From the NCBI GenBank assembly GCA_964357605.1, contig CAYHLX010000001.1:5159-69158 (forward strand): 64,000 nucleotides of DNA, read 5' to 3'. A program made the translations under genes and the position numbers. Source of the stretch: an uncultured Candidatus Saccharibacteria bacterium (GTDB lineage Bacteria > Patescibacteriota > Minisyncoccia > Phycocordibacterales > PALSA-1337). Below are positions 1-64,000 of the stretch, piece by piece (the first letter of the stretch is position 1; every line of letters begins with the position of its first letter). The notes below the pieces were generated by a model. It worked only from the letters and a program-made list of their open reading frames with translations. It did not search any database and was not told the origin of the DNA.

Positions 1-849
1 CTCATCGAACTGCTGGTGGTTATCTCTATCATCGGACTGCTTTCATCAGTCGTCATAGCTTCGGTCACAGCCGCCCGCAAGCAAGGTATGATCGCCGCTG
101 GTCAGAAGTTTGATGCTCACACCCACGCCGCTTTCTATGATGACCTGGTCTTGAGTTGGGATTTTGATAGAGATACTGCTGGTAGTGGCATAGTGCAGGA
201 TTTGAGCGGGAATGGGAATAATTTATCGCTCACAGGAGCAACACTTGATGGCCCACCAACACCAAATCCGTTCAAGACAGGGAAGGTGATCTCGATCGGA
301 CCTTCAAAAACTGCAAATTTACCTGCGCCGATGAAAAAGCCTCCAGCCGGAAAATTCTCAGTGTCTTTTTGGTTGTATCCTGTTTTGGCAGCTGGCGAAA
401 CTGCTGAAGCAACTGAGTACCTCTCGTATTTCCCATTATCGAGCACAAAAGGAAATACATGGAAGTTTTCTTATGCTGTTGGTGCGGCAGGTTTTAATTT
501 TAAATATATTCCGTTATTACCTACTAATCAAAGAACAGTATCAATTGGCCAGCTAGCTTTTAATACATGGCACCATATTGTGGCAGTATGTAATACAACA
601 AATAATAAAATCGGTGTATATGTAAATGGTAAATCTGTGGGTACACCGACCGGGGTTACAGATTGTGGTTTTAATAATACAGATTTAACTGTAGGTTTAC
701 GATTGGTAAGTGTTGGTAAGCCTTATTATCTCGATAACGTACGTATATATGGAGAATCTCTGCCCCTCTCATTTATTCAGGAGCAGTATCTAGCCGGTAA
801 GCCCAAATTTGAAGCTTTGGCAAAGAACATGAAAGATCAAAAAAATTAA
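1..849 (+). CDS. Type IV pilin-like (prepilin N-terminal helix) protein fused to a LamG/concanavalin A-like domain; 5' end cut by window edge
   Basis: The reading frame is open from position 1 and encodes ...[22 protein letters not shown], the pilin/pseudopilin N-terminal hydrophobic helix. The C-terminal 'LDNVRIYGESL' matches the Laminin_G_3-type motif seen throughout this island. The ORF track lists 16..849. Confidence 0.7.
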   Translation, partial: LIELLVVISIIGLLSSVVIASVTAARKQGMIAAGQKFDAHTHAAFYDDLVLSWDFDRDTAGSGIVQDLSGNGNNLSLTGATLDGPPTPNPFKTGKVISIGPSKTANLPAPMKKPPAGKFSVSFWLYPVLAAGETAEATEYLSYFPLSSTKGNTWKFSYAVGAAGFNFKYIPLLPTNQRTVSIGQLAFNTWHHIVAVCNTTNNKIGVYVNGKSVGTPTGVTDCGFNNTDLTVGLRLVSVGKPYYLDNVRIYGESLPLSFIQEQYLAGKPKFEALAKNMKDQKN

Positions 850-852
850 TGT

Positions 853-2367
853 ATGAAAAATAATTTTAATAAAAAAATCTGGCCAAGTCTCTTTATACTC
901 GCAGTATTCTGCTTATTTATTTTTGCCGGATATTCAGTTGTGCATGCTGGCGTTGTGATACAACCAACGCCGACAACTGGACTCCGGGCACACTGGACAT
1001 TTGATACCAAGACATTCAGTTGGGGTACAAATAAAGTCTCGGATGTTTCTGGTAATGGTCATACAGGAACATTAGTCTTTATGGATTCAGGGACCAATCA
1101 AGTTGCTGGTAAAAAAGGCCAAGCGATTTTTCTGGATGGAAATATAGATTCGATCAGTTTGGCTACAAATCCTCTAACCACTTTTTCCAATCCTAGCTCC
1201 GCGTGTACGTGGGTCAATACAAATGATGTCACTGTTTCTACAGGAGGGTTCAATCAGACCATTTTGAATATTTCCGCTGATACCAATAATGGGTTACATA
1301 TGGGCAGTGTGGTCAATTCAGGAAAGTTTTTTGCTTCGTATAAATCAGGTGGTTCCTATTATGGTTCTGAATCAGCCAGTGCAGTTTTTGCTAACAATCA
1401 GTGGGTACATGTGTGTTATGTCTGGAATGGCAATGGTGTCAATCTCTATGCCAATGGTACATCGATTGCCACAACCACCAATACAGATGCTCCAAGTCTG
1501 GTAAACACTATCGGTGCTCGAAATGATCAGATCGATGGTACCTGGTCAGGTATGATCGATGATCTGCGTGTTTACAATCGCGCCTTGTCGATCGCGGAAA
1601 TAAAGCAGATATATAACAGTGGGGCACTGGTATTGAACAGCTTGCAAGGCAACAAAACTGTGGTTCTCCAGAAAACCCCATCAAATTTTCTCACGAACGG
1701 CCTGGTGGGGTACTGGTCTTTTGATGGAAGTAAAATAAATTGGGCCAGCAACACTGTCACTGATAGTTCAGGCAATGGTAATACGGGAACGATGATCAAT
1801 ATGTCTACAACCACTAGCCCTGCGCAGGGTAAGATTGGGCAGGCACTCTCGTTTGATGGGAGTGATGATTATGTGACTGTGGGAACCACTAATTTACCTA
1901 CGACTAATGATGGCACCATTTCTGCTTGGGTGAAAATTGCTCCGTCGCCTTCAGGTACAGATATTGTTTTATCGCATTATTCAACGGTCGCTCCGGCATT
2001 AGGGTATTATAAAATAGTACTGAGTGGAGGTAATCGTCCTATATTATACAATCTCTGTAGTAATGGAGGTGATGGAATATGCACCTCTGATTCCGGAATA
2101 ACTTTGACCCCAAATATCTGGTACCATATTGTTGGTACATTCGGTGGGTTAGATGAAGCTGATTCTGGAATAATATATGTCAATGCAGTAGTTAAAGCAA
2201 CTGGTGGCTTTAATGCCTTCTATAATATACCTGCAGGGCTCGTATTTCGAATGGGTTCAGATGTTGATGGAACAAACTTTTGTAATTGCACTCTCGATGA
2301 TGTCCGTATCTACAACCGCGCGCTTTCGTCAACAGAGATTAAACAGCTTTATAATATGGGCAGATGA
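853..2367 (+). CDS. Secreted protein with two LamG (Laminin_G_3 / concanavalin A-like lectin-glucanase) domains
   Basis: N-terminal signal/TM segment. Two modules each run from 'W(T/S)FD...SGNG(H/N)TGT...G..GQA..(L/F)DG' to the C-terminal hallmark 'DDLRVYNRALSIAEIKQIYN' / 'LDDVRIYNRALSSTEIKQLYN'. The gene ends in a TGA stop. Confidence 0.75.
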   Translation: MKNNFNKKIWPSLFILAVFCLFIFAGYSVVHAGVVIQPTPTTGLRAHWTFDTKTFSWGTNKVSDVSGNGHTGTLVFMDSGTNQVAGKKGQAIFLDGNIDSISLATNPLTTFSNPSSACTWVNTNDVTVSTGGFNQTILNISADTNNGLHMGSVVNSGKFFASYKSGGSYYGSESASAVFANNQWVHVCYVWNGNGVNLYANGTSIATTTNTDAPSLVNTIGARNDQIDGTWSGMIDDLRVYNRALSIAEIKQIYNSGALVLNSLQGNKTVVLQKTPSNFLTNGLVGYWSFDGSKINWASNTVTDSSGNGNTGTMINMSTTTSPAQGKIGQALSFDGSDDYVTVGTTNLPTTNDGTISAWVKIAPSPSGTDIVLSHYSTVAPALGYYKIVLSGGNRPILYNLCSNGGDGICTSDSGITLTPNIWYHIVGTFGGLDEADSGIIYVNAVVKATGGFNAFYNIPAGLVFRMGSDVDGTNFCNCTLDDVRIYNRALSSTEIKQLYNMGR

Positions 2368-2407
2368 TAAACTTATTCGCACCATCTAATGTGATAGAAT
2401 AGTATAA

Positions 2408-5400
2408 ATGAGAAAAATATTTTCTACAAAATATAATGTAAATTTTTTCAGTACATTTTTTGTGATTTTGGCTGTACTATTCTCAAGTACAAACCTAGCC
2501 CATGCTTCCAAGATAGGTGTCCCCCCCAACTTTATTCCAGGTAATGGACTATCGAATGGCCTCGTCGGCTACTGGACGTTTGATGGCAAGGATACCACCA
2601 TTCCTGGTCCAGTTGTAACATACATAACCTCCGGTTCTACATGGGCAGTTCCTTCAGACTGGAATAGTAGCAATAATACAATTGAAGTGATTGCTGGCGG
2701 TGGTGGAGGCAATGGTTCTAACACCGCAGGTGGAGGTAATGGTGGAACAGCAGGTTCAGGAGGAGCCTATGCAAAGGTGGTTAATTTGTCATTGACTCCA
2801 AGCTCATCGGTTAATATAGGAGTTGGTACAGGTGGTGCTGGAGGTGCTCGTGATACTAAAGGAGGTGTCGGAGGAGACACATGGTTTAATGCTACATCAC
2901 TTGCCAATGCAGTAACCAACGGTTCGTCTGTGAGCGTTGCCGCAGCGGGAGCCGCACAATCAGCCCTTTTATATAGTACAGCAGGTACGGCTGGTCAAGC
3001 ATCTGCTTCCGTAGGAACAACAAAATATAGTGGAGGTACTGGTGGGGCGGCTAACATTTTCCAGGCCTTTGGTGGCGGAGGAGGAGGTGGAGCTGGACCT
3101 AATGGAGATGGAGGTGCTGGTGGTACTGCTACTGGTTCTCAAGGTGCTGGAGGTGGAGGTTCAGGTGGTGGCGCTGCTGGTAGTAGTGGTTCAGGAAACA
3201 ATGGAGGTAACGGAGGTGCGAACTATACAGCATCACAAGCAGGAGGAACAGGTGGTGCTAATGATGGTGCTCCTGGTACTGGAGATAGCAACGGTGCTTC
3301 TGGTGCCGCTGGAGGAGGTTATGGTGTCTTCGGATCACAAACAGCCAATGGAGGCGCTGGTGGTTCTGGACAGGAATGGGATAGTACACATGGCTCAGGA
3401 GGTGGAGGAGGAGGAGCTGGTAGAGGTAATGCTGGAAACGCTGATGGTGGTAACGCAGGCTCGTATGGCGCAGGTGGTGGTGGTGGTTCTGACTCTGCGT
3501 CTGATGGTGTTGGAGGTAATGGTTCTCAAGGTCTCATCGTTGTCACGTATACTCCAGCCACAGCAGCCACCGTAGATAAATCTGGCAATGGCAACACCGG
3601 CACGCCCACCAACATGTCTCAAGCCACGAGTACAGCGGCAGGCAAAATCGGCCAAGCTCTCAATTTCGATGGTGCTGATGATTATGTGAATGCCGGAGCA
3701 AGCTCTGCTCTTAATGGGGCGACGCTGGTCACCGTGAGTGCCTGGGTGAATTTTAGTGATTTGCTTGAACATGGTTCTGGTTCTGGTGTGCCAGCTTATC
3801 AAAATATTTTTCAACGTGGTTCATCAGGCGAAATCAATGGATACATCTTAAATTTTGGATTGTATTCAGATGCTAAGATCATTGTAGATGTTCAGGACAC
3901 TACCACTCTTTCACATGTGCAAGCATTTAGCGCATCCACAGTTGCGGCCAATAAGTGGTACCATGTTGCTTTTGTGGCAGCAGCAAGCACGCTTACTGTA
4001 TACGTAGATGGAGTGGCAGGAACACCAGTGAGTTACAATGGTATGGAACCTTTGGTAACAGGAGGAACACTTTTTTATAATAGGGTAAATTTGGGAGCGG
4101 CTATGTATAGCAGTGACACAGCCAGTATTTACCTAAAAGGAAAACTCGACGACGTCCGCGTCTATACTCGCGCACTTTCCACCACAGAAATCGGACAGTT
4201 GTACAATCTAGGTGCGGCAAAATTTGGTATCTCGCCAACAAAATCTATAACCTCCGGCCTCGTCGGATACTGGACTCTGGATGGTAAGGACGTACCAAAC
4301 GGCAGAGCAAATGATGTAACAGGAAATGGACATCACGCTAACTTGGTGAACATTGCCACTTCCACTTTCTATACTTCAGGCAATACTGGACAAGGGTTTA
4401 ATTTGGACGGGGTAGATGATTATGTGAATACGAACAAAGCATTGTCGACTTTTACAGACGGTAGTAATGGTACATATGCGGCTTGGGCATATCCCACTGC
4501 CGCTGGCGGAGGCGCCTGTTCTAATTTAAATGCGGCTCCAATTATTACAGATGGTACTGGTAGCGGTGGCTATACAACTCTCGGTATAACTGGAGGTAAT
4601 TGGTGTGGAGGTTGGTGGGGTACTGGAGTTGGCGGTTTAACGAGTGCCGCTACACTGAATAAATGGTCACATGTTGTCTTAACTGTGAACGCTGGGGTTG
4701 AGACTCTCTACGTGAATGGTGTGCAAGTCGGTTCACAGTCAGTAGGAGCTACCACAGCTCTAACTAGCCCCGTGTATTTCGGGCGGTCATTTGGTGATAT
4801 ATATTTCCCAGGGAAGATTGACGACGTTCGCATCTACAATCGCGCGCTTTCTGCAACAGAAATTGCTCAACTCTACAAACTCGGTATCTCCGCCAAACAA
4901 TCCGCTTCTCCTACAGTTACTAGCACTTCTTGCGCAGCGGGGCTTTCCTGTGGCCTCATCGGCTACTGGACGTTTGATGGAAAGGATACTCCATGGACGA
5001 GCTCTACAGCGGCCACGACTTTGGATAAAAGTGGCAATGGCAACACCGGCACACTCACCAATATGGCTCAAGTCACGAGTCCGATAGCGGGCAAAATCGG
5101 GCAAGGACTTAGTTTTGATGGGAGTAATGACTATGTGAGTGCACCAGTGAATCTTTCGGGGACAAATATAGCCTCTCTTTCTTTTTGGATGAAGTGGAAT
5201 GCATATGCTAATGATGATGATCTGGCATTTGAGTATACTACCAACTTTACTGGCGTGAATGCATTTATTATAGATCCAAATGACAGCACACCATCAAGGT
5301 TTTCTATTATCATGTCAGCTACGGGAGGATATTATAATGGCGGGTATATAACACGACCATCCGCAGGAGTTTGGCATCATTATGGAGTTATATTAAACAG

Positions 5401-5632
5401 GACAACCGGAACAGCAAATGGTGTAACTATTTATGTAGACGGAGTGGCCCAATCAATGACACAAACATATTCATCAGATTTTAGTTCAAGTAATTTTGAC
5501 AACTCCTCGTTGTATTTCATGTCTCGAGGGGGCTCATCTCTATTTGGTGCAGGTTCTCTCGATGATGTCCGCATTTATAACCGAGCTCTATCTGCCACGG
5601 AGATTACTCAGCTCTATAATTCAGGCCGATAA
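2408..5632 (+). CDS. Large secreted protein: glycine-rich domain (Gly_rich-family-like) followed by four LamG domains
   Basis: Signal peptide. 'TSGSTWAVPSDWNSSNNTIEVIAGGGGGNGS...GGAYAKVVNLSLTPSSSVNIGVGTGG' fits the glycine-rich domain pattern W.VP.gV..i.V...GgGG....GG.GG...v.pg..l.v.VG.gG. This is followed by a long run of GGxGG low complexity. Four repeats end in 'LDDVR(V/I)Y(T/N)RALS(T/A)TEI.QLYN'. Confidence 0.7.
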   Translation: MRKIFSTKYNVNFFSTFFVILAVLFSSTNLAHASKIGVPPNFIPGNGLSNGLVGYWTFDGKDTTIPGPVVTYITSGSTWAVPSDWNSSNNTIEVIAGGGGGNGSNTAGGGNGGTAGSGGAYAKVVNLSLTPSSSVNIGVGTGGAGGARDTKGGVGGDTWFNATSLANAVTNGSSVSVAAAGAAQSALLYSTAGTAGQASASVGTTKYSGGTGGAANIFQAFGGGGGGGAGPNGDGGAGGTATGSQGAGGGGSGGGAAGSSGSGNNGGNGGANYTASQAGGTGGANDGAPGTGDSNGASGAAGGGYGVFGSQTANGGAGGSGQEWDSTHGSGGGGGGAGRGNAGNADGGNAGSYGAGGGGGSDSASDGVGGNGSQGLIVVTYTPATAATVDKSGNGNTGTPTNMSQATSTAAGKIGQALNFDGADDYVNAGASSALNGATLVTVSAWVNFSDLLEHGSGSGVPAYQNIFQRGSSGEINGYILNFGLYSDAKIIVDVQDTTTLSHVQAFSASTVAANKWYHVAFVAAASTLTVYVDGVAGTPVSYNGMEPLVTGGTLFYNRVNLGAAMYSSDTASIYLKGKLDDVRVYTRALSTTEIGQLYNLGAAKFGISPTKSITSGLVGYWTLDGKDVPNGRANDVTGNGHHANLVNIATSTFYTSGNTGQGFNLDGVDDYVNTNKALSTFTDGSNGTYAAWAYPTAAGGGACSNLNAAPIITDGTGSGGYTTLGITGGNWCGGWWGTGVGGLTSAATLNKWSHVVLTVNAGVETLYVNGVQVGSQSVGATTALTSPVYFGRSFGDIYFPGKIDDVRIYNRALSATEIAQLYKLGISAKQSASPTVTSTSCAAGLSCGLIGYWTFDGKDTPWTSSTAATTLDKSGNGNTGTLTNMAQVTSPIAGKIGQGLSFDGSNDYVSAPVNLSGTNIASLSFWMKWNAYANDDDLAFEYTTNFTGVNAFIIDPNDSTPSRFSIIMSATGGYYNGGYITRPSAGVWHHYGVILNRTTGTANGVTIYVDGVAQSMTQTYSSDFSSSNFDNSSLYFMSRGGSSLFGAGSLDDVRIYNRALSATEITQLYNSGR

Positions 5633-5651
5633 TAATGTTACAATTACTTCT

Positions 5652-8060
5652 ATGAACTTAGCGACGAAACACTTAACCATCCCTATCCTGGCTATTGTTA
5701 TCCTCCTCACCATCCTTTTCAACCTCGGAGGAACAGAAAAAGATATCTCTACATATTTACCACCTGCTCCCACTCAAACTGCAGCTGTTTCAGATTTCAA
5801 TTCTTCCCTCGTTGCTCACTATACTTTTGATGGTAATACCAACGACTCCGCTGGTTCTAACAATGGGACAGCAGTAGGTGGGCCGACGTATACCACAGGC
5901 AAAATTGGACAAGGACTCAGCTTCGATGGGACAGATGACAAAGTTACGACCTCAGATCTCGGTACTCTAGGATCGTCAGTCTCATTGTCATATTGGTTCA
6001 AAACCACAGATGGGCCAAATTCAGCCATGGTGGGCATCGGCACAAAAAAATATTGCAGTATCGATTGGAGTCCTGCAGGATCATTTGCCTGTACTGTCCA
6101 TGGCGGAGGTGGTGCACTTTCGAGTGGCCAGGCATTCAATGATGGAACATGGCATCATGGAGTGTTTGTTATGACAGAGAATAGTCAACTTATCTATATT
6201 GATGGCGTATTGAAAAATTCATCAAACGGAGAATTACCAGCAGATACTTCGTCCGCTGTTCTTATGGGAGATCGAGCTTTTGGCGGTACACCCTATTCCG
6301 GCGCTCTTGATGATGTACGAATATATAACAAAGCTCTTTCCGCTAATGAAATTCAACAATTGTACACTTTTAATAATGAAAGTACGCCAATAGTAACTCC
6401 GACACCGGATACAAATTCAAATCCAAATCCGACACCACCTCCGACTACAAATCCCGTGCCAGCACCAACCGAACCAATTTCTGTAGACAGCAAACATTAT
6501 TATGTGCGTCCTGATGGCGGAAATTATGGCAACGAAGATGGATCAAGTTGGGCTAATGCCTTTGACGGATTCAATGATGTTGTGTGGGGAAATAATACTG
6601 GCCAGGTCGGTGCAGGAGATGTCCTGTATGTGAGTGCCGGTAACTATTATCAACCACTTATTGTCGGTATATCAGGTGTTTCTGGAAATAGAGTGACAGT
6701 TCGCGCCGCGCAAGATACATATGTTGGAATTGCAAATCTTAATTCCACATCAGCAATAAGTTATGGAGGCAATGCTTATGTAACTATTGATGGAGGTTAC
6801 AATGGAAATAACCATTTTGTAACCACTACATATATTAATGGACAGGGTACTATAGACCCAGGTTTACATTATTTTACCATTAACAAAAATCTTGCCGATT
6901 TTAGATATTCAAGCAAAGGAGAATTTTCGTATAACATTGTTAATATTGTCGATTCAACTGCAGAAACGGCATTTTACTTCACTGCGTCAAAGAATCGTGA
7001 TGCCCCCTCGTTTGGATTATCAAAGTTCCATCATAATAAAATTATAGTACCAGGGAAGATAAATGACGGTAATGGTCCTGACGGTATTCATGCCGGAACA
7101 GGATTTGACATATACAACAACATTTTTCAATCAGTATTATGGACTCCCGGTTCGCTCATAGGTCATAACCACCAGGATCTCATACAGGCTTATGGAGATG
7201 AGCATTTGAGAATTTACAACAATGAATTTATTGACTCTGGTGATTCTCAAATTGATTTCTCTAAAGCAGGAAATGTAACGCAATCTAATTTACTTGTTTA
7301 TAATAACGTCTTTCGAAGGACTATTGCTGAAATGGGTACGGTCATGTTGAGGATATATACAGAAGGCGGGGGAAGCATCTCTTCGTTTAATAATATTATG
7401 ATTGACAATAACACGTTTATAGATGGATCTAGAACAGGTCCTTCCTATGGCGGAGGTATTCGCGTTATTAATACAGACACAGCTACCGGGGCTTCTAATG
7501 CGACAATACGAAATAATATTTTCTACAATTCTGGTCGCGCGTGGCCAGTCGTGTTGATGGAGGGTATATCACCAAACTGGACTGTGTCAAATAATCTAAT
7601 CAACGCTGGATCATCTGGTAATGCAACTATACAGTGGACAGGTATAAATCCTGTAGGCACGCAAACTACCGCACCTAATTTTGTAGGTTATGTTCCATAT
7701 GCGTTAAGTATGGATTTACATTTGAGAAACATGGATAGTGCCGCTATCAATAAAGGAGTCAATCTTTCCTCCCACTTTTCCACAGACAAAGACGGCAACC
7801 ATCGCAATGTTGGCGGTGCCTGGGACATCGGCGCCTACGAATACCAAGGAAGCGGGACAACTCAACCACCAGTCACCCCACCAGTAACACCCACCACCTA
7901 CAAACCAGGCGACTTCAACAGAGATGGAGCAGTCAATGCCCTAGACTTCTCCCTATTGTCAGGTGCCTGGAATACCAATACCTCTACATATGATCTAAAC
8001 AGTGATGGTATTGTGAACTCTCTCGACTACGTGATCATGGTGCAGAATTGGACGGGGTAG
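5652..8060 (+). CDS. Secreted LamG domain - PT-rich linker - right-handed parallel beta-helix (pectate-lyase-like) - C-terminal type I dockerin protein
   Basis: Start re-set to ATG 5652 (MNLATKHLTIPILAIVILL..., a signal/TM segment). The track ORF start at 5496 overlaps the previous gene. LamG motif 'LDDVRIYNKALSANEIQQLY' is followed by a TPTPDTNSNPNPTPPPTTNPVPAPT linker. Repeated NN(I/V)F/YNN.F motifs at beta-helix spacing. The C-terminus 'DFNRDGAVNALDFSLL...DLNSDGIVNSLDYVIMVQNW' is two DxNxDGxVNxxD calcium-loop repeats, i.e. a dockerin. Confidence 0.75.
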   Translation: MNLATKHLTIPILAIVILLTILFNLGGTEKDISTYLPPAPTQTAAVSDFNSSLVAHYTFDGNTNDSAGSNNGTAVGGPTYTTGKIGQGLSFDGTDDKVTTSDLGTLGSSVSLSYWFKTTDGPNSAMVGIGTKKYCSIDWSPAGSFACTVHGGGGALSSGQAFNDGTWHHGVFVMTENSQLIYIDGVLKNSSNGELPADTSSAVLMGDRAFGGTPYSGALDDVRIYNKALSANEIQQLYTFNNESTPIVTPTPDTNSNPNPTPPPTTNPVPAPTEPISVDSKHYYVRPDGGNYGNEDGSSWANAFDGFNDVVWGNNTGQVGAGDVLYVSAGNYYQPLIVGISGVSGNRVTVRAAQDTYVGIANLNSTSAISYGGNAYVTIDGGYNGNNHFVTTTYINGQGTIDPGLHYFTINKNLADFRYSSKGEFSYNIVNIVDSTAETAFYFTASKNRDAPSFGLSKFHHNKIIVPGKINDGNGPDGIHAGTGFDIYNNIFQSVLWTPGSLIGHNHQDLIQAYGDEHLRIYNNEFIDSGDSQIDFSKAGNVTQSNLLVYNNVFRRTIAEMGTVMLRIYTEGGGSISSFNNIMIDNNTFIDGSRTGPSYGGGIRVINTDTATGASNATIRNNIFYNSGRAWPVVLMEGISPNWTVSNNLINAGSSGNATIQWTGINPVGTQTTAPNFVGYVPYALSMDLHLRNMDSAAINKGVNLSSHFSTDKDGNHRNVGGAWDIGAYEYQGSGTTQPPVTPPVTPTTYKPGDFNRDGAVNALDFSLLSGAWNTNTSTYDLNSDGIVNSLDYVIMVQNWTG

Positions 8061-8133
8061 GGGTAACTAACTCTTGCTTTTGGCCCAGGATATGCTATAT
8101 TTGGTGTACTTATTGGTTATTTATAACTAATAT

Positions 8134-8757
8134 ATGAATTATATAGATTTTCAACAAAAGTTTAAGGAGTACCCGCTTATTATGGTTTCCGATATCAAGA
8201 CAGCATTTGCTGATTATGATTCTCGGCGATTGTATGAGTGGCAGAAGGCCGGCTATATCCGCAAGGTGGCTAGGAATTTTTGGTTATTTACAGATCAGCA
8301 GGTGAGTGAAAGTCAGACGTGTTTTATTGCCAACAAGCTTCGTGAGCCATCCTATCTAAGTTTGGAATATGCTCTTGGTACATATGGACTCATTCCAGAA
8401 CAGGTTTTCGTCAAGACATGTATAACAACGAGGGGTCGTGCGACATATGAGACACCTGTCGGGAACTTTAGCTATCGTTCCATGAAAGAGGAACTTTTTT
8501 TCGGCTATCTGCTCCATGGAGAGGGGGCATATGCATATAGGATGGCTTCACCAGAAAAGGCATTGCTGGATTTTCTTTACATGCGTTCAGATATACAGGA
8601 TGAAGGCCACATCGCCGAGCTACGCATTGCCACGGATGTGTATCGTGACAAGATAGATGATGCTCGACTGGATTCATATCTCAAAATATTCAACTCGCCG
8701 ACACTAGAGAATAAGGTGCGTCTTGTTCGTGAATATATACTAGACAACCATGATTAA
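8134..8757 (+). CDS. Putative AbiEi-like antitoxin (type IV toxin-antitoxin system partner of AbiEii)
   Basis: 207-aa protein immediately upstream of, and overlapping by 8 nt, an AbiEii-family nucleotidyltransferase gene. The call rests mainly on this conserved two-gene arrangement plus size. No strong motif was recognised by eye. Confidence 0.5.
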   Translation: MNYIDFQQKFKEYPLIMVSDIKTAFADYDSRRLYEWQKAGYIRKVARNFWLFTDQQVSESQTCFIANKLREPSYLSLEYALGTYGLIPEQVFVKTCITTRGRATYETPVGNFSYRSMKEELFFGYLLHGEGAYAYRMASPEKALLDFLYMRSDIQDEGHIAELRIATDVYRDKIDDARLDSYLKIFNSPTLENKVRLVREYILDNHD

Positions 8758-9524
8758 TCTTACCGAATTACAAAAGCTCTATCCGTACCCGGCAGGGTTT
8801 GACCGTAGTGCACTACGAGAATATTTTCAATACAAGATTATGGATATTCTTTTTAGACAAGGAATTGGAAACAAGCTTTGTTTTCTAGGGGGTACAGCAA
8901 TAAAGTTCTGCTATGGTGGCAGACGGTATTCAGAGGATCTTGATTTTGACAATCGTGGTATTAGTCCTGAAGAATTTGAGGCTTTGGTGGAAACCGTTGG
9001 ACAGGAACTTGGTCGTGAAGGATATCGCGTCGATGTTAGGAATTCTTTCAAGAATGCATTTCGTTCACGAGTGGGCATCGAGGGTGTATATCATGATAAT
9101 GGTTTGAGCCCACTTCCCAATGAAAAGCTAATGATCCAGATCGATATGGCACCGCAGGATTTTGCTTTTGAGCCACAGACATATATGCTACAAAAGTACG
9201 AGGTACTCCGTACGATTGCCGTAGTTCCAGTCCAGACTATTTTATCCCAAAAGGTTGCCGCAGTTATTTATTGGACGCAAGAGAGCTAAGGGTCGTGATT
9301 TCTACGACATCGTCTATCTCCGTGGCTTTACGGAATTTGATTTCTCCTATCTCAAGGATAAGCTTGGTATTGTCGATGTAGTCGAACTCAAAAAAAAACT
9401 TCTCGAAGTCACTGCTGGATTTGATTTTGATGCATTGGCTACCGATGTTATGCCATTTCTCGTTAATCGCGAGGAGGTTGAATATGTGCGCCAGTTTAGA
9501 ACATATATTGAACAGAAATTGTGA
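8750..9524 (+). pseudogene. AbiEii/AbiGii-family nucleotidyltransferase toxin, interrupted by a +1 frameshift around 9255-9290
   Basis: The N-terminal ORF 8750..9289 contains 'LCFLGGTAIKFCYGGRRYSEDLDFD', the AbiEii nucleotidyltransferase signature GGTAL...R.S.DLDF. The conserved C-terminal part 'GRKRAKGRDFYDIVYL...' continues in the +1 frame (ORF 9255..9524, which starts at TTG). The two ORFs overlap by 35 nt. Confidence 0.6.
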
Positions 9525-9599
9525 TCATGGTCCAAAATCGAACGTAATGTTGATAAGTTATAGATACAGTTCTAGACACAATCCTGTATAATAACACCC

Positions 9600-11990
9600 A
9601 TGAACCCCAAGAAATACGTGCTACTCTCTGCACTTGTAGCTGTTATCATTCTCACCATCCTCTTCAACCTCGGAGATATTACATCCAAGGAGATTGTCCA
9701 GTATATCCCACCTATTACCTCCCAATCCCAAACAGCCGCAGTGTCTGACTTCAACTCTAGTTTAGTAGCTCACTATACATTTGATGACACTACCAACGAT
9801 TCTGCAGGATCTAACCACGGTACAGCTGTAGGTGGACCGACGTATACTACTGGCAAGATCGGGAGGGGCTTACAATTTAACAATGATGGTGCGTTTAATA
9901 GCCCGATGCATGTTGTCAGTTCATCTGTTTCCCTCAGCTCTGACTGGTCCGTGTCCTTTTGGGTTTTAAGGATTTCAAATGTCGGGGCGGCTCAATATGC
10001 CGTTTCAATGACTGATGCTACAGGTATACTTGTAAAAGATAGTAGTGGCATTAATAATTGGGGATTTTTTGATGGCACAACAGTTTTAAATGGGTCGGCA
10101 CAGATACCAATACAGAGCTGGACTTTCATAACTGTTACGAAATCGGGAACTACTTATACCCTTTATATAAATGGAGCTTCTGATACTTCTGGTACACTTA
10201 ATGATGTAGATATAAGTAGAATAATGATAGGAGTTAGGTCATCTAATTTTCTTGGGATGCACGGAACACTTGATGACGTTCGCATATATGATCGTGCATT
10301 GAGTGCTGGAGAAGTAAGTCAACTCCATACACTTGGTAGTGGAGGAACTGTCATAGCACCGGATCCAACCCCCACTTCTCAACCAATACCAGTTCCAGAT
10401 CCAGTAGTAGTCACTCCACCTCCAGTTCAACAACAAGTACCACCACCTGTAGTATCTGGTTCGCAAACATACTATATAGACTATGTCTCAGGCAACAATG
10501 CGAACAACGGTACCTCAAAGACTACTCCTTGGAAGGTTCATCCATTCATGAAAGGTTTTACTGGTAGCTATTCACACAAGGCAGGAGACAGATTCATTTT
10601 TAAAGGTGGTGTGACGTGGCCAAACTCATCATTTCAGATGAATATTACCGCCGGTGGAAGCAGTGACAGTGTGCGTGACTATTATGGTGTTGACAAGACT
10701 TGGTATGCCGGTTCCTCGTGGGCTAGACCGGTGTTTGATTTTGAGAATACCCTTATATCCGGTGGCGGTTTTAATTCGGTCGGCCTCCTGATTAATAGTG
10801 CAAACTATATCACAATTGATGAAATAGATTTTGCTAGATACAGAACACCGGCGGTAGGAGCGGGCGACTATGGTTCAGGTACATTAGTCCTCATCGGTTC
10901 ATCCAGTAATATCACCATACAAAATTGTATTGTCCGCGACTGGTCAAATGGTGGTGGTGCCGATGGTGGTTCTGGCGGAGGTATCTGGTCATTTTCAAGT
11001 GGTAGTGGAAACAAAGTCTTGCATTGCATCTTTCATGGCTTTAATACCAATATAAAAGGAGGACGTGCATTATCATTTTATGGTGAGATCGGTTTCAATG
11101 AAGCATATGATTTGAGCACTTTCCTTATGGGTGGAGGCGATGTTCATGATAATTATGTACATAATATGAAAGGTGCCACAGACCCGAATAATCATGAAAA
11201 CGCCTTTTATATAATGGGTGTCAGCAAATTGTACAATAATCTTCTACATGACATTGATCCGGGTAGCTCTTCGTATTATCTAGAACCAGGTTTCTCCAGT
11301 CCATCGGGTACAACAATGGTCTATAATAATGTCGCTTTTAATGTTGGAAATGATGCCCCGATTTCAATCGAGACTGATGGACAGTACGCAGCTTCACAGA
11401 ATATAAAAATTTTCAATAACACTGTTGAACATGGAGTAGGTAATTGTATCCGAACTGTATTGCGCGGAAGCCAACATATTGGCTCGCTTGAAGTCGCTAA
11501 TAATCATTGTATAACTACTGGACCAGCCAAGGATTTTCCTACAGCGACAGTTACAACTCTTACGGACCGGGGTACCGACATAGTTCAGACTCATGCTCAG
11601 GCCGCGTCATCTGGTGCGACTCCTACAAATCGTTACCGGCCGACGTCTGCCAGTTCTCCTGCGATCAATGTTGGGCTATCGCTTCCTAGTTACTTCACGT
11701 CTGACAAATTAGGAGTCGTCCGTCCCCAAAGTACGGTATGGGATGTAGGCGCCTACGAATACCAAGGAAGCGGAACAAATCCTCCTGTAGTCACTCCCCC
11801 CATCACCCCACCAGTAACACCCCCAACCTACAAACCCGGCGACTTCAACAGAGACGGAGCAGTCAATGCCCTAGACTTCTCACTCTTGTCAGGTGCCTGG
11901 AATACCAATACCTCTACATATGATCTAAACAGTGATGGTATTGTGAATACTCTAGACTACGTCATCATGGTGCAGAATTGGACGGGGTAG
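9600..11990 (+). CDS. Secreted LamG - PT/PV linker - beta-helix - dockerin protein (paralog of 5652..8060)
   Basis: N-terminal 'ILTILFNLGDITSKEI...QSQTAAVSDFNSSLVAHYTFDDTTNDSAGSNHGTAVGGPTYTTGKIG' is near-identical to its paralogs. Also 'LDDVRIYDRALSAGEVSQLH', a PVPDPVVVTPPPVQQQVPPPV linker, NN-rich beta-helix repeats, and a C-terminal dockerin 'YKPGDFNRDGAVNALDFSLLSGAWNTNTSTYDLNSDGIVNTLDYVIMVQNWTG'. Confidence 0.75.
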   Translation: MNPKKYVLLSALVAVIILTILFNLGDITSKEIVQYIPPITSQSQTAAVSDFNSSLVAHYTFDDTTNDSAGSNHGTAVGGPTYTTGKIGRGLQFNNDGAFNSPMHVVSSSVSLSSDWSVSFWVLRISNVGAAQYAVSMTDATGILVKDSSGINNWGFFDGTTVLNGSAQIPIQSWTFITVTKSGTTYTLYINGASDTSGTLNDVDISRIMIGVRSSNFLGMHGTLDDVRIYDRALSAGEVSQLHTLGSGGTVIAPDPTPTSQPIPVPDPVVVTPPPVQQQVPPPVVSGSQTYYIDYVSGNNANNGTSKTTPWKVHPFMKGFTGSYSHKAGDRFIFKGGVTWPNSSFQMNITAGGSSDSVRDYYGVDKTWYAGSSWARPVFDFENTLISGGGFNSVGLLINSANYITIDEIDFARYRTPAVGAGDYGSGTLVLIGSSSNITIQNCIVRDWSNGGGADGGSGGGIWSFSSGSGNKVLHCIFHGFNTNIKGGRALSFYGEIGFNEAYDLSTFLMGGGDVHDNYVHNMKGATDPNNHENAFYIMGVSKLYNNLLHDIDPGSSSYYLEPGFSSPSGTTMVYNNVAFNVGNDAPISIETDGQYAASQNIKIFNNTVEHGVGNCIRTVLRGSQHIGSLEVANNHCITTGPAKDFPTATVTTLTDRGTDIVQTHAQAASSGATPTNRYRPTSASSPAINVGLSLPSYFTSDKLGVVRPQSTVWDVGAYEYQGSGTNPPVVTPPITPPVTPPTYKPGDFNRDGAVNALDFSLLSGAWNTNTSTYDLNSDGIVNTLDYVIMVQNWTG

Positions 11991-12006
11991 ATGGGGTAAA
12001 CAGCCA

Positions 12007-12048
12007 AAATCGTGAAAATAGCTTAATTTTATCGGTTTTTCACGATTT
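12007..12048. repeat. Perfect 12-bp inverted repeat (aaatcgtgaaaa ... ttttcacgattt) with about an 18-nt spacer, downstream of the 9600..11990 stop
   Basis: Read directly: 12007-12018 aaatcgtgaaaa and 12037-12048 ttttcacgattt are reverse complements. It could be a terminator/attenuator stem or a protein-binding palindrome. Confidence 0.6.
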
Positions 12049-12052
12049 ACTT

Positions 12053-12074
12053 CATCATGGTGCAGAATTGGACT
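12053..12074 (+). repeat. Orphan copy of the dockerin-gene 3' end (tcatcatggtgcagaattggac) about 60 nt downstream of the intact gene end
   Basis: 22/22 match to the last codons (VIMVQNW) of the dockerin genes ending at 8060, 11990 and 16401, but here it is followed by taactaa rather than ggggtag. Confidence 0.6.
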
Positions 12075-12120
12075 AACTAATGTTGATAAGTTACAGATGG
12101 AATAGTGTATAATAACACCC

Positions 12121-15100
12121 ATGGCCCACCCAAAGACACTTCACAGCATCATCGCACTCATAGCCTGTGCAGGTATCATATTAGCAATTATATTTAGCAC
12201 TAACTCATCACCTGACTCTGTCTCTCTCACCCTCTCACCAGAGAGTAGATCAACTCCAGTCGGAGAAACATTCACTATAGACATAGTCCTCAATACCGCC
12301 AAACAAACAGTATACGGAGTAGACATCAATCGACTACGCTTTGATCCTCGTATTCTAGAGGTAGTTGATATAGATACAGCTACACCAGGAACACAAATAA
12401 CAGCTGGCTCCCTCATGGACGCTACAGTCTTCAACTCTGCTGACAATACTCTCGGTACTATACAGTTCTCTCAAGTCATGACTCCAGGTACCAGTGGAAC
12501 TAACTCATTTACTGGCTCTGGTACTCTCGCTACCGTCACCTTCAAGGTAGTAGCTGAAGGTAAATCAGACATATTCATTGACTTTACCCCTGGCTCAAGT
12601 ACAGCTTCAAATGTCGCTGGACAATCAGGCAATCTCCTATCAGTAGTCAATGGTGGATCATACAAGGGTACACGATCACTTCTCTCAACTATCACTTCTC
12701 AATCTCAAATGGCTGCTGTGGCTGACTTTAACTCTAGTCTCGTTGCTCACTATACTTTTGATGGTAATACCAATGACGGAGCTGGTTCTAACAATGGGAC
12801 TGCAAGTGGTGGACCGACGTATACTACAGGCAAAATTGGACAAGGGCTCAGTCTTGACGGTAGCGATGACAAGATAACTTTTACCGCATTCAATGTACCT
12901 TCAAGCTTTACCATATCAACATGGGTCAACCCTGGGTCAAGTCAATCAAGAGATTGGTCGCAGATTCTAGGGGAAGTTAATACGGGCAGTGGGTTACATT
13001 ATAAAAGAGGGGCAAATAAAATTTCCTATTATTTTTCTGGAGGTGATCATTTGACTAACGGATCTCTAAATGCGGGTCAGTGGCACCATGTTGCTTTGGT
13101 TCAAAACTCTGGTAATTATACGTTTTATATAAATGGTTCTGCTGATGCGAGTGGTACAGGAGGTGTGAGTTTCAATCCTTACATCATAGGTCACAATCAC
13201 TGGGGCGAAACATTTGCCGGTTCACTGGATGACATGCGCATCTACAATCGCGCGCTTGACTCGAGTGAAGTGAGTCAACTCTACGCTCTCGGCAGTGGAG
13301 GTGGTACACCCGCGCCAACACCGGATCCTACGCCTACTCCGATACCAGATCCGACACCAACGCCCAGTCCGACAACCTGTTCTTCCTTTACTTACTCCAG
13401 TTGGGGTACGTGCACAAATAGTACCCAAAGTCGTACCGTGACTTCTTCTTCACCTACTGGTTGTACTGGCGGATCACCGATAACTACTCAGTCTTGTGTG
13501 GTTACAACACCTACTCCGACACCACCTGTAGTAACACCAACACCTTCGCCAATTCCTGGAAACACGACATGTCAGGCAATCAATGGTCATAAGTGCTGGT
13601 ATGTAAATTCTTCAGCGACAGGGTTAAATAATGGTACATCTTGGCAAGATGCATGGAGAAGCTTTGCAGATGTTCAGTTAAAAAATCCCTACCGTGCGTG
13701 CGGCGCGCCTACAGGATGCCTCAATTCTGGGGATACACTCTATATTTCGGGCGGCCCTAGCGGATCCAGCAGAACTTATTCAGGTATTTCTTATACATCC
13801 CCTCAGGGAGTAGGATTTGTTTTTGATGTTGGCCATGAGGAAACTGCAAGGTATGCTACAACTCGTGCAGATGGGATTAAAATAAGGCCAGGACAAGATG
13901 CCGGGCACAATGGCAAAGTGATAATTGATGCCGGAGGGCAGGTAGGAATTGGAGCAAATAATTCTCAATATGTCACAATTGATGGGGAATATAATGGTCA
14001 GAGAAATATCGTTATCAGAAATTCATCTGCCGGAATTACCGTCGTTTCAAGTAATGATGCAATAATTCGCTACGTTGAGATTGATAACGTCTCTTCTATA
14101 GCCATATCGGCAGGACAAACACAAAGAGGAGGTGAAATAGCATACAATTATATCCATCAAGTTCGTGGCGAAGCGGCGATCAACTGCAATGGCACAAACA
14201 ATGAACAAGGAAGTCCCAATCATGGCTATGATAAGATGTTGATTCATCACAATGAAATTCAGCTCAATCGCTGGGATCCCAGTCTGGAACCTTCCAGGAA
14301 TGCTGCAGCTGATGGAATTGGTCCTGATGGAATACAGGGTTGCTATGGCCTGAGCTTCTATAACAATTACATTTATCACAAGCCGGGAATGCTCGCGCCA
14401 CGTTCACAGCATCCGGACATGATCCAATCCGGTGGGGCATACTTGAAAGTATATAATAACGTTTTTGAGAATATGACAGATTCTGCAGTGGATTTTGACT
14501 CACCTTTTGTTGGAAAGGTTAGAATATTCAACAACATATTTAAGTCAACACTCTATACAGGTATACCAAGCGGCATTCGCATGTATTCTTCTGGCACATG
14601 GGGTCCTTTTACAAGCCTAGATGATGTTTATATTCTCAACAATCTTTTTGTTGATACTGGTTATTCTGAACGGGGAGGAAGTCCGATAGGTTTTGGCGCA
14701 GGTTCTGTAACGGCATCAAATATTCACATACTCAACAATATATTCTACAACTCAGGGCATAGTAATTATGGGTCACTCATTAATTCGGCAGCTTCTTCTG
14801 GATTTACTCATTCTGATTTTGATATAGGATACAATCTTGTTGATGCTGGATTGCATGGCACGACTAATATCATTCTTGATGGCACTGCCTTTACACAGCA
14901 TCATCCTCTGAGCGGAAAACCTGCTTGGGTTTCGTATAGTGAAGCTTCACCATCTAATAATTTTAAATTAACGGGATCTGATACATTTGCAATCGATAAG
15001 GGAACAAACTTAACAAACTTGTGCAGTGTGATTGGTCTATCTGAGCTTTGCGCTGACGCAGAAAATAAACCGAGACCTTCTGTCGGAGCATGGGAAATAG

Positions 15101-16401
15101 GAACATACGAATACAACGGCTCTGGCGGAACGCCGACTCCACCTCCAGTAACGCCACCGCCACCGCCACCGCCTTCACCTTTATCCACTTACTACGTTTC
15201 TCCTTCAGGCAATGATTCAAACGCGGGAACATCAGCATCACCATTCCGTACTATCCAAAAAGCCGCTAACATAGTTATTCCTGGAGATACAGTCGTCGTT
15301 AGAAATGGAACATATACTGATACGGATGGAAATAATATCATAGCAACCATCGGTAGGGGCGGTGCGGCTGGAGCACCAGTAACTTTCCGTTCGGAAAATC
15401 CTTTCGGTGCCATATTGAGTGGAAACAATACTGCCGGATTCGGATTTATTTTTGGAAATAATATCAACTATGTCAACATAGAAGGATTTGAAATTAAAGA
15501 TATTGTTGAGGCAGGGATCAACATCAACGAATCAAATTCATATATTACTATTAAGGATAATCGTATTCACCACATTGGTCACATTCAGACACACACACTA
15601 TACGGCATGAGTTGTATTGATGTGGGAAGTAGGGCTCATCATATTACTGTTGCAGGCAATACTATTTATTCCTGCGGAAGGCTGAACCCAAATAATACAA
15701 ACCTTGAAATTCTGGACTCAACCTGTATTACGCCGGTTGGCTATGTCTTTCCTGGAAATGGCATCACATATTCAAAGGAAAACACTTGCTACAACCATGA
15801 TCATGGCATATATGTAAGAGGTGATGATATCAATATTACTAACAATACATTCTACGATATGAAATCTGGTTGGGGAGTGCATGTATATGATGATGCGGCT
15901 CTAAAAGAGCGTATTACTATCACTGGCAACACATTTGCAGATGCCAATCCACAAAGAAACGGCCAGATCATTATCGGTCCACAGACAAGCAATCTGCGTA
16001 TCGAAAGTAATATTTTCTACAATCCATCAGTCTCTGCCATCAGGCTCGGAGACACTTGTGCTGCAGCCGGTCTCACCAGTATCACTATACAGAACAACTC
16101 AACCAACATCGGAGATCTCATCTCAGGAGCCGACGTATCATGCGGGTATACTATCTCCGGCAATCTTCTCAATCAAAATTTCCAATTTGCAAATGAAGCA
16201 GGAAGAGATTATCGTCTCATATCCGGCCAACCTATCGTCAACAAACCAGGCGACTTCAACAGAGACGGAGCAGTCAATGCCCTAGACTTCTCACTCTTGT
16301 CAGGTGCCTGGAATACCAATACCTCTACATATGATCTAAACAGTGATGGTATTGTGAATACTCTAGACTATGTGATCATGGTGCAAAATTGGACGGGGTA
16401 G
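12121..16401 (+). CDS. Giant surface protein: N-terminal cohesin-like domain, LamG domain, PT linkers, Cys-containing module, two right-handed beta-helix regions, C-terminal dockerin
   Basis: Residues about 30-180 ('VSLTLSPESRSTPVGETFTIDIVLNTAKQTVYGVDINRLRFDP...GTIQFSQV...GSGTLATVTFKVVAEGKSDIFIDF') have cohesin-like beta-sandwich features. They are homologous to the N-terminal domains of 21969..23327, 23367..25040 and 25101..25808. LamG 'LDDMRIYNRALDSSEVSQLY'. 'SPFRTIQKAANIVIPGDTVVVRNGTY' is a typical beta-helix cap. The dockerin tail is identical to that of 9600..11990. Confidence 0.7.
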   Translation: MAHPKTLHSIIALIACAGIILAIIFSTNSSPDSVSLTLSPESRSTPVGETFTIDIVLNTAKQTVYGVDINRLRFDPRILEVVDIDTATPGTQITAGSLMDATVFNSADNTLGTIQFSQVMTPGTSGTNSFTGSGTLATVTFKVVAEGKSDIFIDFTPGSSTASNVAGQSGNLLSVVNGGSYKGTRSLLSTITSQSQMAAVADFNSSLVAHYTFDGNTNDGAGSNNGTASGGPTYTTGKIGQGLSLDGSDDKITFTAFNVPSSFTISTWVNPGSSQSRDWSQILGEVNTGSGLHYKRGANKISYYFSGGDHLTNGSLNAGQWHHVALVQNSGNYTFYINGSADASGTGGVSFNPYIIGHNHWGETFAGSLDDMRIYNRALDSSEVSQLYALGSGGGTPAPTPDPTPTPIPDPTPTPSPTTCSSFTYSSWGTCTNSTQSRTVTSSSPTGCTGGSPITTQSCVVTTPTPTPPVVTPTPSPIPGNTTCQAINGHKCWYVNSSATGLNNGTSWQDAWRSFADVQLKNPYRACGAPTGCLNSGDTLYISGGPSGSSRTYSGISYTSPQGVGFVFDVGHEETARYATTRADGIKIRPGQDAGHNGKVIIDAGGQVGIGANNSQYVTIDGEYNGQRNIVIRNSSAGITVVSSNDAIIRYVEIDNVSSIAISAGQTQRGGEIAYNYIHQVRGEAAINCNGTNNEQGSPNHGYDKMLIHHNEIQLNRWDPSLEPSRNAAADGIGPDGIQGCYGLSFYNNYIYHKPGMLAPRSQHPDMIQSGGAYLKVYNNVFENMTDSAVDFDSPFVGKVRIFNNIFKSTLYTGIPSGIRMYSSGTWGPFTSLDDVYILNNLFVDTGYSERGGSPIGFGAGSVTASNIHILNNIFYNSGHSNYGSLINSAASSGFTHSDFDIGYNLVDAGLHGTTNIILDGTAFTQHHPLSGKPAWVSYSEASPSNNFKLTGSDTFAIDKGTNLTNLCSVIGLSELCADAENKPRPSVGAWEIGTYEYNGSGGTPTPPPVTPPPPPPPSPLSTYYVSPSGNDSNAGTSASPFRTIQKAANIVIPGDTVVVRNGTYTDTDGNNIIATIGRGGAAGAPVTFRSENPFGAILSGNNTAGFGFIFGNNINYVNIEGFEIKDIVEAGININESNSYITIKDNRIHHIGHIQTHTLYGMSCIDVGSRAHHITVAGNTIYSCGRLNPNNTNLEILDSTCITPVGYVFPGNGITYSKENTCYNHDHGIYVRGDDINITNNTFYDMKSGWGVHVYDDAALKERITITGNTFADANPQRNGQIIIGPQTSNLRIESNIFYNPSVSAIRLGDTCAAAGLTSITIQNNSTNIGDLISGADVSCGYTISGNLLNQNFQFANEAGRDYRLISGQPIVNKPGDFNRDGAVNALDFSLLSGAWNTNTSTYDLNSDGIVNTLDYVIMVQNWTG
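16377..16401 (+). repeat. Direct repeat copy 1 (the dockerin-gene 3' end catggtgcaaaattggacggggtag) flanking the ATPase gene
   Basis: 24/25 identical to 17743..17767. The two copies bracket the AAA ATPase gene 16532..17725. Confidence 0.7.
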
Positions 16402-16531
16402 GGGTGAAAGTAACTCAAGATGGTAAAAATAGTATTGTAAATTATGTTCAAGAATAAGGGTATTTTAGGTCTTTTTCCTAGATATAAAATTGCACTTTAC
16501 ATCTAGTCAAGATTAATGTAAACTACCATTT

Positions 16532-17725
16532 ATGAATAAAGTATTTTATCCGAGAAAAATATATCCTGAATTAAAGGAACATTTGGAGAGTGATGATGTC
16601 ATGATTATTACTGGCATGCGTCGTACCGGAAAGACTACATTGGTAGAACATATTCTTTCGGAAATAAATTCAAGTAACAAGATATTTTTAGATTTGGAGA
16701 AAATAAGTAATCAGGAAATATTTGGTGATAAAAATTATGATAATGTCATTATTAGTTTAGAACAACAGGGTTTATCTCAGAAGGAAAGAATGTATGTGGC
16801 CTTGGATGAAATCCAGACTATGCCGAACATACCGAGTGTAATCAAATATCTTCATGATCACTATAATATAAAGTTCATTCTTACCGGATCTAGTTCTTAC
16901 TATCTAAAAAATTTATTTACTGAGTCTCTCTCTGGAAGAAAGAAACTTTTTGAACTACATCCTCTGGATTTTGGAGAATTTTTGACTTTCAAAAATGTCT
17001 CATATAAACGACTTGATAGTATAGATTCAGTAGAAACTTTTAATATGCATGAGTATGAAAGACTGAAAGCTTACTATGAAGAATATATTGAGTATGGTGG
17101 TTTTCCAAAAGTTGTACTTGCTCCGTCTGTCAAAGATAAAAAAGATATTCTTGATGATATAATCAGCTCGTACATCAATGTTGATATAAAAAGTATCGCT
17201 GATTTCAAAGATGCTTCAGCAGTTCTCAATATAGCAAAAATGCTGGCGGCCAGGATAGGGGGTAAGCTCGATTATTCCAAATTATCTAGACTGACAGGGC
17301 TCACTCGACCAACGATCGTCAATTATATGTATCTATTTGAACGGACGTATCTCATTTCTCTCATTCCTGTTCATACCAAAAATCCTGATAGAGAAATAGT
17401 TAAGGCTCAAAAAATATATTTTTCGGATAGCGGGCTTGCTGGAATACTTGCTGGTATAGACAGTGGTTCAAAATTTGAAAATACTATTTTCAATCAGCTT
17501 AGACATAAGAGAGAATTAAAGTATTATTCCCTAAAGACTGGCAATGAAATTGATTTTATTGTTGACAAAAAACTAGCATTAGAAGTGAAGGAAACCCCTA
17601 CAGAATTTGACATAAAAAATCTTGCATATTTAGCGGACAAAGCAGGGGTTGTATCTTATAAATTAGTAGGTAGACATCACACTCCCAATTTTTCTAATTA
17701 TATATGGGGTGGAAGTATTTTATGA
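16532..17725 (+). CDS. AAA-family ATPase (AAA_14 + DUF4143-type architecture)
   Basis: Walker A 'ITGMRRTGKTTL'. Overall length and layout are typical of the widespread AAA+DUF4143 'ATP-binding protein' family. It is flanked by direct repeats of the dockerin 3' end. Confidence 0.8.
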   Translation: MNKVFYPRKIYPELKEHLESDDVMIITGMRRTGKTTLVEHILSEINSSNKIFLDLEKISNQEIFGDKNYDNVIISLEQQGLSQKERMYVALDEIQTMPNIPSVIKYLHDHYNIKFILTGSSSYYLKNLFTESLSGRKKLFELHPLDFGEFLTFKNVSYKRLDSIDSVETFNMHEYERLKAYYEEYIEYGGFPKVVLAPSVKDKKDILDDIISSYINVDIKSIADFKDASAVLNIAKMLAARIGGKLDYSKLSRLTGLTRPTIVNYMYLFERTYLISLIPVHTKNPDREIVKAQKIYFSDSGLAGILAGIDSGSKFENTIFNQLRHKRELKYYSLKTGNEIDFIVDKKLALEVKETPTEFDIKNLAYLADKAGVVSYKLVGRHHTPNFSNYIWGGSIL

Positions 17726-17742
17726 CACCAAGACTAGCGTCT

Positions 17743-17767
17743 CATGGTGCAGAATTGGACGGGGTAG
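17743..17767 (+). repeat. Direct repeat copy 2 (catggtgcagaattggacggggtag), an orphan dockerin 3' end with no gene attached
   Basis: Read directly. It encodes ...MVQNWTG* but is not preceded by a dockerin ORF, because it lies 18 nt after the ATPase stop. Confidence 0.7.
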
Positions 17768-17837
17768 AATGGCATCTACACCCTAGGTTATTAACAGAGT
17801 AAACTCCCTGAATTGCATTTTGTGATATCATTAACCC

Positions 17838-20420
17838 ATGAATCTCACCAAAAAACATCTCATAGTAGCGGGGCTTACTATTATTATCATCCTTACCATC
17901 CTCTTTAATCTTGGAGATATTACATCCAAGGAGATTGCACAGTATATCCCACCAAGTAGCTCACAATCCCAGACTGCCGCCGTTTCTGACTTCATCGTCC
18001 ACAATACATTTGATACAGGGACTGTGACCGGTGCTATCGGCCAGGCCACAACATTTGATGGGATTGATGATTATGTGACACTGAGTTCGAGTGGTGTGCC
18101 AGTGGGCAAACAGCCGGTGACTGTGTCGGCTTGGGTCAAGCTTGCTGGTTCTCCTTCTGCTGATAGCAGGATTGTTTTTCGCGGAGAGAGGTATTCGTCA
18201 TCAGATTTTATATTTTTTGATCTAGCTCTCGAAGGGGCAGGACACAATGTGCCGACATTTACCATGATGGGTACCGGAGGAGGAGGTTCACACTACAAGG
18301 CAACTTCAGGAACAGGACTTTCAGCCGGACAGTGGTACCACCTGGTTGGCGTTTCCGATGGAGGAGGCGCAGTGACTGTATATGTAAACAATACTCCTAC
18401 TACCGGAAGCCATATTGATTTCGATGGTCACGATGGAACACCATACGCACCGTCCGTAGGCGCACGGTTGCAAGGCTCCGCGGATTCTTTCTTTGCCGGT
18501 TCGATCGACGACGTTCGTATTTACAACCGCGCACTTGACTCGAGTGAAGTGAGCCAACTCTACGCGCTCGGCAGTGGAGGTGGTACGCCCGCGCCAACGC
18601 CGGATCCTACACCAACCCCGACACCGGATCCAACACCGACACCTTCTGCAGTCAACGGTCAATGTGGTGTAACTGAGAATATTTGTATTCAAGGTACTCT
18701 CAATAATACTGCTGACTCTACTACCAATTATCTTTGGCAATGTACCGGTGCAAATGGTGGCGCAACGGGTTCATGTTCTATTGCAAAACCAGTAAACACC
18801 ATAGTGACCCCACCATCCACTCCAGATCCAGTTACCTTTACAGCACCACCTGTAGTATCCGGTTCGCAAACATACTATATAGACTATGTCTCAGGTAACA
18901 ATGCCAACAACGGCACTTCAAAAAACACCCCATGGAAGGTTCATCCATACATGAAAGGTTTTACCGGAAGCTATTCACACAAGGCTGGAGACAGATTTAT
19001 TTTCAAGGGAGGTGTAACGTGGCCACACTCTGCATTTCAGATGAATATTGCCGCTGGCGGAAGCAGTGACAGTGCGCGTGACTATTATGGTGCTGACAAA
19101 ACTTGGTATGCCGGTTCATCTTGGACCAGACCAGTTTTTGATTTTGAAAACAAAGTCGTAGCACCGGATGCATGGGGTGGAGCAGAGTCAGCAGGGTTGC
19201 TTCTCAGGGATGTTCACTACATCACTCTCGACAATCTGGAGCTGATCCGTTTCCGTCAAAGATTGTTTGAAAAGAATTCCGGCAAGGCTGACCCCGGATT
19301 TGCGGTGGATAATATCACTATACAAGGATCCGCATCCAATATTACACTGCAAAACAGCATTGTGCGTGATTGGACTATACCTACACCCATACCGGCGGGC
19401 TATATAGATGGCGGGGCATCAGGAGGGGTTATCGTTAATGCTTGGTCTGGCGGAGGCACGGGTATAAAAATCCTTAACAATGAATTTCATCAGCAGAATA
19501 CAGGAATCAGATCTGGGGTAGCACTCTATTTGGGTGGAGAGATTGCCTATAACACTATCCACCATGTGTCAGATGCTATCGTCGGTGGTGGTAACGTTCA
19601 TGACAATCTGATCTACAACGTCGAGGATGCCACCTGTCCGGAATTACACGAAGATGTGATCTATATCACATCACCTTCAACGGTTTACAACAACGTTGTC
19701 TATGAAGCTACTGCCGCCGCTCCCGTCTATTACCTTGAACCGAGTCGTTCCGCATCCACTGGAACAACATTGGTGTATAACAATATTTCCTATAATACCG
19801 GGTATGCACCTCTCAGTATAGACATTAGTCAGCCTGAAGGTGTCAATCACGTGATAAAAGTTTACAACAACAGTTTTCATTCCGAAAGTTCTTCGGTGGT
19901 ACGCGTGGTGGATCGTGTCGGTTTACCATTGGGTGTATTGGATATGAAGAATAATCACTTTATTTTCAATGGACAATTCCTCAATATTCCTGCTGGCACA
20001 GTCCTAGACTTTAAGAATACAAATAATATTTTCCACACAGAGTCCGAAGCTGCCCAGTTCGGGGCAACAAGGGCCAACCTATTCAAATTTACTTCGTCTA
20101 ATGCACCAATGATAAACGCCGGTGTAAGTTTGTCGACATTTTTTGCGACTGACAGGCTCGGTGTTGCTCGTCCACAAGGCGGAGCTTGGGATATTGGCGC
20201 CTACGAATATGGTGGAAGCGGAGGATCTGTATGGTCACCACCGCCACCAGCACCAGTTTACAAGCAAGGTGATTTCAACAGGGATGGGCTAGTCAATTCT
20301 CTAGATCTTTCTCTGCTCACATCTGTTTGGAATCAAAATAGTGCCTCATACGATCTGAATTCTGATGGTATCGTAAATAGCTTGGATTATGTGGTTATGA
20401 TTCAGAACTGGACATCGTAA
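17838..20420 (+). CDS. Secreted LamG-like - PT linker - Cys module - beta-helix - dockerin protein (divergent paralog)
   Basis: Same N-terminal leader ('IIILTILFNLGDITSKEIAQYIPPSSSQSQTAAVSDF'). 'IDDVRIYNRALDSSEVSQLYALGSGGGTPAPTPDPTPTPTPDPTPTPS' is near-identical to 12121..16401. The beta-helix core is homologous to 9600..11990 ('SGSQTYYIDYVSGNNANNGTSK.TPWKVHP(F/Y)MKGFTGSYSHKAGDRFIFKGGVTWP'). The dockerin is a variant: 'DFNRDGLVNSLDLSLL...DLNSDGIVNSLDYVVMIQNWTS'. Confidence 0.7.
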   Translation: MNLTKKHLIVAGLTIIIILTILFNLGDITSKEIAQYIPPSSSQSQTAAVSDFIVHNTFDTGTVTGAIGQATTFDGIDDYVTLSSSGVPVGKQPVTVSAWVKLAGSPSADSRIVFRGERYSSSDFIFFDLALEGAGHNVPTFTMMGTGGGGSHYKATSGTGLSAGQWYHLVGVSDGGGAVTVYVNNTPTTGSHIDFDGHDGTPYAPSVGARLQGSADSFFAGSIDDVRIYNRALDSSEVSQLYALGSGGGTPAPTPDPTPTPTPDPTPTPSAVNGQCGVTENICIQGTLNNTADSTTNYLWQCTGANGGATGSCSIAKPVNTIVTPPSTPDPVTFTAPPVVSGSQTYYIDYVSGNNANNGTSKNTPWKVHPYMKGFTGSYSHKAGDRFIFKGGVTWPHSAFQMNIAAGGSSDSARDYYGADKTWYAGSSWTRPVFDFENKVVAPDAWGGAESAGLLLRDVHYITLDNLELIRFRQRLFEKNSGKADPGFAVDNITIQGSASNITLQNSIVRDWTIPTPIPAGYIDGGASGGVIVNAWSGGGTGIKILNNEFHQQNTGIRSGVALYLGGEIAYNTIHHVSDAIVGGGNVHDNLIYNVEDATCPELHEDVIYITSPSTVYNNVVYEATAAAPVYYLEPSRSASTGTTLVYNNISYNTGYAPLSIDISQPEGVNHVIKVYNNSFHSESSSVVRVVDRVGLPLGVLDMKNNHFIFNGQFLNIPAGTVLDFKNTNNIFHTESEAAQFGATRANLFKFTSSNAPMINAGVSLSTFFATDRLGVARPQGGAWDIGAYEYGGSGGSVWSPPPPAPVYKQGDFNRDGLVNSLDLSLLTSVWNQNSASYDLNSDGIVNSLDYVVMIQNWTS

Positions 20421-20432
20421 TACTGACTGTTA

Positions 20433-20981
20433 ATGAAAAAGCTACTCGTTATAATTGTATCGCTAATTATTATAGGTTTGATTGTATTTTTTGCGCTCAA
20501 TAAGGACGATGGTTCTTTGTCGCCAGATGTTGCTGATCAAAAGAATGCACCTGCTTCTGTCCTATCCCAACCGCTCACAGAGACATATAAAAATGACAAA
20601 TACAGATTCTCTCTCAAACACCCAGTTGATCTTACGGCTTCTTCTTTCACCGACGAGACTGTTGGTGGGGAAGTTGTAACAGTGGCAGATGAATCTACGG
20701 GTATGGGGATGCAGATCGTGATCACTCCATTTGATGAAGAACTCGTTGTGCTCACTCCTGACAGGATCAAGAAGGACCAACCAGAGCTGGTGATCCGTGG
20801 AGCGCAAGAGGTGATCCTTGGTGCGCATGGCAAAGGGGTAGCGTTTCTTGATGCAGAGAAGGACGAAGAGTCTCATCGACAGATCTGGTTCATCGCCTCA
20901 AAGCATCTGTATCAGATCACAGCACCATTTCCCTCCGATACTCTAGTGCAAAACATGCTCAACACCTGGGAGTTTTTTTAG
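20433..20981 (+). CDS. Hypothetical membrane-anchored protein
   Basis: N-terminal TM 'LLVIIVSLIIIGLIVFFAL'. No recognisable domain. Confidence 0.45.
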   Translation: MKKLLVIIVSLIIIGLIVFFALNKDDGSLSPDVADQKNAPASVLSQPLTETYKNDKYRFSLKHPVDLTASSFTDETVGGEVVTVADESTGMGMQIVITPFDEELVVLTPDRIKKDQPELVIRGAQEVILGAHGKGVAFLDAEKDEESHRQIWFIASKHLYQITAPFPSDTLVQNMLNTWEFF

Positions 20982-21004
20982 GAGATTCGTAGTACAATAT
21001 TCAG

Positions 21005-21907
21005 ATGATTGTTATGAGACATAAAAACTATGCTCAAGCTTTTACCCTAATAGAGATATTGGTGGTTATATCTATCTTGGGATTATTAGCATCTATAGTT
21101 TTTGCTGTGATCAGACAGGCTCGTGAAAGAGGAGTGATAGCCGGGGGAATTATTTTTGCAACTCATACACAACATACCGTCGGTGATCAAGGGGCGATAT
21201 ATTTTGATTTTGGTGCACCATCTGACTTGGATGCAGATCCCGACACAGAAGAAGTGGCAGATACGTCCGGCAACAGTCTTCACGGTACTCTGATGGGTAA
21301 TTCTCCGAGTAATCCGATGGTAAGTCCTACATCGTATTCTCCAGAGGCAGGTAGTTCTCTCAGTCTTAATACCCAATCTGGGATACCGACTCAGTATGTA
21401 AGCGTCGGGTCAAGTCCTGCTCTTGAAAGTGAGAAGCTGATTCTTTCGGCGTGGGTAAAGTCTCCGCCAGTACCTCATCTTTCACAGTTTATAAAAACAG
21501 TTGTTTCATACCATCCAGTGTATATTCTTTTTTTGGACTTGCGTCGCCATAGGGTGAGCGTTTGCACTACTCCTCATAGATTATATAGCGGTCCTCCCGG
21601 ATCATGTCTGTCGTCAGAAATAATATCTATTGATCCAGTTGATGATAAATGGCACAACATAATAGTATCAATTGATTCAGGGGTGCCAAATGGCTCGAAG
21701 ATATATTATGACGGACGTTTGATCGCACAGGGGCTATTTAATATGGCGGCAGTTCCTTCTGGTTGTGAACCCATATTGAGTATTGGTAAGGTAGAGGCGG
21801 CATGTGGTATTCCGTCTTTTGCATATCCAGATAATACTTACCCTAATATGTTTACAGGTCAACTAGATGACGTTCGAGTATACACCACTTCCTTGCCTGT
21901 AAACTGA
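21005..21907 (+). CDS. Type IV pilin-like protein with C-terminal LamG-type domain
   Basis: 'AFTLIEILVVISILGLLASIVFAVIRQARERG' is a prepilin-type N-terminal helix (Ala instead of Gly at -1). C-terminal 'LDDVRVYTTSLPVN'. Confidence 0.6.
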   Translation: MIVMRHKNYAQAFTLIEILVVISILGLLASIVFAVIRQARERGVIAGGIIFATHTQHTVGDQGAIYFDFGAPSDLDADPDTEEVADTSGNSLHGTLMGNSPSNPMVSPTSYSPEAGSSLSLNTQSGIPTQYVSVGSSPALESEKLILSAWVKSPPVPHLSQFIKTVVSYHPVYILFLDLRRHRVSVCTTPHRLYSGPPGSCLSSEIISIDPVDDKWHNIIVSIDSGVPNGSKIYYDGRLIAQGLFNMAAVPSGCEPILSIGKVEAACGIPSFAYPDNTYPNMFTGQLDDVRVYTTSLPVN

Positions 21908-21968
21908 TCCTAATGTTATGGGAGGTATGTGTGTGCCGAAGTGAAAGGAATAGAGTATAATACTATTT

Positions 21969-23327
21969 ATGAAATCCAAAATAATAAAAGCAGTGTATGT
22001 CTTCGCTCTGCTCTATGCTCTACCATCTTTAGTTTCGGCGGCGACACTATCTATTTCGCCTGCGACGAGCTCTGTTGTTGTCGGTAGTGATTTTTCTGTT
22101 GACATCTTGCTCGATACCGAAGGTGTACCAGTAGATGGAGTCGATATTATATATCTCAACTATAACCCTTCACAAATCCAGATACAGGATGCCAATACTT
22201 CTCTTGCTGGGATCCAGATCACTCCTGGCACGCTCATGTCATCAACGTTGGTGAATACTACCAATGAAAGTTCGGGCAGAGTAACTTTTTCTCAAGTATC
22301 AACGGGTGGTACTCGGTATAATGGTTCAGGTACCCTGGCTTCAATTTCTTTTAAAGCACTGACTACTGGTACGGCTAGTCTTGTTTTCAACTTCACTCCA
22401 GGACTCACCACAGATTCCAATGTCGCTTCAAATCAGATCGATATATTGGATACTGTCACCAATGGTTCTTATGTAATAAATTCCCCCCCACCTCCACCTC
22501 CTTCATCTCCACCACCTAGTACACCACCAGCATCTTCTGGTGGTGGCGGTGGTGGTGGTTCTTCAAGTTCTGGTGGCGGCGGAGGAAGTCCAGCACCAGT
22601 TATAGTACCAGCAACGAGTATTACTACAGTCAGTAATTCTGGTGGAGTAAATCAGGTGACTATATATGTCCCGCTAAATATCACACGTTGGCTCACTGTT
22701 GGATCAACCGGTCAGGATGTCCTTCAACTTCACAAAGCCCTCAATCAAAACGGTTTTGCTGTTGCGACAAATGGTGCCGAATCGCTCAATAAGGAAACAA
22801 CTTATTTTGGGCCAGCGACGGCCGCCGCGATCAGAAAATTTCAATGTGCCAAATTGCAGGTCTGCCAGGGCACACCTGAAACAACTGGATATGGTGGTGT
22901 CGGACCGAGAACGCGTCAGGCCCTGTCTCTTTTGAAAATTGCCTCAGTTTCTTCTGTTACGGTCTCAACTGCATCAACAACGGCGCTTACTTCAGTTCCG
23001 GGTTGTCCAGCCGGTTTTATTTGTAGATTGGCTAGTGCCACATCAACTTCGTCATTGCCAACAATACAATATTATTCAACCACCACTCTTCCGGTATTTA
23101 CACGCAACCTCACTTTGGGAGCCGTCGGCGCAGATGTCAAATCTCTGCAGATATATCTCAATTCACGTGGATTCACCATCGCCACGTCTGGTGGTGGATC
23201 CCCAGGCTATGAGACCATGTATTTTGGTCAAGCTACTCAGTCAGCCTTGGTTCGTTTCCAAAGATCAAATGGCATTGTTCCAGCGTCCGGTTTCTTCGGA
23301 CCTTTGACCAGGGGATATATCAAGTAA
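21969..23327 (+). CDS. Cohesin-like domain protein with Pro/Gly-rich linker and two peptidoglycan-binding (PG_binding_1-like) domains; putative cell-wall-anchoring scaffoldin
   Basis: Signal peptide. Cohesin-like module 'LSISPATSSVVVGSDFSVDILLDTEGVPVDGVDIIYLNYNPSQIQI...GRVTFSQVSTGG..GSGTLASISFKAL'. A PPPPPPSSPPPSTPPASSGGGGGGGSSSSGGGGG linker. Two modules 'LTVGSTGQDVLQLHKALNQNGF...YFGPATAAAIRKFQ' and 'LTLGAVGADVKSLQIYLNSRGF...YFGQATQSALVRFQRSNGIVPASGFFGPLTRGYI' fit the PG-binding three-helix domain pattern. Confidence 0.65.
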   Translation: MKSKIIKAVYVFALLYALPSLVSAATLSISPATSSVVVGSDFSVDILLDTEGVPVDGVDIIYLNYNPSQIQIQDANTSLAGIQITPGTLMSSTLVNTTNESSGRVTFSQVSTGGTRYNGSGTLASISFKALTTGTASLVFNFTPGLTTDSNVASNQIDILDTVTNGSYVINSPPPPPPSSPPPSTPPASSGGGGGGGSSSSGGGGGSPAPVIVPATSITTVSNSGGVNQVTIYVPLNITRWLTVGSTGQDVLQLHKALNQNGFAVATNGAESLNKETTYFGPATAAAIRKFQCAKLQVCQGTPETTGYGGVGPRTRQALSLLKIASVSSVTVSTASTTALTSVPGCPAGFICRLASATSTSSLPTIQYYSTTTLPVFTRNLTLGAVGADVKSLQIYLNSRGFTIATSGGGSPGYETMYFGQATQSALVRFQRSNGIVPASGFFGPLTRGYIK

Positions 23328-23366
23328 TACGTTTTTGTTTATTAGAAAAGAAGGTATAATGATCTC

Positions 23367-25040
23367 ATGAATCAAACATTAAAAACTTCACACGGTATTG
23401 CGATCCTTGCAATATTATTGATTGTTTCCATAATCTACATCGTAAAAACGGGTAATCAAACTGATGGTATCGCCAAATTTGTTCAACCACAAAGTCAGTT
23501 GGCGCAGGTGACCTCCGCCACGACCCTGTCACTCACCACCGCATCTCCCACTACAGTTGGGAGTACATTTACCGTAAATATTACCCTCAATACCGGTGGG
23601 CGAGCTGTATATGGTGTTGACATCAATCGTTTTCGATTTAACCCTGCCATGCTCCAGGTTGTAGATGCCAACACGGGGACAGCTGGTGTACAGGTTGCCC
23701 CAGGATCTCTCATGGCTATTAGTATCATAAATACTGTAGATAACAGTGCCGGCACAGTCCAATTTTCACAAGTTGCAAATCCAGGGTCTACATTCACTGG
23801 TATAGGTACGGTGGCTTCTGTTACTTTCCGTGTTTTGGCCGTAGGTACGTCAAACGTGACCATTGATTTTAGTCAAGGTAGCGGTACGGATTCTAACGTG
23901 GCCGGACTGGGAGGAGATATACTCACTTCGGTGACAGGAGGTTCATATACGGGTACAGCTGTAGTGGTTGTGCCACCTACACCTCCAGCAGACACAACCG
24001 CCCCTACTATTTCCAACGTTACTTTTTCGGGACTTTCGACTACTGGTATCACCATCGCCTGGACTACTGCCAATGAAAATTCCAATACCCAAGTAGAATA
24101 TGGATTGACAAGTAGTTACGGATCACAGACGGCATTGAATGCATCACTCACATCCGCACATACAGCCACTCTCTCCGGCCTCTCACCAGGCACAGCCCAT
24201 CACTATCGTGTCAGATCTCGCGATGCGGCTGGAAATCTGGCTGTATCTACAGATAATATTTTTACAACCTTGGCGGCGGCTGATAGTACAGCACCTACAG
24301 TGCCTTCCGGTGTTACGGCTACAGCCACAGGGGAGACACAGATCCAATTGTCCTGGACAGCTTCTACTGATCCTGCTGGTACTGGACAAAACGTTTCTGG
24401 TGTCGCAAGATACCAAGTTTTTCGTGGGGGAACACTTCTAGGTACTGCGCCATCGACTGCGTATCTAGATACGGGATTGACTGCGGCGACGGCGTATAGC
24501 TATAGAATAAGTGCTGTTGATACGGCTGGCAATATATCTGGACAATCTACAGCGGTGAGTGCTACGACACGATCAGCTTCTGTTGTAGATATTCCGCTTC
24601 AACGCAAAATAATTTTGTCACTAGAGGGAGCTACAAATACTGGCAAGGCTGTTTCTGGAGTCATCGAGTTTCTAGATCCTGTCACGAGGGCCAAAATATA
24701 TCAGGCAAATATTGTCACCGATGCTTCTGGTCAGTACGTCATGAATATTCCGGCAGGGCTTGTGGCAACTGTTGTGCTACGCCCAAAGATCCCTGGCTAT
24801 ATCTCAAAACTGATCACGGATGTAGATCTGAGAAATACTGCCATACTCGAGGTCAATTCGCCGGTATTACGAGCGGGTGATTTCAATGGTGATCAGATCG
24901 TCAATTCTCTAGACTTCTCATATATGAATAGCAAATGGGGTGCGGCGGCTGATGCCCTGGCTGATATAAACAGGGATGGAGGCGTGAACTCCATAGACTT
25001 TTCATATTTGTCTAGCAACTGGTTAGCGACAGGAGAGTAA
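23367..25040 (+). CDS. Cohesin-like domain - two fibronectin type III domains - C-terminal dockerin; putative adaptor scaffoldin
   Basis: The N-terminal module is homologous to the N-terminus of 12121..16401 ('YGVDINRFRFNPAMLQVVDANTGTAG...GTVQFSQVANPGSTFTGIGTVASVTFRV'). Two FN3-like repeats ('APTISNVTFSGLSTTGITIAWTT...HHYRVRSRDAAGN'; 'APTVPSGVTATATGETQIQLSWTAS...YSYRISAVDTAGN'). C-terminal 'GDFNGDQIVNSLDFSYM...DINRDGGVNSIDFSYLSSNW' is two dockerin calcium-binding repeats. Confidence 0.65.
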   Translation: MNQTLKTSHGIAILAILLIVSIIYIVKTGNQTDGIAKFVQPQSQLAQVTSATTLSLTTASPTTVGSTFTVNITLNTGGRAVYGVDINRFRFNPAMLQVVDANTGTAGVQVAPGSLMAISIINTVDNSAGTVQFSQVANPGSTFTGIGTVASVTFRVLAVGTSNVTIDFSQGSGTDSNVAGLGGDILTSVTGGSYTGTAVVVVPPTPPADTTAPTISNVTFSGLSTTGITIAWTTANENSNTQVEYGLTSSYGSQTALNASLTSAHTATLSGLSPGTAHHYRVRSRDAAGNLAVSTDNIFTTLAAADSTAPTVPSGVTATATGETQIQLSWTASTDPAGTGQNVSGVARYQVFRGGTLLGTAPSTAYLDTGLTAATAYSYRISAVDTAGNISGQSTAVSATTRSASVVDIPLQRKIILSLEGATNTGKAVSGVIEFLDPVTRAKIYQANIVTDASGQYVMNIPAGLVATVVLRPKIPGYISKLITDVDLRNTAILEVNSPVLRAGDFNGDQIVNSLDFSYMNSKWGAAADALADINRDGGVNSIDFSYLSSNWLATGE

Positions 25041-25100
25041 AAGGATGTTAAAATTATTCAACATAATAGCAATAAATTTAAAAGCGCACATTATCAATTT

Positions 25101-25808
25101 ATGAAATCAACATCGATGAAAAATTTTATCCCAGTGCTTGTAGCAGTATTTGTTATACCTTCGCTCGCATCCGCGGCGACATTGTCGGTCTCGCCCTCAT
25201 CTCACACAGTCAAGGCGGGGGATACATTCTCTGTATCTGTGCGTCTTGATACCCAAGGTGATTCTATTGACGGCGTAGATTTGAGATATCTCAATTACAA
25301 TTCTAGTTTGTTACAGGTTTTGGATGCGGATGTAGCCAAGTCGGGCACACAGATCACTCCTGGCACTCTGATGCCCATGACTCTTTTGAATAATGTGGAT
25401 CAGGCTTCTGGTAAAATTTCTTTTTCACAGGTTAGTGCTGGAGGAACAAAATATAAGGGTTCAGGTACCCTGGCGACGATTTCGTTCAAGGCCCTGGCTT
25501 CTGGCAGTACACAACTCACATTCAACCATACACCGAGCAACACCACTGACTCCAATGTGGCCATGGCTGGAAAAGATACACTGAGTGCAGTCATAAACGG
25601 ATCAATTACTATTGGTGGGGTGGGGGTGGTGGCACCAACTTCAATATCGTCAGAATCACGAAACTCAGATGGTTCTTTTGTGCCTTTACCAGAAGGAGAT
25701 TCTGATGAATCAATTGAAAGCCCTAAGTCACAGGGATCTTTTTGGAATGCGATAGATTATGTATTTGGTCGCATTGCAAAGGGTTTTATGAGAATTTTCG
25801 GAAGATAA
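25101..25808 (+). CDS. Secreted cohesin-like domain protein
   Basis: Signal peptide. 'LSVSPSSHTVKAGDTFSVSVRLDTQGDSIDGVDLRYLNYNSSLLQVLDAD...GKISFSQVSAGGTKYKGSGTLATISFKAL' is homologous to the cohesin-like module of 21969..23327. Confidence 0.6.
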   Translation: MKSTSMKNFIPVLVAVFVIPSLASAATLSVSPSSHTVKAGDTFSVSVRLDTQGDSIDGVDLRYLNYNSSLLQVLDADVAKSGTQITPGTLMPMTLLNNVDQASGKISFSQVSAGGTKYKGSGTLATISFKALASGSTQLTFNHTPSNTTDSNVAMAGKDTLSAVINGSITIGGVGVVAPTSISSESRNSDGSFVPLPEGDSDESIESPKSQGSFWNAIDYVFGRIAKGFMRIFGR

Positions 25809-25927
25809 AAATTTACATCCTCCTAATCACCCTCAATCCTTGACAATTTTAAGTATTCCTGTATCATTATCTGGGTAAGTTTCTCGTGCGCTTACGTTTA
25901 TATTTAAAGACGAGGTATATAAGAAAA

Positions 25928-26224
25928 ATGGCAAAGAAGTTATATGTAGGAGGTATTTCTTACGGTACTAGTGAAGATACGCTTAAGGCGCATTTCGCTC
26001 AGGCCGGAGCAGTTGAGTCAGCATCAATTATTATGGACAAGATGACAGGCCGATCAAAAGGTTTTGGATTCGTCCAGATGAGTTCAGATGCTGAAGCAGA
26101 CAATGCTGTTAACATGTTTAATGGCAAAGAGCTTGAAGGAAGAACTCTTACTGTGAACGAGGCACGCCCTATGGAGCCTAGAGCACCTAGAGCACCTCGA
26201 GGTGAAGGACGCGGAAACTGGTAA
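25928..26224 (+). CDS. RRM-domain RNA-binding protein
   Basis: 'KLYVGGISYGTSEDTLKAHF' (RNP-2-like), 'KGFGFVQM' (RNP-1) and a C-terminal RG-rich tail. Start set at ATG 25928 ('MAKKLYVGG'); the track ORF starts 42 nt upstream. Confidence 0.85.
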   Translation: MAKKLYVGGISYGTSEDTLKAHFAQAGAVESASIIMDKMTGRSKGFGFVQMSSDAEADNAVNMFNGKELEGRTLTVNEARPMEPRAPRAPRGEGRGNW

Positions 26225-26243
26225 CAGGACTCGTCTCTTAAAA

Positions 26244-26276
26244 CAAAAAACGCCCCTCTCGGGGTGTTTTTTGTTT
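26244..26276. terminator. Bidirectional rho-independent terminator between convergent genes
   Basis: acgcccctctcggggtgt hairpin flanked by an A-run (aaaacaaaaaa) and a T-run (ttttttgtttt). Confidence 0.6.
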
Positions 26277-26278
26277 TC

Positions 26279-26962
26279 TTAATCCATATCTTTCCACCAT
26301 TCAGAAATGGGGGCTTTTTTTATTATTTCTATCACCTTATTTAGGTCATCTGTGATCATAAAGAGATCCAAATCACTTTTATCGATCGATTGTACTTTAC
26401 CAAGCATTTTAGATACCATAAAATCTTTTAAGTCATTCCAGAAGTCTTGGCCAATCAAAATTATTGGTACCCTTGGAATTTTTTTGTTTTGAATGAGGGT
26501 TAGGACACTAAATAATTCGTCAAAAGTGCCATATCCTCCAGGAAAACAGATAAAAGCTTCTGCCGAAAAAGTAAGCATGGCCTTTCGAGAAAGAAAATAT
26601 TTGAATTCCATTGCCGAAGTGACATAAGGATTTATTTTCTGCTCTCTGGGAAGGTTTATAGCAAAACCTATGGAATTTCCACCCGCTTCTTTTGCACCGA
26701 AGTTTGCCCCAGCCATGATACCTGGTCCTCCTCCGCTTATGACTGAGTATCCAAGTTCCTTGACGATAAGACCAGCCAATTCTTGTGCTTGTTTGTAATA
26801 AGGATCTACGGGGCTTAATCTGGATGAACCAAAGATCGTCACTGATTTTGGATATTTTTTTAATATTTCAAAACCATCTCTAAATTCTTTGGTGATTTCT
26901 GCTATATGATCATCCATATTGTTTTCATTATTCATGTATTTGATTATAACATAGCAATACAT
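26279..26962 (-). CDS. LOG family protein (TIGR00730 Rossmann-fold, cytokinin riboside 5'-monophosphate phosphoribohydrolase-like)
   Basis: 'VTIFGSSR...GYSVISGGGPGIMAGANFGAKEAGGNSIGF...PGGYGTFDELFSVLTLIQ' carries the LOG-family motifs PGGxGTxxE and GGGxGxM. Confidence 0.8.
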   Translation of the reverse strand: MYCYVIIKYMNNENNMDDHIAEITKEFRDGFEILKKYPKSVTIFGSSRLSPVDPYYKQAQELAGLIVKELGYSVISGGGPGIMAGANFGAKEAGGNSIGFAINLPREQKINPYVTSAMEFKYFLSRKAMLTFSAEAFICFPGGYGTFDELFSVLTLIQNKKIPRVPIILIGQDFWNDLKDFMVSKMLGKVQSIDKSDLDLFMITDDLNKVIEIIKKAPISEWWKDMD

Positions 26963-26974
26963 TAGTATGGGAGG

Positions 26975-28177
26975 ATGAGTTTAAAATTTACCATAGAAAA
27001 AGAACTGACTAATGGAAGGGGTAGAGTGGGGAAGATTGAAACTACTCATGGGGTAATAAATACCCCGGCTTTTATTGTGGTTGGTACCAAAGGAACAGTT
27101 AAAGCACTGACATCAGAACAAGTCTTCTCTCTTGGTACAGAAGCAGTTTTGGCCAATACTTATCATCTTTACTTGCAACCAGGAGAGGGGATCGTGAGAC
27201 AAGCCGGGGGATTACATAAAATGATGAATTGGTCAGGTCCAACCTTTACAGATTCTGGGGGTTTTCAGGCTTTTTCATTGGGAGTAGCTTTTAATAACAA
27301 GGTGGGGAAAATCCAGGAAAGTTCTGATGGGGAAGTTTTTACTCCAGCGAACTTGCCGAATTTTGCGAAAGTGGATGAGGATGGTGTAATATTTAAATCA
27401 ATCATCGACGGCAGTTCTCATCGGTTTACCCCAGAACGCTCAATAGAAATACAGCAGAATATTGGTGCTGATATTATTTTTGCTTTTGATGAATGTACTT
27501 CACCTCATGCCCCATATGTATATCAAAAAGAAGCGATGGAACGTACTCATAGGTGGGCACAGAGGTCTCTAAGTTATCACCGAGCTAATGTAAAAAATTC
27601 CATCAATCCAACCCAGTCAATTTTCGGCATTGTTCAAGGAGGACGCCATGAAGATTTGAGAAAAGAGAGTGCAAAAATAATCGGAAAGATGGATTTTGAT
27701 GGCTTCGGTATCGGGGGTTCTTTTGACAAGGAAGATATCTATACAGCTGTTGGTTGGGTGAATGATATTTTGCCAAAACAAAAACCGAGACATCTTCTCG
27801 GGATTGGTGAGCCCGCGGATATCTTTGGAGGAATAGAGAGTGGTGTAGATACTTTTGATTGTGTTTCGCCTACCCGCATAGCTCGCAACGGCGGTTTGTA
27901 TACGAGAGATGGCCAGATAAATATTCTTAATGCAAAATTTAAGAATGATTTTGAAAAAATAGATGCTCAATGCTTTTGCTACACCTGTTCTCACTATTCT
28001 CATGCCTACCTTTCACATTTATTTAGAGCTAAAGAAATATTGGGATCAACATTGGCGTCAATTCACAACCTTTATTTTATTGTAAATCTAGTCAAAGAAA
28101 TCCGTGTTTCTATGTTGGAGGGAAAGTTTGAGGAATTCAGAAAGAGTTTTTTGGAGAGGTACTATAAAAATAATTAA
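26975..28177 (+). CDS. tgt: Queuine tRNA-ribosyltransferase (tRNA-guanine transglycosylase)
   Basis: 'GRVGKIETTHGVINTPAFIVVGTKGTVKALT', 'DFDGFGIGG', and a zinc site CxCxxC...H ('CFCYTCSHYSHAYLSHL'). Confidence 0.9.
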   Translation: MSLKFTIEKELTNGRGRVGKIETTHGVINTPAFIVVGTKGTVKALTSEQVFSLGTEAVLANTYHLYLQPGEGIVRQAGGLHKMMNWSGPTFTDSGGFQAFSLGVAFNNKVGKIQESSDGEVFTPANLPNFAKVDEDGVIFKSIIDGSSHRFTPERSIEIQQNIGADIIFAFDECTSPHAPYVYQKEAMERTHRWAQRSLSYHRANVKNSINPTQSIFGIVQGGRHEDLRKESAKIIGKMDFDGFGIGGSFDKEDIYTAVGWVNDILPKQKPRHLLGIGEPADIFGGIESGVDTFDCVSPTRIARNGGLYTRDGQINILNAKFKNDFEKIDAQCFCYTCSHYSHAYLSHLFRAKEILGSTLASIHNLYFIVNLVKEIRVSMLEGKFEEFRKSFLERYYKNN

Positions 28178-29172
28178 ATCTCCCTGACCTTATAGTCTCC
28201 TGGCGCTCTAGAAAGCCACCATTCTACTTGTTCTTTGGTTAGAAGCCCTTCTTGTGCGCCGACATATTGAATTACTGACATGGGATTTACTGGTGCCCAA
28301 ACAAAGGCTTCTAGTGGCGATTTTCCCATAATGAGGGCCGAGACGAAAGTAGCTGCAAAAGAGTCTCCACAACCAGTTCTCTCTACTGGAGGTTTGGGGT
28401 CTGGATAGATAGGCATGAAATAGAAGTGTTCACCATCAAGCATGTATGATCCTTTTGGGCCATCAGTAATAATAACGATCTTTGGTCCATAAGCGTGAAG
28501 CTCAGCTAATAACTCTTTTATGTCACTAGATTTTGTATTCAGAATTCTCTGAGCTTCTTCAACATTTACGAAAAATACTTCGGTCCGGATATAAATATCT
28601 TTTAGTTTATTTATACCTAATTTCATTTGGAATGTTCCCGGTTGGAAAGCTAATTTGATTTCTGGATTTATTTTTAACCATTCTGCTATCCTTCCATGAT
28701 AAGCTTCGGTGTTTGAGGCCAGGGAACTCAAATAGACCCACTTGGGAGTTGGAGAAATAGTTGGTAGATGATATTCATACTCCACGTGATTTACGAGAAT
28801 TGTTCTGTCCACATCGTACCAAAGTACAAAGTGATAGTTGGTTGGTTTTTGATCATGTTTTTTTATATAGGTCGTTTTAACATTTTCTTCCTTAAGCTTG
28901 GCTAGGCAATCTGATCCATTTTGGTCATCACCGATATTAGCTACTAAGGAGGATCTTAAGCCTAATCGAGCGGCTACTACAGATGCGTTGGCAGAATTTC
29001 CCACAGCTTTGATAATCTTTACATATTCGAAAGGTACTTTGTCTCCAAATCTCATGCACAGTTCGCATCTTTCTGTATTTAAAATACAATGAACACTAGC
29101 ATCTTCAATCCTAATAAAAGCATCAGTGGTGATATCTCCTATGGCTAGGAAGTCTATAGATTTTTGAAACAT
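28174..29172 (-). CDS. PfkB-family carbohydrate kinase (ribokinase-like)
   Basis: N-terminal 'LAIGDITTDAFI'. C-terminal 'TGCGDSFAATFVSALIMG' is the PfkB anion-hole/GG and DTxGAGD-like signature. Confidence 0.8.
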   Translation of the reverse strand: MFQKSIDFLAIGDITTDAFIRIEDASVHCILNTERCELCMRFGDKVPFEYVKIIKAVGNSANASVVAARLGLRSSLVANIGDDQNGSDCLAKLKEENVKTTYIKKHDQKPTNYHFVLWYDVDRTILVNHVEYEYHLPTISPTPKWVYLSSLASNTEAYHGRIAEWLKINPEIKLAFQPGTFQMKLGINKLKDIYIRTEVFFVNVEEAQRILNTKSSDIKELLAELHAYGPKIVIITDGPKGSYMLDGEHFYFMPIYPDPKPPVERTGCGDSFAATFVSALIMGKSPLEAFVWAPVNPMSVIQYVGAQEGLLTKEQVEWWLSRAPGDYKVREI

Positions 29173-29188
29173 ATGGTAGAATTATAAC

Positions 29189-30055
29189 ATGATTAGAGCT
29201 ATACAAACTTTACAAGAGTGTATAAAGAGTGCCCAAGATAGAAAAGTCGCGATTGGACATTTTAATATTTCAAATATTGAAGGTTTTTGGGCGGTGGTAC
29301 AAGCGGCGAAGGAATTAAAGTTGCCTGTAATCATCGGAGTGTCTGAAGGCGAAAGAGATTTTATGGGAGTACGTGAGATAGCCGCAATGGTTAAGACCTA
29401 TAGAGAATCTACTGGACAATTAGTCTTTCTAAATGCTGATCACACCTACTCTTTTGAAAGGGTTGTGGAAGTAGTAGATGCTGGATATGACTCTGTCATT
29501 TTCGATGGTACAGAGCTTCCTTTGGAAAAAAATATCCAAACAACTAAAAAAAGTCTAGAGTATGCCAAATCAAAAAATCCATCCATTCTCTTTGAGGCAG
29601 AAATAGGTTTCATTGGTAAATCATCAAAAATACTCGATGCTATTCCTGAGGGTGTCGGCCGACTAACTTCTTTAGAAGAAGCTGTAGATTTTGTGAAAGA
29701 GACGGGTGTTGATATGTTGGCTCCAGCTGTTGGAAATGTCCATGGTATAGTCAGGGGCGGAGAGCCAGCTCTCAATATTTCGCTTATAAAAGAAATAAGT
29801 CAAACAGTGGGAATACCACTGGTCTTGCATGGTGCTTCTGGTAATTCAAATGAGGAAGTGATGGCGGCAATAAATGCTGGAATTACTATTGTTCATGTTA
29901 ATACCGAATTACGTGTAGCGTACCGAGCTGGTTTAATAAAATCTCTTCAGGAAAACCCAGACGAAGTAGCTCCTTACAAATATCTGAAAGGTGCCCGTAA
30001 CGCAATGCAAAAAGTGGTGGAAGAAAAATTAAAAGTTTTTAATAAAATGATTTAA
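29189..30055 (+). CDS. fba: Class II fructose/tagatose-bisphosphate aldolase
   Basis: 'VAIGHFNISNIEGFWAVVQAA', 'LNADHTYSFE', 'VIFDGTELPLEKNI', 'EAEIGFIG' and 'LHGASG' are class II aldolase metal-site motifs. Confidence 0.85.
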   Translation: MIRAIQTLQECIKSAQDRKVAIGHFNISNIEGFWAVVQAAKELKLPVIIGVSEGERDFMGVREIAAMVKTYRESTGQLVFLNADHTYSFERVVEVVDAGYDSVIFDGTELPLEKNIQTTKKSLEYAKSKNPSILFEAEIGFIGKSSKILDAIPEGVGRLTSLEEAVDFVKETGVDMLAPAVGNVHGIVRGGEPALNISLIKEISQTVGIPLVLHGASGNSNEEVMAAINAGITIVHVNTELRVAYRAGLIKSLQENPDEVAPYKYLKGARNAMQKVVEEKLKVFNKMI

Positions 30056-30067
30056 AGAAAGTAAATT

Positions 30068-31036
30068 ATGAAAAATGTTTTTGTCACGAGAAGAATTCCG
30101 GCCATAGGCATCAAAATGCTTATTGATAAGGGGTATTCAGTTTATATTGGTACGAAAGATCGCCCCATGAACAAAAAAGAGTTGATCCGAGCTTTACAGA
30201 AGAGACCGTACGAGGCAGTTCTTACTTTGTTAACTGATATTATCGATAAAGATGTGATGAATTCTGCTCCAAGTGTAAAGATTTATGCAAATTATGCAAT
30301 CGGTTTCAATAATATTGACATAGCAGAAGCTCAGAAAAGGAATATTTTTGTAACCAACACTCCTGGTGGTGGTGCCGATAGAGTGGCTGAGCATGCTTGG
30401 GCACTAATCTTGGCTTTGAGTTGTAGAGTTGTAGAGGGTGATGTGTATGTAAAAAAAGGTAAATATAAGGGTTGGGATCCAATGCTACTGCACGGTACAA
30501 AGTTAGCTGGAAAGACACTCGGGATAATTGGTACTGGCAAAATTGGTTCGGATGTGGCCCATCGTGGCAAGAATGGTTTTGGTATGAATATCGTTTATTA
30601 TGATATAAAAAGAAATGAACAGTTAGAAAAGGATTTTGGGGCCGTATTTTATGAAAATCTTGAAGAAGTTCTAAAAATTTCTGACGTTGTTTCTCTACAT
30701 GTACCACTTCTTGAATCTACTCATCACCTGATAAATTGGGAAAGGTTAAAAATGATGAAACCATCAGCGTATCTTATAAATACCTCCAGAGGCCCTGTTG
30801 TGGATGAGAAGGCTCTAGTCGAAGCTTTAAAGCACGATCTTATAAAAGGTGCTGGACTTGATGTTTTTGAGTTTGAACCAAAGCTTGCAAAGGGCTTAGC
30901 TAAGCTCTCAAATGTTGTTTTGACTCCACACATAGCTTCTGGAACAGATGAAGCTCGTCACGAAATGGCCGTACTTTCTGCTACTAATGTTATTGACACC
31001 CTTGAGGGTAGACAGCCAAAAAACATGGTATACTAA
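30068..31036 (+). CDS. D-isomer-specific 2-hydroxyacid dehydrogenase (glyoxylate/hydroxypyruvate reductase or PGDH-like)
   Basis: NAD-binding 'LGIIGTGKIGSDVA', 'LINTSRGPVVDEKAL' and a catalytic 'HIASGT' region. Confidence 0.85.
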   Translation: MKNVFVTRRIPAIGIKMLIDKGYSVYIGTKDRPMNKKELIRALQKRPYEAVLTLLTDIIDKDVMNSAPSVKIYANYAIGFNNIDIAEAQKRNIFVTNTPGGGADRVAEHAWALILALSCRVVEGDVYVKKGKYKGWDPMLLHGTKLAGKTLGIIGTGKIGSDVAHRGKNGFGMNIVYYDIKRNEQLEKDFGAVFYENLEEVLKISDVVSLHVPLLESTHHLINWERLKMMKPSAYLINTSRGPVVDEKALVEALKHDLIKGAGLDVFEFEPKLAKGLAKLSNVVLTPHIASGTDEARHEMAVLSATNVIDTLEGRQPKNMVY

Positions 31037-31044
31037 ATATATAT

Positions 31045-31281
31045 ATGAGTAACGGAGTAGAATTTGAAGAAGATAAGTATGGTCTGGGTGGACAAATGAA
31101 TGCCCAACAGCGTTTTGTGCCAGGTCAGTCTGGAGGTACGTCTGCATCGAGTTCTAAAATGGCTCGATGGTTGATAAATAAAGGTATTGTCAAATCAGAC
31201 TCCGGTGCACAGATTATACTAATCATTGTTGTAATTATTAACATAATCGTCACTTTTTTCGTGATAAAATATTTTATATGA
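31045..31281 (+). CDS. Small protein with C-terminal transmembrane segment
   Basis: 78 aa ending 'IILIIVVIINIIVTFFVIKYFI'. No homology recognised. Confidence 0.4.
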   Translation: MSNGVEFEEDKYGLGGQMNAQQRFVPGQSGGTSASSSKMARWLINKGIVKSDSGAQIILIIVVIINIIVTFFVIKYFI

Positions 31282-31298
31282 AAGGACAAGTTCAGAAA

Positions 31299-31385
31299 AT
31301 GTCAAAATCCGTCTACTTTCTTCTGGTTGTTGTGATCATTATTAATATCGTTGTCACTTATGTGATGATTCGTTATTTTGTCTAA
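31299..31385 (+). CDS. Tiny 28-aa hydrophobic peptide, paralogous to the C-terminal TM of 31045..31281
   Basis: Manual translation gives MSKSVYFLLVVVIIINIVVTYVMIRYFV*, compared with ...IILIIVVIINIIVTFFVIKYFI* for the upstream gene. It is not in the ORF track because it is under 60 aa. Confidence 0.3.
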   Translation: MSKSVYFLLVVVIIINIVVTYVMIRYFV

Positions 31386-31395
31386 ATCTATACCC

Positions 31396-32283
31396 ATGAA
31401 AAAAAACTTAAAAACAAGAGGCTTTACTTTGATTGAGCTTCTAGTAGTGATTTCAATCATCGGCATGATGTCCTCTGTGGTACTCGCAGCCGTTAATAAC
31501 GCTCGAAAAAGTGGCAGTGTTGCCGCTGGTCTCAGTTTTAGTGGGTATAATTATAGAACAATGGGAGATTTAGCCTTTGGTTTTTGGGATTTCAATGAAC
31601 CAAATGGAACCACTGCCTATGATTTGTCAGAAAATAGATTCAATGCAACCTTCGCTGTTCCTGGGCCAACTAGAGATACAGCAGAAAAACCATCAAAGAG
31701 AGGTGCTTCGATGAATTTTACTGGAACAAACAATAACTTGGTAGCCACTATTAGTTCACAAAAGAATCTCTGTAATAATATAAATACTGTGGATGGTTGC
31801 AATTCTTCTACTGTGAGTGCTTGGGTCTGGCCTACTAGTGTCAGTAATCAAGGAACTATAATTGATACGGGTACCCCTGCAATTAGAAGTGTAAGGATGT
31901 TATTTTCTGCTACTGCTGGATCTGTGGTTTGTGGATATGGTAACGTCTTAGTCACTTTTTCTGAAGCCCTTGTCAAGGTAGGAGAATGGCAACATCTCAC
32001 TTGTTCGTATACTGGAAATGGCACGACAGGTAAGATGACATTCTATCTAAATGGAAAAATGATTATTTCAAAAACATTAAACGTATCATTAGCTGATCTT
32101 TCTAGGTTAATACCGTCTGTGACAATAGGAAATTATCCTGGTGGTGGTGCGGCAAACCTCCCCTTCATCTTTAATGGTAAAATGGATGATGTAGCTATAT
32201 ATGGTAAAGTTCTCACTGCTCTAGAGATTAGACACATCTATGCTAGAGGTTTAGCTGAACACTCTATTGCTAGGGCTGAATAA
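31396..32283 (+). CDS. Type IV pilin-like protein with LamG-type C-terminal domain
   Basis: '[35 protein letters not shown]' is a canonical prepilin (G-1/F+1, E+5). C-terminal 'GKMDDVAIYGKVLTALEIRHIY'. ATG 31396 is preferred over the track's TTG at 31378. Confidence 0.65.
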   Translation: MKKNLKTRGFTLIELLVVISIIGMMSSVVLAAVNNARKSGSVAAGLSFSGYNYRTMGDLAFGFWDFNEPNGTTAYDLSENRFNATFAVPGPTRDTAEKPSKRGASMNFTGTNNNLVATISSQKNLCNNINTVDGCNSSTVSAWVWPTSVSNQGTIIDTGTPAIRSVRMLFSATAGSVVCGYGNVLVTFSEALVKVGEWQHLTCSYTGNGTTGKMTFYLNGKMIISKTLNVSLADLSRLIPSVTIGNYPGGGAANLPFIFNGKMDDVAIYGKVLTALEIRHIYARGLAEHSIARAE

Positions 32284-32341
32284 TCATTCCCCCTCTACAT
32301 CTACTTGATTTTTAAACCACCCTATAGTAAAGTATGCTCCT

Positions 32342-33001
32342 ATGATTAGTTTAACTGTAGAAAAGAGAGACTCAAAGGTTAAAGTAGATGTCCTGAGAAA
32401 ACAAGGCAAAGTGCCTGCTGTTTTCTATGGACCAAAACAGAAGTCCTCTTCTGTTTATGTCTCCATGAAAGATTTCGTCAAAGTCTGGAAAAAGGCCGGT
32501 GAATCTTCAGTTATTATCCTTAAAGACGGAGAAACAGAACACGAAGCTCTAATACACGAAATAGACATTCATCCTATAACCGGAGTTCCGCGCCACGCCG
32601 ATTTTTATGTGATAGAAAAAGGAAAAAAAGTAAGAGTCCATGTACCACTTATTTTTGATGGAGTTTCTTCAGCTGTAAAGGATCAAGGAGGAATACTTAT
32701 CAAGGTGATGCGTGAGCTTGAGATTGAAGCCACACCCAAAGACTTACCATATGAGTTAAAAGTAGATCTTTCTCTACTTATAGATATCTCTAGTGTGATC
32801 ACAGCGAAGGAGATAAAAATCCCTGCCAATGTCACACTCATTGCCAAACCAGATGAAATCGTCGCATCTATTGCATTGGCCAAAGAAGAAGTAGAAGAAG
32901 TCAAACCAGTAGATATGTCTGCTATCGAAGTAGAAAAGAAGGGTAAAGAAGCTAAAGAGGGAGAAGAGGTAGTAGCTCCAGAAGCAGAAGCAAAAAAATA
33001 G
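32342..33001 (+). CDS. rplY: 50S ribosomal protein L25 (general stress protein Ctc form)
   Basis: 'LTVEKRDSKVKVDVLRKQGKVPAVFYG' plus a beta-barrel and an acidic/K-rich C-terminal tail. Confidence 0.85.
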   Translation: MISLTVEKRDSKVKVDVLRKQGKVPAVFYGPKQKSSSVYVSMKDFVKVWKKAGESSVIILKDGETEHEALIHEIDIHPITGVPRHADFYVIEKGKKVRVHVPLIFDGVSSAVKDQGGILIKVMRELEIEATPKDLPYELKVDLSLLIDISSVITAKEIKIPANVTLIAKPDEIVASIALAKEEVEEVKPVDMSAIEVEKKGKEAKEGEEVVAPEAEAKK

Positions 33002-33018
33002 TGATAGAATAAGGAGAC

Positions 33019-34380
33019 ATGCTGACTAAGCATTCAATCCAGAAGTTTTTCATTTTGCTTATATTTTCAAGTATAGTTTTTTCGCCTTTTATGGCTCATG
33101 GTCAAATTACTGAGACTCCAGATCAAAAACAGACTAGATTGGAAGCAGAATTAGCGCAGGTAGAGGCAGAACAGAGAGAAACTCAAAAAGTTCTTTCCGC
33201 TGCCCAAAACCAGTCGTCCTCACTTAAAAGAGATATTCTCATCCTAGATACCAAGATCAAAGCGGCTGAGCTCAATATAAGGGCAAAGAACCTACTCATA
33301 GAGAGTTTAGGAAAAGATATTAATAAAAAGCAGGAGACCATAGAAGGTCTATTGGAAAGAATTGAAAAAGGCCAGGAGACTTTAGCTCAGATTATGAGAA
33401 AGACTAATGAAGTAGACACAGTGACTCTACCAGAGATTATCTTGTCTAATGAAAATTTGACCCATGTATTTTATGATCTTGATTCTTTTGAATCAGTCCA
33501 GCTATCATTACAGAAGACTTTTGAAGAGATACGTACAGTAAAATCACAAACAGAAACAGAGAAAGATGCTCTTGATAAAAGAAAAGGCCAAGAACAAGAT
33601 GCTAGGTTGACTATTCAGCAAGAAAAGAGAAATATTGCTAATGATCAGATTGAAAAACAACGCTTACTTAATATTAGTAAAAATAATGAGCAGACATATT
33701 CTCAAGTCTTAGAAGAAAAACAGAGGAAGGCTGCTCAAATTAGGGCCGCGCTATTTGCCTTGAGGGATACGGCCGCAATTCCTTTCGGTGATGCTTTGAA
33801 ATATGCCAATGAGGCGGCTAAGATGACTGGTATTCGTCCGGCTTTTCTCTTGGCTATTTTGACTCAAGAATCGTCTCTGGGGGCAAATGTTGGCTCGTGC
33901 TATTTGGTTGATACGAAGACTGGTACTGGTTCTGGAGTAAAGACTGGAAATACGATCAAAAAGGTTATGAATCCAACACGCGATGTACCGCCTTTTCTAA
34001 CTATTACCAAGGAACTAGGATTAGATCATACAAAGACACTCGTTTCCTGTCCTCAGTCTGTTGGTTGGGGTGGCGCAATGGGTCCAGCACAGTTCATTCC
34101 TTCTACCTGGATGCTTTTTAAAGAGAGGATTGCTAAAGCGGTAGGCACAAGTATTCCAAATCCATGGTCGCCAAAAGATGCTTTCATGGCTTCGGCTATC
34201 TACCTTACTGATCTAGGAGCGATAAATGGTAGTTATAATGGTGAACAAAATGCTGCCTGTCGATATTATTCAGGAAGATCTTGTAGTTCATCATCTCTAA
34301 TCAAGTCTTATGGTACATCAGTCATGACAAAAGCAAACAATATTCAAAAGAACATGATTGATCCATTACAAGGATTATGA
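33019..34380 (+). CDS. Secreted coiled-coil protein with C-terminal lytic transglycosylase (lysozyme-like/SLT) domain
   Basis: Signal peptide, about 230 aa of heptad-rich coiled coil, then 'AFLLAILTQESSLGANVG...GAMGPAQFIPSTW' (E-S-S catalytic motif and the GxMQ-like motif of family-1 lytic transglycosylases). Confidence 0.55.
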   Translation: MLTKHSIQKFFILLIFSSIVFSPFMAHGQITETPDQKQTRLEAELAQVEAEQRETQKVLSAAQNQSSSLKRDILILDTKIKAAELNIRAKNLLIESLGKDINKKQETIEGLLERIEKGQETLAQIMRKTNEVDTVTLPEIILSNENLTHVFYDLDSFESVQLSLQKTFEEIRTVKSQTETEKDALDKRKGQEQDARLTIQQEKRNIANDQIEKQRLLNISKNNEQTYSQVLEEKQRKAAQIRAALFALRDTAAIPFGDALKYANEAAKMTGIRPAFLLAILTQESSLGANVGSCYLVDTKTGTGSGVKTGNTIKKVMNPTRDVPPFLTITKELGLDHTKTLVSCPQSVGWGGAMGPAQFIPSTWMLFKERIAKAVGTSIPNPWSPKDAFMASAIYLTDLGAINGSYNGEQNAACRYYSGRSCSSSSLIKSYGTSVMTKANNIQKNMIDPLQGL

Positions 34381-34387
34381 TAGATGA

Positions 34388-34987
34388 TTAGGGATTTTGA
34401 AAACAACCCTTTGGTTTTGTTACATCATATGACAATCCTACACCATAGGTATAACCAGATGCTTCACTGGATCCAGAACTACCCACACAAAAATAACCAT
34501 TTTTACCAGGAAGATAAGCACCGATGGATAAATGATTTTTACCACCACCAGGACTATTGAGGGGTGCACCTATAACTAGCTGGTTTGAAATTGTGTTGTT
34601 ACCGATAGTGCTGATGATTTTTTCGCATATCCTAGAAGCTTCTGGGTTTGCGACCCTAATTGCCGAGGTGAATACTTCAGAACATGAAGTACCATCATTA
34701 TCTATGTAACAATAAAAACTAAAGTTATCACCAGAACCAGAATAGGAGCATCCATTTAAATATGGTGGTGGAGGTCTCATTTGCCAATTTTCATAATTTC
34801 CTTTTTCTGCATAGGTGCCCTGAAAGAGTAATCTCAATTGCAACATACTGGTTTTGATCGCGGCATCTTTTGATTTTAATCTTGCGGTATTTACTGAGGC
34901 GAGAACAACACTAGACATCATGCCAATGATTGAGATGACGACGAGAAGTTCTATAAGAGTAAAACCTTTTTTGTCTGACCACTTCAT
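34388..34987 (-). CDS. Type IV pilin-like protein
   Basis: '[46 protein letters not shown]'. Confidence 0.7.
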
Positions 34988-35049
34988 AGTTTAATGGTAC
35001 CATAGATCTTTTGTTGCAAAAATAGGTCTTATTTGTTATATTTCCATCT

Positions 35050-35313
35050 ATGAAGAAAGATATCCACCCAAAGGAATATAGACCAGTAGTTTTCGTTGAT
35101 AACTCAAACGGAGCGCAGTTTCTCATTTCCTCAACTATCAAATCAACCGAAAAAATAAAATGGACAGATGGCAAAGAATACCCGGCTGTGCATGTTGAAA
35201 TTTCTAGCGCTTCTCACCCTTTTTATACCAACCAGGAGAAGACTCTAGATAGTGCCGGTAGAGTAGAAAAATTCAAGTCTCGCCAAGCCAAAGCCACCAA
35301 GAAAAAGGCTTAG
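35050..35313 (+). CDS. rpmE: 50S ribosomal protein L31
   Basis: '[17 protein letters not shown]...HPFYTNQEK' plus a K-rich tail. Confidence 0.85.
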
Positions 35314-36243
35314 ATGAATCTAGAAGAACTAAAGAAAAACCACACCACCGCTTATTTGGCGGAGCAGTACGAATCACTTTTGAAACAAGAAAAGGATCTT
35401 TTGGCTATGGCCGAGAAGGACCCATCCATGAAAGAGCTTATTCAATCAGAAATTCTAACTCTGGCAGATCAGAAGAAGTCAATTGAAGCTCAAGCTCAAG
35501 CCTTCCTAGATTCACAAAAAGAAGAATTAGAGTATCCGACAGAATTGATTTTGGAAATTAGGGCGGGTGCTGGTGGAGATGAGGCCGCTCTGTTTGCTGA
35601 AGAGATTTTGCAGATGTACAAGAGATATGCCGAGACACGTGGCTGGTCAGCCAAGATTATTGAAGACTTAACCTTGGAAATAAAAGGAAAAGAAGCCTAC
35701 ACCGCCTTAAAATATGAAACTGGGGTTCATCGGGTCCAGAGAATACCTGAAACAGAGAAAATGGGACGAGTCCATACTTCTACAGTAACTGTAGCTATTT
35801 TGCCTATTAGGAAAAAAATTACCCTGGATGTTCCTCCAACCGATCTTCATATTGAAACTTCACGAGCGGGCGGAAAAGGAGGTCAGAACGTCAATAAAGT
35901 AGAAACTGCGGTTAGGATCGTGCATATCCCAACCGGTCTTGATGTGAGAGCGACCAACGAGAGAAGTCAGTCAGCCAATAAGGAAAGAGCCATGACTATC
36001 CTTATGGCCAAATTACAAGCTTTAAAGGAGGAGGAAGAGGCCAAGAAATTTAATGCTGATAAGAAAGGACAGATTGGCACAGGGGATAGATCAGAGAAGA
36101 TTCGTACCTACAACTTTCCCCAGGATCGTATCACAGACCATCGGGTAAAGGAGTCTTGGAGTAATATCCACAATATTCTTCTGGGGAAGCTTGACCCTAT
36201 CATTGACCATTTGGCCGAGTTTGAGAAGAATTTGCAAAAATAA
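35314..36243 (+). CDS. prfA: Peptide chain release factor 1 (short N-terminus)
   Basis: GGQ motif '[26 protein letters not shown]'. The codon-recognition tripeptide region '[25 protein letters not shown]' is of P-x-T (RF1) type. Confidence 0.8.
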
Positions 36244-36276
36244 GCCTTATTTGTTACACTCCTCTTTACCTTAATT

Positions 36277-36984
36277 ATGTCATCAATAACCCCCAAAACA
36301 GCGAACAAACCTCAAATTGACAGTATGTTCAACGCCGGAGCTCACTTCGCTTTCTCTCGTTCACGCAGACATCCTACCGTTTCCCCATATATCTTCGGGG
36401 TAAAAAATAAAGTAGAAATATTTGATTTAGAAAAAACAGAATCTTTGCTCGGTATTGCAAAGGATTTTATAAAGTCTATGGCCAAGGAAGGGAAAGTCAT
36501 TCTTCTTGTCGGAGGAAAGAGTGAAGCGAGAAATGCTGTTAAAAACGGGGCTATGTCCATAAATATGCCTTTTGTAGATGGAAGATGGATAGGAGGAACT
36601 CTAACCAACTTTGGTCAGATCAGAAAAAGAGTGGAAAAGATGGAAAAACTAGTTTCCGAGAAGGAAAAAGGTGAACTATCAAAGTACACAAAGAAGGAGA
36701 GACTTCTTATTGACCGAGAAATCGCTAACCTAGAAAGATTTTTCTCTGGAATCGTTTCTATGAAAGAACTACCAAAAGCTTTGTTTGTGATAGATTCCAA
36801 GAAAGAGAAAAATGCCGTAAAAGAGGCTCAAGATATGGGTATTCCTGTCATTGCCCTTACCGGTTCCGATTGCAATCTTAAAGAGGTAACCTACCCTATT
36901 GTCGGAAATGATGCCTCCCAGACTAGTATTCAATTCTTTGTTAATGAGATCACCAAGGCCTATTCAGAAGGCAAGAAAGTGTAG
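36277..36984 (+). CDS. rpsB: 30S ribosomal protein S2
   Basis: 'MFNAGAHFAFSRSRRHPTVSPYIFG', 'ILLVGGKSEARNAV' and 'VDGRWIGGTLTNF'. Confidence 0.9.
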   Translation: MSSITPKTANKPQIDSMFNAGAHFAFSRSRRHPTVSPYIFGVKNKVEIFDLEKTESLLGIAKDFIKSMAKEGKVILLVGGKSEARNAVKNGAMSINMPFVDGRWIGGTLTNFGQIRKRVEKMEKLVSEKEKGELSKYTKKERLLIDREIANLERFFSGIVSMKELPKALFVIDSKKEKNAVKEAQDMGIPVIALTGSDCNLKEVTYPIVGNDASQTSIQFFVNEITKAYSEGKKV

Positions 36985-36998
36985 TATAATGTGAGTCT

Positions 36999-37586
36999 AT
37001 GATTACCACAGAACAAATCAAAGATTTGCGTGATCAGACAGGCGTGTCGATCATGCAGTGTAAGAAGGCTCTAGAAGAAGCCAAGGGCGATATTGAGAAA
37101 GCTTTAGTCATACTTAGAAAAAAGAGCGGGGAACTAGCTGCCAAGAAGACAGACAGGACTTTTGGCGCTGGGACTGTGCAAGCATATATTCACTCTACAG
37201 GTAATGTCGGAAGTATGGTCGTCCTGATGTGCGAAACAGACTTTGTCTCAGGGAATGATGAGTTCAAGGCTCTCGCTCGCGATATTGCGATGCATATTAC
37301 CGCGACCAATCCTAAATTTTTGAGAAAGGAAGATATAAATGAGGCAGCTCGCGCTACTGCCAAGGAAGTCTTTGCCAATGAGGTCAAGGATAAGCCAAAG
37401 GACATGCAAGAAAAGATTCTGGAGGGTAAACTCTCCACTTATTTCAGCGAGATGGTGCTCTTGGACCAACCTTTCATCAAAAACCCAGAAATGACCATCC
37501 AGAACCTTATTGATAATGCTGTACTGAAATTTGGAGAAAAAATTGCTATAGATCGCTTCAATAGATTTGCTACTCTAGAAAAATAA
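36999..37586 (+). CDS. tsf: Elongation factor Ts
   Basis: 'IKDLRDQTGVSIMQCKKALEEAKGDIEKAL' (UBA-like N-terminus), 'GKLSTYFSEMVLLDQPFIK'. It directly follows rpsB. Confidence 0.9.
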   Translation: MITTEQIKDLRDQTGVSIMQCKKALEEAKGDIEKALVILRKKSGELAAKKTDRTFGAGTVQAYIHSTGNVGSMVVLMCETDFVSGNDEFKALARDIAMHITATNPKFLRKEDINEAARATAKEVFANEVKDKPKDMQEKILEGKLSTYFSEMVLLDQPFIKNPEMTIQNLIDNAVLKFGEKIAIDRFNRFATLEK

Positions 37587-37603
37587 TTTTTTCTAACTAT
37601 TTT

Positions 37604-37984
37604 ATGACAACATCAACACTATCTTTTTTTATCGCCCTTGTAGGTATTGTGGGCATGATCAGTCTCAAAGCTTTTGAGATCAAAAGAGGTAAGAAGCTCA
37701 TCTTCTCCAGATTAGCAGAAAAAACTGACCACTTTGTCCAGAGAATCTATAATGCTGTTAGAGTTTTTATTTCTCATCTAAACAAACACAATGCTATTGC
37801 TTTGGTTCAGTGGATTGCTTATCATATTCTTTCTTGGCTTAGAAAAATCTACATACATCTCCATACCAAGGCTCATGCCCATCCTCATTCAAAGAAGGTT
37901 ATTGATATGGTGAGGGGCAAAGGCGAATTACCTAGAAGTGGAGGGGCATCCTTTTATCTCAAGAGGATTTCAGAAGAAAATTAG
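37604..37984 (+). CDS. Hypothetical membrane protein
   Basis: N-terminal TM 'LSFFIALVGIVGMISL'. No recognisable domain. Confidence 0.4.
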   Translation: MTTSTLSFFIALVGIVGMISLKAFEIKRGKKLIFSRLAEKTDHFVQRIYNAVRVFISHLNKHNAIALVQWIAYHILSWLRKIYIHLHTKAHAHPHSKKVIDMVRGKGELPRSGGASFYLKRISEEN

Positions 37985-38020
37985 ACAGGAAAGTAAAATA
38001 TTGCTAGTATTTTTGTTACC

Positions 38021-38093
38021 GCCACCTTAGCTCAGTTGGTAGAGCATCCGATTTGTAATCGGACGGTCGTCAGTTCAAGTCTGACAGGTGGCT
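38021..38093 (+). tRNA. tRNA-Thr (anticodon TGT)
   Basis: Manual cloverleaf: acceptor gccacct/aggtggc, D stem gctc/gagc, anticodon stem tccga/tcgga with loop ttTGTaa, T stem gtcag/ctgac with loop ttcaagt, 5-nt variable loop. No encoded CCA. Confidence 0.8.
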
Positions 38094-38152
38094 CAAGAAT
38101 GAGGGTTGTTGTGTAGCAAACACCCTGTGACTTTTAAGGAAGTTTTGTATAT

Positions 38153-38584
38153 ATGAGTTTTGTAACAAATAGAAAATGCATAGGCTGTAATAAGTCTCTT
38201 TTAACACGGAGCCAGCTTAAGTATTGTTCCCAACAATGCCAAGCTACAACAAAATATTATAAATCCATAGAAGAATGGAAATTCGGAATAAAAAATGGAT
38301 CACTTGGAATACAGACGAGAATAATATCCTCTTTTTTACGTAGATACTTATTTGAAAAGTATAAAAACAAGTGTTCCCAGTGCGGCTGGAATGAAAAGAA
38401 TCTAGTTTCAGGAAAAATTCCCCTAGAAGTTGATCATATTGATGGTAATTCTGAGAATAATTCGGAGGAAAATCTAAGACTCCTTTGTCCAAACTGCCAT
38501 TCCTTGACCCCGTATTTCAGAAATTTAAATAAAGGAAAAGGAAGACGATGGAGGATGAAAAATATTCAGAAGAGGATTAATTAA
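38153..38584 (+). CDS. HNH endonuclease
   Basis: N-terminal Cys4 'CIGCNKSL...CSQQC'. HNH core 'CSQCGWN...LEVDHIDGNSENNSEENLRLLCPNCH'. It lies immediately 3' of the tRNA gene. Confidence 0.8.
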   Translation: MSFVTNRKCIGCNKSLLTRSQLKYCSQQCQATTKYYKSIEEWKFGIKNGSLGIQTRIISSFLRRYLFEKYKNKCSQCGWNEKNLVSGKIPLEVDHIDGNSENNSEENLRLLCPNCHSLTPYFRNLNKGKGRRWRMKNIQKRIN

Positions 38585-38627
38585 AATTATAACTTTTTTT
38601 AAATGTATTTTAGTGTAAAATGTAAGT

Positions 38628-39068
38628 ATGGACTACAAAATTGGAAAGGATTTGACACAAGAAGCCCCACGAAGCCCAAAAGTGATGCTCGGAGGTTATG
38701 TTATCCTTGCACGCACACTCGATAAATGCCGTGCCTCTATATGGGGCAAGCTCGGAGAGTATGAATTTGATTGCGAACTTGATAACTATCTTTTTAATTT
38801 TAAAGGTTTAAAAGGAGAAGATTTTAAGAAGTTTGTTTCAGAAGGGTACCTTGATGAAGAGATATTAGACTGGGTTAATAAAAATGGAATTAAAAGAACA
38901 GATAAGGAAATTTCAGAATGGACTAAAAAACAGATGAAGCATAATTATGCTGATGATAAAGAAGGTAAAGAATGGTTGCGAGGTAAAAATAAAAAATTAG
39001 GTCTCCCTTTAGATGGAACTTTATTTGATTATCTAGAAGCAGATGACAAAGCTAGTTTTACTAGGTAG
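38628..39068 (+). CDS. Hypothetical protein (conserved DUF-type)
   Basis: 146 aa, 'LGGYVILARTLDKCRASIWGKLGEYEFDCELDNYLFNF'. No function recognised. Confidence 0.4.
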   Translation: MDYKIGKDLTQEAPRSPKVMLGGYVILARTLDKCRASIWGKLGEYEFDCELDNYLFNFKGLKGEDFKKFVSEGYLDEEILDWVNKNGIKRTDKEISEWTKKQMKHNYADDKEGKEWLRGKNKKLGLPLDGTLFDYLEADDKASFTR

Positions 39069-39079
39069 TTTTCTACTGT

Positions 39080-40213
39080 TTATCTTATTGTAGCCCTGAA
39101 GTTTTTTGTCGTAGCTTTTTCTATCTTCTTATGTAAGGCGTTTGTTTCGTCGTTTGTAAGCGTTCTATCCAGTGATCTATATGTAATGCGGTATGCATAG
39201 CTAACATTACCTTTGCCGAGCTTATTTTCATTTTCATACTTATCAATGAGATGAACCTCTTCGATGAGATCCGGTACTAATTCACGCACGAGATCAAAAT
39301 AGTCATTTGGGATAAAGGTATTTGGCACGATGAAAGAGATATCTCTTACTACTGCTGGATACTTACTGACTTCTACAAATTTTTGGCCAAGCTTGAGTTG
39401 TTTGGTAACTCGTGGGTCTTCTGACCACAATAGGCGGATGTCAGGAAGTTGCATGCTGATAATAGCCAGTCTTTCTAAACCAAAGCCGAAAGCCCAGCCA
39501 TTGTAGCCTTCCACTCCAAAATCTTTTAGAACTATCGGACGGGGTAGGCCACCTCCGAGGATTTCGATCCACTGACCACTGATTTCTACTTCTACCTCAA
39601 GGGATGGATCTGTGTAGGGGAAGGTGTCAACATTGAATCTAAATTTAGTCTCTTTGCCGAAAATACTCTGCACGATTTCAGAAAGGACAGCTTTGAGATC
39701 ATCTAAGACAACGGCTTTCTTATCATTTGGTACGAGGTAAAGCCCTCCCATTTGGTGGAAGATGTTCATATGATGACGATCGATCTCATCTTTTCGGTAA
39801 ACTTTTCCATAACACATCACTCCAACAGATTCTCTCTTGGCGATTTTCTTTTTTATTTCTGGAAGGTTGAGAAAGTAGTACCACATCACGGTATCGTGGG
39901 TACGAAGCACATTTTTGGAATCGATATAGTAAGTATCAGATTTACTGCGAGCGGGATGATCTGTAGCAAAGTTGAAAAGGTCAAAAAGAATATCGGTTCC
40001 AATTACTTCAGGAATATCAATATCATCAAAATCCTTAAGCAGAGGAAGAGAAGTGACTCTCTTCATAATCTCATTTAATGGACTACCAGGGGTTCTAGAG
40101 AGGTCTGGCATAGCCAGGTATCGTTTGATACGTTGGGCCTCTATATCCTCGCGTTTATTGAATTCAGTAAGAAGAGCTTTTTCTTCATCACGTGGAATAA
40201 TATAGTTTTTCAT
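39080..40213 (-). CDS. pheS: Single-chain (mitochondrial-type) phenylalanine--tRNA ligase: PheS-like class II catalytic core fused to a C-terminal FDX-ACB anticodon-binding domain
   Basis: 'FNFATDHPARSKSDTYYI' (motif 2 / HPAR) and 'GWAFGFGLERLAIISMQLPDIRLLWSEDPR' (motif 3). The C-terminus 'KYPAVVRDISFIVP...NDYFDLVRELVPDLIEEVHLIDKY...YRITYRSLDRTLTNDETNALHKKIE' closely resembles the FDX-ACB domain of mitochondrial PheRS. Start set to ATG 40213; the track ORF start at 40501 would overlap gyrB. Confidence 0.8.
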   Translation of the reverse strand: MKNYIIPRDEEKALLTEFNKREDIEAQRIKRYLAMPDLSRTPGSPLNEIMKRVTSLPLLKDFDDIDIPEVIGTDILFDLFNFATDHPARSKSDTYYIDSKNVLRTHDTVMWYYFLNLPEIKKKIAKRESVGVMCYGKVYRKDEIDRHHMNIFHQMGGLYLVPNDKKAVVLDDLKAVLSEIVQSIFGKETKFRFNVDTFPYTDPSLEVEVEISGQWIEILGGGLPRPIVLKDFGVEGYNGWAFGFGLERLAIISMQLPDIRLLWSEDPRVTKQLKLGQKFVEVSKYPAVVRDISFIVPNTFIPNDYFDLVRELVPDLIEEVHLIDKYENENKLGKGNVSYAYRITYRSLDRTLTNDETNALHKKIEKATTKNFRATIR

Positions 40214-40321
40214 GGATGTAAGTGTAGATAAAAAGTGGATAAAAGGCAAGAAATCAGGTCGTTTTTGGGGTGTGCAATTTGTCTTTCTTTTTGATATAAT
40301 ACCTCTACAAAACACAACAAA

Positions 40322-42427
40322 ATGGCTAAAGAAAAAGACAATTACGGTGCCGATTCCATCCAAGTTCTCGAAGGCCTTGAGCCAGTGCGAAAGCGTCCTG
40401 GTATGTACATCGGTACCACTGGTCCCGATGGTCTTCATCATTTGATTACTGAGGTTTTTGACAACTCTCGTGATGAAGCTATGGGAGGTTTTGCTGATCA
40501 CATAGAAGTAGCTCTACTTCCTCATAATCGGGTGAGGGTGGTGGACAACGGGCGAGGTATACCTGTGGATATCCACAAGACAACTAAAGTCTCTGCTCTA
40601 GAGACTATTATGACCGTTCTTCATGCTGGAGGAAAGTTTGGAGGAGAAGGAAGTGGATACAAAGTTTCCGGAGGTCTTCATGGGGTGGGAGCTTCAGTCG
40701 TTAATGCTTTGTCCGTTTATACTCAAGTTTGGGTTTATAAAGATGGAGATATCTATACCCAAGAATACTCTCAAGGAAAGAAAAAAGCCGCTGTCAAAAA
40801 AATCGGAAAAACTAAAGCCAAAGGGACAATTGTTACTTTTGAACCAGATGAGATTATTTTTAAGGAAATTAAATTTGATTTTAATAAGGTGGTGCATTCT
40901 TTGCGTCAGCAGGCTTATCTAGTTAAAGCCTTACGCATTACCGTCATAGATGCCAGGGATTATGTAGGAGAGGAAATTCCTTTTGCTAAAGACGGCTCTC
41001 TAGATATAGAAGCGGAAATAACTTATTTAAGCCAACTCAATCTCCAAGTTCCTTCCCAAACTTTCTATTTCGAAAATGGACTAACTTCGTTGGTAAAATT
41101 TAATAATCAAATACTTAAACCAATACATAAAAATATCTTTTATGTCGAAAAGAAAGTGGAGGGAGTTGAGTCAGTTGAAATAGCCTTACAATATGCTGAT
41201 GACATTTCTGCTCGTATTTTGCCTTTTGCCAACAATATCTATAATCCCGAAGGAGGTACACATATCACTGGTTTCAAAACAGCTCTTACGAGAACACTTA
41301 ATACCTATGCTAAAAATAATAACCTAGCGAAAAACGGTGATGAGACATTTACCGGAGACGATGTGCTAGAAGGCCTCACTGCAGTTATTTCTGTCAAACT
41401 TCGTGAAATACAATTTGAAGGACAAACTAAAGCTAAATTGGGGTCAGTGGAAGCTCAAAGCGCGGTGGCCACAGTTTTTGGAGAAACCTTTGCGGCTTTT
41501 CTAGAAGAAAATCCAGATGATGCCAAAGCCATCATCACCAAAGTCGTTTTGGCGATGAAGGCGCGTAAAGCGGCCAAAGCGGCCAAGGACAGTGTTTTGA
41601 GAAAAGGGGCTCTCGAAGGTATGACTTTGCCAGGAAAGTTGGCGGATTGCCAATCAAACGATGCTTCAGAGTCTGAACTATTTATTGTGGAGGGAGATTC
41701 TGCGGGTGGTACCGCCAAAACTGGACGTGATCGACGTACTCAGGCCATCCTGCCATTGCGAGGAAAGATTTTGAATATTGAAAGAGCGAGACTTGACCGT
41801 ATGTTGGGTTCGGAGCAGATTAAAAATCTCGTTTTGGCTTTTGGTACGGCGATTGGAGATACTTTTGATATTTCCAAACTCCGTTACCACAAGATTATTC
41901 TAGCGACAGATGCTGACGTGGACGGAGCACACATTCGTACCTTGATTCTTACTTTGCTCTACAGATATTTTAAACCGCTGGTAGAAGGAGGATTTGTTTA
42001 TATTGCTCAACCACCACTTTATAAAGTGAAGAGAGGGAAGGAAGTGTTGTATTTTTATAACGAAGAAGAAAAAGTCAAAGCTCTTGGTAAGGATATTGGA
42101 AATGAAGAGGAGATTATTAATGACAATGAGGCGAGAGAACAACTTTTAGAGGCGGCGGAAGCTCCGGCTGATGAAGAAGAGGTGGAAGCTGAAACAAAAG
42201 GGAAGAAAGCTAAAATCGTCATACAGAGATATAAGGGTCTGGGAGAGATGAATGCCGAAGAGTTGTGGGAAACAACCATGGATCCGGAAAAGAGGATCTT
42301 AAAGCAGGTAAATATTGATGATGCTCAAGAGGCCGATAAGGTATTTGATATGCTCATGGGTACGGATGTGCCATCTAGAAAGATGTTCATCCAATCCAAC
42401 GCCAAGAAGGCCAATATTGACCTATAG
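40322..42427 (+). CDS. gyrB: DNA gyrase subunit B (or topoisomerase IV subunit B)
   Basis: 'YGADSIQVLEGLEPVRKRPGMYIGTTGPDGLHHLITEVFDNSRDEAMGG', 'LHGVGASVVNALS', Toprim 'LFIVEGDSAGGTAK' and 'ILATDADVDGAHIRTLILT'. Confidence 0.9.
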   Translation: MAKEKDNYGADSIQVLEGLEPVRKRPGMYIGTTGPDGLHHLITEVFDNSRDEAMGGFADHIEVALLPHNRVRVVDNGRGIPVDIHKTTKVSALETIMTVLHAGGKFGGEGSGYKVSGGLHGVGASVVNALSVYTQVWVYKDGDIYTQEYSQGKKKAAVKKIGKTKAKGTIVTFEPDEIIFKEIKFDFNKVVHSLRQQAYLVKALRITVIDARDYVGEEIPFAKDGSLDIEAEITYLSQLNLQVPSQTFYFENGLTSLVKFNNQILKPIHKNIFYVEKKVEGVESVEIALQYADDISARILPFANNIYNPEGGTHITGFKTALTRTLNTYAKNNNLAKNGDETFTGDDVLEGLTAVISVKLREIQFEGQTKAKLGSVEAQSAVATVFGETFAAFLEENPDDAKAIITKVVLAMKARKAAKAAKDSVLRKGALEGMTLPGKLADCQSNDASESELFIVEGDSAGGTAKTGRDRRTQAILPLRGKILNIERARLDRMLGSEQIKNLVLAFGTAIGDTFDISKLRYHKIILATDADVDGAHIRTLILTLLYRYFKPLVEGGFVYIAQPPLYKVKRGKEVLYFYNEEEKVKALGKDIGNEEEIINDNEAREQLLEAAEAPADEEEVEAETKGKKAKIVIQRYKGLGEMNAEELWETTMDPEKRILKQVNIDDAQEADKVFDMLMGTDVPSRKMFIQSNAKKANIDL

Positions 42428-42475
42428 GGCTCACCCCTTGACTTTTCTCTCAAAGTAGTATAGAATAGTGACATT

Positions 42476-43516
42476 ATGAATAAAAATAATGTTGCGATAA
42501 TAATTGTTGTAGTGGCTCTATTGAGCTCTATCTTTACGTTCTTTCCTGCAGAAGCCAAGGCTGACTACAGAGACTTCTATTCTACCTATAACTACAGTCA
42601 GTCTGGTTATCCTAACTATTCTTATGGATATTCTGGAACCAACTATTACGGAACAAGTTACAATTCCTATAACAGTGGGTATTATGGTGGTTATCCTACT
42701 CAGAGTAACTATCCTCTAATTGTCTCATGTTCTGCCAACCAGACCTTTGTCTCTACAGGTGCCAATATCACTTGGGTAGCCAATGTCTCTGGTGGTAACG
42801 GAGTTTACTCATTTAGTTGGAGTGGTACAGATGGTCTATACGGATCTCAAAGTACGGCTATCGCCAACTATCATGCTCCTGGGGTTAAAACTGCCAGTGT
42901 CTATGTAACATCTCTAGGTCAACAGAGAAGTGTTCAGTGTTCAAACACTGTGACAGTAGGGATTCCAAGTAATCTTGTCTATCCACCTCCTCCAATCTAT
43001 CAACAGACATTTATCAATAATCCAGTTCCAAATCAGCCTGTAGCTTCAAACAATATTCAAATCGCTTGTTTTGCAGATACCACAACTGCTAAAGTTGGTG
43101 TACCTGTGACTTGGGGTGTTGAAGCAACTGGTTCTGGTGAAAACTTCACTTATGCTTGGACTGGTTCCGACGGTTTGTCTGGAAATCAAGCCTCTCTAAT
43201 TACGACTTACGTTACTACTGGTAGAAAGAGTGCTGTAGTTACAGTTACCTCTGCCAATGGTAAGAGTCAGTCAAAGGCTTGCGGAAATACAGTCAATGTC
43301 ACGGGTGCTTACAAAGCAACTACTGTGACCAAGACTCCTGCAAAGCCTGCTGCTCCAGCCGTGCCAGTTGTTACTCCTCCAGCTCCGGATAATAGTCTTT
43401 CGGCCGCTACTCTCTTCTCACTTGAATATGTGCCATGGGGACTTGTCGCGGTACTTGTCATCCTCATCTTGTTTATCACCGTACTTTATCTTCTCTTCAA
43501 TAAGAAGAAGATATAA
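42476..43516 (+). CDS. Secreted protein with two Ig/PKD-like repeats and a C-terminal TM anchor
   Basis: Signal peptide and a Tyr/Ser/Asn-rich low-complexity stretch. Two about 90-aa repeats ('SCSANQTFVSTGANITWVANVSGGNGVYSFSWSGTDGL...' / 'IACFADTTTAKVGVPVTWGVEATGSGENFTYAWTGSDGL...'). C-terminal 'GLVAVLVILILFITVLYLLFNKKKI'. Confidence 0.5.
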   Translation: MNKNNVAIIIVVVALLSSIFTFFPAEAKADYRDFYSTYNYSQSGYPNYSYGYSGTNYYGTSYNSYNSGYYGGYPTQSNYPLIVSCSANQTFVSTGANITWVANVSGGNGVYSFSWSGTDGLYGSQSTAIANYHAPGVKTASVYVTSLGQQRSVQCSNTVTVGIPSNLVYPPPPIYQQTFINNPVPNQPVASNNIQIACFADTTTAKVGVPVTWGVEATGSGENFTYAWTGSDGLSGNQASLITTYVTTGRKSAVVTVTSANGKSQSKACGNTVNVTGAYKATTVTKTPAKPAAPAVPVVTPPAPDNSLSAATLFSLEYVPWGLVAVLVILILFITVLYLLFNKKKI

Positions 43517-43570
43517 GGTAAGAGTGTGACGGGTGTTGGCTCCAAATAAAAAGTCTAAATAAAATAATAG

Positions 43571-43601
43571 AAAAACTCCGGATCAAACCGGAGTTTTTCT
43601 T
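43571..43601. terminator. Bidirectional rho-independent terminator between convergent genes
   Basis: aaaaactccggatcaaaccggagtttttc: a 6-bp stem ctccgg/ccggag with an A-run 5' and a T-run 3'. Confidence 0.6.
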
Positions 43602-45342
43602 ATTTCTTTTCCTTTATTTCCTTAACCAACTTTTCTAGAACTTCTTCATTACTTAATTGACCGATCTGTCCGTGATCACGACTCTCTAGAGTGACCTTGC
43701 CAGCGTCGATGTCTTTATCTCCGATGATGATGAAGTAGGGAATATGTTCATTTTTTGCTTCTCTTACTTTTTTACCAAAATTATTTGGAGATAGATCGAT
43801 ATCCACTCTTATATCTATTTCTCTCATCTTTTCAAGAAGAGCAAAAGCCTTTTCATGATGAGTATCTCCAATAGGGATGATACGCGCTTGGACTGGTGAA
43901 AGCCAAAGAGGGAATTTTCCAGCAAAATGTTCTACGAGAATACCAATAAATCTTTCTAAAGATCCGTAAATTACTCGATGTATCACTACGGGCATTTTTC
44001 TCAAACCATCTTTGTCTGTATAGTGGAGATCAAATCGTTGTGGAAGTTGAAAATCGAGTTGCATCGTACCCATTTGCCAGTCTCGTCCTAGAGAATCCTT
44101 CATGACAATATCTATCTTAGGACCGTAGAAAGCTCCATCACCTTCCGCGATAACATAATCTTTTCCAGACTTAGCCAAAATTTCTTTCAACACCTTCTCT
44201 GCTCTATCCCAAGTCTCTATCTCTCCCAGAAAGCTTTTTGGTCGAGTTCCGAGTCTGAATTTGTATTCTAAATTAAATATTCCGTAAAATCTTTTACAAA
44301 TAGTCATGATATGCTCGTATTCGGAAGCAATCATGTCTTCAGAAATAAAATTATGAGAATCATCTTGCTGAAATGATCGACAACGTAAAAGTCCATTTAA
44401 AGTACCCGATCTCTCGTAGCGATGGAGGCGGTCTGTATCTGAGAGTCTGAGCGGAAGATCTCTATAGCTAATTTGCATCGAATCAAACACTACCATGGCA
44501 TTAGGACAATTCATGGGTTTTATTCCATACACTTCATTCTCTCCCATATTAGCAATAAACATATCTTCCTTGTAGTGGTCCCAGTGGCCTGATTTTTTCC
44601 ATAGCTCTGCTTTGTTTACTAGGGGGCTGCAGATTTCTTTATATCCCATCACCGCATGCTCCTTGCGCCAGTACTCCTCGAGTTCTTTGTAAAGAACCAA
44701 ACCTTTTGGTAGCCAATAGGGCATTCCAGGAGAAGTCTCGTGGAACATGAACAGTCCCAACTCCCTGCCTAGTTTTTTATGATCCCTTTTTTCGGCCTCG
44801 ATTCTCATGGCCTCATAATCATCCAACTCAAGCTTTGATCCAAAGGCTAGTCCATAGATGCGAGTGAGCATTTTATTCTCCTCACTGCCTCGCCAGTAGG
44901 CTCCAGCTACTCGGGAAAGTTTAAAGGAGTCATGAGGAATTTCTTTGGCGGGATTTTCGGCATGACCTCCGCGACAGAGGTCGGTGAAATTTCCACAGGT
45001 ATAGAGAGTAATTTTTTCTCCTTTGGCCACGATCTCTCCTATGAGTTCAAGTTTGTAAGGATTACCTTTAAAATGTTCCTTGGCTTCTTTCTCGCTCACT
45101 TCTTTGTGAGTAAATTTGGTCCAGGACTTGAGATGACTTTTCATTTTCTTTTCGATGGCAGGGAGGTCTTTGTCAGAAATTTTTACGTCGGCAGGGAATT
45201 CGAAATCATAATAGAAACCATCATCAATAGCCGGTCCGATGGTGTTTTTGGTTTCAGGATGCAATTCTAGAACCGCTGAAGCGAGTAAGTGGGCTAGAGT
45301 GTGGCGGATGTGGGAAAGTTGTTCTGGGGGTTGGGGGTTCAT
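43600..45342 (-). CDS. thrS: Threonine--tRNA ligase
   Basis: 'HIRHTLAHLLASAVLELHP' (second-additional/editing domain), class II core 'RVAGAYWRG' ... 'FYGPKIDI', and a C-terminal anticodon-binding domain. Start set to ATG 45342 ('MNPQPPEQ'); the track ORF begins at an upstream TTG. Confidence 0.9.
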   Translation of the reverse strand: MNPQPPEQLSHIRHTLAHLLASAVLELHPETKNTIGPAIDDGFYYDFEFPADVKISDKDLPAIEKKMKSHLKSWTKFTHKEVSEKEAKEHFKGNPYKLELIGEIVAKGEKITLYTCGNFTDLCRGGHAENPAKEIPHDSFKLSRVAGAYWRGSEENKMLTRIYGLAFGSKLELDDYEAMRIEAEKRDHKKLGRELGLFMFHETSPGMPYWLPKGLVLYKELEEYWRKEHAVMGYKEICSPLVNKAELWKKSGHWDHYKEDMFIANMGENEVYGIKPMNCPNAMVVFDSMQISYRDLPLRLSDTDRLHRYERSGTLNGLLRCRSFQQDDSHNFISEDMIASEYEHIMTICKRFYGIFNLEYKFRLGTRPKSFLGEIETWDRAEKVLKEILAKSGKDYVIAEGDGAFYGPKIDIVMKDSLGRDWQMGTMQLDFQLPQRFDLHYTDKDGLRKMPVVIHRVIYGSLERFIGILVEHFAGKFPLWLSPVQARIIPIGDTHHEKAFALLEKMREIDIRVDIDLSPNNFGKKVREAKNEHIPYFIIIGDKDIDAGKVTLESRDHGQIGQLSNEEVLEKLVKEIKEKK

Positions 45343-45471
45343 GGGTACTACTATATCATTGCTAAAATAAATAATAAAGAACGTAAATAACTTAAACAAT
45401 TTCTCTAAGATTGATTGCCACCACCAAAAGAAGTACAATTAAGCCAAATTAACATAACTTCCATAATAAAT

Positions 45472-46827
45472 ATGAGCAAATCAATATTCAAAGTTGGGGC
45501 AATAATTTTTTTCTTAATTTTTGTTTTAACAAGTAATCCAGGATCTGTACAAGCTTGCAGTCCAATTAACCTGACTTCTCAACAACAATTTGAAACAGCC
45601 GATGCTGTTTTTGTAGGACGAGTCTCATCTGTCACTACAAGTTCTGAAGGAGACACCAATATAGTCAAAGGATCAGTCGAAGTGGATAAATATTGGAAAG
45701 GTAGTCTGGATAGAAACGTAAGAATCACATCTTCTGGTATATATACATGTGCCCCTGGTTTTAGTGTAGGAGCTAATGGTGGTTACTATTTGATTTATGC
45801 AAATCGCAATGCTCAATCTGGAGATTACTATATTGGCATGATGGGAATGAAATTGGTTTCTAATGCCACTAACGAAATAGCTGCTCTAGGAATTGGCAGG
45901 GAAATTACTGTATCTACAGACTCATCTAAATTTAATAGAGATTTATCAGTAGGGGTGTCTGGATCCGATGTTTCCTCTCTCCAATCCTGGCTTATTGAAA
46001 ATGGATACGATATTCCATCTATCAGTTCTGGAGCTGCAGTACGTGGCTACTTTGGCTCACAGACGAGAGCTGCGGTGATAAGATACCAGGCAACAAACGG
46101 CATTCCAAATACGGGTTTTGTAGGACCTCTCACAAGGGGAAGATTGAATGAAAGGCGGCCAATCGACTCTCGTTCCCCAGTTATAAACGGAATTGATGCC
46201 CCCACGACCTTGAATGTAAATCAGACTGGAACCTGGACAGTGCGTGCAACTGATCCTCAAAACGGGACATTGAGCTATTCTGTTGACTGGGGAGAGATGC
46301 CATCATCTCAGGTGACTTGTCCGGCTGGTTACATTTGTACATCTAACGCTACCCCTCCTCCAGTTCAGCAAGGATCCACTTTCACTCACTCGTATTCTAT
46401 TCCAGGAACTCACATAGTCTGGTTTACCGTTAAAAATAGTGCCGGTCTAATAACTAGATCCAGTGTCACCGTGGTAGTAGGTGATACCAATGCTAATCCA
46501 CTAAGAGTTACTTCTCCGAATGGTGGAGAGACATGGCAGAGTAATGCAGTACGTCAGATTGCTTGGTCTGCTAATGCCAATACTTCTCTCGATCTTTACC
46601 TCGACCAGGCCGATATCTACTGCATCACCACTCCTTGTGGAAGTACGTATCTTCTTGATAGAAATATTGGAGTATCAACAATTTACAATTGGATAGTGGC
46701 TACCGACATAAGTAATGTGAGGATCCCAGATGGATCTTACCGAGTCCGTGTTTGTACGGCTGGTTCAACAACAAATTGCGACTCGAGCGATGCTTCTTTT
46801 AGGATTACTTCCACACTAACATACTAA
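45472..46827 (+). CDS. Secreted protein with a peptidoglycan-binding-like domain and Ig-like modules
   Basis: Signal peptide 'MSKSIFKVGAIIFFLIFVLTSNPGSVQA'. 'LSVGVSGSDVSSLQSWLIENGYDIP...YFGSQTRAAVIRYQATNGIPNTGFVGPLTRGRL' fits the PG_binding_1 pattern; compare 21969..23327. Start set to ATG 45472. Confidence 0.55.
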   Translation: MSKSIFKVGAIIFFLIFVLTSNPGSVQACSPINLTSQQQFETADAVFVGRVSSVTTSSEGDTNIVKGSVEVDKYWKGSLDRNVRITSSGIYTCAPGFSVGANGGYYLIYANRNAQSGDYYIGMMGMKLVSNATNEIAALGIGREITVSTDSSKFNRDLSVGVSGSDVSSLQSWLIENGYDIPSISSGAAVRGYFGSQTRAAVIRYQATNGIPNTGFVGPLTRGRLNERRPIDSRSPVINGIDAPTTLNVNQTGTWTVRATDPQNGTLSYSVDWGEMPSSQVTCPAGYICTSNATPPPVQQGSTFTHSYSIPGTHIVWFTVKNSAGLITRSSVTVVVGDTNANPLRVTSPNGGETWQSNAVRQIAWSANANTSLDLYLDQADIYCITTPCGSTYLLDRNIGVSTIYNWIVATDISNVRIPDGSYRVRVCTAGSTTNCDSSDASFRITSTLTY

Positions 46828-46940
46828 AAAATCATTTACATTTTCTAACTTCTATTTCTAAATAAAAAATCTTACAAAATATTTCCTAAAACAGCCCTTG
46901 AAAACTTACGTATTTTGTAGATAAAGGCGAAATAAAATTT

Positions 46941-47510
46941 TTGTATGTTTTGCTATTGCTAAAATTAATTATAGTAATCTATACTGTACCTAACATGGAT
47001 GAAACAGAACCACTATATTTTACAAAATTCAGAGAACATATTGATCACAAACTTGAAACACATGTTCCGAAGTATTTTAAAGATTTTCAAATGCACATTG
47101 ATCAAAAGTTTGAAACACACGTTCCAAAGTACTTTAGGGATTTCCAAATGCACATTGATCAAAGGTTTGAAACATATATACCGAAATACTTCAGAGATTT
47201 TCAAGTACATATCGATAAGAAGATTGAATCAGAGATTAATAGTCTTGCTGTAATGATAAAGGACAACTTTGCTACTAAGGACGATCTAGAAGAAATGAAA
47301 AAAGATATGGTAACTAAAGAAGACATAAAAGATATGGTTACTACATACGATATAAAAGATATGGCAACAAAGGAAGATGTCAGAGAGGCTGTGGCTCCAA
47401 TCTTGAAACACATCGGATCTTATGAAATGCGGGCAAAAAATATAGAAGATATTTTACTTAAAGATCATAAACCCAGGATTGTTGATCTAGAAAAGAAGGT
47501 TTTTGCTTGA
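46941..47510 (+). CDS. Hypothetical protein built from in-frame tandem repeats (20-aa and 9-aa units)
   Basis: 'HIDHKLETHVPKYFKDFQM / HIDQKFETHVPKYFRDFQM / HIDQRFETYIPKYFRDFQV / HIDKKIESE', then 'TKEDIKDMV / TTYDIKDMA / TKEDVREAV'. The start could instead be ATG 46996 (MDETEPLYF). Confidence 0.45.
   Translation: MYVLLLLKLIIVIYTVPNMDETEPLYFTKFREHIDHKLETHVPKYFKDFQMHIDQKFETHVPKYFRDFQMHIDQRFETYIPKYFRDFQVHIDKKIESEINSLAVMIKDNFATKDDLEEMKKDMVTKEDIKDMVTTYDIKDMATKEDVREAVAPILKHIGSYEMRAKNIEDILLKDHKPRIVDLEKKVFA
47035..47240 (+). repeat. About 3.5 tandem copies of a 60-nt coding repeat
   Basis: Read directly: ...cacattgatcaaaagtttgaaacacacgttccaaagtactttagggatttccaaatg... repeated with few substitutions. 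It is inside the CDS and in frame. Confidence 0.7.
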
Positions 47511-47514
47511 GGTA

Positions 47515-50751
<3,237 letters not shown>

Positions 50752-50802
50752 AGGGAAAGTATAGCAAAAAATGGCTCAAGAATGTGGTCAAAATTTTGCT
50801 TG

Positions 50803-50838
50803 ACTTTTGGTTATATTATGTTGTATAATTGAAGTGGT
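50803..50838 (+). promoter_or_regulatory. Candidate sigma70-type promoter of the DGR target gene (TTGACT - 18 nt - TATAAT), followed by about a 140-nt leader
   Basis: ttgacttttggttatattatgttgtataattg, read directly. The long untranslated leader before the GTG 50975 / ATG 50984 start has no recognised motif. Confidence 0.4.
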
Positions 50839-50974
50839 TTTAAAGAGCACTTTTACAAGAGAAGAGACGATCCGCTACAGCGTTGAGAGGCTTAAAACAG
50901 ATAAAACTAGGCAATTCAAAGCTGTGGCGGACCATGTCGGTACGTCATACGGCACATAACAAACACGATGAAAG

Positions 50975-51736
50975 GTGATAACGATGAACACATCGATTAC
51001 ATCGAACCAGACAGAACAAGTAGCAACCTTCACTGCAGATGCCGCCCGCTCCGGCGCCCGAAACGTCATGGAACGAGTCGCGAAGATTGAAGGTGTCTCC
51101 CGAGACAGCCTTCAGGCAAGAGTCATCGAAAAAGGCAACGAGCTGACCAAGTTCGTAAGTCGGGAAGTTGAAGCTCTTCTGGAGAGCAAGCTTCTCGCAA
51201 TGCTGATGATCATGCTCGACCACCTCAAGGTGATCATGGTAGGATCAGTGAAAATTGCGACTATGCCCCGCATGAAAGTTGTTGATTGCCTCAAGCAAGA
51301 CGGCGTGATCATCGGCTGGCGTGATGACGATCTGGATGGCTGGCTCTCGGAATATGTTTCAGCGATGCCTACAGGGACAATCAACTGCATGGAACTTACG
51401 AAGCCCGAAGGCACAACTTTCCGCCAGATGGCTGAAGCGGCCCTAGGCATGGCCGGGGCTAACGACGCAGAGCTGAAAAAAGCTCTTCGTGAACGTGGAA
51501 TGACCTTCCACCTTGAACAAGTTCGGGATCTCATCACGAGAACCGAAGCTAAAGAGGAGACAGGCTTCCATAAGGACGGCAAAGCCAACCTCCTTTTTAT
51601 CGAGGATGAGAATGGGGAAGTCTTTGGGCTCCGCGTCCGTCGGGATGACTGCTGGGGGGTGCGCGTCGACTCCTTTGGCAACGACCGCGAGTGGCTTCAG
51701 GGCCGTCGTTTCTTCTCTCGCAACATGCCTGCGTAA
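50975..51736 (+). CDS. DGR target (variable) protein; C-terminal about 36 aa encoded by the VR
   Basis: The VR occupies the last about 106 nt before the stop. The VR-encoded tail 'VFGLRVRRDDCWGVRVDSFGNDREWLQGRRFFSRN' corresponds to the TR-encoded 'IFGLNVNRNDYWKVNVNSFDNDNEWNQGNRFFSRN' (AAC/Asn-rich, as is usual for DGR templates). GC content is visibly higher than in flanking genes. No signal peptide is evident. An alternative start at ATG 50984 has a GGTG Shine-Dalgarno. Confidence 0.75.
   Translation: MITMNTSITSNQTEQVATFTADAARSGARNVMERVAKIEGVSRDSLQARVIEKGNELTKFVSREVEALLESKLLAMLMIMLDHLKVIMVGSVKIATMPRMKVVDCLKQDGVIIGWRDDDLDGWLSEYVSAMPTGTINCMELTKPEGTTFRQMAEAALGMAGANDAELKKALRERGMTFHLEQVRDLITRTEAKEETGFHKDGKANLLFIEDENGEVFGLRVRRDDCWGVRVDSFGNDREWLQGRRFFSRNMPA
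51619..51724 (+). repeat. DGR variable region (VR)
   Basis: Manual alignment to 52014..52119 gives 85/106 identical. Every one of the 21 differences is VR G/C/T opposite a TR A (g/a, cg/aa, cg/aa, g/a, g/a, g/a, gg/aa, cg/aa, g/a, g/a, cg/aa, ct/aa, cg/aa, c/a). Confidence 0.85.
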
Positions 51737-51742
51737 GCAGGC
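51727..51742 (+). promoter_or_regulatory. GC-rich hairpin immediately 3' of VR (gcctgc GTAA gcaggc), with the TAA stop codon inside the tetraloop
   Basis: Read directly. A 6-bp perfect stem with a 4-nt loop in this position matches the hairpin/cruciform element known to flank VR in DGRs and to promote target recognition. Confidence 0.5.
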
Positions 51743-51779
51743 AAGGTTTAGATCCTTGGGTCTTTGGACACTTGGATTC

Positions 51780-51812
51780 AAAGGGGCGTTCGCAAGAATG
51801 CCCCTTTCTGCT
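51780..51812 (+). terminator. Rho-independent terminator of the target gene
   Basis: aaggggcgttcgcaagaatgcccctttctgc: stem aggggc/gcccct followed by a T-rich tract. Confidence 0.5.
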
Positions 51813-52013
51813 ATACTCAAAAAGGCTTTGTTGACATTTCCGTTCACTAAATAGTGGATTGAGGTGACAAAGTCTTTTTCAATCGTTTTATTTTGTTGAA
51901 AAATAAAAAAAGAAAAAAGTTGGTACATGAAACTGGTGAGTGATAGGACTCAAAATAATATACAATCTGGAGACAACCTCAACAGACAGTGACATGGAAG
52001 GTTTTGTGTACAT

Positions 52014-52119
52014 AATCTTTGGGCTCAACGTCAATCGGAATGACTACTGGAAGGTGAACGTCAACTCCTTTGACAACGACAACGAGTGGAATCAGGGCAA
52101 TCGTTTCTTCTCTCGAAAC
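52014..52119 (+). repeat. DGR template region (TR)
   Basis: Adenine-rich cognate of the VR (see the VR feature). It lies in non-coding context between the target gene and the avd/RT genes. Confidence 0.85.
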
Positions 52120-52128
52120 TGTTTCTTT

Positions 52129-52148
52129 CTCCCGCATCAGAGCGGGAG
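52129..52148 (+). promoter_or_regulatory. Hairpin 10 nt downstream of TR (ctcccgc atcaga gcgggag) followed by ttttctttc
   Basis: Perfect 7-bp stem, read directly. It is a plus-strand terminator-like or structured 'spacer' element of the TR RNA, and it overlaps the 3' end of the antisense avd ORF. Confidence 0.4.
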
Positions 52149-52436
52149 TTTTCTTTCTAGAGGAAGGTTTTGTAGTTCCTTATGCCATCCACCGATCATT
52201 TTTCCTGGTTCAATTAAAGTCTTTGAAAGAGCTATGTATCTTTTGTCATCAAGTACTTTTATTTCCCAAGCTACATTTAGGAAAATTTTTAAACAATCTA
52301 GTTTGGTTACTGCTTTCTTTAAATGCGGCATTTTTTCCGTTCTGGGGCTCAAGGCACTCAGACTCAGATTTTCTATAAGTTCTATGAAAAGTGAGTCTAT
52401 TTTTCCGGCAATGGTGTGTCTTTTGGATTTTGGCAT
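52137..52436 (-). CDS. avd: Avd-like accessory variability determinant (four-helix-bundle protein); true start probably upstream at 52524 but out of frame because of a G10 tract
   Basis: The C-terminal 'KLDCLKIFLNVAWEIKVLDDKRYIALSKTLIEPGKMIGGWHKEL' matches the conserved ...L...lgyl.eeey..l...ieeigkmLngli of Avd / 23S-IVS four-helix-bundle proteins. 'MPKSKRHTIAGKIDSLFIELIENL' aligns to the FPKEEKYgLtsQlRRAavSIpaNIAEG helix. The in-frame upstream sequence 'AHSLPVLLKLISSYKLWQQYFDS' supplies helix 1 but has no start codon. An ATG-ATG (52524/52521) sits in the -1 frame just across a G10 run. Confidence 0.6.
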   Translation of the reverse strand: MPKSKRHTIAGKIDSLFIELIENLSLSALSPRTEKMPHLKKAVTKLDCLKIFLNVAWEIKVLDDKRYIALSKTLIEPGKMIGGWHKELQNLPLERKLPL

Positions 52437-52505
52437 GCTATCAAAATACTGTTGCCAAAGTTTATAACTTGAGATTAACTTTAATAAAACTGGTAAGCTG
52501 TGTGC

Positions 52506-52515
52506 GGGGGGGGGG
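52506..52515. repeat. G10 (C10 on the avd strand) homopolymer in the 31-nt divergent intergenic/5' region between avd and the RT
   Basis: Read directly: tgtgc gggggggggg tgaca. This is an exceptional run in a roughly 40% GC genome. With 9 G the avd ORF would start MMSPPPAHSLPV... and be 128 aa. Confidence 0.9.
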
Positions 52516-52555
52516 TGACATCATAGGTTTTAGGTTATCATAATAAGGTTTATAT

Positions 52556-53548
52556 ATGAAGACATATGTTGATATTATTTCTACAAACAATTTACTCAAA
52601 GTTTGGAAAGAATTTTTACGTGGAAAGAAAAAACGTAAGGATGTGAATGTATTTTCACTGCATCTTATGGACAATATCTTTAGGCTTCATAAAGATATGA
52701 AAAATAAAGAATATAAACATGATGAATATGAAGCATTTGGTATTTCTGATCCAAAGCCTCGCAAGATTCACAAGGCTACAGTCAGAGATCGCCTAGTTCA
52801 CCATGTCTTGTATGAAGCCTTATCCCCACAGTTCAATCAAAGATTTATTTCTGATTCATATTCTTGTCGTCTCAATAAAGGGATGCACCGCGCCCTCGCA
52901 AGATTTAAAATATATTCAGGAAAGGTGAGTAAAAACAATACCAAAACATGCTGGATTTTGAAATGTGATATTAGAAAATTCTTTGCTTCTATTGATCAAT
53001 CTATTCTCACATCCATTCTTGAAAAATATATTTCTGATAAAGACATTCTTTGGCTGCTGTCTAATGTCATACATAGTTTCCATAGTACTGCTCCAGGAAA
53101 AGGACTACCTCTGGGTAATCTGACCTCACAATTGTTGGTCAATATTTACATGAACGAATTTGATCAATTTGTAAAACATAAACTCAAAATAAAATGCTAT
53201 ATTCGTTATGCCGATGATTTTGTTGTTTTTGATTCTTGCAAAAGTAATTTGGAAAATCTTATAATTATTTTCAGGGAATTTCTAAAAGAAAATCTAAAGC
53301 TTGACCTGCATCCCAATAAAGTTTTCATAAAAACTCTAGCATCAGGTGTTGATTTTCTCGGCTGGGTTCATTTTCCTAACCACCGAGTGTTGCGTACAGT
53401 TACAAAAAAGAGAATGATGAAGAAAATAAAATCAGGTTTTCGGCCAGAAGTCATAGCTTCGTATATTGGTATGCTTGAACATGGAGATGCTTATACCTTG
53501 CGAAAGAATATAGAAAATCTTCCAGAAATCGAGATAAAGCCGAAATAA
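52556..53548 (+). CDS. DGR-type reverse transcriptase
   Basis: 'GLPLGNLTSQLLVNIYMNEFD' is the DGR-specific motif 4 (I/LGxxxSQ). 'IRYADDFVVF' is YxDD motif 5. 'ISDPKPRKIHKATVRDRLVHHVLYEAL' covers motifs 1-2. The compact 330-aa size and the absence of maturase/endonuclease or intron RNA features fit a DGR RT. Confidence 0.85.
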   Translation: MKTYVDIISTNNLLKVWKEFLRGKKKRKDVNVFSLHLMDNIFRLHKDMKNKEYKHDEYEAFGISDPKPRKIHKATVRDRLVHHVLYEALSPQFNQRFISDSYSCRLNKGMHRALARFKIYSGKVSKNNTKTCWILKCDIRKFFASIDQSILTSILEKYISDKDILWLLSNVIHSFHSTAPGKGLPLGNLTSQLLVNIYMNEFDQFVKHKLKIKCYIRYADDFVVFDSCKSNLENLIIIFREFLKENLKLDLHPNKVFIKTLASGVDFLGWVHFPNHRVLRTVTKKRMMKKIKSGFRPEVIASYIGMLEHGDAYTLRKNIENLPEIEIKPK

Positions 53549-53602
53549 AGTTTTTGTGAAATTGGCTATTGCTTTTAACGGGGTAGTTGGGATAATTGGG
53601 GG

Positions 53603-54427
53603 ATGGGAAATGAAAGTATCAAACTAGCACTCTTTCAGAAGAAGGGGATAAGAAGGACAATTCATGAGAATGAGTGGTATTTTGTTATTGCGGATGTTAT
53701 TGAGGTTCTTACAGATTCCATCAATCCAAAACAATACTTAAAAAATCTTCTGAACAGAGATGAGGAACTTGTAAAAGGGTGGGTTCAAATTGAACACCCC
53801 CTTTCAATAGATACTGCAGGAGGGCCACAGAAAATGCTTTGTGCTAACACCGAAGGTATTTTTCGCATAGTCCAATCAATTCCTTCTCCCAAAGCAGAAC
53901 CATTTAAAAGATGGTTGGCAAAAGTAGGTTATGAAAGAATACAGGAAATAGAAAATCCAGAGCTAGCTACTAAACGAACGAGAATATTATATAAATTGAA
54001 AGGATATCCTGATGATTGGATTGAAAAAAGAATGCGAGGTATTGCTATCAGAGAAGAATTAACTGATGAATGGAAAAATAGAGGGGCGAGGGAGAAAAAA
54101 GATTATGAAATACTGACGACAGAAATTTCAAAAGCGACTTTTGGTGTTACTCCAGAAGAATATAAAAAGTTAAAGGGTTTAGAAAGAGAAAATCTAAGGG
54201 ATCATATGAATGATTTTGAACTTATCTTTACTATGCTTGGAGAACGTTCAACGACCGAAATTCACAGAACCGAAAATTCAAAAGGAGTATCAAAACTAAA
54301 ATCAGATGCAAAAGTTGGTGGTGAAATAGCGGGAGACGCTAGAAAGAGACTTGAAAAGAGGCTCAAGAAATCTCTGGTCTCAGAAAAGAATTTCAAAGAT
54401 CTTAATGAAAAAAGACTTAAAAAATAA
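53603..54427 (+). CDS. DinD-like DNA-damage-inducible protein (Bro-N domain + DinD C-terminal region)
   Basis: N-terminal 'IRRTIHENEWYFVIADVIEVL...NPKQYLKNL' follows the Bro-N pattern (..ir....ge.wFva.Dva..L). The central/C-terminal 'EELTDEWKNRGA...FGVTPEEYKKLKGLERENLRDHMNDFELIFTMLGERSTTEI' resembles E. coli DinD. It overlaps the rnhB start by 23 nt. Confidence 0.6.
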   Translation: MGNESIKLALFQKKGIRRTIHENEWYFVIADVIEVLTDSINPKQYLKNLLNRDEELVKGWVQIEHPLSIDTAGGPQKMLCANTEGIFRIVQSIPSPKAEPFKRWLAKVGYERIQEIENPELATKRTRILYKLKGYPDDWIEKRMRGIAIREELTDEWKNRGAREKKDYEILTTEISKATFGVTPEEYKKLKGLERENLRDHMNDFELIFTMLGERSTTEIHRTENSKGVSKLKSDAKVGGEIAGDARKRLEKRLKKSLVSEKNFKDLNEKRLKK

Positions 54428-55010
54428 GTATTTAATCGGCATCGACGAAGTTGGCCGAGGGCCGATTGCTGGACCTGTTGCTGTTTGTGCTTTTGTATTT
54501 CTTAAGCTGGAATCTAGAAAGCTTTTTCGAGGTGTGAAAGAGTCGAAGCAATTAACGGAAGAAAAAAGGGAAGAGTGGTTTGTTAAAATCCTTGAAGCTC
54601 GAAAGAAACGCCTCATAAATTTTTGCGTGTCATTCCAAAGTGAAAAAGTCATAGATAAAAAAGGAATTTCTTTCGCCATTAAAAAATGTTTAGAGACTTC
54701 CTTAAAAAAGTTGGCCATTAATCCTTCCTCAGCTCTCATTTTACTCGATGGTAGTCTCAAAGCTCCTTCACAATACAAAAATCAAAAAACCATCATCAAG
54801 GGTGATGTCAAAGAGCAGGTTATTGCCCTAGCTTCTATTTGTGCCAAGGTACTTCGTGATAGGAAGATGCGAAAACTGGCCAAAAAGTATCCAAAATACG
54901 GTTTTGATGTCCATAAAGGTTATGGCACGAAGAGGCATTATCAAGCCATTGAGCTAACTGGTCTTTGTCTGCTCCATAGAAGGAGTTTCTTGCAAAAAAG
55001 ACCTGTATAA
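54405..55010 (+). CDS. rnhB: Ribonuclease HII
   Basis: 'LIGIDEVGRGPIAGPVAVCAFVF', 'LLDGSLKAP' and 'SIAKVLRDRKM'. Start set to ATG 54405. Confidence 0.9.
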   Translation: MKKDLKNKYLIGIDEVGRGPIAGPVAVCAFVFLKLESRKLFRGVKESKQLTEEKREEWFVKILEARKKRLINFCVSFQSEKVIDKKGISFAIKKCLETSLKKLAINPSSALILLDGSLKAPSQYKNQKTIIKGDVKEQVIALASICAKVLRDRKMRKLAKKYPKYGFDVHKGYGTKRHYQAIELTGLCLLHRRSFLQKRPV

Positions 55011-55026
55011 GCTAAGATAGCCCTAT

Positions 55027-55260
55027 ATGGTAAATCGAATGAGAGCTACTCGGGCTCACCGAGATAATAGACGCTCACATCACGCCCTGGATGATGTGCG
55101 TCTTTCTAAGTGTTCAAACTGCAGTGCGATGCATCTCCGTCACACTCTTTGTACTTCCTGCGGATTTTATAGAGGAAAGAAAATCTTAGACATGACCGCT
55201 TTGGTGGCCAAAAAGGCAGCCAAGACCAAGGCCCGGCAAGCAGAAGCCTCAAAAAAATAA
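55027..55260 (+). CDS. rpmF: 50S ribosomal protein L32
   Basis: 'RATRAHRDNRRSHHAL' and a Cys4 zinc ribbon 'CSNCSAMHLRHTLCTSCGFYRGKKI'. Confidence 0.8.
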   Translation: MVNRMRATRAHRDNRRSHHALDDVRLSKCSNCSAMHLRHTLCTSCGFYRGKKILDMTALVAKKAAKTKARQAEASKK

Positions 55261-55305
55261 TCTCAAAAGTTTCCAAGTTAGAACCAGCTCCTTTACAAAA
55301 AACAT

Positions 55306-56202
55306 ATGGCCAATAGACACCTCTCAAGATCAGTCGTCCTCCAATCACTCTTTGAGTGGGACTTTCGTGGACAGAAGGATAAAGAGGCCAAAGACATTAT
55401 TATTCGTAATGCTAAAGAGTTTGCTACGGGCATGGGAGATATTTCTTTTATAGAAGATCTCATGCTCAATGTTTTATCTAAAAAACCGGAACTAGACAAA
55501 ATTATTACCAAAGCGGCCCCAGATTGGCCCTTAGAAAAGATCTCTGTTATAGACAGAAATGTTTTGCGTATGGGCTTATATGAGCTTCTTTTTGCTGATC
55601 GAGAAGAAGTACCAGCTAAGGTGGCGATAAATGAGGCGATAGAGCTAGCCAAGGCTTTTGGTGGAGAGAATAGCGGTAAGTTTGTAAACGGCGTTCTAGG
55701 CTCTGTTTACAAGGAATTGGGTGAGCCTGGCAAAGACTCTTCCCCAAAAAAGAAGAAGAAAATTGAGGATATTCCATACGAGGACATGCCTATTCAGAAT
55801 CTCGGTGGGGCGGTGGTTTATGCAAAAAAAGAAAAAGAGATTTATCTAGCTTTTGTTCATGATATTTTTGGACACTGGACTCTTTCCAAAGGCAAACTTG
55901 AGGGTACGGAAGATGTGAGAAGTGGAACGGTTCGAGAGATCAAAGAAGAGATGGGTTTGGATATAGAGATAGAGCAGGATCTAGGGATGAATGAATATAT
56001 TGCTAATGATCCGGAGAAGGGTAAGATCAGAAAACAAGTCCACTATTTTCTGGCTCAGGCAAAATTTGACACCATCAAGCTCGGTCCGAGCGGAGGTTTG
56101 GATGATGCTAAATGGTTTAAGTTAGCAGACATTCTTGAACTTAATTTTTATAATGATATAGTGCCGATTGTGACGAAGTCGGTTATGCTTTTGAGTAAAT
56201 AA
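55306..56202 (+). CDS. nusB: NusB antitermination factor fused to a C-terminal NUDIX hydrolase domain
   Basis: N-terminal about 140 aa 'RSVVLQSLFEWDF...RNVLRMGLYELLFADREEVPAKVAINEAIELAKAFGGENSGKFVNGVLGSV' is NusB. C-terminal 'GKLEGTEDVRSGTVREIKEEMGL' is a complete Nudix box GX5EX7REUXEEXGU. Confidence 0.8.
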   Translation: MANRHLSRSVVLQSLFEWDFRGQKDKEAKDIIIRNAKEFATGMGDISFIEDLMLNVLSKKPELDKIITKAAPDWPLEKISVIDRNVLRMGLYELLFADREEVPAKVAINEAIELAKAFGGENSGKFVNGVLGSVYKELGEPGKDSSPKKKKKIEDIPYEDMPIQNLGGAVVYAKKEKEIYLAFVHDIFGHWTLSKGKLEGTEDVRSGTVREIKEEMGLDIEIEQDLGMNEYIANDPEKGKIRKQVHYFLAQAKFDTIKLGPSGGLDDAKWFKLADILELNFYNDIVPIVTKSVMLLSK

Positions 56203-56211
56203 TTTTTTAAT

Positions 56212-56907
56212 ATGCCAGATTTTTTAAAATTTTCAGAAAAGATGGGGATAGAGTTCAATGATCTCAATCTTCTAAAAAAAGCTTGTACCCACAGGTCTTT
56301 TCTCAATGAGAACAAAGGGGCGGGATTGGAGCATAATGAACGTTTGGAATTTCTCGGTGATGCCGTTCTGGAGCTGGTGGTAACTAGCTATCTTTTTAGA
56401 AAATATTCTGACAAAAATGAAGGGGATCTGACTTCGTACAGATCGGCTCTAGTGAATACTCATAGTCTAGCGCGAGTAGCCACTGTTCTCGGTGTAAACG
56501 ACTACTTGCTTTTGTCAAAAGGTGAATCAAAAGATACTGGTCGGGCCCGATCTATCATCATGGCTGATTCTATAGAAGCTATCATCGGGGCCGTTTACCT
56601 TGATCAAGGATACAACGCCGCCGCCAATTTTATTTCCAAAAATCTTCTGGAGGTGATTGATATCGATGAGATCGTGGAGAAAAAACTTTGGTTGGATGCT
56701 AAAAGTCGTTTTCAAGAACGGGCTCAAGAGGAGACAGGTCAGACTCCCTCATACAAAACTCTCAAAGAAGTTGGGCCAGATCACAGCAAAGAATTTACTC
56801 TAGGGGTTTTTATTGGCGATACCCAAGTCGCTCTAGGTACGGGTTTATCTAAACAAGAAGCGGAACAAAAAGCTGCAGAAAAAGCTCTAGAGGTGAAGGG
56901 CTGGTAG
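56212..56907 (+). CDS. rnc: Ribonuclease III
   Basis: 'ERLEFLGDAVLELVVTSYLF' is the RNase III signature. 'ADSIEAIIGAVYLD'. C-terminal dsRBD 'PSYKTLKEVGPDHSKEFTLGVFIGDTQVALGTGLSKQEAEQKAAEKALE'. Confidence 0.9.
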   Translation: MPDFLKFSEKMGIEFNDLNLLKKACTHRSFLNENKGAGLEHNERLEFLGDAVLELVVTSYLFRKYSDKNEGDLTSYRSALVNTHSLARVATVLGVNDYLLLSKGESKDTGRARSIIMADSIEAIIGAVYLDQGYNAAANFISKNLLEVIDIDEIVEKKLWLDAKSRFQERAQEETGQTPSYKTLKEVGPDHSKEFTLGVFIGDTQVALGTGLSKQEAEQKAAEKALEVKGW

Positions 56908-56949
56908 TTGTTTGACTAAGTGTTGTTTGGGGAGTAGTATTTATTTTGA

Positions 56950-57363
56950 ATGAATACTGCTCTTCTCGGTCGAAGGCTTGTTGAAAGACAGCCTTCCTTA
57001 ACTCGTCCGATCGATCCACCTCGCTCCAGTCGTGAGTGTGGATGTCAGGGCAACTGTCACGAAAGTTGTCATCACGCTCCAAGCGAAGCAGATCCAAATG
57101 TTACTGATGCGCAGTTGGAACTCATTGCCACTGAAGCCTTTCTTCAGGAAGGACTTATCGAAGGTCACGGTGGGTGTTGTGGAGACGATCCAGACATCTG
57201 CCACTGTCAATGCAGTTTCCATGTCCCGGGATCAATGATGGAGCACGTTAGCCCTTGCTGCGAGAGGTCTCCTTGCGGTTTGGACATCAAGGTTCACGCG
57301 TTGGAAATGCACATCGCTGGTTGCAATCGCTGCAAAGAAATCGCCCAGGAAAATGCGAGGTAA
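56950..57363 (+). CDS. Hypothetical Cys/His-rich protein in a GC-rich islet
   Basis: 'CGCQGNCHESCHH', 'GGCCGDDPDICHCQCSFH', 'CCERSPCG' and 'CNRC'. Local GC is clearly above the flanking genes. No homology recognised. Confidence 0.35.
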   Translation: MNTALLGRRLVERQPSLTRPIDPPRSSRECGCQGNCHESCHHAPSEADPNVTDAQLELIATEAFLQEGLIEGHGGCCGDDPDICHCQCSFHVPGSMMEHVSPCCERSPCGLDIKVHALEMHIAGCNRCKEIAQENAR

Positions 57364-57367
57364 GTTT

Positions 57368-57601
57368 ATGGCCACATTTGACAACATGAGCTTGGCGCTC
57401 CAAATGTCTGCTACAGCCAGATCGCACCTCAATTCCGTTTACCATGGCGGAATGTGGTTTACCCAAGCGTCTAACAGCTTTCCACAAGTTCCTTGTGGAG
57501 CTACAGTGGCGCTAACCGAGGTGGAAGCCCACCTCAGAAAATGTAAACTCTGCCAACTCAAACTTTCTGCGGAGGTCATGCAGAAATTCAAGAAAATTTA
57601 A
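57368..57601 (+). CDS. Hypothetical small protein (second gene of the GC-rich islet)
   Basis: ATG 57368 is preceded by gcgagg (Shine-Dalgarno). 'MATFDNMSLALQ...CGATVALTEVEAHLRKCKLCQLK'. The ORF track gives 57353 as the start. Confidence 0.3.
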   Translation: MATFDNMSLALQMSATARSHLNSVYHGGMWFTQASNSFPQVPCGATVALTEVEAHLRKCKLCQLKLSAEVMQKFKKI

Positions 57602-57627
57602 CCCCTAAGTTTTGGGGTCACGCGAAC

Positions 57628-57662
57628 GAGCCCAGCTCCACAGCTGGCTCTTTCTTTTTTAT
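57628..57662 (+). terminator. Rho-independent terminator
   Basis: gagcccagctccacagctggctc followed by tttcttttttat. It is preceded by a second small hairpin, acccctaagttttggggt. Confidence 0.55.
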
Positions 57663-57676
57663 GGTAAAATATTCCC

Positions 57677-59896
57677 ATGTATCTCAAATCACTGGAGATT
57701 GGAGGATTCAAGTCATTCGCCAAGAAAGCGACACTCAACTTCACCTCACCCATATCAGCCATCGTCGGTCCCAACGGATCGGGCAAATCCAACGTGGCCG
57801 AAGGATTTAGATTTGTCCTTGGCGAGCAGTCTATAAAAAGTATGAGAGGAAAGAGGGGAGAAGATCTCATTTTTAATGGAGGAGGGGAAGGATCTAGGGT
57901 AAATAGAGCCAGTGTCAAAGTTATTTTTGATAATAGCAAAAGGATGCTCAATGTAGACTTTGATGAAGTGACTCTGGAACGTGTCGTGCATCGCGACAAC
58001 AGCAACGAATACTTTATCAACGGCTCACCAGTGAGGCTCAAAGACATTGTGGAGTTACTCGCCGGAGCTCATATCGGGGCTTCCGGACACCATATTATTT
58101 CACAGGGAGAGGCCGACAGAATTCTCAATGCCAATATCAAAGAAAGAAGAGAAATGATAGAAGATGCTCTGGGACTTAAAATCTATCAATACAAAAAAAT
58201 AGAGAGTCAAAGAAAATTGGAAAAGACGGAGGAAAATATGAAATCCGTAGAGTCCTTAAGAAGAGAGATTGCCCCACACCTAAAATTTCTAAAAAAACAG
58301 GTAGAGAAGGTGGAAAAAGTTCAAGAGCTTCGCGAGGAACTTAGAAAGTTATATAAAGAATATTTAAAACGTGAAGAAAATCATGTTCTTTTGGAAAGAA
58401 AAAATATCAATGATGAAAAGGAGCCAATTTTAAAAGAACTTTCAGAACTTGATCGGGACATCGCCGAGGCCAGAAAAATCCTAGAAGGCTCAAAGAATAG
58501 AGATGCCAAAAGTGATGAGCTCATAAATCTAGAATCAGCCTTGCAGGAAATTCGTACCAAAAAGGATGCCCTGATGAGAGAATTGGGAAAAATAGAAGGG
58601 GAGATTTCGGCGGGGTTACGGGTTATTTTCAAAGAAAAAGAGAAACAGACTAAAGATGAGTTCAAGACGGTCTATCTCAAAGATGTTGAAGAAATAGCGC
58701 ACAAGATTGATCTCATTGAGACGATTTCGGAAATTAAGAAATTACTTTTTAGTTTCATTTCTCTTCATAAAAATAAGGAAAATTCTGTTTTAGTGGCAGA
58801 AACAGAAAAGGATTTGGCTAGTCTCAAAACAAAAAAATCAGATCTTGAATTATCTCTTAAAAAATCAGAAGGACAAGAAGGGAGCATTACTCTTGAATAC
58901 AATCAACTCCGGGTTAGAATTGAAAAAGAGAAAGATTCTGATCGGGATGCCGAAAAGAATGTCTTTCGTATTATTGCCAGACAAAATGAATTGAGAGGTA
59001 TCTTGAATGGGGTCAAGACCAGAGAAGATAAACTGATCATTGATGAACAGGCTTTGAAACACGAGATAGATGAGGCCTATTCCATGGTGGGGAGAGAGAT
59101 TATGGAATACAAGGATCTAGTCATAACTCACGAGGGAGATTCTCGTTATGATCAAATAGATAGGTATAAGGCCATCGAGAAGATCAAGATTAGAATAGAA
59201 GATTCAGGAGCGGGAAATGGTAGTGAAATCTTGAAAGAATATAAAGAGGTTGAGGAAAGGGATGGTTTTCTTGGTCGTGAACTAACAGATCTAGAAAATT
59301 CTAAAAAGTCTTTGAGCGATTTGATCGCTGATTTGGAAGCGCGGATTGATGTAGAGTTTAAGGAAGGAATTCTCAAAATCAATGCTCAATTCCAAGAATT
59401 TTTCTCGCTCATGTTTGGTGGTGGTTCGGCCTCTTTGAATGTCATTCGGGAAAAGAAAAGAAAGAAGAGATTGGATACTGATCTACCGACAGAGGATGAT
59501 GAAGAGCTTATGAATACAAAAGAAGAAGAGGAGGAAGGAGAAGAGGGTATAGAAATCAATGTGAACTTACCACGTAAAAAGGTAAAAGGTTTGATGATGC
59601 TTTCTGGTGGAGAAAGAGCGCTGACATCCATTGCTCTCCTTTTTGCCATTTCTCAAGTCAATCCTCCTCCTTTTATCATTCTTGATGAAACAGATGCGGC
59701 TCTAGATGAAGCTAACTCTCGCAAGTATGGCGACATGATTGCCAATCTTTCAAAGTATTCCCAACTAATTCTCATTACTCATAATCGGGAAACCATGTCA
59801 CGAGCGGGAGTGCTTTATGGAGTGACCATGGGTTCCGATGGGGCTTCCAAACTGCTTTCTATCCAGTTTGATGATGCAGTGAAGGTAGCGAAGTAA
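57677..59896 (+). CDS. SMC-family ATPase, short (739 aa) form without an obvious hinge domain
   Basis: N-terminal 'LEIGGFKSFAKKATLNFTSPISAIVGPNGSGKSNV' (Walker A). C-terminal 'LSGGERALTSIALLFAISQVNPPPFIILDETDAALD' (signature + Walker B/D-loop). About 450 aa of coiled coil lies between them, but there is no GGx-rich hinge. Confidence 0.8.
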   Translation: MYLKSLEIGGFKSFAKKATLNFTSPISAIVGPNGSGKSNVAEGFRFVLGEQSIKSMRGKRGEDLIFNGGGEGSRVNRASVKVIFDNSKRMLNVDFDEVTLERVVHRDNSNEYFINGSPVRLKDIVELLAGAHIGASGHHIISQGEADRILNANIKERREMIEDALGLKIYQYKKIESQRKLEKTEENMKSVESLRREIAPHLKFLKKQVEKVEKVQELREELRKLYKEYLKREENHVLLERKNINDEKEPILKELSELDRDIAEARKILEGSKNRDAKSDELINLESALQEIRTKKDALMRELGKIEGEISAGLRVIFKEKEKQTKDEFKTVYLKDVEEIAHKIDLIETISEIKKLLFSFISLHKNKENSVLVAETEKDLASLKTKKSDLELSLKKSEGQEGSITLEYNQLRVRIEKEKDSDRDAEKNVFRIIARQNELRGILNGVKTREDKLIIDEQALKHEIDEAYSMVGREIMEYKDLVITHEGDSRYDQIDRYKAIEKIKIRIEDSGAGNGSEILKEYKEVEERDGFLGRELTDLENSKKSLSDLIADLEARIDVEFKEGILKINAQFQEFFSLMFGGGSASLNVIREKKRKKRLDTDLPTEDDEELMNTKEEEEEGEEGIEINVNLPRKKVKGLMMLSGGERALTSIALLFAISQVNPPPFIILDETDAALDEANSRKYGDMIANLSKYSQLILITHNRETMSRAGVLYGVTMGSDGASKLLSIQFDDAVKVAK

Positions 59897-59899
59897 GAC

Positions 59900-61837
59900 T
59901 TAGGCCAAAGAATAGTCCAAAGTTTTTCTATCTAGATCGGCTCCGACTACTTTAAACTTGATGCTATCCCCAAGGGTAAACTTTTGTTTGGTTTTTTGCC
60001 CGATGATGGAGTAAGTCTTTTTGTTAAATTCGTAAAAGTCATTGCCAAGATCTCTGATTTTGATCATCCCTTCTGATCTAGTTTCTTTTTCTTCCACATA
60101 GAGACCCCATTCGGTGACGCCAGAGATAGATCCTTCAAATATTTGACCGACTTTATCTGACATGTATTCTACTTGTTTGAGCTTCTTTGATTCACGTTCA
60201 GCACCAGCCGCATCTATTTCTCTAGCGGTGGACTGTTCCGCAACTTTCTGGAACTGGTTGATCTCGGTATCTCTAAAAGGTTCGTGATGCAAATGTCTCT
60301 GGAGAATTCTCTGCACTAGTAGATCGGGATAACGTCTGATAGGGGAAGTAAAGTGAGTGTAGTAGTCAAAAGCTAGGCCAAAGTGCCCAACATTTTTTGT
60401 AGAGTAAACGGCTTTTTGCATGGAGCGTATCACCGCCGTACTAATGAGCGTTTCGTGAGGTGTGCCCTCTATCTGTCTAAGGAGACTTTTGATTTCATGA
60501 GCGGTCACGGTACCTTCCTTGGTTTTTAGACTATAACCAAGAGCTTTGACGAAGGTAGAGAGATCAGACATCCTCTCTTTGTCCGGTAGGTCATGGATAC
60601 GGTAGATTGAACCGGTATCTTTCTTACCTTTTTTCTGGATGGAATCATAGATGAACTTGGCCACCTCTCTGTTGGCGAGAAGCATGTATTCCTCTACTAG
60701 TTTGTGGGTGTCTAAGCGCTCTTTTTTATAAACTCCGATTGGCTTACCATTTTCATCTAGTTTGAATTTTATTTCATCTTGTTCAAACTCTATCGCTCCT
60801 TTGCTAAACTTATCCTTCTGTAGAATTTTGGCAATCTTGTTGAGAATATTTAATTCTTGGTAATATGATCCAGACTTTGTATCGAGAGACTCCTGAGCAT
60901 TTTCATAGGTGAATCGGTGAGAGGAGTTGATAATGCTTTTTCCGAACCATCTGTCAGAAATATGACCTTTCTCATTTATGACAAAAACGGCGGAGAAGGA
61001 AAGTTTGTCTTCATTGGGATTGAGACTACAGACATCGTTGGAGAGGACTTCTGGAAGCATGGGAATAGTTCGGTCTACGAGGTAGATGGAACAACCTCTT
61101 TTTAAGGCTTCTTTGTCTAGAGAGGTTCCTTCTTTGACATAGTGAGAGACATCGGCAATGTGGACGCCGATTTCATAGGTGCCATTGTTTAAATCTTTAA
61201 AAGAGATGGCGTCGTCAAAGTCTTTGGCATCAAAAGGGTCAATGGTGAGAGTTAGAGTTTCTCTAAAATCTTTTCTTTTGGGGATTTCCGCTTCTATATC
61301 CGTAATTTTGTTTTCCTCTATCTCATCAGCTTCTTTTTCCACTTCAGGAGGGAAGCGAGTATCAAAACCTCTTTCTAGAACGATAGATTCCATTTCGGCA
61401 TTATTGTTGCCTTTTTTACCAATCACTCGGAGAATAGTTCCTTCTGGATTTTTGTTGGCGTCGGTCCAGGTGGCTATTTTGAACTGTACTTTGTCCCCAG
61501 CACTGATTTTTGAAGATTCAGAAGAGGGAAGCATCACATCAACGTACATTTTTTTGTCATCAGGAATAATGCCAAATTTTCCATCTCTCTCTTCTACGGT
61601 TCCCACAAATGTTTCTCGGGCACGTTTGACGACGGTGAGGACCTCCCCCCTTTTTTCTTTTCCGTCATGCACTAGTATTTCCACCTCGTCTCCATTCAAG
61701 GCAAAGTTGAGTTTATCTGACTCTATGACGATATCGTTCTCTTCATCCTTAGGATCAGCGACAAAGCCCATCCCTTTGCGAATGGTCGTGATGGTGCCTA
61801 TGATTTTCCGGTTTTTCACTCGAATACTATACCTCAT
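59900..61837 (-). CDS. rnr: Ribonuclease R / RNase II-family exoribonuclease
   Basis: Cold-shock/OB N-terminus 'GTITTIRKGMGFVADP'. RNB domain 'DFDDAISF...GVHIADVSHYV' and 'SPIRRYPDLLVQRIL'. C-terminal S1 domain. Start set to ATG 61837; the track ORF uses a GTG at 61876. Confidence 0.85.
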   Translation of the reverse strand: MRYSIRVKNRKIIGTITTIRKGMGFVADPKDEENDIVIESDKLNFALNGDEVEILVHDGKEKRGEVLTVVKRARETFVGTVEERDGKFGIIPDDKKMYVDVMLPSSESSKISAGDKVQFKIATWTDANKNPEGTILRVIGKKGNNNAEMESIVLERGFDTRFPPEVEKEADEIEENKITDIEAEIPKRKDFRETLTLTIDPFDAKDFDDAISFKDLNNGTYEIGVHIADVSHYVKEGTSLDKEALKRGCSIYLVDRTIPMLPEVLSNDVCSLNPNEDKLSFSAVFVINEKGHISDRWFGKSIINSSHRFTYENAQESLDTKSGSYYQELNILNKIAKILQKDKFSKGAIEFEQDEIKFKLDENGKPIGVYKKERLDTHKLVEEYMLLANREVAKFIYDSIQKKGKKDTGSIYRIHDLPDKERMSDLSTFVKALGYSLKTKEGTVTAHEIKSLLRQIEGTPHETLISTAVIRSMQKAVYSTKNVGHFGLAFDYYTHFTSPIRRYPDLLVQRILQRHLHHEPFRDTEINQFQKVAEQSTAREIDAAGAERESKKLKQVEYMSDKVGQIFEGSISGVTEWGLYVEEKETRSEGMIKIRDLGNDFYEFNKKTYSIIGQKTKQKFTLGDSIKFKVVGADLDRKTLDYSLA

Positions 61838-61876
61838 ATTGCCTTTTTTTGACAAGTCTGGTACTATGTCCCCCAC

Positions 61877-62227
61877 ATGTTAATGATTAGATTACAACGA
61901 GTAGGCAGGAAGCACGAACCGGTTTTTCGCCTGGTTTTGACTGATTCAAAGAACGGACCTAAGAGTGGAAAATATCTTGAAGTTCTAGGATCCTATGATC
62001 CTCGCCGAGAGAATAAAATCGAGCAATTTAAAGTTGAAGAAATAAAGCATTGGATAAGTAAGGGAGCTAAACTCTCTGACACCGTCCACAATTTTCTCCT
62101 GACCAAGAAGGTGATTGCGGGAAAGAAGATCAATGCTCTACCAAAGAAAAAACCTATCGTCAAACCAGCAGATCCCACAGTGGCTCCAAAAGCAGAAGTG
62201 AAAGCTGAACCAGCTCCAGCGGCCTAA
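61877..62227 (+). CDS. rpsP: 30S ribosomal protein S16
   Basis: 'MLMIRLQRVGRKHEPVFRLVLTDSKNGPKSGKYLEVLGSYDP'. Confidence 0.9.
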   Translation: MLMIRLQRVGRKHEPVFRLVLTDSKNGPKSGKYLEVLGSYDPRRENKIEQFKVEEIKHWISKGAKLSDTVHNFLLTKKVIAGKKINALPKKKPIVKPADPTVAPKAEVKAEPAPAA

Positions 62228-62315
62228 ACTCTACTGTGTACAACCTCGTTTGACGCTATCTTACTGTAAGTTACAATTATACCGTACCCCGTTATCAGAT
62301 TAAACGAATGAAAAT

Positions 62316-62627
62316 ATGAATCAAGACCAGCAATTTTTGGAATACGTTATCAAAGCCCTTGTTGACAATCCTAACGATGTAAAAATCTCTAGAACTGTTG
62401 ATGAAATGGGTGTGCTCATGACCCTTGAGGTCCATGCTTTGGATATGGGAAAGGTGATCGGTCGTTCAGGAAACACCGCCAAAGCGATCCGCACTCTGCT
62501 CCGTGTTGTTGGGATGAAGAATAACTCTCGAGTGAATTTGAAGATCAATGAACCAGAAGGAGGTATGAAGCCAGTAGAGAAAGCTTCAAAGACGGTAGAT
62601 GAAGCCATGGCGGATTTGAAGATATAG
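62316..62627 (+). CDS. KH-domain RNA-binding protein (YlqC/KhpA-like)
   Basis: 'VIGRSGNTAKAIRTLL' is a KH GXXG loop (GRSG). It has the conserved position between rpsP and trmD. Confidence 0.8.
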   Translation: MNQDQQFLEYVIKALVDNPNDVKISRTVDEMGVLMTLEVHALDMGKVIGRSGNTAKAIRTLLRVVGMKNNSRVNLKINEPEGGMKPVEKASKTVDEAMADLKI

Positions 62628-62685
62628 AACATAGTCTAGCTAAGATTGAAAAAGTGTGGTAATGTAATGCCACCCTTTTTCATTT

Positions 62686-63330
62686 ATGACCTACCACATC
62701 ATCAGTCTTTTTCCCCAGTCTCTGGATTCATACCTCAATGAGTCTATTTTAAAGCGTGCTATAGAAGACAAGAAGATCAAAGTTAAGTTCTACAACCCGC
62801 GAGATTTCACTAAGGGCACAAGTTATGCTGAACGTAGAGTTGACGATAAGCCTTATGGTGGAGGTCCGGGAATGGTGATAGAAGCCTTACCAGTAATGAA
62901 GGCGATTGCCAAGGCCAAAGGAAAGAAGAATGCCAAAATCATTTGGCTCGTTCCATCTGGAAAACAGTTTGATACGGCGTATGCCAAAGATCTAGCCAAG
63001 AAACACAAAGATATTATTATCGTTTGTGGAAGATATGAGGGAATAGACGCGCGGGTCAAAAAAGCTTTTAAGGTAGAAGAAATCTCTGTTGGACCATTTG
63101 TTTTGACTGGAGGAGAACTGCCGGCGATGATGATGATTGATGTAATTTCTCGTCAAATAGAGGGAGTCCTTGGTGACCACGCTTCTCTAGAAGAAAACAG
63201 AATCGCCTCTCCCGATGTCTATACTCGTCCAGAAGTAGTAGAATATAAGGGAAAGAAATATAAAGTACCCAAAGTACTCCTTTCAGGTAATCACAAACTT
63301 ATTGATGAGTGGAAAAAGCAACAGCGGTAA
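62686..63330 (+). CDS. trmD: tRNA (guanine37-N1)-methyltransferase
   Basis: 'ISLFPQ...YLNESILKRA', 'DDKPYGGGPGMV', 'IIVCGRYEGIDARV' and 'SVGPFVLTGGELPAMMMIDV'. Confidence 0.9.
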   Translation: MTYHIISLFPQSLDSYLNESILKRAIEDKKIKVKFYNPRDFTKGTSYAERRVDDKPYGGGPGMVIEALPVMKAIAKAKGKKNAKIIWLVPSGKQFDTAYAKDLAKKHKDIIIVCGRYEGIDARVKKAFKVEEISVGPFVLTGGELPAMMMIDVISRQIEGVLGDHASLEENRIASPDVYTRPEVVEYKGKKYKVPKVLLSGNHKLIDEWKKQQR

Positions 63331-64000
63331 GATTTTAGTAATAAGCTTAGCGATTCTGTTCGCTATCGCTGTTTATTACTCCTCCACCACAATCTCTTCT
63401 AATACAGATTTTTCTTCGCCATTCTCCTTTACCAAATCTACAGATAAATTATCTATCTTAGTTGTAGGAGACATGATGCTTGATAGGAATGTGAGAAATC
63501 TCATAAATAAAAATGGCTTTGAAGAATTTTTCTCTGGGGTTAAAGAACTGGTGAGTGGAGCAGATATAGCGGTAGCTAATCTAGAAGGACCTTTTACCCC
63601 GTATCCTTCTTTAACCGCCAGTCTGGTAAATAAAACTTTAACCTTTACCTTTGATCCCGCTCTCGCTCCGAAACTTTCTGATCTCGGTTTTGATATTCTT
63701 GGTCTAGCGAACAATCACACTTTGAATTTTGGTAGGGAAGGATTGGAAATGACTCGGGAATATGTTCGAGAAGCAGGAATGTTCTATTATGGTGATCCAA
63801 ACAATGCCACCGAACTAAGTATCATCACGGCTGAAAATGGCATCAGTGTGGGTTTTGTGGGTTTTCATGAATTTACTTATGTAAATTTTACAAAAGTGCT
63901 GGAGGAGATTGACTACCTCCGGGCTCAAGTGGATGTCGTCATCGTGACGCCGCATTGGGGAGAAGAATATCAAAGAGAACCGACAGAAAATATGAAAAAG
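63305..64000 (+). CDS. CapA-family (PGA_cap / metallophosphatase-like) protein, 3' end beyond the window
   Basis: Manual translation from ATG 63305 is open to the window end: 'MSGKSNSGKILVISLAILFAIAVYY...LSILVVGDMMLDRNV...ADIAVANLEGPF...FDILGLANNHTLNFG...VDVVIVTPHWGEEY'. Motifs DxxxDR, NLE, ANNH and HWG are typical of CapA. It overlaps the trmD 3' end by 26 nt. It is absent from the ORF track, presumably because no stop lies in the window. Confidence 0.55.
   Translation, partial: MSGKSNSGKILVISLAILFAIAVYYSSTTISSNTDFSSPFSFTKSTDKLSILVVGDMMLDRNVRNLINKNGFEEFFSGVKELVSGADIAVANLEGPFTPYPSLTASLVNKTLTFTFDPALAPKLSDLGFDILGLANNHTLNFGREGLEMTREYVREAGMFYYGDPNNATELSIITAENGISVGFVGFHEFTYVNFTKVLEEIDYLRAQVDVVIVTPHWGEEYQREPTENMKK

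Follow-up and report, generated by a model that had tools for sequence, protein, structure and literature searches.

In Clostridium thermocellum CipA, which possesses type I cohesins and an X-module with a type II dockerin, is bound by the type II cohesin of the SLH-anchored proteins SdbA, Orf2p, and OlpB (PMC5817068). In Ruminococcus flavefaciens the sortase-anchored ScaE has a single type III cohesin and receives the X-module-dockerin (X-Doc) of ScaB. Cohesins and dockerins also occur as single, scattered modules which are not linked to cellulose breakdown; such non-cellulosomal dockerins have been interpreted as adhesins (PMC10066038, citing Peer et al., 2009). Among CPR bacteria cohesin-dockerin "cellulosomes" have already been mentioned, i.e., in the Saccharibacteria member T. 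rhizospherense (two subunits), in Ca. Roizmanbacterium, and in Ca. Shapirobacterales, where proteomics demonstrated expression of cohesin and dockerin proteins (bioRxiv 10.1101/211649 and 10.1101/2021.08.21.457207). In the cultivated Saccharibacteria species Southlakia epibionticum the dockerin-domain envelope protein SEML1_0315 and the FN3 envelope protein SEML1_0890 are essential, the former in co-culture; host glycan targeting was proposed for both by the authors, and neither a cohesin partner nor a wall anchor was described (PMC10633639).

The locus presented here is situated in a stretch of 64,000 nucleotides (the window) from a Patescibacteria MAG, an ultra-small bacterium from the 0.1-um fraction of groundwater, a source with which an episymbiotic lifestyle is consistent. 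Homologues of the locus proteins are Parcubacteria/Paceibacteria-like, whereas the CPR cellulosome reports deal with Microgenomates and Saccharibacteria. Three consecutive genes, A, B, and C, are encoded on the + strand with spacings of 39-60 nt; their coordinates stand as first given. Also confirmed, by ORF check, BLASTP, and fold, is the claim of an earlier note on this DNA that all three start with homologous cohesin-like modules. We lean, at slightly better than even chances, toward a two-tier, non-cellulolytic cohesin-dockerin scaffold which displays surface proteins on the peptidoglycan wall of this Parcubacteria/Paceibacteria-like cell. It looks like a cellulosome-style plug-and-socket kit reused for surface display, not for digestion of cellulose.

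Gene A (21969..23327, +) codes for the presumed anchor protein of 452 aa. A Sec signal peptide (aa 1-24, VSA/ATLS) precedes the cohesin (aa 25-170, 22041-22478, +). A Pro/Gly/Ser linker connects it to a first PG_binding_1 domain (aa 240-322, 22686-22934, +), and a Cys-containing spacer separates the latter from a second one (aa 379-451, 23103-23321, +). The Pfam profile PF01471 gives A 65.3 bits over these two stretches (threshold 23, E 5.9e-18), and a mixed profile of the protein family matches the solved PG_binding_1 structure 4xxt (E 3.2e-4). Thus, the architecture proposed for A, a cohesin, a Pro/Gly linker, and two peptidoglycan-binding domains, is borne out by Pfam and by cohesin homology. 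PF01471 is listed as a wall module which binds peptidoglycan (PMC5817068); by family membership A probably binds peptidoglycan as well. An LPXTG motif or sortase signal was not seen in A or C. Protein A would be exported by the Sec pathway, its signal peptide would be cleaved, and the two PG_binding_1 domains would hold it non-covalently on peptidoglycan, exposing the cohesin. As in C. thermocellum the anchor then is a cohesin joined to a non-covalent, here predicted, wall-binding module, yet this module is PG_binding_1 and not SLH.

Gene C (25101..25808, +; 235 aa) encodes a second cohesin of the same type. Its Sec signal peptide (aa 1-25, ASA/ATLS) is followed by the cohesin (aa 26-171, 25176-25613, +). 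C had been taken for a stand-alone cohesin, which is not tenable: it has in addition a low-complexity tail of 60 aa ending in an amphipathic helix (aa 218-234, 25752-25802, +). This helix is conserved in the homologues from loci L006 and L011; in that from L010 a true TM helix takes its place. In C the C-terminal helix probably serves for attachment to the membrane. The single-cohesin anchor combined with an X-Doc adaptor is reminiscent of ScaE, which is attached via sortase, whereas a non-covalent attachment via PG_binding_1 or a C-terminal helix is predicted here.

At their N-termini A, B, and C carry modules with 40-54% mutual identity (BLASTP, E 1e-32 to 1e-59). A fourth homologous module is the N-terminus of an upstream protein (12121-16401); A and B match C and this module with E 1e-31 to 1e-59. 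With the gathering threshold of Pfam Cohesin (PF00963) at 24.1 bits, C (41.6 bits) and the 12121-16401 protein (43.5 bits) are above it; A with 20.2 bits is below, and B itself has no match, although a homologue 98% identical to it has a precomputed match to PF00963. The homology among the four modules, together with the fold, closes this gap. AF2 modeled the cohesin part of C with a pLDDT of 92-98. A Foldseek search with this model against the PDB returned exclusively type I, II, and III cohesins among the top 50 matches, the best being 6kgd_A (E 1.2e-8, TM 0.77, rmsd 2.6 A). The module of C therefore has the flattened β-sandwich (jelly-roll) typical of cohesins, 140-150 residues or so in length, and is not a generic Ig-like domain, and the designation of the N-terminal modules as cohesins holds by profile and by fold. 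The fold matches include 1aoh, 2zf9, 5n5p, and 2jh2; of these 2zf9 and 5n5p represent a further likeness to the R. flavefaciens system, and 2jh2 is the cohesin-like module of Clostridium perfringens.

Gene B (23367..25040, +) encodes the putative adaptor of 557 aa. An N-terminal hydrophobic helix (aa 7-28) and a spacer with an SQLAQV motif precede the cohesin (aa 53-195, 23523-23951, +), two FN3 domains (aa 207-300, 23985-24266, +, and aa 305-396, 24279-24554, +; fn3 E 9.8e-14), an X-like β-sandwich (aa 410-497, 24594-24857, +), and a dockerin (aa 501-557, 24867-25037, +). Pfam and homology verify the cohesin, the two FN3 domains, and the dockerin which the earlier note had assigned to B; what it had overlooked is the conserved β-sandwich of about 90 aa ahead of the dockerin. 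C. thermocellum likewise has a β-sandwich module immediately before the adaptor dockerin. The X module of B, however, is weakly CarboxypepD_reg-like, without shown homology to the clostridial X modules, and FN3 spacers are found where CipA has CBM3. In the AF2 model B is extended, its domains being beads on a string (mean pLDDT 84.9, pTM 0.36).

The C-terminal repeats are dockerins, as had been supposed: Pfam Dockerin_1 (PF00404, threshold 22.9 bits) scores 34.2 bits for B and 37-40 bits for the cargo proteins. The mixed family profile matches the solved dockerins 1daq and 2mte (E ~4e-3). The B dockerin has two calcium loops of 12 residues with D/N at positions 1, 3, 5, 9, and 12, DFNGDQIVNSLD and DINRDGGVNSID, as anticipated; yet the first does not conform to DxNxDGxVNxxD, having Q instead of G at position 6. 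Across 54 adaptor homologues the loop positions D505, N507, D509, N513, D516, D533, N535, D537, N541, and D544 show either no variation or a conservation of at least 90%. Each loop leads into a helix, predicted at 514-522 and 542-549 (AF2 model).

Which module would bind which? The cohesins form two clades, one of adaptor and one of anchor type (NJ bootstrap support 99/100), with 62-63% identity within clades and 47% between. The dockerins divide into X-Doc (adaptor) and cargo clades with 59-67% identity within and 44% between. This split is less clean than that of the cohesins: bootstrap support is 87/100 when one intermediate sequence is omitted and 17/100 with all sequences. In the lineage of L010, L015, and L019 cohesins form one group and so do dockerins; i.e., the number of cohesin types tracks that of dockerin types. 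The pattern of two cohesin and, tentatively, two dockerin clades resembles the type I/type II hierarchy of C. thermocellum, and by analogy the same two-tier logic may apply: cargo dockerins would plug into the adaptor-type cohesin offered by B, and the C-terminal X-Doc of B would plug into an anchor-type cohesin, the two FN3 domains acting as spacer.

One may object that the modules do not pair at all. The cohesins would then be Ig-like structural or spacer domains, the dockerins calcium-binding stabilizing or glycan-binding modules, and the gene cluster nothing but a surface-protein island. We regard this as improbable. In its favor, cohesin-dockerin binding is predicted here from sequence, none of the six positions which discriminate the cohesin clades (0/6) is located on the canonical dockerin-binding strands 8-3-6-5, a result that also counts against the two-tier scaffold, and for many dockerins outside cellulosomes no cohesin partner is known. 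In other organisms non-cellulosomal dockerins are taken as adhesins (PMC10066038). Against this objection cohesin and dockerin genes adjoin each other in nearly all fetched loci in differing genomic contexts, the two-clade split is parallel, with each family single-clade where the other is, and calcium ligands as well as helix residues are strongly conserved. Non-cellulosomal modules described elsewhere share the lack of a link to cellulose breakdown; they are isolated modules, whereas those considered here belong to a set which is conserved, syntenic, and probably hierarchical and which brings its own predicted wall anchor.

Four LamG-containing dockerin proteins are encoded upstream, all on the + strand. 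The first, 5652..8060, probably starts with ATG 5652; the listed ORF begins with TTG 5496, and the stop of the preceding gene is at 5632, just ahead of this ATG. The second (9600..11990) has 796 aa and the fourth (17838..20420) 860 aa. The third (12121..16401, 1426 aa) consists of an adaptor-type cohesin (aa 38-161), LamG, a right-handed β-helix/DUF1565, and a cargo-type dockerin, and so is both socket and plug. The four LamG/β-helix dockerin proteins of the earlier note do all possess LamG and a dockerin; the β-helix is found in the third, along with the cohesin that had not been listed. They are upstream, but not directly so: genes for a PsbP-like protein and for a pilin-like LamG protein intervene. 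The latter (21005..21907, +), immediately 5' of A, encodes a type IV pilin-like protein with N_methyl motif and LamG and no dockerin. Within the island there are also AbiEii and AAA_14 ATPase genes, which break it up.

Domain scans of the dockerin proteins in the window identified no glycoside hydrolase, carbohydrate esterase, or CBM3-like domain; the cargo contains only LamG, β-helix/DUF1565, and regions without a domain match. Seven dockerin/cohesin neighbors in the fetched flanks of other loci also contain no hydrolase, only FN3, Dockerin, and Cohesin domains. For the window and the fetched flanks, this supports the earlier proposal of a non-cellulolytic complex and makes a genuine cellulosome which degrades cellulose or plant polysaccharide very unlikely. 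A cellulosome is the published reading for Saccharibacteria (bioRxiv 10.1101/211649) and Microgenomates (bioRxiv 10.1101/2021.08.21.457207). It could also call on the β-helix/DUF1565 of the 12121-16401 protein, which over 54 residues weakly resembles the N-terminal part of a rhamnogalacturonan lyase (5olq, E 3.8e-7), and on the LamG modules, which are similar to clostridial CBM-like modules (4qvs, 5hon). Yet each locus protein has a single cohesin and no CBM3-like match in Pfam, compared to nine cohesins in C. thermocellum, and the cargo is LamG, β-helix, or FN3 instead of glycoside hydrolases. Relatives with two or three cohesins exist (P0225 and P0276).

In the two-tier scaffold the LamG and β-helix proteins would be lectin-like cargo on B, and the likely output would be a surface layer of modular build which adheres or binds glycans and plausibly serves contact with other cells or polymers. 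By domain type alone this can be likened to the dockerin and FN3 surface proteins of the epibiotic Patescibacterium S. epibionticum. Because the 12121-16401 protein combines an adaptor-type cohesin with a cargo-type dockerin it could lengthen the assembly or add branches to it; under the proposed pairing it could also self-polymerize, which speaks against the scaffold. The N-termini of adaptor and cargo are a further difficulty. In B and in the cargo proteins a long hydrophobic helix and a spacer with a QLAQV-type motif replace the canonical cleavable signal peptide, a feature which sets this Patescibacteria member apart from C. thermocellum. The topology thus may differ from that of a classical scaffoldin, and B and cargo, if they stay tethered to the membrane, would suit a simple chain from wall to adaptor to cargo poorly.

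These N-termini invite a reversed topology, in which B is a membrane stalk held by its N-terminal TM helix. Secreted A would be caught by its cohesin on the distal X-Doc of B and would grip, with its PG_binding_1 domains, the peptidoglycan of a host or prey cell instead of its own, so that the symbiont membrane is connected with the host wall. The predicted helix of B has 22 residues (aa 7-28) with no signal-peptidase motif nearby, while A, equipped with a canonical cleavable signal peptide but lacking a membrane anchor, is free to diffuse. Judging from its model B in its extended form could probably span a thin wall, and both the 0.1-um groundwater source and the type IV pilin-like genes in the window would fit. 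Nevertheless, we consider this arrangement unlikely. A secreted PG_binding_1 protein would first encounter the wall of its own cell, nothing points to a particular host, and many adaptor homologues have only weakly hydrophobic N-termini, e.g., MQTLQQIVSSLTAILIALQ, which suggest an uncommon leader sequence and less so a TM anchor.

Homologous islands were sought in related genomes and do recur there. We fetched 14 distinct loci from species-representative Patescibacteria genomes; in 13 of them the adaptor gene adjoins a gene for an anchor-type cohesin, usually in the order cargo-dockerin, adaptor, anchor. The adaptor is built from a cohesin, one or more FN3, X, and a dockerin in 10 loci; in L008 FN3 is missing, in L010 the X module, and in L015 only cohesin and FN3 were detected. 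Its partner is a cohesin-PG_binding_1 protein in seven loci, including L016 with an anchor gene split by masked bases. In L011, L014, L015, and L017 the partner is a cohesin with another C-terminal region or with none detected in the DNA covered. The contig of L018 stops at the anchor gene, so that the upstream neighbor is beyond reach; in L019 the modules are fused into one protein. Proteins of the 12121-16401 type, potential linkers, are present only here and in the sister locus L006 among the fetched loci. This, together with the preserved adjacency of A and B, favors direct binding of the B X-Doc to the anchor cohesin. The exception is L012: a cargo-type dockerin gene adjoins a cohesin-PG_binding_1 gene with no adaptor within the 15 kb examined; thus, anchors may also receive cargo without an adaptor.

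Cohesin and dockerin genes in CPR/Patescibacteria, groundwater lineages included, are common to this locus and the CPR cellulosome reports. In their available parts these interpret the genes as cellulose-degrading machinery and mention neither a PG_binding_1 anchor nor an FN3-X-Doc adaptor nor two classes of specificity. We found no description of the PG_binding_1 anchor or of the conserved, putatively two-tier module in the literature. Beyond the fetched loci cohesin and PG_binding_1 are joined in 41 of 134 further 50%-identity representatives. The fusion partner of the anchor-type cohesin varies: it may be one to three PG_binding_1 domains, a helix of TM or amphipathic kind, or another C-terminal domain. 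On the adaptor side 62 of the 120 best B homologues have the cohesin-FN3-X-Doc architecture with the X module kept.

Genes A (21969-23327, 452 aa), B (23367-25040, 557 aa) and C (25101-25808, 235 aa) are open reading frames on the plus strand, separated by gaps of 39 and 60 nt. Together with their dockerin-bearing neighbors they probably form a two-tier, non-cellulolytic cohesin-dockerin display scaffold on peptidoglycan which is conserved across Parcubacteria-type Patescibacteria. We hold this view with moderate confidence because every binding step is inferred. The overall reading of the earlier note was similar and has been upheld after the tests it had named. In a scan from 20.3 to 26.4 kb no convincing terminator was found between the three genes, with counts close to the shuffled expectation, and the sole strong promoter-like site, at 25840 (11/12 matches), is located 3' of C. 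The pattern is compatible with co-transcription of the three genes and is no proof of it.

The Pfam searches agree with most of the domain assignments made previously. A carries PG_binding_1 in two stretches (E 5.9e-18), i.e., the two peptidoglycan-binding domains initially reported, and B has two fn3 domains (E 9.8e-14) and a Dockerin_1 of 34.2 bits against a threshold of 22.9, again as claimed. The cohesin profile, with a gathering score of 24.1 bits, is matched by C (41.6 bits) and by the N-terminal module of a further protein at 12121-16401 (43.5 bits, above threshold); A is under the gathering score with 20.2 bits, and B on its own has no Pfam Cohesin match. When aligned by BLASTP the N-terminal modules of A, B, C and the 12121 protein are mutually homologous (38-54% identity, E 1e-31 to 1e-59), in line with the earlier claim for A, B and C.

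A phmmer search of PDB sequences with C alone gave zero matches, and a fold search was therefore required. C was modeled with AlphaFold2 from an alignment of 54 sequences, and the cohesin region of the model has a pLDDT of 92-98. Foldseek against the PDB returned exclusively cohesins in the top 50, best 6kgd_A (E 1.2e-8, TM 0.77, rmsd 2.6 Å), and further 1aoh (a CipA cohesin), the type II cohesins 2b59 and 3ghp, the type III cohesin 2zf9, and 2jh2, a cohesin-like module from C. perfringens. The N-terminal modules are therefore cohesins and not generic Ig domains, the alternative against which the fold check had been proposed. The model of B (mean pLDDT 84.9) looks like beads on a string: a helix (residues 7-28), the cohesin (52-197), two FN3 domains, a β-sandwich (411-498), and two short helices (514-522 and 542-549), a pair as a dockerin should have. 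The pTM of 0.36 indicates that the modeled domains are without a fixed mutual arrangement. The β-sandwich of about 90 aa ahead of the dockerin, here termed X module, has a weak similarity to CarboxypepD_reg in 10 of 18 family members (best E 6e-5, all sub-threshold). It has no significant PDB match, and homology to clostridial X modules is not claimed.

The calcium loops of the B dockerin are DFNGDQIVNSLD and DINRDGGVNSID. In both loops, each ligand position (1, 3, 5, 9, and 12) is either invariant or conserved to 90% or more among 54 adaptor homologues. Thus, the dockerin assignment stands, Dockerin_1 passing its threshold and the ligands being conserved, yet the description as two DxNxDGxVNxxD loops does not hold for the first one, which has Q instead of G at position 6. 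A mixed family profile matches the solved C. thermocellum dockerins 1daq and 2mte at E of about 4e-3, and its PG_binding_1 part matches 4xxt (E 3.2e-4).

The N-termini differ by protein category. Anchors, i.e., A and its like, have a textbook Sec signal peptide with an A-x-A end immediately before ATLS. Adaptors, i.e., B-like proteins, and the dockerin-tagged cargo proteins have instead a hydrophobic helix followed by a spacer of 10-25 residues (23367-23520 in B; 5652-5800, 9600-9760, and 17838-18000 in the cargo). A conserved motif lies in the spacer just ahead of the first folded domain; it reads (S/T)QLAQV in adaptors, and in the cargo of this locus SQTAAV. In homologues the helix frequently lacks a positively charged n-region. 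Such an N-terminus may act as an anchor that stays uncleaved, or as a signal for sorting or processing of a kind not yet described; adaptors and cargo may stay membrane-tethered or undergo an uncharacterized processing. C, described earlier as a stand-alone cohesin, is indeed a cohesin, yet C and its orthologues share a conserved amphipathic helix at the C-terminal end, which is replaced by a true TM helix in the counterpart from locus L010. This suggests that C is a second socket held at the membrane.

Upstream are four proteins with a C-terminal Dockerin_1 of 37-40 bits. Three combine it with LamG (5652-8060, 9600-11990, and 17838-20420), and the fourth, the 12121 protein, consists of cohesin, LamG, β-helix/DUF1565 and dockerin. 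The number and the upstream position were correctly noted earlier; the four are not directly adjacent, however: before A come genes for a PsbP-like protein (20433-20981) and for a type IV pilin-like protein with LamG (21005-21907). Genes for an AbiEii toxin (8750-9289) and an AAA_14/DUF4143 ATPase (16532-17725), which may both be insertions, further break up the dockerin island. In the AbiEii region (8134-9289) the toxin gene is preceded by an unannotated partner, and the ATPase gene sits in a dip of G+C content (0.362 at 16-18 kb). The stretch 16-5632 is occupied by more LamG-only proteins. The remainder of the window comprises ordinary chromosomal genes, e.g., those for DnaE, GyrB, ribosomal proteins, tRNA synthetases, and Tgt. 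A protein identical to A exists on an ENA contig from the 0.1-µm fraction of Hainich groundwater, and also on a 75.6-kb NCBI contig.

In none of the dockerin proteins scanned was a glycoside hydrolase or a cellulose-binding module detected, which agrees with the non-cellulolytic character proposed earlier. Matches of the cargo to PDB sequences are of three kinds: LamG/CBM-like modules (4qvs, 5hon), 44-54 residues at the N-termini of rhamnogalacturonan lyase 5olq and xylosidase 3vst, and short, weak matches (E of about 5e-5) in the linker of endoglucanase H from C. thermocellum. A classical cellulosome was considered and dropped, hydrolase and CBM cargo being both absent from the window and from the neighbors scanned at other loci.

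The architectures of A and B recur among relatives. At 90% identity some 30 clusters have cohesin plus PG_binding_1, as do 41 of 134 further 50%-identity representatives (the 50%-identity search gave 344 representatives with E 1e-30 or better). Coh-FN3(n)-X-Doc, the architecture of B (X-Doc being X module plus dockerin), is present in 62 of its best 120 matches. Named sources are Candidatus Zambryskibacteria, Azambacteria, Doudnabacteria, Paceibacterota, and the Parcubacteria group. Two relatives (P0225, P0276) have two or three cohesins.

Species-representative genomes were scanned and further loci looked up; the 14 distinct loci so obtained were searched with HMMs from alignments of this study. 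In 13 of the 14 an adaptor gene, with slightly varying domain make-up, adjoins a gene for an anchor-type cohesin, and thus the search for homologous islands in related genomes which the earlier note had proposed was positive. A Coh-PG_binding_1 protein is the partner in seven of these; L016 is counted among them, with masked bases interrupting its anchor gene. Four loci (L011, L014, L015, and L017) have a partner cohesin with another C-terminal region, or with none detected in the DNA examined. Three loci deviate from the pattern: L012 has no adaptor in the stretch examined, L018 has the anchor gene at the contig end, and L019 carries all modules in one protein (see below). The commonest gene order is cargo-Doc, adaptor, anchor, and the contexts flanking this module differ from locus to locus. 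Seven neighbors scanned from other loci have FN3, Dockerin or Cohesin domains only. In L019 (5174-10963) the system is fused in a single protein of 1930 aa, FN3-FN3-Doc-FN3-Coh-PG_binding_1. Sister locus L006 (86% identity to A) has its B orthologue (11630-13491) broken into two ORFs that overlap, through either a frameshift or an assembly error. By title all loci are from Patescibacteria except L015, a 3.6-kb contig (DOMD01000086.1) of a MAG labelled Candidatus Omnitrophota, which could be a binning error or a real spread beyond the phylum.

Do the modules fall into matching categories? In NJ trees the cohesins of adaptors and of the 12121 protein segregate from those of PG_binding_1 and stand-alone proteins (bootstrap 99/100; identity 62-63% within and 47% between clades). 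The dockerins similarly form an adaptor X-Doc clade and a cargo clade (identity 59-67% within, 44% between), with a bootstrap of 87/100 without the intermediate L009_6830 and 17/100 with it. The X-Doc consensus helices, DFSYMNxKW and DFAYLSNNW, are internally symmetric; those of the cargo are DxSLLxxxW and DYVIMVQNW. The lineage of L010, L015, and L019 possesses one cohesin group and one dockerin group, i.e., the number of cohesin classes tracks that of dockerin classes. Such a pattern is expected of matched socket-plug pairs and may be likened to type I and type II systems, the classes here being drawn from sequences and not from binding tests. None of six clade-specific cohesin residues is located on the canonical 8-3-6-5 strands, as roughly assigned from DSSP.

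If every dockerin class is paired with a single cohesin class, two wirings are conceivable. In one, the X-Doc binds the cohesin of the anchor and cargo dockerins bind that of the adaptor, making A and B direct partners. This scheme is the same as the CipA/SdbA logic (summarized in PMC5817068). The other is the reverse pairing, which needs a linker protein of the 12121 type between A and B. Such a protein was seen just here and in L006, whereas the A-B adjacency is widely conserved, and for this reason we favor the direct partnership of A and B.

CPR/Patescibacteria genomes are rich in large unannotated surface proteins, and to our knowledge the attachment of these cells to their partners is largely unexplained. 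It is conceivable, although we regard this as rather doubtful, that a modular 'adhesosome' exists in many Patescibacteria of the Parcubacteria/Paceibacteria type. In it a cohesin socket on PG_binding_1 or in the membrane and an FN3-X-Doc adaptor would combine with dockerin-tagged lectin-like proteins that can be interchanged, creating an exchangeable surface by which the ultra-small cells recognize and hold partners, and the N-terminal helix and QLAQV-type motif of adaptors and cargo would be a dedicated sorting/processing signal. The plug-and-socket system of peptidoglycan anchor, adaptor and swappable lectin-like cargo would be a concrete, testable model of surface-protein organization; its predictions are simple and can be tested with recombinant modules. 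The scaffold reading turns the surface organization of ultra-small cells into a few direct experiments. For the cellulosome field PG_binding_1 would, if true, be a third solution for wall attachment beside SLH and sortase, and the locus a natural two-tier system of single-cohesin components far from Firmicutes. As a caution, cohesin and dockerin genes of CPR should not be annotated as cellulose-degrading machinery.

One preprint reports cohesin-dockerin "cellulosomes" in Saccharibacteria (bioRxiv 10.1101/211649), and another reports Microgenomates "cellulosomes," in one case with proteins detected by proteomics, and also cites Roizmanbacterium (bioRxiv 10.1101/2021.08.21.457207). In a cultivated epibiotic Saccharibacterium one of the essential envelope proteins has a dockerin domain (PMC10633639), and non-cellulosomal dockerins in giant proteins of Omnitrophota were read as adhesins (PMC10066038). 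We found neither a PG_binding_1-anchored cohesin nor a conserved adaptor-anchor pair described in the cohesin-dockerin literature covered, CPR included; this is weak evidence because most subscription journals are outside the coverage.

Other surface proteins are encoded in the window. A PG_binding_1 protein with PKD (45415-46827) is accompanied by a separate PKD protein (42476-43516), and among relatives PG_binding_1 is fused to FN3, proteases and β-helix proteins. In view of the additional PG_binding_1-PKD protein, PG_binding_1 appears to serve generally as a wall anchor in this genome. Two type IV pilin-like proteins combine an N_methyl motif with LamG (21005-21907 and 31378-32283); a third protein with LamG, truncated at the start of the window (16-849), has a pilin-like hydrophobic N-terminus and no N_methyl match, and a fourth pilin-like protein (34388-34987, minus strand) has the N_methyl motif only. 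This suggests that lectin-tipped pilins exist beside the dockerin-tagged LamG proteins. Finally, a diversity-generating retroelement is located at 50975-53548. It comprises a variable repeat (51621-51724) at the 3' end of an ORF of 253 aa without Pfam match (50975-51736), a template repeat (52016-52119), and an RVT_1 reverse transcriptase (52556-53548). The repeats, 104 nt each, are 82% identical, and all 19 mismatches, as read from the alignment, are on adenines of the template copy, the hallmark of such elements.

Follow-up and report, generated by a model that had tools for sequence, protein, structure and literature searches.

A single-chain phenylalanyl-tRNA synthetase of the mitochondrial type as the probable housekeeping enzyme of a Patescibacteria lineage

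The locus described here raises the question of whether a bacterium might charge its tRNAPhe with a phenylalanyl-tRNA synthetase (PheRS) that consists of one short chain of the mitochondrial type, and not with the (alpha-beta)2 assembly of PheS and PheT subunits. The gene is located on the minus strand of the window, the 64-kb stretch of DNA that was analysed, and its parts are given in Table 1. Its stop codon occupies positions 39080-39082, and the mechanical open reading frame extends upstream to a GTG at 40501. Initiation at the ATG at 40213 gives a protein of 377 residues, which is the length of most of its close homologues, and thus the coordinates 39080-40213 proposed by an earlier reading, made from the sequence only, are right. 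The identical NCBI/ENA entry is called 'hypothetical protein AAB917_00480 [Patescibacteria group bacterium]'. The intergenic region separating the gene from its divergent neighbor gyrB contains a single promoter-like match (9/12), and such matches are no commoner there than in shuffled sequences; the promoter and terminator scans as a whole gave results at the chance level. Rfam yielded neither a leader nor a T-box at the PheRS gene, a tRNA-Thr being the sole match.

Table 1. Parts of the PheRS gene and the adjoining features, in positions of the window
Feature	Position	Strand	Basis
Single-chain PheRS, complete gene, 377 aa	39080..40213	-	ORF and translation; identical NCBI/ENA protein
N-terminal region, residues 1-43	40085..40213	-	AF2 model: strand 3-5, helices 9-18 and 24-34, pLDDT 90-95
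Class II PheS-type catalytic module, residues 44-272	39398..40084	-	PF01409 (tRNA-synt_2d), E 2.9e-54
Signatures of the module: HPAR 86-89; motif 2 136-157; FPYTDPS 198-204; motif 3 GWAFGFGLERL 239-249			
Linker/hinge, residues 273-282 (LKLGQKFVEV)	39368..39397	-	alignment to the human linker; pLDDT 88-93
FDX-ACB (PheT B8-like) anticodon-binding domain, residues 283-377	39083..39367	-	PF03147, E 6.2e-23
Divergent intergenic region, 108 bp, common to gyrB	40214..40321	.	ORF map; presumed promoter region
gyrB, divergent neighbor of the PheRS gene	40322-42427	+	

The protein had been described as a single chain that joins a PheS core to an FDX-ACB domain, and this is the arrangement found by Pfam: a complete PheS module is fused to a B8-like domain via a hinge of about 10 residues. 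A PheT profile HMM matches the protein in its C-terminal part only, and no editing or other beta-subunit domain is present, the B3/B4 editing domain being absent by both Pfam and the PheT profile. The hinge follows the C-terminal helix of the PheS module (DIRLLWSEDPRVTKQ) and precedes the anticodon-binding domain; in the phmmer alignment it is matched to the human linker ...LKQF...VKFQPL SKYPAV. The first 43 residues form a short strand and two helices outside the Pfam core domain and stand in place of the long coiled-coil of bacterial PheS.

All of the sequence strings on which the sequence-only reading relied are found in the translation (DHPAR at residue 85, GWAFGFGLERL at 239-249, DISF at 291, and YRITYR and RTL in the C-terminal domain). 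Its assignment of GFGLERL to class II motif 3 stands, but its assignment of HPAR to motif 2 does not. HPAR is the conserved PheS signature that lies upstream of motif 2, and motif 2 itself is GKVYRKDEIDRHHMNIFHQMGG (residues 136-157). Residues H86, R89, R140, H148, F152, Q154, G243 and R248 are invariant among 40 bacterial, viral and eukaryotic homologues, and T201 and A241 align with T251 and A294 of E. coli PheS, the specificity residues of the phenylalanine pocket. All of the class II motif residues and these residues of the phenylalanine pocket are kept.

By sequence, the protein is closest to the mitochondrial enzyme. In a phmmer search of the PDB, human mitochondrial PheRS is the top match (198 bits, E of about 2e-57), followed by bacterial PheS chains with 110-121 bits and by the B8 domains of six bacterial PheT chains with 23-30 bits. 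The FDX-ACB domain is 44% identical to that of the human mitochondrial enzyme (75 bits) versus 26% to E. coli PheT B8 (37 bits), and the core is 31-38% identical to E. coli PheS. The AF2 model of the 377-residue protein (pLDDT 94.5, pTM 0.88) leads to the same relative, since the top Foldseek matches are all human mitochondrial PheRS. The closed structure 3CMQ superimposes with a TM score of 0.81 and an rmsd of 2.7 Å over about 386 columns, the open tRNA-bound structure 3TUP gives a TM score of 0.60, and bacterial alpha chains span the core alone (TMq of about 0.54). The predicted full-length fold, including the packing of the anticodon-binding domain on the core, corresponds to the closed state of the mitochondrial enzyme. 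Together with the phylogeny described below, these results confirm the affinity to mitochondrial PheRS that had been suspected from the C-terminal residues.

The mitochondrial enzymes (human FARS2, yeast MSF1; 'PheRS-M' in AARS Online) likewise consist of a PheS module and a B8-type FDX-ACB domain and have no editing domain (PMC3275996). The junction and the hinge are common to both, including the junction motif KF-x3-SKYPAV. The Patescibacteria enzyme differs from them in that it is encoded on a bacterial chromosome, has no targeting presequence and is shorter, because the insertion between motifs 2 and 3, which splits the alignment to the human protein in two, is missing. In addition, its N-terminal 43 residues lie outside the phmmer alignment to the human enzyme, which starts at query residue 57. 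Compared with the bacterial (alpha-beta)2 enzymes (TIGR00468 plus TIGR00472; 3PCO, 1PYS), the core is homologous to PheS, the C-terminal domain is homologous to PheT B8, and the motif and specificity residues are the same, but the PheS coiled-coil, the separate beta subunit and domains B1, B2, B3/B4, B5 and B6/7 are lacking.

By combining the domain structure with what has been established for the yeast and human enzymes, it is possible to describe how the Patescibacteria protein might work. As a monomer, the mitochondrial enzyme has full activity and also aminoacylates bacterial tRNAPhe, and in plastids it has taken the place of alpha/beta enzymes (PMC3275996, PMC4394434, PMC4494062). By analogy, the 377-residue protein would act as a monomer, the core of which activates phenylalanine with ATP. 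By a swing from the closed to the open position, the C-terminal domain would then engage the GAA anticodon (G34), and the core would read G1-C72/A73 and charge the 3' end of the tRNA. There would be no editing site, and the rejection of tyrosine would then have to rest on the synthetic site alone. The gene probably encodes a functional PheRS-M type enzyme on which this Patescibacteria cell relies as its housekeeping PheRS, and in these genomes the single chain would have replaced the (alpha-beta)2 PheS/PheT enzyme.

The search for the subunits of the conventional enzyme bears on this replacement. At the four annotated outgroup loci, pheS and pheT are adjacent or one gene apart, whereas no pheT adjoins the single-chain gene. 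The earlier statement to this effect holds for the entire window, in which no pheT was detected by tblastn, by Pfam scans of the large open reading frames or by the PheT profile HMM. The search was extended to flanks of 10-20 kb at 81 related loci, using E. coli PheS and PheT as queries and a profile HMM made from nine PheT sequences. Neither the window nor these flanks revealed a pheT or a second pheS; the flanks amount to about 1.2 Mb and to about 2% of each genome, which makes the negative result weak evidence, and the B1, B3_4 and B5 domains of PheT are absent from the same stretches; only the PheRS gene itself and two stand-alone B2-like open reading frames were matched. The usual infC-rpmI-rplT-pheST context is absent at all of the related loci examined, and neither the window nor these loci yielded a tRNAPhe gene.

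A PheRS beta subunit has been reported in other CPR lineages (PMC5370408), and the protein could in principle be an accessory PheS-related ligase that exists beside a PheS/PheT pair encoded elsewhere and has a role other than the charging of tRNAPhe for translation. The model for such a protein is SrmL (NF051887), the 'PheS-related mystery ligase', for which no paper was found in the literature. Residues 69-368 of the query align to positions 40-346 of its profile of about 349 positions, and the architecture, compared by profile only, appears to be the same. The SrmL score of 225.4 bits is level with the 225.9 bits of pheS_mito (TIGR00469), which is the top-scoring NCBIfam model, and this near-equality implies that a non-canonical paralogue family of the same architecture exists in bacteria. 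For two other bacterial members, P0124 and P0128, the SrmL score even exceeds the pheS_mito score. The 377-residue protein remains under the curated cut-off of every NCBIfam model, including 258.35 for pheS_mito and 237.45 for the bacterial pheS model (TIGR00468), to which it scores 163.1 bits. The SrmL cut-off of 300, however, is reached neither by this protein nor by any of 10 representatives of the family (195-274 bits), whereas the cluster representative P0121, which is 58% identical to the protein, passes the pheS_mito cut-off with 264.3 bits. Moreover, the catalytic and phenylalanine-pocket residues are all kept, no fragment of pheT was detected in the 1.2 Mb of flanks, and a redundant synthetase would not be expected in a housekeeping setting of gyrB, S2/EF-Ts and ThrRS in genomes of 0.7-0.8 Mb. 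An accessory ligase is thus unlikely, and the protein is better regarded as the PheRS of the cell.

Phylogenetic analysis places this PheRS among the single-chain enzymes. Neighbor-joining trees were calculated from simple distances with eight conventional PheS/PheT outgroups representing six phyla, none of them Patescibacteria, which were drawn from mislabelled 'plasmid' records; an earlier tree with one E. coli outgroup was unable to test monophyly. In these trees the single-chain forms are monophyletic with bootstrap values of 100% for all columns, 100% for the core alone and 72% for the anticodon-binding domain alone, and a long stem (branch length 0.42) separates them from the conventional enzymes. 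Among them, two clades are resolved, one of Patescibacteria (80-97%) and one of eukaryotic and viral enzymes (94-96%). In the comparison with PheS/PheT and FARS2 that the earlier reading had proposed, the protein therefore groups with the mitochondrial enzyme (100%), as a sister clade and outside the eukaryotic one; on these alignments the Patescibacteria enzymes appear to be the sister clade of the mitochondrial and viral enzymes together.

The fusion of the PheS core and the B8-like domain most probably arose once, and the similarity to mitochondrial PheRS is due to common descent. The contrary explanation is that a native pheS of the lineage was joined to the B8-encoding end of pheT and that the product converged with the mitochondrial enzyme. 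In its N-terminal half, the core is as close to E. coli PheS as to the human enzyme (33% identity each), the outgroups do not include PheS/PheT of Patescibacteria, and the tree of the anticodon-binding domain alone is weakly resolved internally, all of which would be compatible with convergence. Such an independent fusion is nevertheless very unlikely in view of the monophyly in both the core and the anticodon-binding domain against eight enzymes of six phyla, of the far closer match of the anticodon-binding domain to the human enzyme than to B8 of E. coli and of the six bacterial PheT chains in the PDB, and of the junction motif that is common to the human protein.

The single-chain PheRS is not a peculiarity of one genome. 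At least 343 species genomes of GTDB, most of them Paceibacteria/Parcubacteria, contain relatives, and the best 80 of these 343 are 64-89% identical to the protein, nearly all of them titled Patescibacteria or nameless bacteria. The complete genomes CP174359.1 (721 kb), OY970126.1 (827 kb) and OY970354.1 (829 kb) carry the gene as well. Representative P0124, although labelled 'Oligoflexia', has further Parcubacteria orders as its relatives, with homologues about 50% identical to it. In a Patescibacteria lineage that uses genetic code 25, the gene contains 13 in-frame TGA codons at conserved glycine positions, which indicates long residence in that lineage. The single-chain PheRS is thus the standard form in Paceibacteria/Parcubacteria and in at least one code-25 lineage of Patescibacteria. 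It resides in a conserved housekeeping neighborhood of gyrB, S2/EF-Ts and ThrRS: gyrB adjoins it in 64 of 82 related loci, which marks it as a core gene passed on by descent, as opposed to a recent import, and S2/EF-Ts are near in 42-45. The gene is vertically inherited in this neighborhood across the lineage. The host is represented by a Patescibacteria MAG from groundwater. The reduced genome that the earlier reading had supposed agrees with this lineage, in which related complete genomes measure 0.72-0.83 Mb.

Single-chain PheRS genes are also carried by viruses, namely by 45 contigs of IMG/VR and by a phage of 634 kb (LR745206.1), and these viral forms, found in huge phages and giant-virus MAGs, have the same two-domain architecture. 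Two phage-like contigs, 160 and 341 kb long, encode proteins of about 350 residues; like the Patescibacteria form, the viral enzymes are compact and devoid of the mitochondrial insertion. A recent acquisition from a large virus or a eukaryote, or a contaminating or mis-binned contig, might be considered for this reason. The viral and eukaryotic copies, however, are only 31-41% identical to the 377-residue protein (29-41% for the virus-encoded forms as a group) and are placed in the other clade, the viral ones passing the pheS_mito cut-off. The copies of Patescibacteria make up a deep clade in which synteny is conserved over 64-100% identity and which includes the copy with in-frame TGA codons, and the gene lies in a window of typical CPR housekeeping genes with a uniform GC content of about 0.4. 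Synteny and clade structure contradict contamination or recent transfer, both of which are rejected as most improbable. A conventional PheS alpha subunit is likewise rejected, given the sub-threshold bacterial pheS score, the additional FDX-ACB domain of 95 residues where an alpha subunit would end with its RFLKQF helix, the missing long coiled-coil and the absence of pheT nearby.

The sister-group position of the Patescibacteria enzymes raises the question of where the mitochondrial enzyme came from. The root lies between the bacterial clade and the clade of eukaryotes and viruses, which are reciprocally monophyletic, and deep Patescibacteria lineages, the code-25 one among them, belong to the former. 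This allows an invention outside eukaryotes, the direction of transfer not being given by the topology. It may be speculated, although the balance is against it, that the single-chain PheRS was invented once in early Patescibacteria or their viruses, and that all eukaryotes owe their mitochondrial PheRS to horizontal transfer from such a donor and not to a fusion, within the eukaryotic lineage, of the pheS and pheT genes of the alphaproteobacterial endosymbiont. The origin of FARS2 is now testable, the Patescibacteria clade being the closest outgroup of the mitochondrial enzyme, and this clade can be used to polarize the changes seen in FARS2, namely the loss of editing, the hinge movement and the insertion.

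The enzyme is of a known kind and is here a new bacterial member of it; a literature search found no paper describing a mitochondrial-type PheRS in Patescibacteria/CPR. Within a very large bacterial radiation, the mitochondrial-type design is the form that is conserved, and huge phages and giant viruses encode it as well. With 377 residues, the protein is also predicted to be a compact natural enzyme for charging tRNAPhe, of use in structural studies and in engineering. Because the family is caught between the cut-offs of the models TIGR00469, TIGR00468 and NF051887, most copies are named 'hypothetical protein' at NCBI. Marker-gene sets that expect pheS and pheT may underestimate the completeness of these genomes.

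The phenylalanyl-tRNA synthetase (PheRS) gene is a minus-strand open reading frame ending at 39080. Its mechanical reading starts at the GTG at 40501, while the ATG at 40213 gives a protein of 377 amino acids. As most close homologues are equally long, the ATG is taken to be the start, and the coordinates proposed in the sequence-only reading are correct. That reading had also described a PheS-type class II catalytic core joined directly to a C-terminal FDX-ACB domain, as is borne out by the two consecutive Pfam matches. Neither Pfam nor a PheT profile HMM finds any trace in the protein of the PheT domains B1, B2, B3/B4 (editing), B5 and B6/7. Every sequence string quoted earlier is found in the translation. 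Of the motif labels, that of GFGLERL as motif 3 stands; HPAR (residues 86-89) is not motif 2, but the PheS signature upstream of it. Motif 2 proper is GKVYRKDEIDRHHMNIFHQMGG and motif 3 GWAFGFGLERL.

Features of the single-chain PheRS (residue numbers) and of the window (nucleotide positions)
Feature	Position	Strand	Remarks
PheRS gene	39080-40213	minus	377 aa
PheS class II core, PF01409	residues 44-272	minus	Pfam E 2.9e-54
Hinge	residues 273-282	minus	~10 residues, between core and FDX-ACB
FDX-ACB anticodon-binding domain, PF03147	residues 283-377	minus	ferredoxin-fold; Pfam E 6.2e-23
HNH-endonuclease ORF	38153-38584		
DUF5069 ORF	38628-39068		
thrS	43600-45438	minus	upstream of PheRS gene
Diversity-generating retroelement (DGR)	50975-53548		
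DGR target ORF	50975-51736		variable repeat 51621-51724
DGR template repeat	52016-52119		
DGR reverse transcriptase	52556-53548		RVT_1
NusB-NUDIX ORF	55306-56202		NusB domain 7-136, NUDIX hydrolase domain 170-284

The protein resembles the mitochondrial monomeric enzyme (mtPheRS) more closely than it does the conventional PheS. The top NCBIfam models are TIGR00469 pheS_mito (225.9 bits) and NF051887 SrmL, the 'PheS-related mystery ligase' (225.4 bits), with the bacterial pheS model far below at 163.1 bits; all three scores lie under the curated cut-offs. Among PDB sequences the first matches are six human mtPheRS entries (198 bits, E ~2e-57). No bacterial PheS alpha chain scores above 121 bits, and domain B8 is the only part through which PheT beta chains match (23-30 bits). 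The striking likeness to the C-terminus of mtPheRS, noticed earlier, is confirmed by an FDX-ACB domain 44% identical to the human one (75 bits) as against 26% to E. coli PheT B8 (37 bits). Within the core, the C-terminal half shares 45% of its residues with human and 38% with E. coli PheS, and the N-terminal half 33% with each of them. The junction (RF/V-x-KQ helix, KF-x3-SKYPAV) is common to the window protein and human mtPheRS. An AlphaFold2 model built from a 40-sequence alignment (pLDDT 94.5, pTM 0.88) has human mtPheRS as its best PDB fold match in every case: the predicted structure superposes on the closed apo form 3CMQ with a TM of 0.81 (rmsd 2.7 Å, about 386 columns) and on the open tRNA-bound form 3TUP with a TM of 0.60. 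Bacterial alpha chains superpose on the core of the model only. The enzyme is of the known PheRS-M/FARS2/MSF1 kind, but it has a bacterial host, no presequence, no insertion between motifs 2 and 3 and a distinct N-terminus.

No variation is seen across 40 bacterial, viral and eukaryotic sequences at H86 and R89 of HPAR, at the motif 2 arginine R140, H148, F152 and Q154, or at the motif 3 residues G243 and R248. T201 (FPYTDPS) and A241 (GWAFGFG) align with E. coli PheS T251 and A294, two positions at which mutations relax the specificity for Phe. A relaxed-specificity pheS allele of Schaalia, T275A/A322G, has been described in a preprint (PMC13622651); its positions are presumably the equivalents of T251/A294.

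By analogy with the human and yeast enzymes, it is possible to outline how the protein may work. A monomer would use ATP to activate Phe in its core. The FDX-ACB domain would rotate about the hinge from the closed to the open state, reaching the anticodon (G34), and the core would read G1-C72/A73 and charge the 3' end with Phe. Lacking a B3/B4 site, the enzyme would be unable to edit Tyr-tRNAPhe in cis, and fidelity would depend on the synthetic site. What the analysis itself shows is the domain make-up, the conserved catalytic and specificity residues, the 3CMQ-like closed fold of the predicted model and the lack of an editing domain.

No pheT had been seen next to the gene, and indeed none is present among the large ORFs of the 64-kb window, nor is there a second core or FDX-ACB domain in it. 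Searches with E. coli PheS/PheT and the PheT profile HMM found no other PheS/PheT in about 1.2 Mb of flanks from 81 related loci, a syntenic sample of about 2% of each genome that speaks only weakly for the absence of pheT. Apart from the PheRS gene, the flanks match only at two small tRNA_bind ORFs that stand alone. These lie directly upstream of the single-chain gene in two related genomes (L076, 9617-9979; L074, about 4697-5032), resemble PheT domain B2 (PF01588, E 2e-16) and might encode proteins that help the minimal enzyme by binding tRNA in trans.

The protein is probably a functional PheRS serving translation. Its predicted active site is intact, it is conserved in a core-gene neighbourhood of genomes of 0.7-0.8 Mb, and no competing candidate was seen in the window and flanks. 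There is also precedent in the monomeric type of PheRS, which has full activity, accepts bacterial tRNAPhe as a substrate and has taken the place of organellar alpha/beta enzymes repeatedly (PMC3275996, PMC4394434, PMC4494062). The protein may also be the sole PheRS of its genome, though this is somewhat less assured. As PheRS beta has been reported in other CPR lineages (PMC5370408), such a replacement would be lineage-specific within the Patescibacteria.

Databases list an identical protein as 'hypothetical protein AAB917_00480 [Patescibacteria group bacterium]'; it is also encoded on a 12-kb Hainich groundwater contig. A 90%-cluster database holds more than 7,000 homologous clusters, the best 120 of which are 70-100% identical to the window protein and have both Pfam domains. 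Relatives occur in at least 343 GTDB species genomes; the record titles of the best 80 name Nomura-, Taylor-, Zambryski-, Kaiser-, Colwell-, Adlerbacteria, Paceibacterota and the like, and three complete chromosomes of 0.72-0.83 Mb are among them. With the more distant homologue P0124 as the query, relatives about 50% identical to it come from Wolfe-, Staskawicz-, Nealson- and Portnoybacteria; P0124 has a small subgroup of its own (P0290-P0298, 58-67% identity), the next relatives being Parcubacteria at about 50%. The 456-residue homologue P0128 (L084 9463-10833, L085 154-1524) has 13 in-frame TGA codons, rendered as Trp by the source database, that align with conserved glycines; it therefore uses genetic code 25 and stems from a Gracilibacteria- or Absconditabacteria-type lineage. 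Patescibacteria-type genes also occur on two contigs of MAGs assigned to non-CPR phyla, L044 (Nitrospira sp.) and L087 (Oligoflexia bacterium); L044, only 4.2 kb long and encoding a protein 68% identical to that of the window, is probably mis-binned.

Of 82 loci, 64 have gyrB as the divergent neighbour of the gene, 42-45 have S2 and EF-Ts on its opposite side, and 26 have ThrRS within 6 kb. This synteny marks it as a vertically inherited core gene and not as a mobile or recently imported one. Otherwise the window consists of ordinary CPR housekeeping genes (gyrB, ThrRS, DnaE, RF, S2, EF-Ts, L25, L31, TGT, RNase R, RNase III, SMC). Between thrS and the PheRS gene lie gyrB and a PKD-domain gene; the proximity faintly recalls the E. 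coli thrS-infC-rpmI-rplT-pheST cluster and may be coincidence. The spacer towards EF-Ts (38021-39068) holds tRNA-Thr(TGT) and the HNH and DUF5069 ORFs, which recur in 9 and 3 of the 82 loci, respectively, and is thus a variable insertion spot.

When 1.84 billion cluster representatives were scanned in full with HMMER, only 210 matched at E <= 1e-30. Among the best 150, which include many fragments, most full-length sequences combine core and FDX-ACB, and 73 have both domains well covered. The matches form three groups: Patescibacteria, eukaryotic mitochondrial enzymes of about 370-450 residues (fern, chytrid, choanoflagellate, locust, amphioxus, Vitrella) and compact forms of about 350 residues, of which two are encoded by phage-like contigs (160 and 341 kb). 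Large viruses commonly have a single-chain PheRS gene (loci L083, L086, L097-L141 and LR745206.1): 45 IMG/VR contigs carry one, many phage-sized (200-536 kb), several being giant-virus MAGs and one of 1.47 Mb, as does the 634-kb phage LR745206.1.

Core and FDX-ACB were placed, as the sequence-only reading had proposed, against conventional PheS/PheT in neighbor-joining (NJ) bootstrap trees on Kimura distances. The outgroups were eight PheS-core and PheT-B8 pairs, all from outside the Patescibacteria: Gamma-, Beta- and Alphaproteobacteria, Bacilli, Clostridia, Fusobacteriota, Actinomycetota and Campylobacterota. All single-chain forms group together (100% for all columns, 100% core only, 72% FDX-ACB only) on a long stem branch of 0.42, which indicates that the fusion happened once. 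Bootstrap values on the same three column sets are 80%, 97% and 2% for the Patescibacteria clade, and 96%, 94% and 12% for the eukaryote-plus-virus clade, on whose side the two phage-like contig copies (P0139, P0140) fall. In these NJ trees the Patescibacteria enzymes form a separate group that is sister to the mitochondrial and viral ones and does not fall inside them. That the mitochondrial enzyme came from bacteria or viruses is compatible with these data, in which transfer may have run either way, but is less likely than not.

In reviews, monomeric PheRS is a unique form confined to mitochondria (PMC3275996), and the only example given for PheRS-M at AARS Online is FARS2/3CMQ (PMC11580382). 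Full-text literature searches found no description of a mitochondrial-type PheRS in Patescibacteria/CPR. Public homologues nevertheless number thousands, so that the enzyme is an under-described bacterial form rather than a new kind. There is an annotation gap: the family lies under the curated cut-offs of TIGR00469, TIGR00468 and NF051887, and its members are labelled 'phenylalanyl-tRNA synthetase alpha chain' at JGI and mostly 'hypothetical protein' at NCBI.

Elsewhere in the window, the 104-nt repeats of the DGR differ at 19 positions, all 19 at template adenines. One ORF joins a NusB to a NUDIX hydrolase domain. A run of large proteins (853-25040; 450-1426 residues), most with Laminin_G_3 domains, includes five with a C-terminal dockerin and one with cohesin and β-helix (12121-16401), which points to a cell-surface assembly of the cohesin-dockerin type encoded in a Patescibacteria genome.

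Follow-up and report, generated by a model that had tools for sequence, protein, structure and literature searches.

A diversity-generating retroelement of the Patescibacteria (CPR) clade, its TR RNA and a G/C run at avd

Does the region 50800-53548 of the window, that is, of the whole 64,000-nt stretch of DNA analyzed here, contain an element that rewrites a gene beside it, and could that element still be at work? Diversity-generating retroelements (DGRs) are, to our knowledge, the sole natural system of targeted protein hypermutation in prokaryotes. They are under engineering for directed evolution and are unusually frequent in CPR bacteria, and we know of no CPR DGR that has been studied biochemically so far. 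The region is very probably a chromosomal DGR of the Patescibacteria (CPR) RT clade, which carries out mutagenic retrohoming of one gene. DGRs of this type are already known and common in CPR/Patescibacteria, and the present locus is a further member with nothing essential different. A DGR had already been proposed in a sequence-only reading of this DNA; the proposal is upheld by the VR/TR mismatches confined to A, the close match of the RT to that of the Bordetella phage DGR (bRT), the Avd family matches and the turnover of VR relative to a related locus, L081.

VR, TR and the reverse transcriptase

The VR (51620-51724, + strand) consists of codons 213-247 of the 250-codon target gene, that is, the last 35 sense codons before NMPA-stop. 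The non-coding TR (52015-52119, + strand) holds 30 adenines, and 10 AAY codons when read in the VR frame. In the ungapped alignment of 51619-51724 with 52014-52119 (offset 395), the mismatches tabulated by TR base fall 20 of 20 at A, each opposite a non-A in VR (12 G, 7 C and 1 T); 11 of the 31 TR adenines in this 106-nt span are unchanged, and non-A positions show no difference at all. The earlier statement that every mismatch lies at a TR adenine is consequently retained, but the count is 20 instead of 21. BLAST and a repeat finder place the repeat at 51621-51724 and 52016-52119, with 19/19 mismatches at A, so that the first mismatch (51620) lies on the border of homology. For 20 mismatches to fall all on the 30 As of the 105-nt repeat (52015-52119), the probability is 1.9e-14. 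Besides the 10 AAY codons, the TR adenines occur in AAG, GAC, TAC and other codons, nearly all at codon positions 1-2. The replaced codons, described before as Asn/AAC, are not Asn alone, since Tyr to Cys, Lys to Gly, Asp to Gly and Ile to Val changes are also seen. The last 35 codons of the target gene are supplied by the non-coding TR, with randomization at template adenines only. The repeat is present only once in the 64-kb window, which gives a single VR. Both VR and TR end in an A-poor conserved 3' segment, and no distinct IMH/IMH* pair is recognizable as a block of mismatches at the VR/TR ends.

The DGR RT (330 aa, 52556-53548, + strand; RVT_1, 5e-23) starts 436 nt past the TR end. Its motifs LGNLTSQ (53111-53131, aa 185-191) and YADD (53207-53218, aa 218) fit the DGR motif 4 [I/L/V]GxxxSQ and YxDD; YADD had been read correctly before, while the other motif had been given as IGNLTSQ. 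Among solved structures, the best match is the bRT (8ub7), with E 1.2e-36, far above the group II intron RTs (5e-17), so that the grouping, by best match, is with DGR RTs. The RT is 59-67% identical to RTs in 80 Patescibacteria loci and at most 38% identical to phage DGR RTs, and DGR-bearing phages of Bordetella, Bacteroides and Faecalibacterium are among its phage relatives.

Could a group II intron or retron be the source of the RT instead, with the repeat as an ordinary diverged duplication? The best NCBIfam model for the RT is indeed group II RT/maturase, at 146 bits, in a collection from which a DGR RT model is absent. However, this score is far under the cutoff of 300 (TIGR04416), a maturase or endonuclease domain is missing from the 330-aa protein, Rfam yields no intron or msr/msd RNA at the locus, bRT outscores the intron RTs in the PDB comparison by 20 orders of magnitude, and the A-only mismatches have a chance probability of ~2e-14. 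Such an origin is therefore extremely improbable. Both candidates were rejected individually, the retron with RT models at 60 bits against a cutoff of 235 and Rfam retron RNA absent, and the group II intron with 146 bits against 300, an RT of just 330 aa and no group II intron match in Rfam.

Of the 80 loci, collected by RT identity, nearly all carry a Patescibacteria/CPR MAG annotation; the few others are labelled differently or unclassified. About 60 loci with enough flank have an identical order and orientation, VR(+)-TR(+)-avd(-)-RT(+). The layout, thought unusual in the sequence-only reading, is in fact universal in the RT clade. It is probably the published B3 architecture, whose exact order and orientation we infer from part of the published account and which represents 90% of published CPR DGRs (PMC5758913). 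The order target/VR, TR, avd (reverse), RT is shared with the known CPR DGRs ("CPR set," B3, Wu et al., 2018, PMC5758913; DGR clade 2, Roux et al., 2021, PMC8144416). Like them, the present element is cell-encoded, comes from groundwater and has a target without recognizable domain, as reported for CPR DGR targets (PMC5758913; PMC8144416).

Target gene and signs of activity

The target (variable protein) gene (250 aa, 50984-51736, + strand) carries the VR at the 3' end of the ORF 50975/50984-51736. Its likely start is the ATG at 50984, with AAAGGTGA just upstream. A sigma-70-like promoter, TTGACT-18-TATAAT (50800-50829, + strand; 11/12 in the consensus scan), is kept in L081. The ~150-nt 5' UTR is predicted to form a long hairpin (50871-50931, + strand; fold of 50836-50990, -39.9 kcal/mol, z -4.16), whose stem is maintained in L081 via GC/GU swaps and which has no Rfam match. 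The target family comprises ~630 cluster representatives and matches no Pfam family, in agreement with the earlier remark that the protein lacks a recognizable N-terminal domain. We infer an N-terminal two-helix hairpin and a very divergent C-type-lectin-like C-terminal domain as a candidate fold, to which the C-type-lectin-fold DGR variable proteins Mtd, TvpA (2y3c) and archaeal AvpA would be the closest known counterparts. The variable protein would then be a divergent C-type-lectin-fold binder on a helical stalk, and this unannotated family would contribute a strongly divergent, lectin-like scaffold able to accommodate massive variation.

One nucleotide past VR, there is a hairpin with a 7-bp stem and a GNRA loop (TGCCTGC-GTAA-GCAGGCA, 51726-51743, + strand), which is retained in L081 with the loop GCAA. 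It resembles the hairpin/cruciform that the Bordetella phage carries downstream of VR, as far as that is summarized in PMC5758913 (original in PMC3240598); a GC-rich inverted repeat at this place is present in only 34% of DGRs (Wu et al., PMC5758913). It is followed by small hairpins or repeats with YTTG loops (GATCCTTGGGTCTTTGGACACTTGGATTC, 51751-51779, + strand). In 60 loci, motifs of the CTTGG/CTTTG/CTTAG type are ~7 times commoner in the 90 nt past VR (2.6 vs. 0.37 per 90 nt), and the stretch 51725-51782 has 95% identity to L081. The A-mutagenized cDNA would replace VR, with the hairpins after VR possibly marking the recipient site. At 51783-51811 (+ strand), the sequence shows a terminator-like hairpin for the target gene, GGGGCG..TGCCCC with TTTCT after it. 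A promoter-like site with a TG-extended -10, TTCGCA-17-TATACT, was found by consensus scan to overlap this hairpin.

Is the element still active? Compared with L081, a relative that is ~90% identical and separated from the window locus by a dS of about 0.85, the VR is the least conserved segment of the target gene (78%; remainder of the gene, 89%), and TR is 97% identical. The two VRs have 20 differences at shared TR-A sites, and the only 3 others are non-A TR substitutions, each mirrored in the cognate VR. Since L081 has copied its three substitutions into its own VR, homing went on after the lineages split, and the comparison shows TR and VR to co-evolve in this diverged relative. Purifying selection on the RT, avd and all non-coding elements is likewise evident from the sequence comparison: dN/dS is 0.08 for the RT and 0.04 for the avd body, and identity in the non-coding elements is 91-100%, vs. 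68-75% at third codon positions. The DGR is thus apparently active, as judged from these sequences. In a second assembly of the same population (L083), VR differs at one position, a TR-A site, on a contig of 2x coverage; this one low-coverage variant is what suggests present-day hypervariability within the population.

Structured RNA around TR

The alignment data show TR to be embedded in a conserved, covarying RNA, predicted to comprise a ~110-nt three-way junction on the 5' side, a clamp helix, and a GC-rich hairpin with a U-run on the 3' side. The structured 5' domain (51900-52014, + strand) was delineated by a 60-locus alignment, RNAalifold and a covariance model. It contains P1 (51922-51933/52001-52011), which abuts the TR 5' end, P2 (51938-51951) and P3 (51965-51987), all on the + strand, and its junctions are conserved in the alignment. 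RNAalifold gives 21 pairs, 19 of them with compensatory changes. In this domain, 96.5% of cells are paired, compared with 35-54% when the partners are slid, and there are 365 compensatory cells, a level attained by none of 500 shuffles. In 76 of 85 sources, the covariance model finds a single match at each locus, invariably on the + strand; the match in the window is 51900-52021 (88.8 bits). No Rfam family is matched by the 5' domain.

The clamp helix is formed by the leader strand (51909-51920, + strand), with the near-invariant A 51918, and the 3' flank strand (ACTGTTTCTTT, 52118-52128, + strand). Their pairing would close a loop that holds the 5' domain together with TR. In the anchored alignment, the helix is 75.5% paired, vs. 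44-53% when slid, with 64 compensatory cells. Cognate duplexes are also more stable (mean -8.0 vs. -5.8 kcal/mol for non-cognate ones; a mean this low was reached in 0 of 5000 permutations). The U that pairs with the invariant A comes, with few exceptions among the loci, immediately 3' of the conserved TR end CG(C/A)AAC. In a single-sequence fold, the leader can alternatively pair with the U-run past the hairpin. That GC-rich hairpin, followed by a T-run (52129-52158, + strand; terminator scan), comes directly after TR and is a putative intrinsic terminator of the TR RNA as well as a candidate Avd-binding stem-loop. It differs from the GNRA hairpin after VR. A hairpin and T-run occur at the matching site in nearly all of the 60 loci with differing stems, and the region is 39/39 identical to L081.

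How does this RNA compare with that of the Bordetella phage? The BPP-1 DGR has the order mtd-VR, avd, TR, Sp, brt, and the structure of its RNP is available (Handa et al., 10.1101/2023.10.23.563531; PDB 8ub7 series), with an Avd-binding stem-loop just downstream of TR. The present element is similar in its A-specific mutagenesis, the same RT family (E 1.2e-36), the Avd partner and the stem-loop right after TR. In both RNAs, two adjacent duplexes loop TR out, one at the TR 3' end (primer/template) and one at the TR 5' end (stop). Here, the primer strand is followed by 3 nt (2 in BPhi) and the stop-duplex strand, a topology near the cryo-EM description of the phage RNP. However, the present avd is inverted and sits between TR and RT. 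A long Sp spacer is missing downstream of TR; the RNA appears to end ~40 nt past it. The structured RNA, with the putative primer and stop strands and additional stem-loops, is on the 5' side of TR, which amounts to a circular permutation.

From covariation and this analogy, the following model may be drawn. The TR RNA would be a separate transcript of ~260 nt that ends at the terminator hairpin, with no co-transcription with the RT, and its architecture would be that of the Bordetella phage DGR RNA in circularly permuted form. The leader would act as primer strand, with the near-invariant A 51918 corresponding to the priming adenosine Sp A56, and cDNA synthesis would start at the last TR nucleotide, 52119. 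P1, abutting the TR 5' end, could play the role of the "cPRT Stop" duplex, and the hairpin after TR that of the Avd grapple. The locus and ~80 relatives provide a compact ~260-nt RNA with a covariation-supported fold; therefore, the generality of phage cis-priming becomes testable in a differently wired element.

avd and the G/C run

The avd body (52137-52505) is on the - strand, opposite to what might be taken from the earlier description of an Avd-like ORF, which was right in its place between TR and RT. It matches Pfam bAvd (4e-10) and NCBIfam DivGenRetAVD (8.6e-17), and its frame stays open from a C10 tract down to the stop at 52139-52137. A single in-frame ATG (52436-52434) is present and gives the ORF as listed, 52137-52436. 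The stretch upstream of this ATG, 52437-52505, has a dN/dS of 0.05 relative to L081, so it is likely translated in the avd frame, and positions 4-104 of the DivGenRetAVD profile align to residues 13-115 of the tract-corrected protein. The tract, G10 on the + strand and C10 on the - strand (52506-52515), marks the junction of the divergent avd and RT genes. It is the sole G/C run of at least 8 nt in the 64 kb, where 0.02 runs of at least 10 would be expected from composition, and its length is 10 in four independent assemblies. A G/C run of 6-12 nt, with a modal length of 10, occurs at the matching site in 72 of 77 related loci. Directly upstream of C10 is ATG ATG TCA (52516-52524, - strand), one nucleotide out of the avd frame; C9 or C12 instead of C10 would join MMSPPP to AHSLPVLLK. 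Three-frame translation of the window locus gave no canonical in-frame start for full-length Avd, and the out-of-frame ATGs are not preceded by a Shine-Dalgarno sequence.

All core parts of a DGR, namely the VR/TR pair, the RT and an Avd homologue, are present. However, the N-terminal coding part of Avd is cut off from the upstream ATGs by C10, and the earlier description of the element as complete and self-contained holds on condition of a frame change there. Full-length Avd would require DNA or RNA slippage in tract length, or a +1 ribosomal shift. The supply of Avd is probably gated at C10, and mutagenesis would then probably be gated there too.

Could C10 simply have broken avd, leaving a decaying or silenced DGR without functional Avd, whose VR pattern is a fossil of past activity? 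The ATGs upstream of the conserved Avd N-terminus are all out of frame, and the first in-frame one yields a protein without about the first 17 Avd profile positions. Yet the same G10 and frame offset persist in a lineage at a dS of about 0.85, whose own VR copies its own TR substitutions, dN/dS is about 0.04-0.05 in avd, both for the body and for the part before its ATG, and the run is conserved in 72/77 loci; a pseudogene is not expected to retain an intact homopolymer together with purifying selection. We consider decay quite improbable.

The run resembles the homopolymer contingency loci behind poly-G/C phase variation (Neisseria, Campylobacter, Haemophilus) and programmed +1 frameshift/slippage sites. 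It is a G/C run of the 8-11 nt class at a coding 5' end in an AT-rich genome, and close relatives differ in its length by numbers that are not multiples of 3. Unlike contingency loci, it keeps the same length (10) in lineages at a dS of about 0.85 and also falls within the 5' region of the divergent RT gene. We tentatively suggest, with rather less than even confidence in the whole, that the CPR DGR RNA is a circularly permuted phage DGR RNA (primer strand and RT-binding domain 5' of TR, Avd-binding terminator hairpin at the end, cis-priming from A 51918) and, jointly, that the conserved hypermutable G/C run is a slippage-dependent gate on Avd, by phase variation or programmed +1 shift, and possibly on RT. 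No literature linking DGRs to G/C homopolymer tracts was found, nor any mention of the TR RNA 5' domain or the homopolymer in the CPR DGR papers examined. Both clade-wide features would be new, or at least undescribed in the DGR literature examined. A conserved homopolymer at avd suggests on/off or throttle control: if the gate is real, the mutator would itself be stochastically switched or throttled, which would explain how cells keep its cost down.

Alternatively, the run may be independent of Avd translation, serving in the RT mRNA as its 5' UTR or initially transcribed sequence (e.g., for reiterative transcription) or in promoter spacing, with an unconventional Avd start just past it. In about half of the loci, a + strand TGG(T/C)AAAA(T/G)-like motif, similar to an extended -10, precedes the run by 5-7 nt. 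A Shine-Dalgarno sequence and the RT start come 14-40 nt past the run. Close relatives whose flanks are identical have tracts of 11, 10, 10 and 8 nt, differences that are not multiples of 3, and many loci lack a convincing in-frame ATG upstream of the run. However, the -10-like motif falls on the codons for a conserved Leu-Pro of Avd and could thus reflect coding, and the window has neither ATG nor GTG nor TTG in the interval from the run to the conserved LPVLLK. This role in the RT mRNA is somewhat unlikely. The proximal ATGs are also non-randomly phased, which speaks for the gate on Avd instead: of 23, 13 would need an identical shift by one nucleotide, 7 share the Avd frame and 3 fall in the third frame.

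The repeat pair, its reverse transcriptase and its relatives

A segment at the 3' end of the target gene (50984-51736), 51620-51724, aligns without gaps to the non-coding segment 52015-52119 at an offset of 395 nt. The two copies differ at 20 positions. At each of them the downstream segment carries an adenine, which stands opposite 12 G, 7 C and 1 T upstream. By chance, 20 differences would be confined to the 30 adenines of this 105-nt repeat with a probability of 1.9e-14. Tabulation of the alignment confirmed the sequence-only reading, that every mismatch sets an adenine of the template repeat (TR) against a non-A in the variable repeat (VR) and that no non-A position differs, although its count of 21 mismatches was one too many; within its 106-nt span, 11 of the 31 TR adenines are unchanged. 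A repeat finder and BLAST recovered the same pair with 19 of 19 A-mismatches; the first mismatch (51620), at the very border of the homology, is left out of their count. There are 10 AAY codons in the TR when it is read in the target frame, and no second repeat copy occurs in the 64-kb window. A 175-aa ORF (51940-52467, plus strand), which runs through the TR and antisense to avd, was treated as spurious.

The ORF at 52556-53548 encodes a reverse transcriptase (RT) of 330 aa (RVT_1, 5e-23). Among solved structures its best match is the RT of the Bordetella phage diversity-generating retroelement (DGR; 8ub7 series, 1.2e-36), compared with approximately 5e-17 for group II intron RTs. Against the NCBIfam group II RT/maturase model the protein scores 146 bits, with a cutoff of 300, and NCBIfam contains no DGR RT model. 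Its identity to phage relatives, DGR-bearing phages among them, is at most about 38%. An Avd homologue (Pfam bAvd, 4e-10) is encoded on the minus strand between the TR and the RT. The interpretation of the locus as a DGR is thus supported by the A-only mismatches, the phage-like RT and the Avd homologue, with minor corrections: besides the mismatch count, the RT motif given as IGNLTSQ actually reads LGNLTSQ, and the rest of the earlier description of the locus is accurate.

Hundreds of RT relatives were found in species-representative genomes, and the best 80 of these, with 59-67% identity, come nearly all from metagenome-assembled genomes annotated as Patescibacteria (CPR). All related loci with sufficient flanking sequence (approximately 60) share the order target/VR (+), about 400 nt, TR (+), avd (-) and RT (+). 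Therefore, the layout that had been called unusual is the norm of the clade. A clade 2 of DGRs has been described that is confined to Patescibacteria and encoded by cells, with targets that lack recognisable domains (Roux et al., PMC8144416). Since it is a further member of a well-documented CPR clade, the element is not novel as a DGR. What makes the locus worth follow-up is the RNA architecture and the conserved homopolymer described below.

The flanking genes are housekeeping genes (DnaE, RNase HII, NusB/NUDIX and RNase III), which points to a chromosomal element. Directly after the RT and before the RNase HII gene, a 274-aa protein (53603-54427) carries a BRO-N domain (1.7e-13), which is a phage-associated domain. 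Metagenome look-ups provided four useful contigs: L084 and L083, near-identical assemblies from the 0.1 um fraction of the Hainich groundwater well H41; L081, a relative of about 90% identity from SRR12404957; and the more distant L082. The BRO-N protein is present in L084 and absent from L082, and therefore probably does not belong to the DGR. Some related loci have additional repeats: one (L016) has two VRs (1624-1724 and 632-731) for one TR (2074-2174), and another (L049) has two TR/VR pairs, 1842-1941/1380-1476 and 5791-5933/5009-5151.

Between the window and L081, dS is approximately 0.85, and dN/dS is 0.08 for the RT and 0.04 for avd; judged by these ratios, both genes are under purifying selection. 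The two VRs show 23 differences, 20 of which are at shared TR-A sites, and the remaining three coincide exactly with the three differences between the two TRs (C/T, G/A and T/C), each VR having the base of its own TR. These mirrored substitutions match the prediction of continued TR-to-VR copying after the split of the two lineages. The VR of L083 shows one difference from that of the window, at a TR-A site where the L083 coverage is only 2x. The non-coding parts are much better conserved in L081 than third codon positions (68-75% identity), with 39/39 for the TR 3' flank plus hairpin, 98% from the G run to the RT start, 97% for the TR, 95% for the hairpins after the VR and 91% for the 5' domain of the TR RNA; the VR, at 78%, is the least conserved of the segments. 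The locus is a real DGR, and very probably an active one.

A structured RNA around the template repeat

In nearly every locus, a GC-rich hairpin followed by a T-run occurs 10-25 nt after the TR, with stem sequences that differ from locus to locus. The hairpin of the window (52129-52158), which a scan reports as a plus-strand terminator, overlaps the C-terminal codons of Avd on the opposite strand. The approximately 110 nt upstream of the TR are also conserved across loci, and RNAalifold predicts here a 12-bp long-range stem, P1 (51922-51933/52001-52011), whose 3' strand abuts the TR, together with two hairpins, P2 and P3, with compensatory changes in 19 of 21 pairs. The predicted pairs are formed in 96.5% of cells, compared with 35-54% for slid partners; 365 cells are compensatory, and none of 500 shuffles equalled this. 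A covariance model built from the alignment of this region was run on 85 sources and matched 76 of them, with exactly one match per locus and each on the strand of the RT; 16 of the matched sources had not been used in training, and two of these 16 are near-identical assemblies of the population from which the window comes. The single match in the window is at 51900-52021 (88.8 bits). Rfam has no family for this 5' domain; scans of 50600-53700 (permissive filters) and of the whole window (gathering thresholds) returned one tRNA and nothing else.

Just 5' of P1, an A-rich leader (51909-51920) is complementary to the approximately 10 nt following the TR (3' flank, 52118-52128), and the two strands covary: AAAGAAA/TTTCTTT in the window corresponds to ATGAAGA/TCTTCAT, ACGAAGA/TCTTCGT and ATAAAGA/TCTTTAT elsewhere. 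Cognate leader/flank duplexes outdo non-cognate ones (none of 5000 permutations was as low), and when the alignment is fixed by invariant residues alone, pairing reaches 75.5%, compared with 44-53% in slid registers. In the anchored register, a near-invariant A (51918 in the window) pairs with the U directly after the conserved TR end, CG(C/A)AAC. This covariation-supported architecture is clade-wide and, as far as could be checked, undescribed.

A GTGACA-16-CATAAT site ending at the TR start was considered as a TR promoter and rejected, for it lies inside the conserved RNA domain, at the J3/1 junction and the 3' strand of P1, and relatives do not keep it as a promoter. In many loci (e.g., L016, L053, L065 and L071), the leader AAAAATGAAGA is preceded at a distance of a few nt by ACTTCA, which could take the place of the post-TR strand TCTTCATTT in pairing with it, as a possible folding switch. 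ACTTCA is absent here from the window.

In the phage BPP-1 system, a primer strand in the spacer RNA pairs with the TR 3' end and primes from A56; 2 nt on, the 'cPRT Stop' strand pairs with the segment just 5' of the TR; RT-binding elements follow the stop strand, and an Avd-binding stem-loop comes right after the TR (Handa et al., 10.1101/2023.10.23.563531). The two-duplex topology of the CPR RNA is closely similar: the leader with its invariant A is followed by 3 nt (2 in the phage) and then by the P1 strand, whose partner abuts the TR. In the CPR RNA, however, the leader and P1 strand lie 5' of the TR, and the post-TR hairpin seems to form the 3' end of the molecule. On this basis, we propose that the CPR DGR RNA may be a circular permutation of the phage one. 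The survey of Handa et al. took only 40 nt upstream of the TR (10.1101/2023.10.23.563531), and would consequently miss the leader and most of the 5' domain.

A conserved homopolymer at the avd/RT junction

The listed avd ORF (52137-52436, minus strand) begins at profile position 21, and its frame is open further upstream to a run of ten Cs, that is, G10 on the plus strand (52506-52515). This is the only G/C run of at least 8 in the window, and 0.02 runs of at least 10 are expected from composition. The length is 10 in four assemblies from two diverged lineages. Of 77 loci, 72 have a run of 6-12 in the corresponding position (10 in 28, 9 in 15, 11 in 12 and 8 in 11), where avd starts and the RT start of the opposite strand is 7-70 nt away. 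That the run merely encodes a conserved PPP motif was rejected, since only CCC codons are used although the genomes are AT-rich, and the lengths in close relatives with identical flanks (11, 10, 10 and 8) vary by non-multiples of 3. The conserved homopolymer is a clade-wide property, undescribed as far as could be checked; in the literature on DGRs or Avd with homopolymers, phase variation or frameshifts, no paper linking DGRs to such tracts was found.

Immediately before the C10 run, ATG ATG TCA is in a different frame from avd. With nine Cs the product would read MMSPPPAHSLPVLLKLISSYKLWQQYFDSMPKSK..., and this reconstructed Avd matches NCBIfam DivGenRetAVD at 8.6e-17 (profile positions 4-104 on residues 13-115). 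The sequence that links the run to the internal avd ATG evolves like coding sequence in the avd frame, with 4 synonymous versus 1 non-synonymous changes, and contains no canonical start in the window, so that a full-length Avd here requires a frame change at the run. In 23 loci an ATG precedes the run by at most 15 nt; 13 of them share the need for one shift, which the loss of a C or a +1 ribosomal shift would supply, in 7 the ATG is in frame, and in 3 it is in the third frame. Phase variation is one candidate role for the run, and programmed frameshifting or transcriptional slippage is another. A third candidate is an RT 5' UTR or promoter element: in about half of the loci the run is preceded, at 5-7 nt, by an extended -10-like motif, TGGYAAAAN, though this motif coincides with Leu-Pro codons of Avd and coding may explain it.

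A promoter-like GTGACA-18-CATAAT site (52515-52544), from the last G10 base to 11 nt before the RT ATG, is conserved in L081, with none evident in more distant loci. Many loci have an ATG some 35 nt before the C-run; it was set aside as a candidate avd start, being probably the reverse complement of a conserved RT His codon. In L083, an assembly of the same population as the window, the ATGATG that adjoins the C10 run (around 2320; window 52519-52522) carries an indel and a substitution; the indel was left out of the evidence, as the coverage is 2x, the frame is not restored and it may be a sequencing error.

The target gene and the region after the VR

One nt past the VR is a 7-bp GNRA hairpin (51726-51743), followed by small YTTG-loop hairpins and repeats, and throughout the clade YTTG-type motifs show an approximately 7-fold enrichment downstream of VRs. 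A hairpin/cruciform downstream of the VR marks the recipient site in the Bordetella phage (PMC5758913), and the post-VR hairpins plausibly play this part here; a distinct IMH/IMH* pair is not discernible at the locus. The short tandem hairpins and repeats of the window (51751-51779) have CTTG/TTTG loops, and CCCTT, CTTAG, CTTGG and similar 5-mers are 10-17x enriched in the 90 nt after the VR (60 loci).

As the sequence-only reading had noted, the target protein has no recognisable N-terminal domain: there is no Pfam or NCBIfam match for it, nor any meaningful Pfam match for 119 relatives. A signal peptide is not evident in the target protein. A word-indexed search found only 10 homologues, and a profile search 629 cluster representatives, mostly of 170-260 aa and aligned over the C-terminal 165 residues or so. 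With the profile-search alignment, the AlphaFold2 model is confident (pLDDT 89.6 over the full length, 96.4 for residues 78-250) and has two long N-terminal helices and then an alpha/beta domain, with the VR on its last strands. Foldseek against the PDB gave no significant match, and the modelled C-terminal domain may be read as a very divergent CLec-like fold, in agreement with the expectation for unannotated CPR targets (Roux et al., PMC8144416).

The target gene has a 5' UTR of about 150 nt (50836-50990) behind a near-consensus promoter. It contains a long stable hairpin (approximately 50871-50931, z -4.16), which has no Rfam match and is kept in L081 via GC/GU exchanges. The GC content is about 54% in the target gene, about 33% in RT/avd (52137-53548) and 41.6% in the whole window. 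The last 600 nt of the target are GC-richer than the flanking genome in 54 of 56 loci (means 55% vs 43%), and in 50 of 56 the RT is GC-poorer than the flanks; A-depletion is not the source of the high target GC, because the AT skew there is positive. In L081 (1040-1055; window 51734-51750), the target stop TAA is changed to CAA and the hairpin loop GTAA to GCAA, so that the target reads through the post-VR hairpin and ends in ...NMPAQAGKV.
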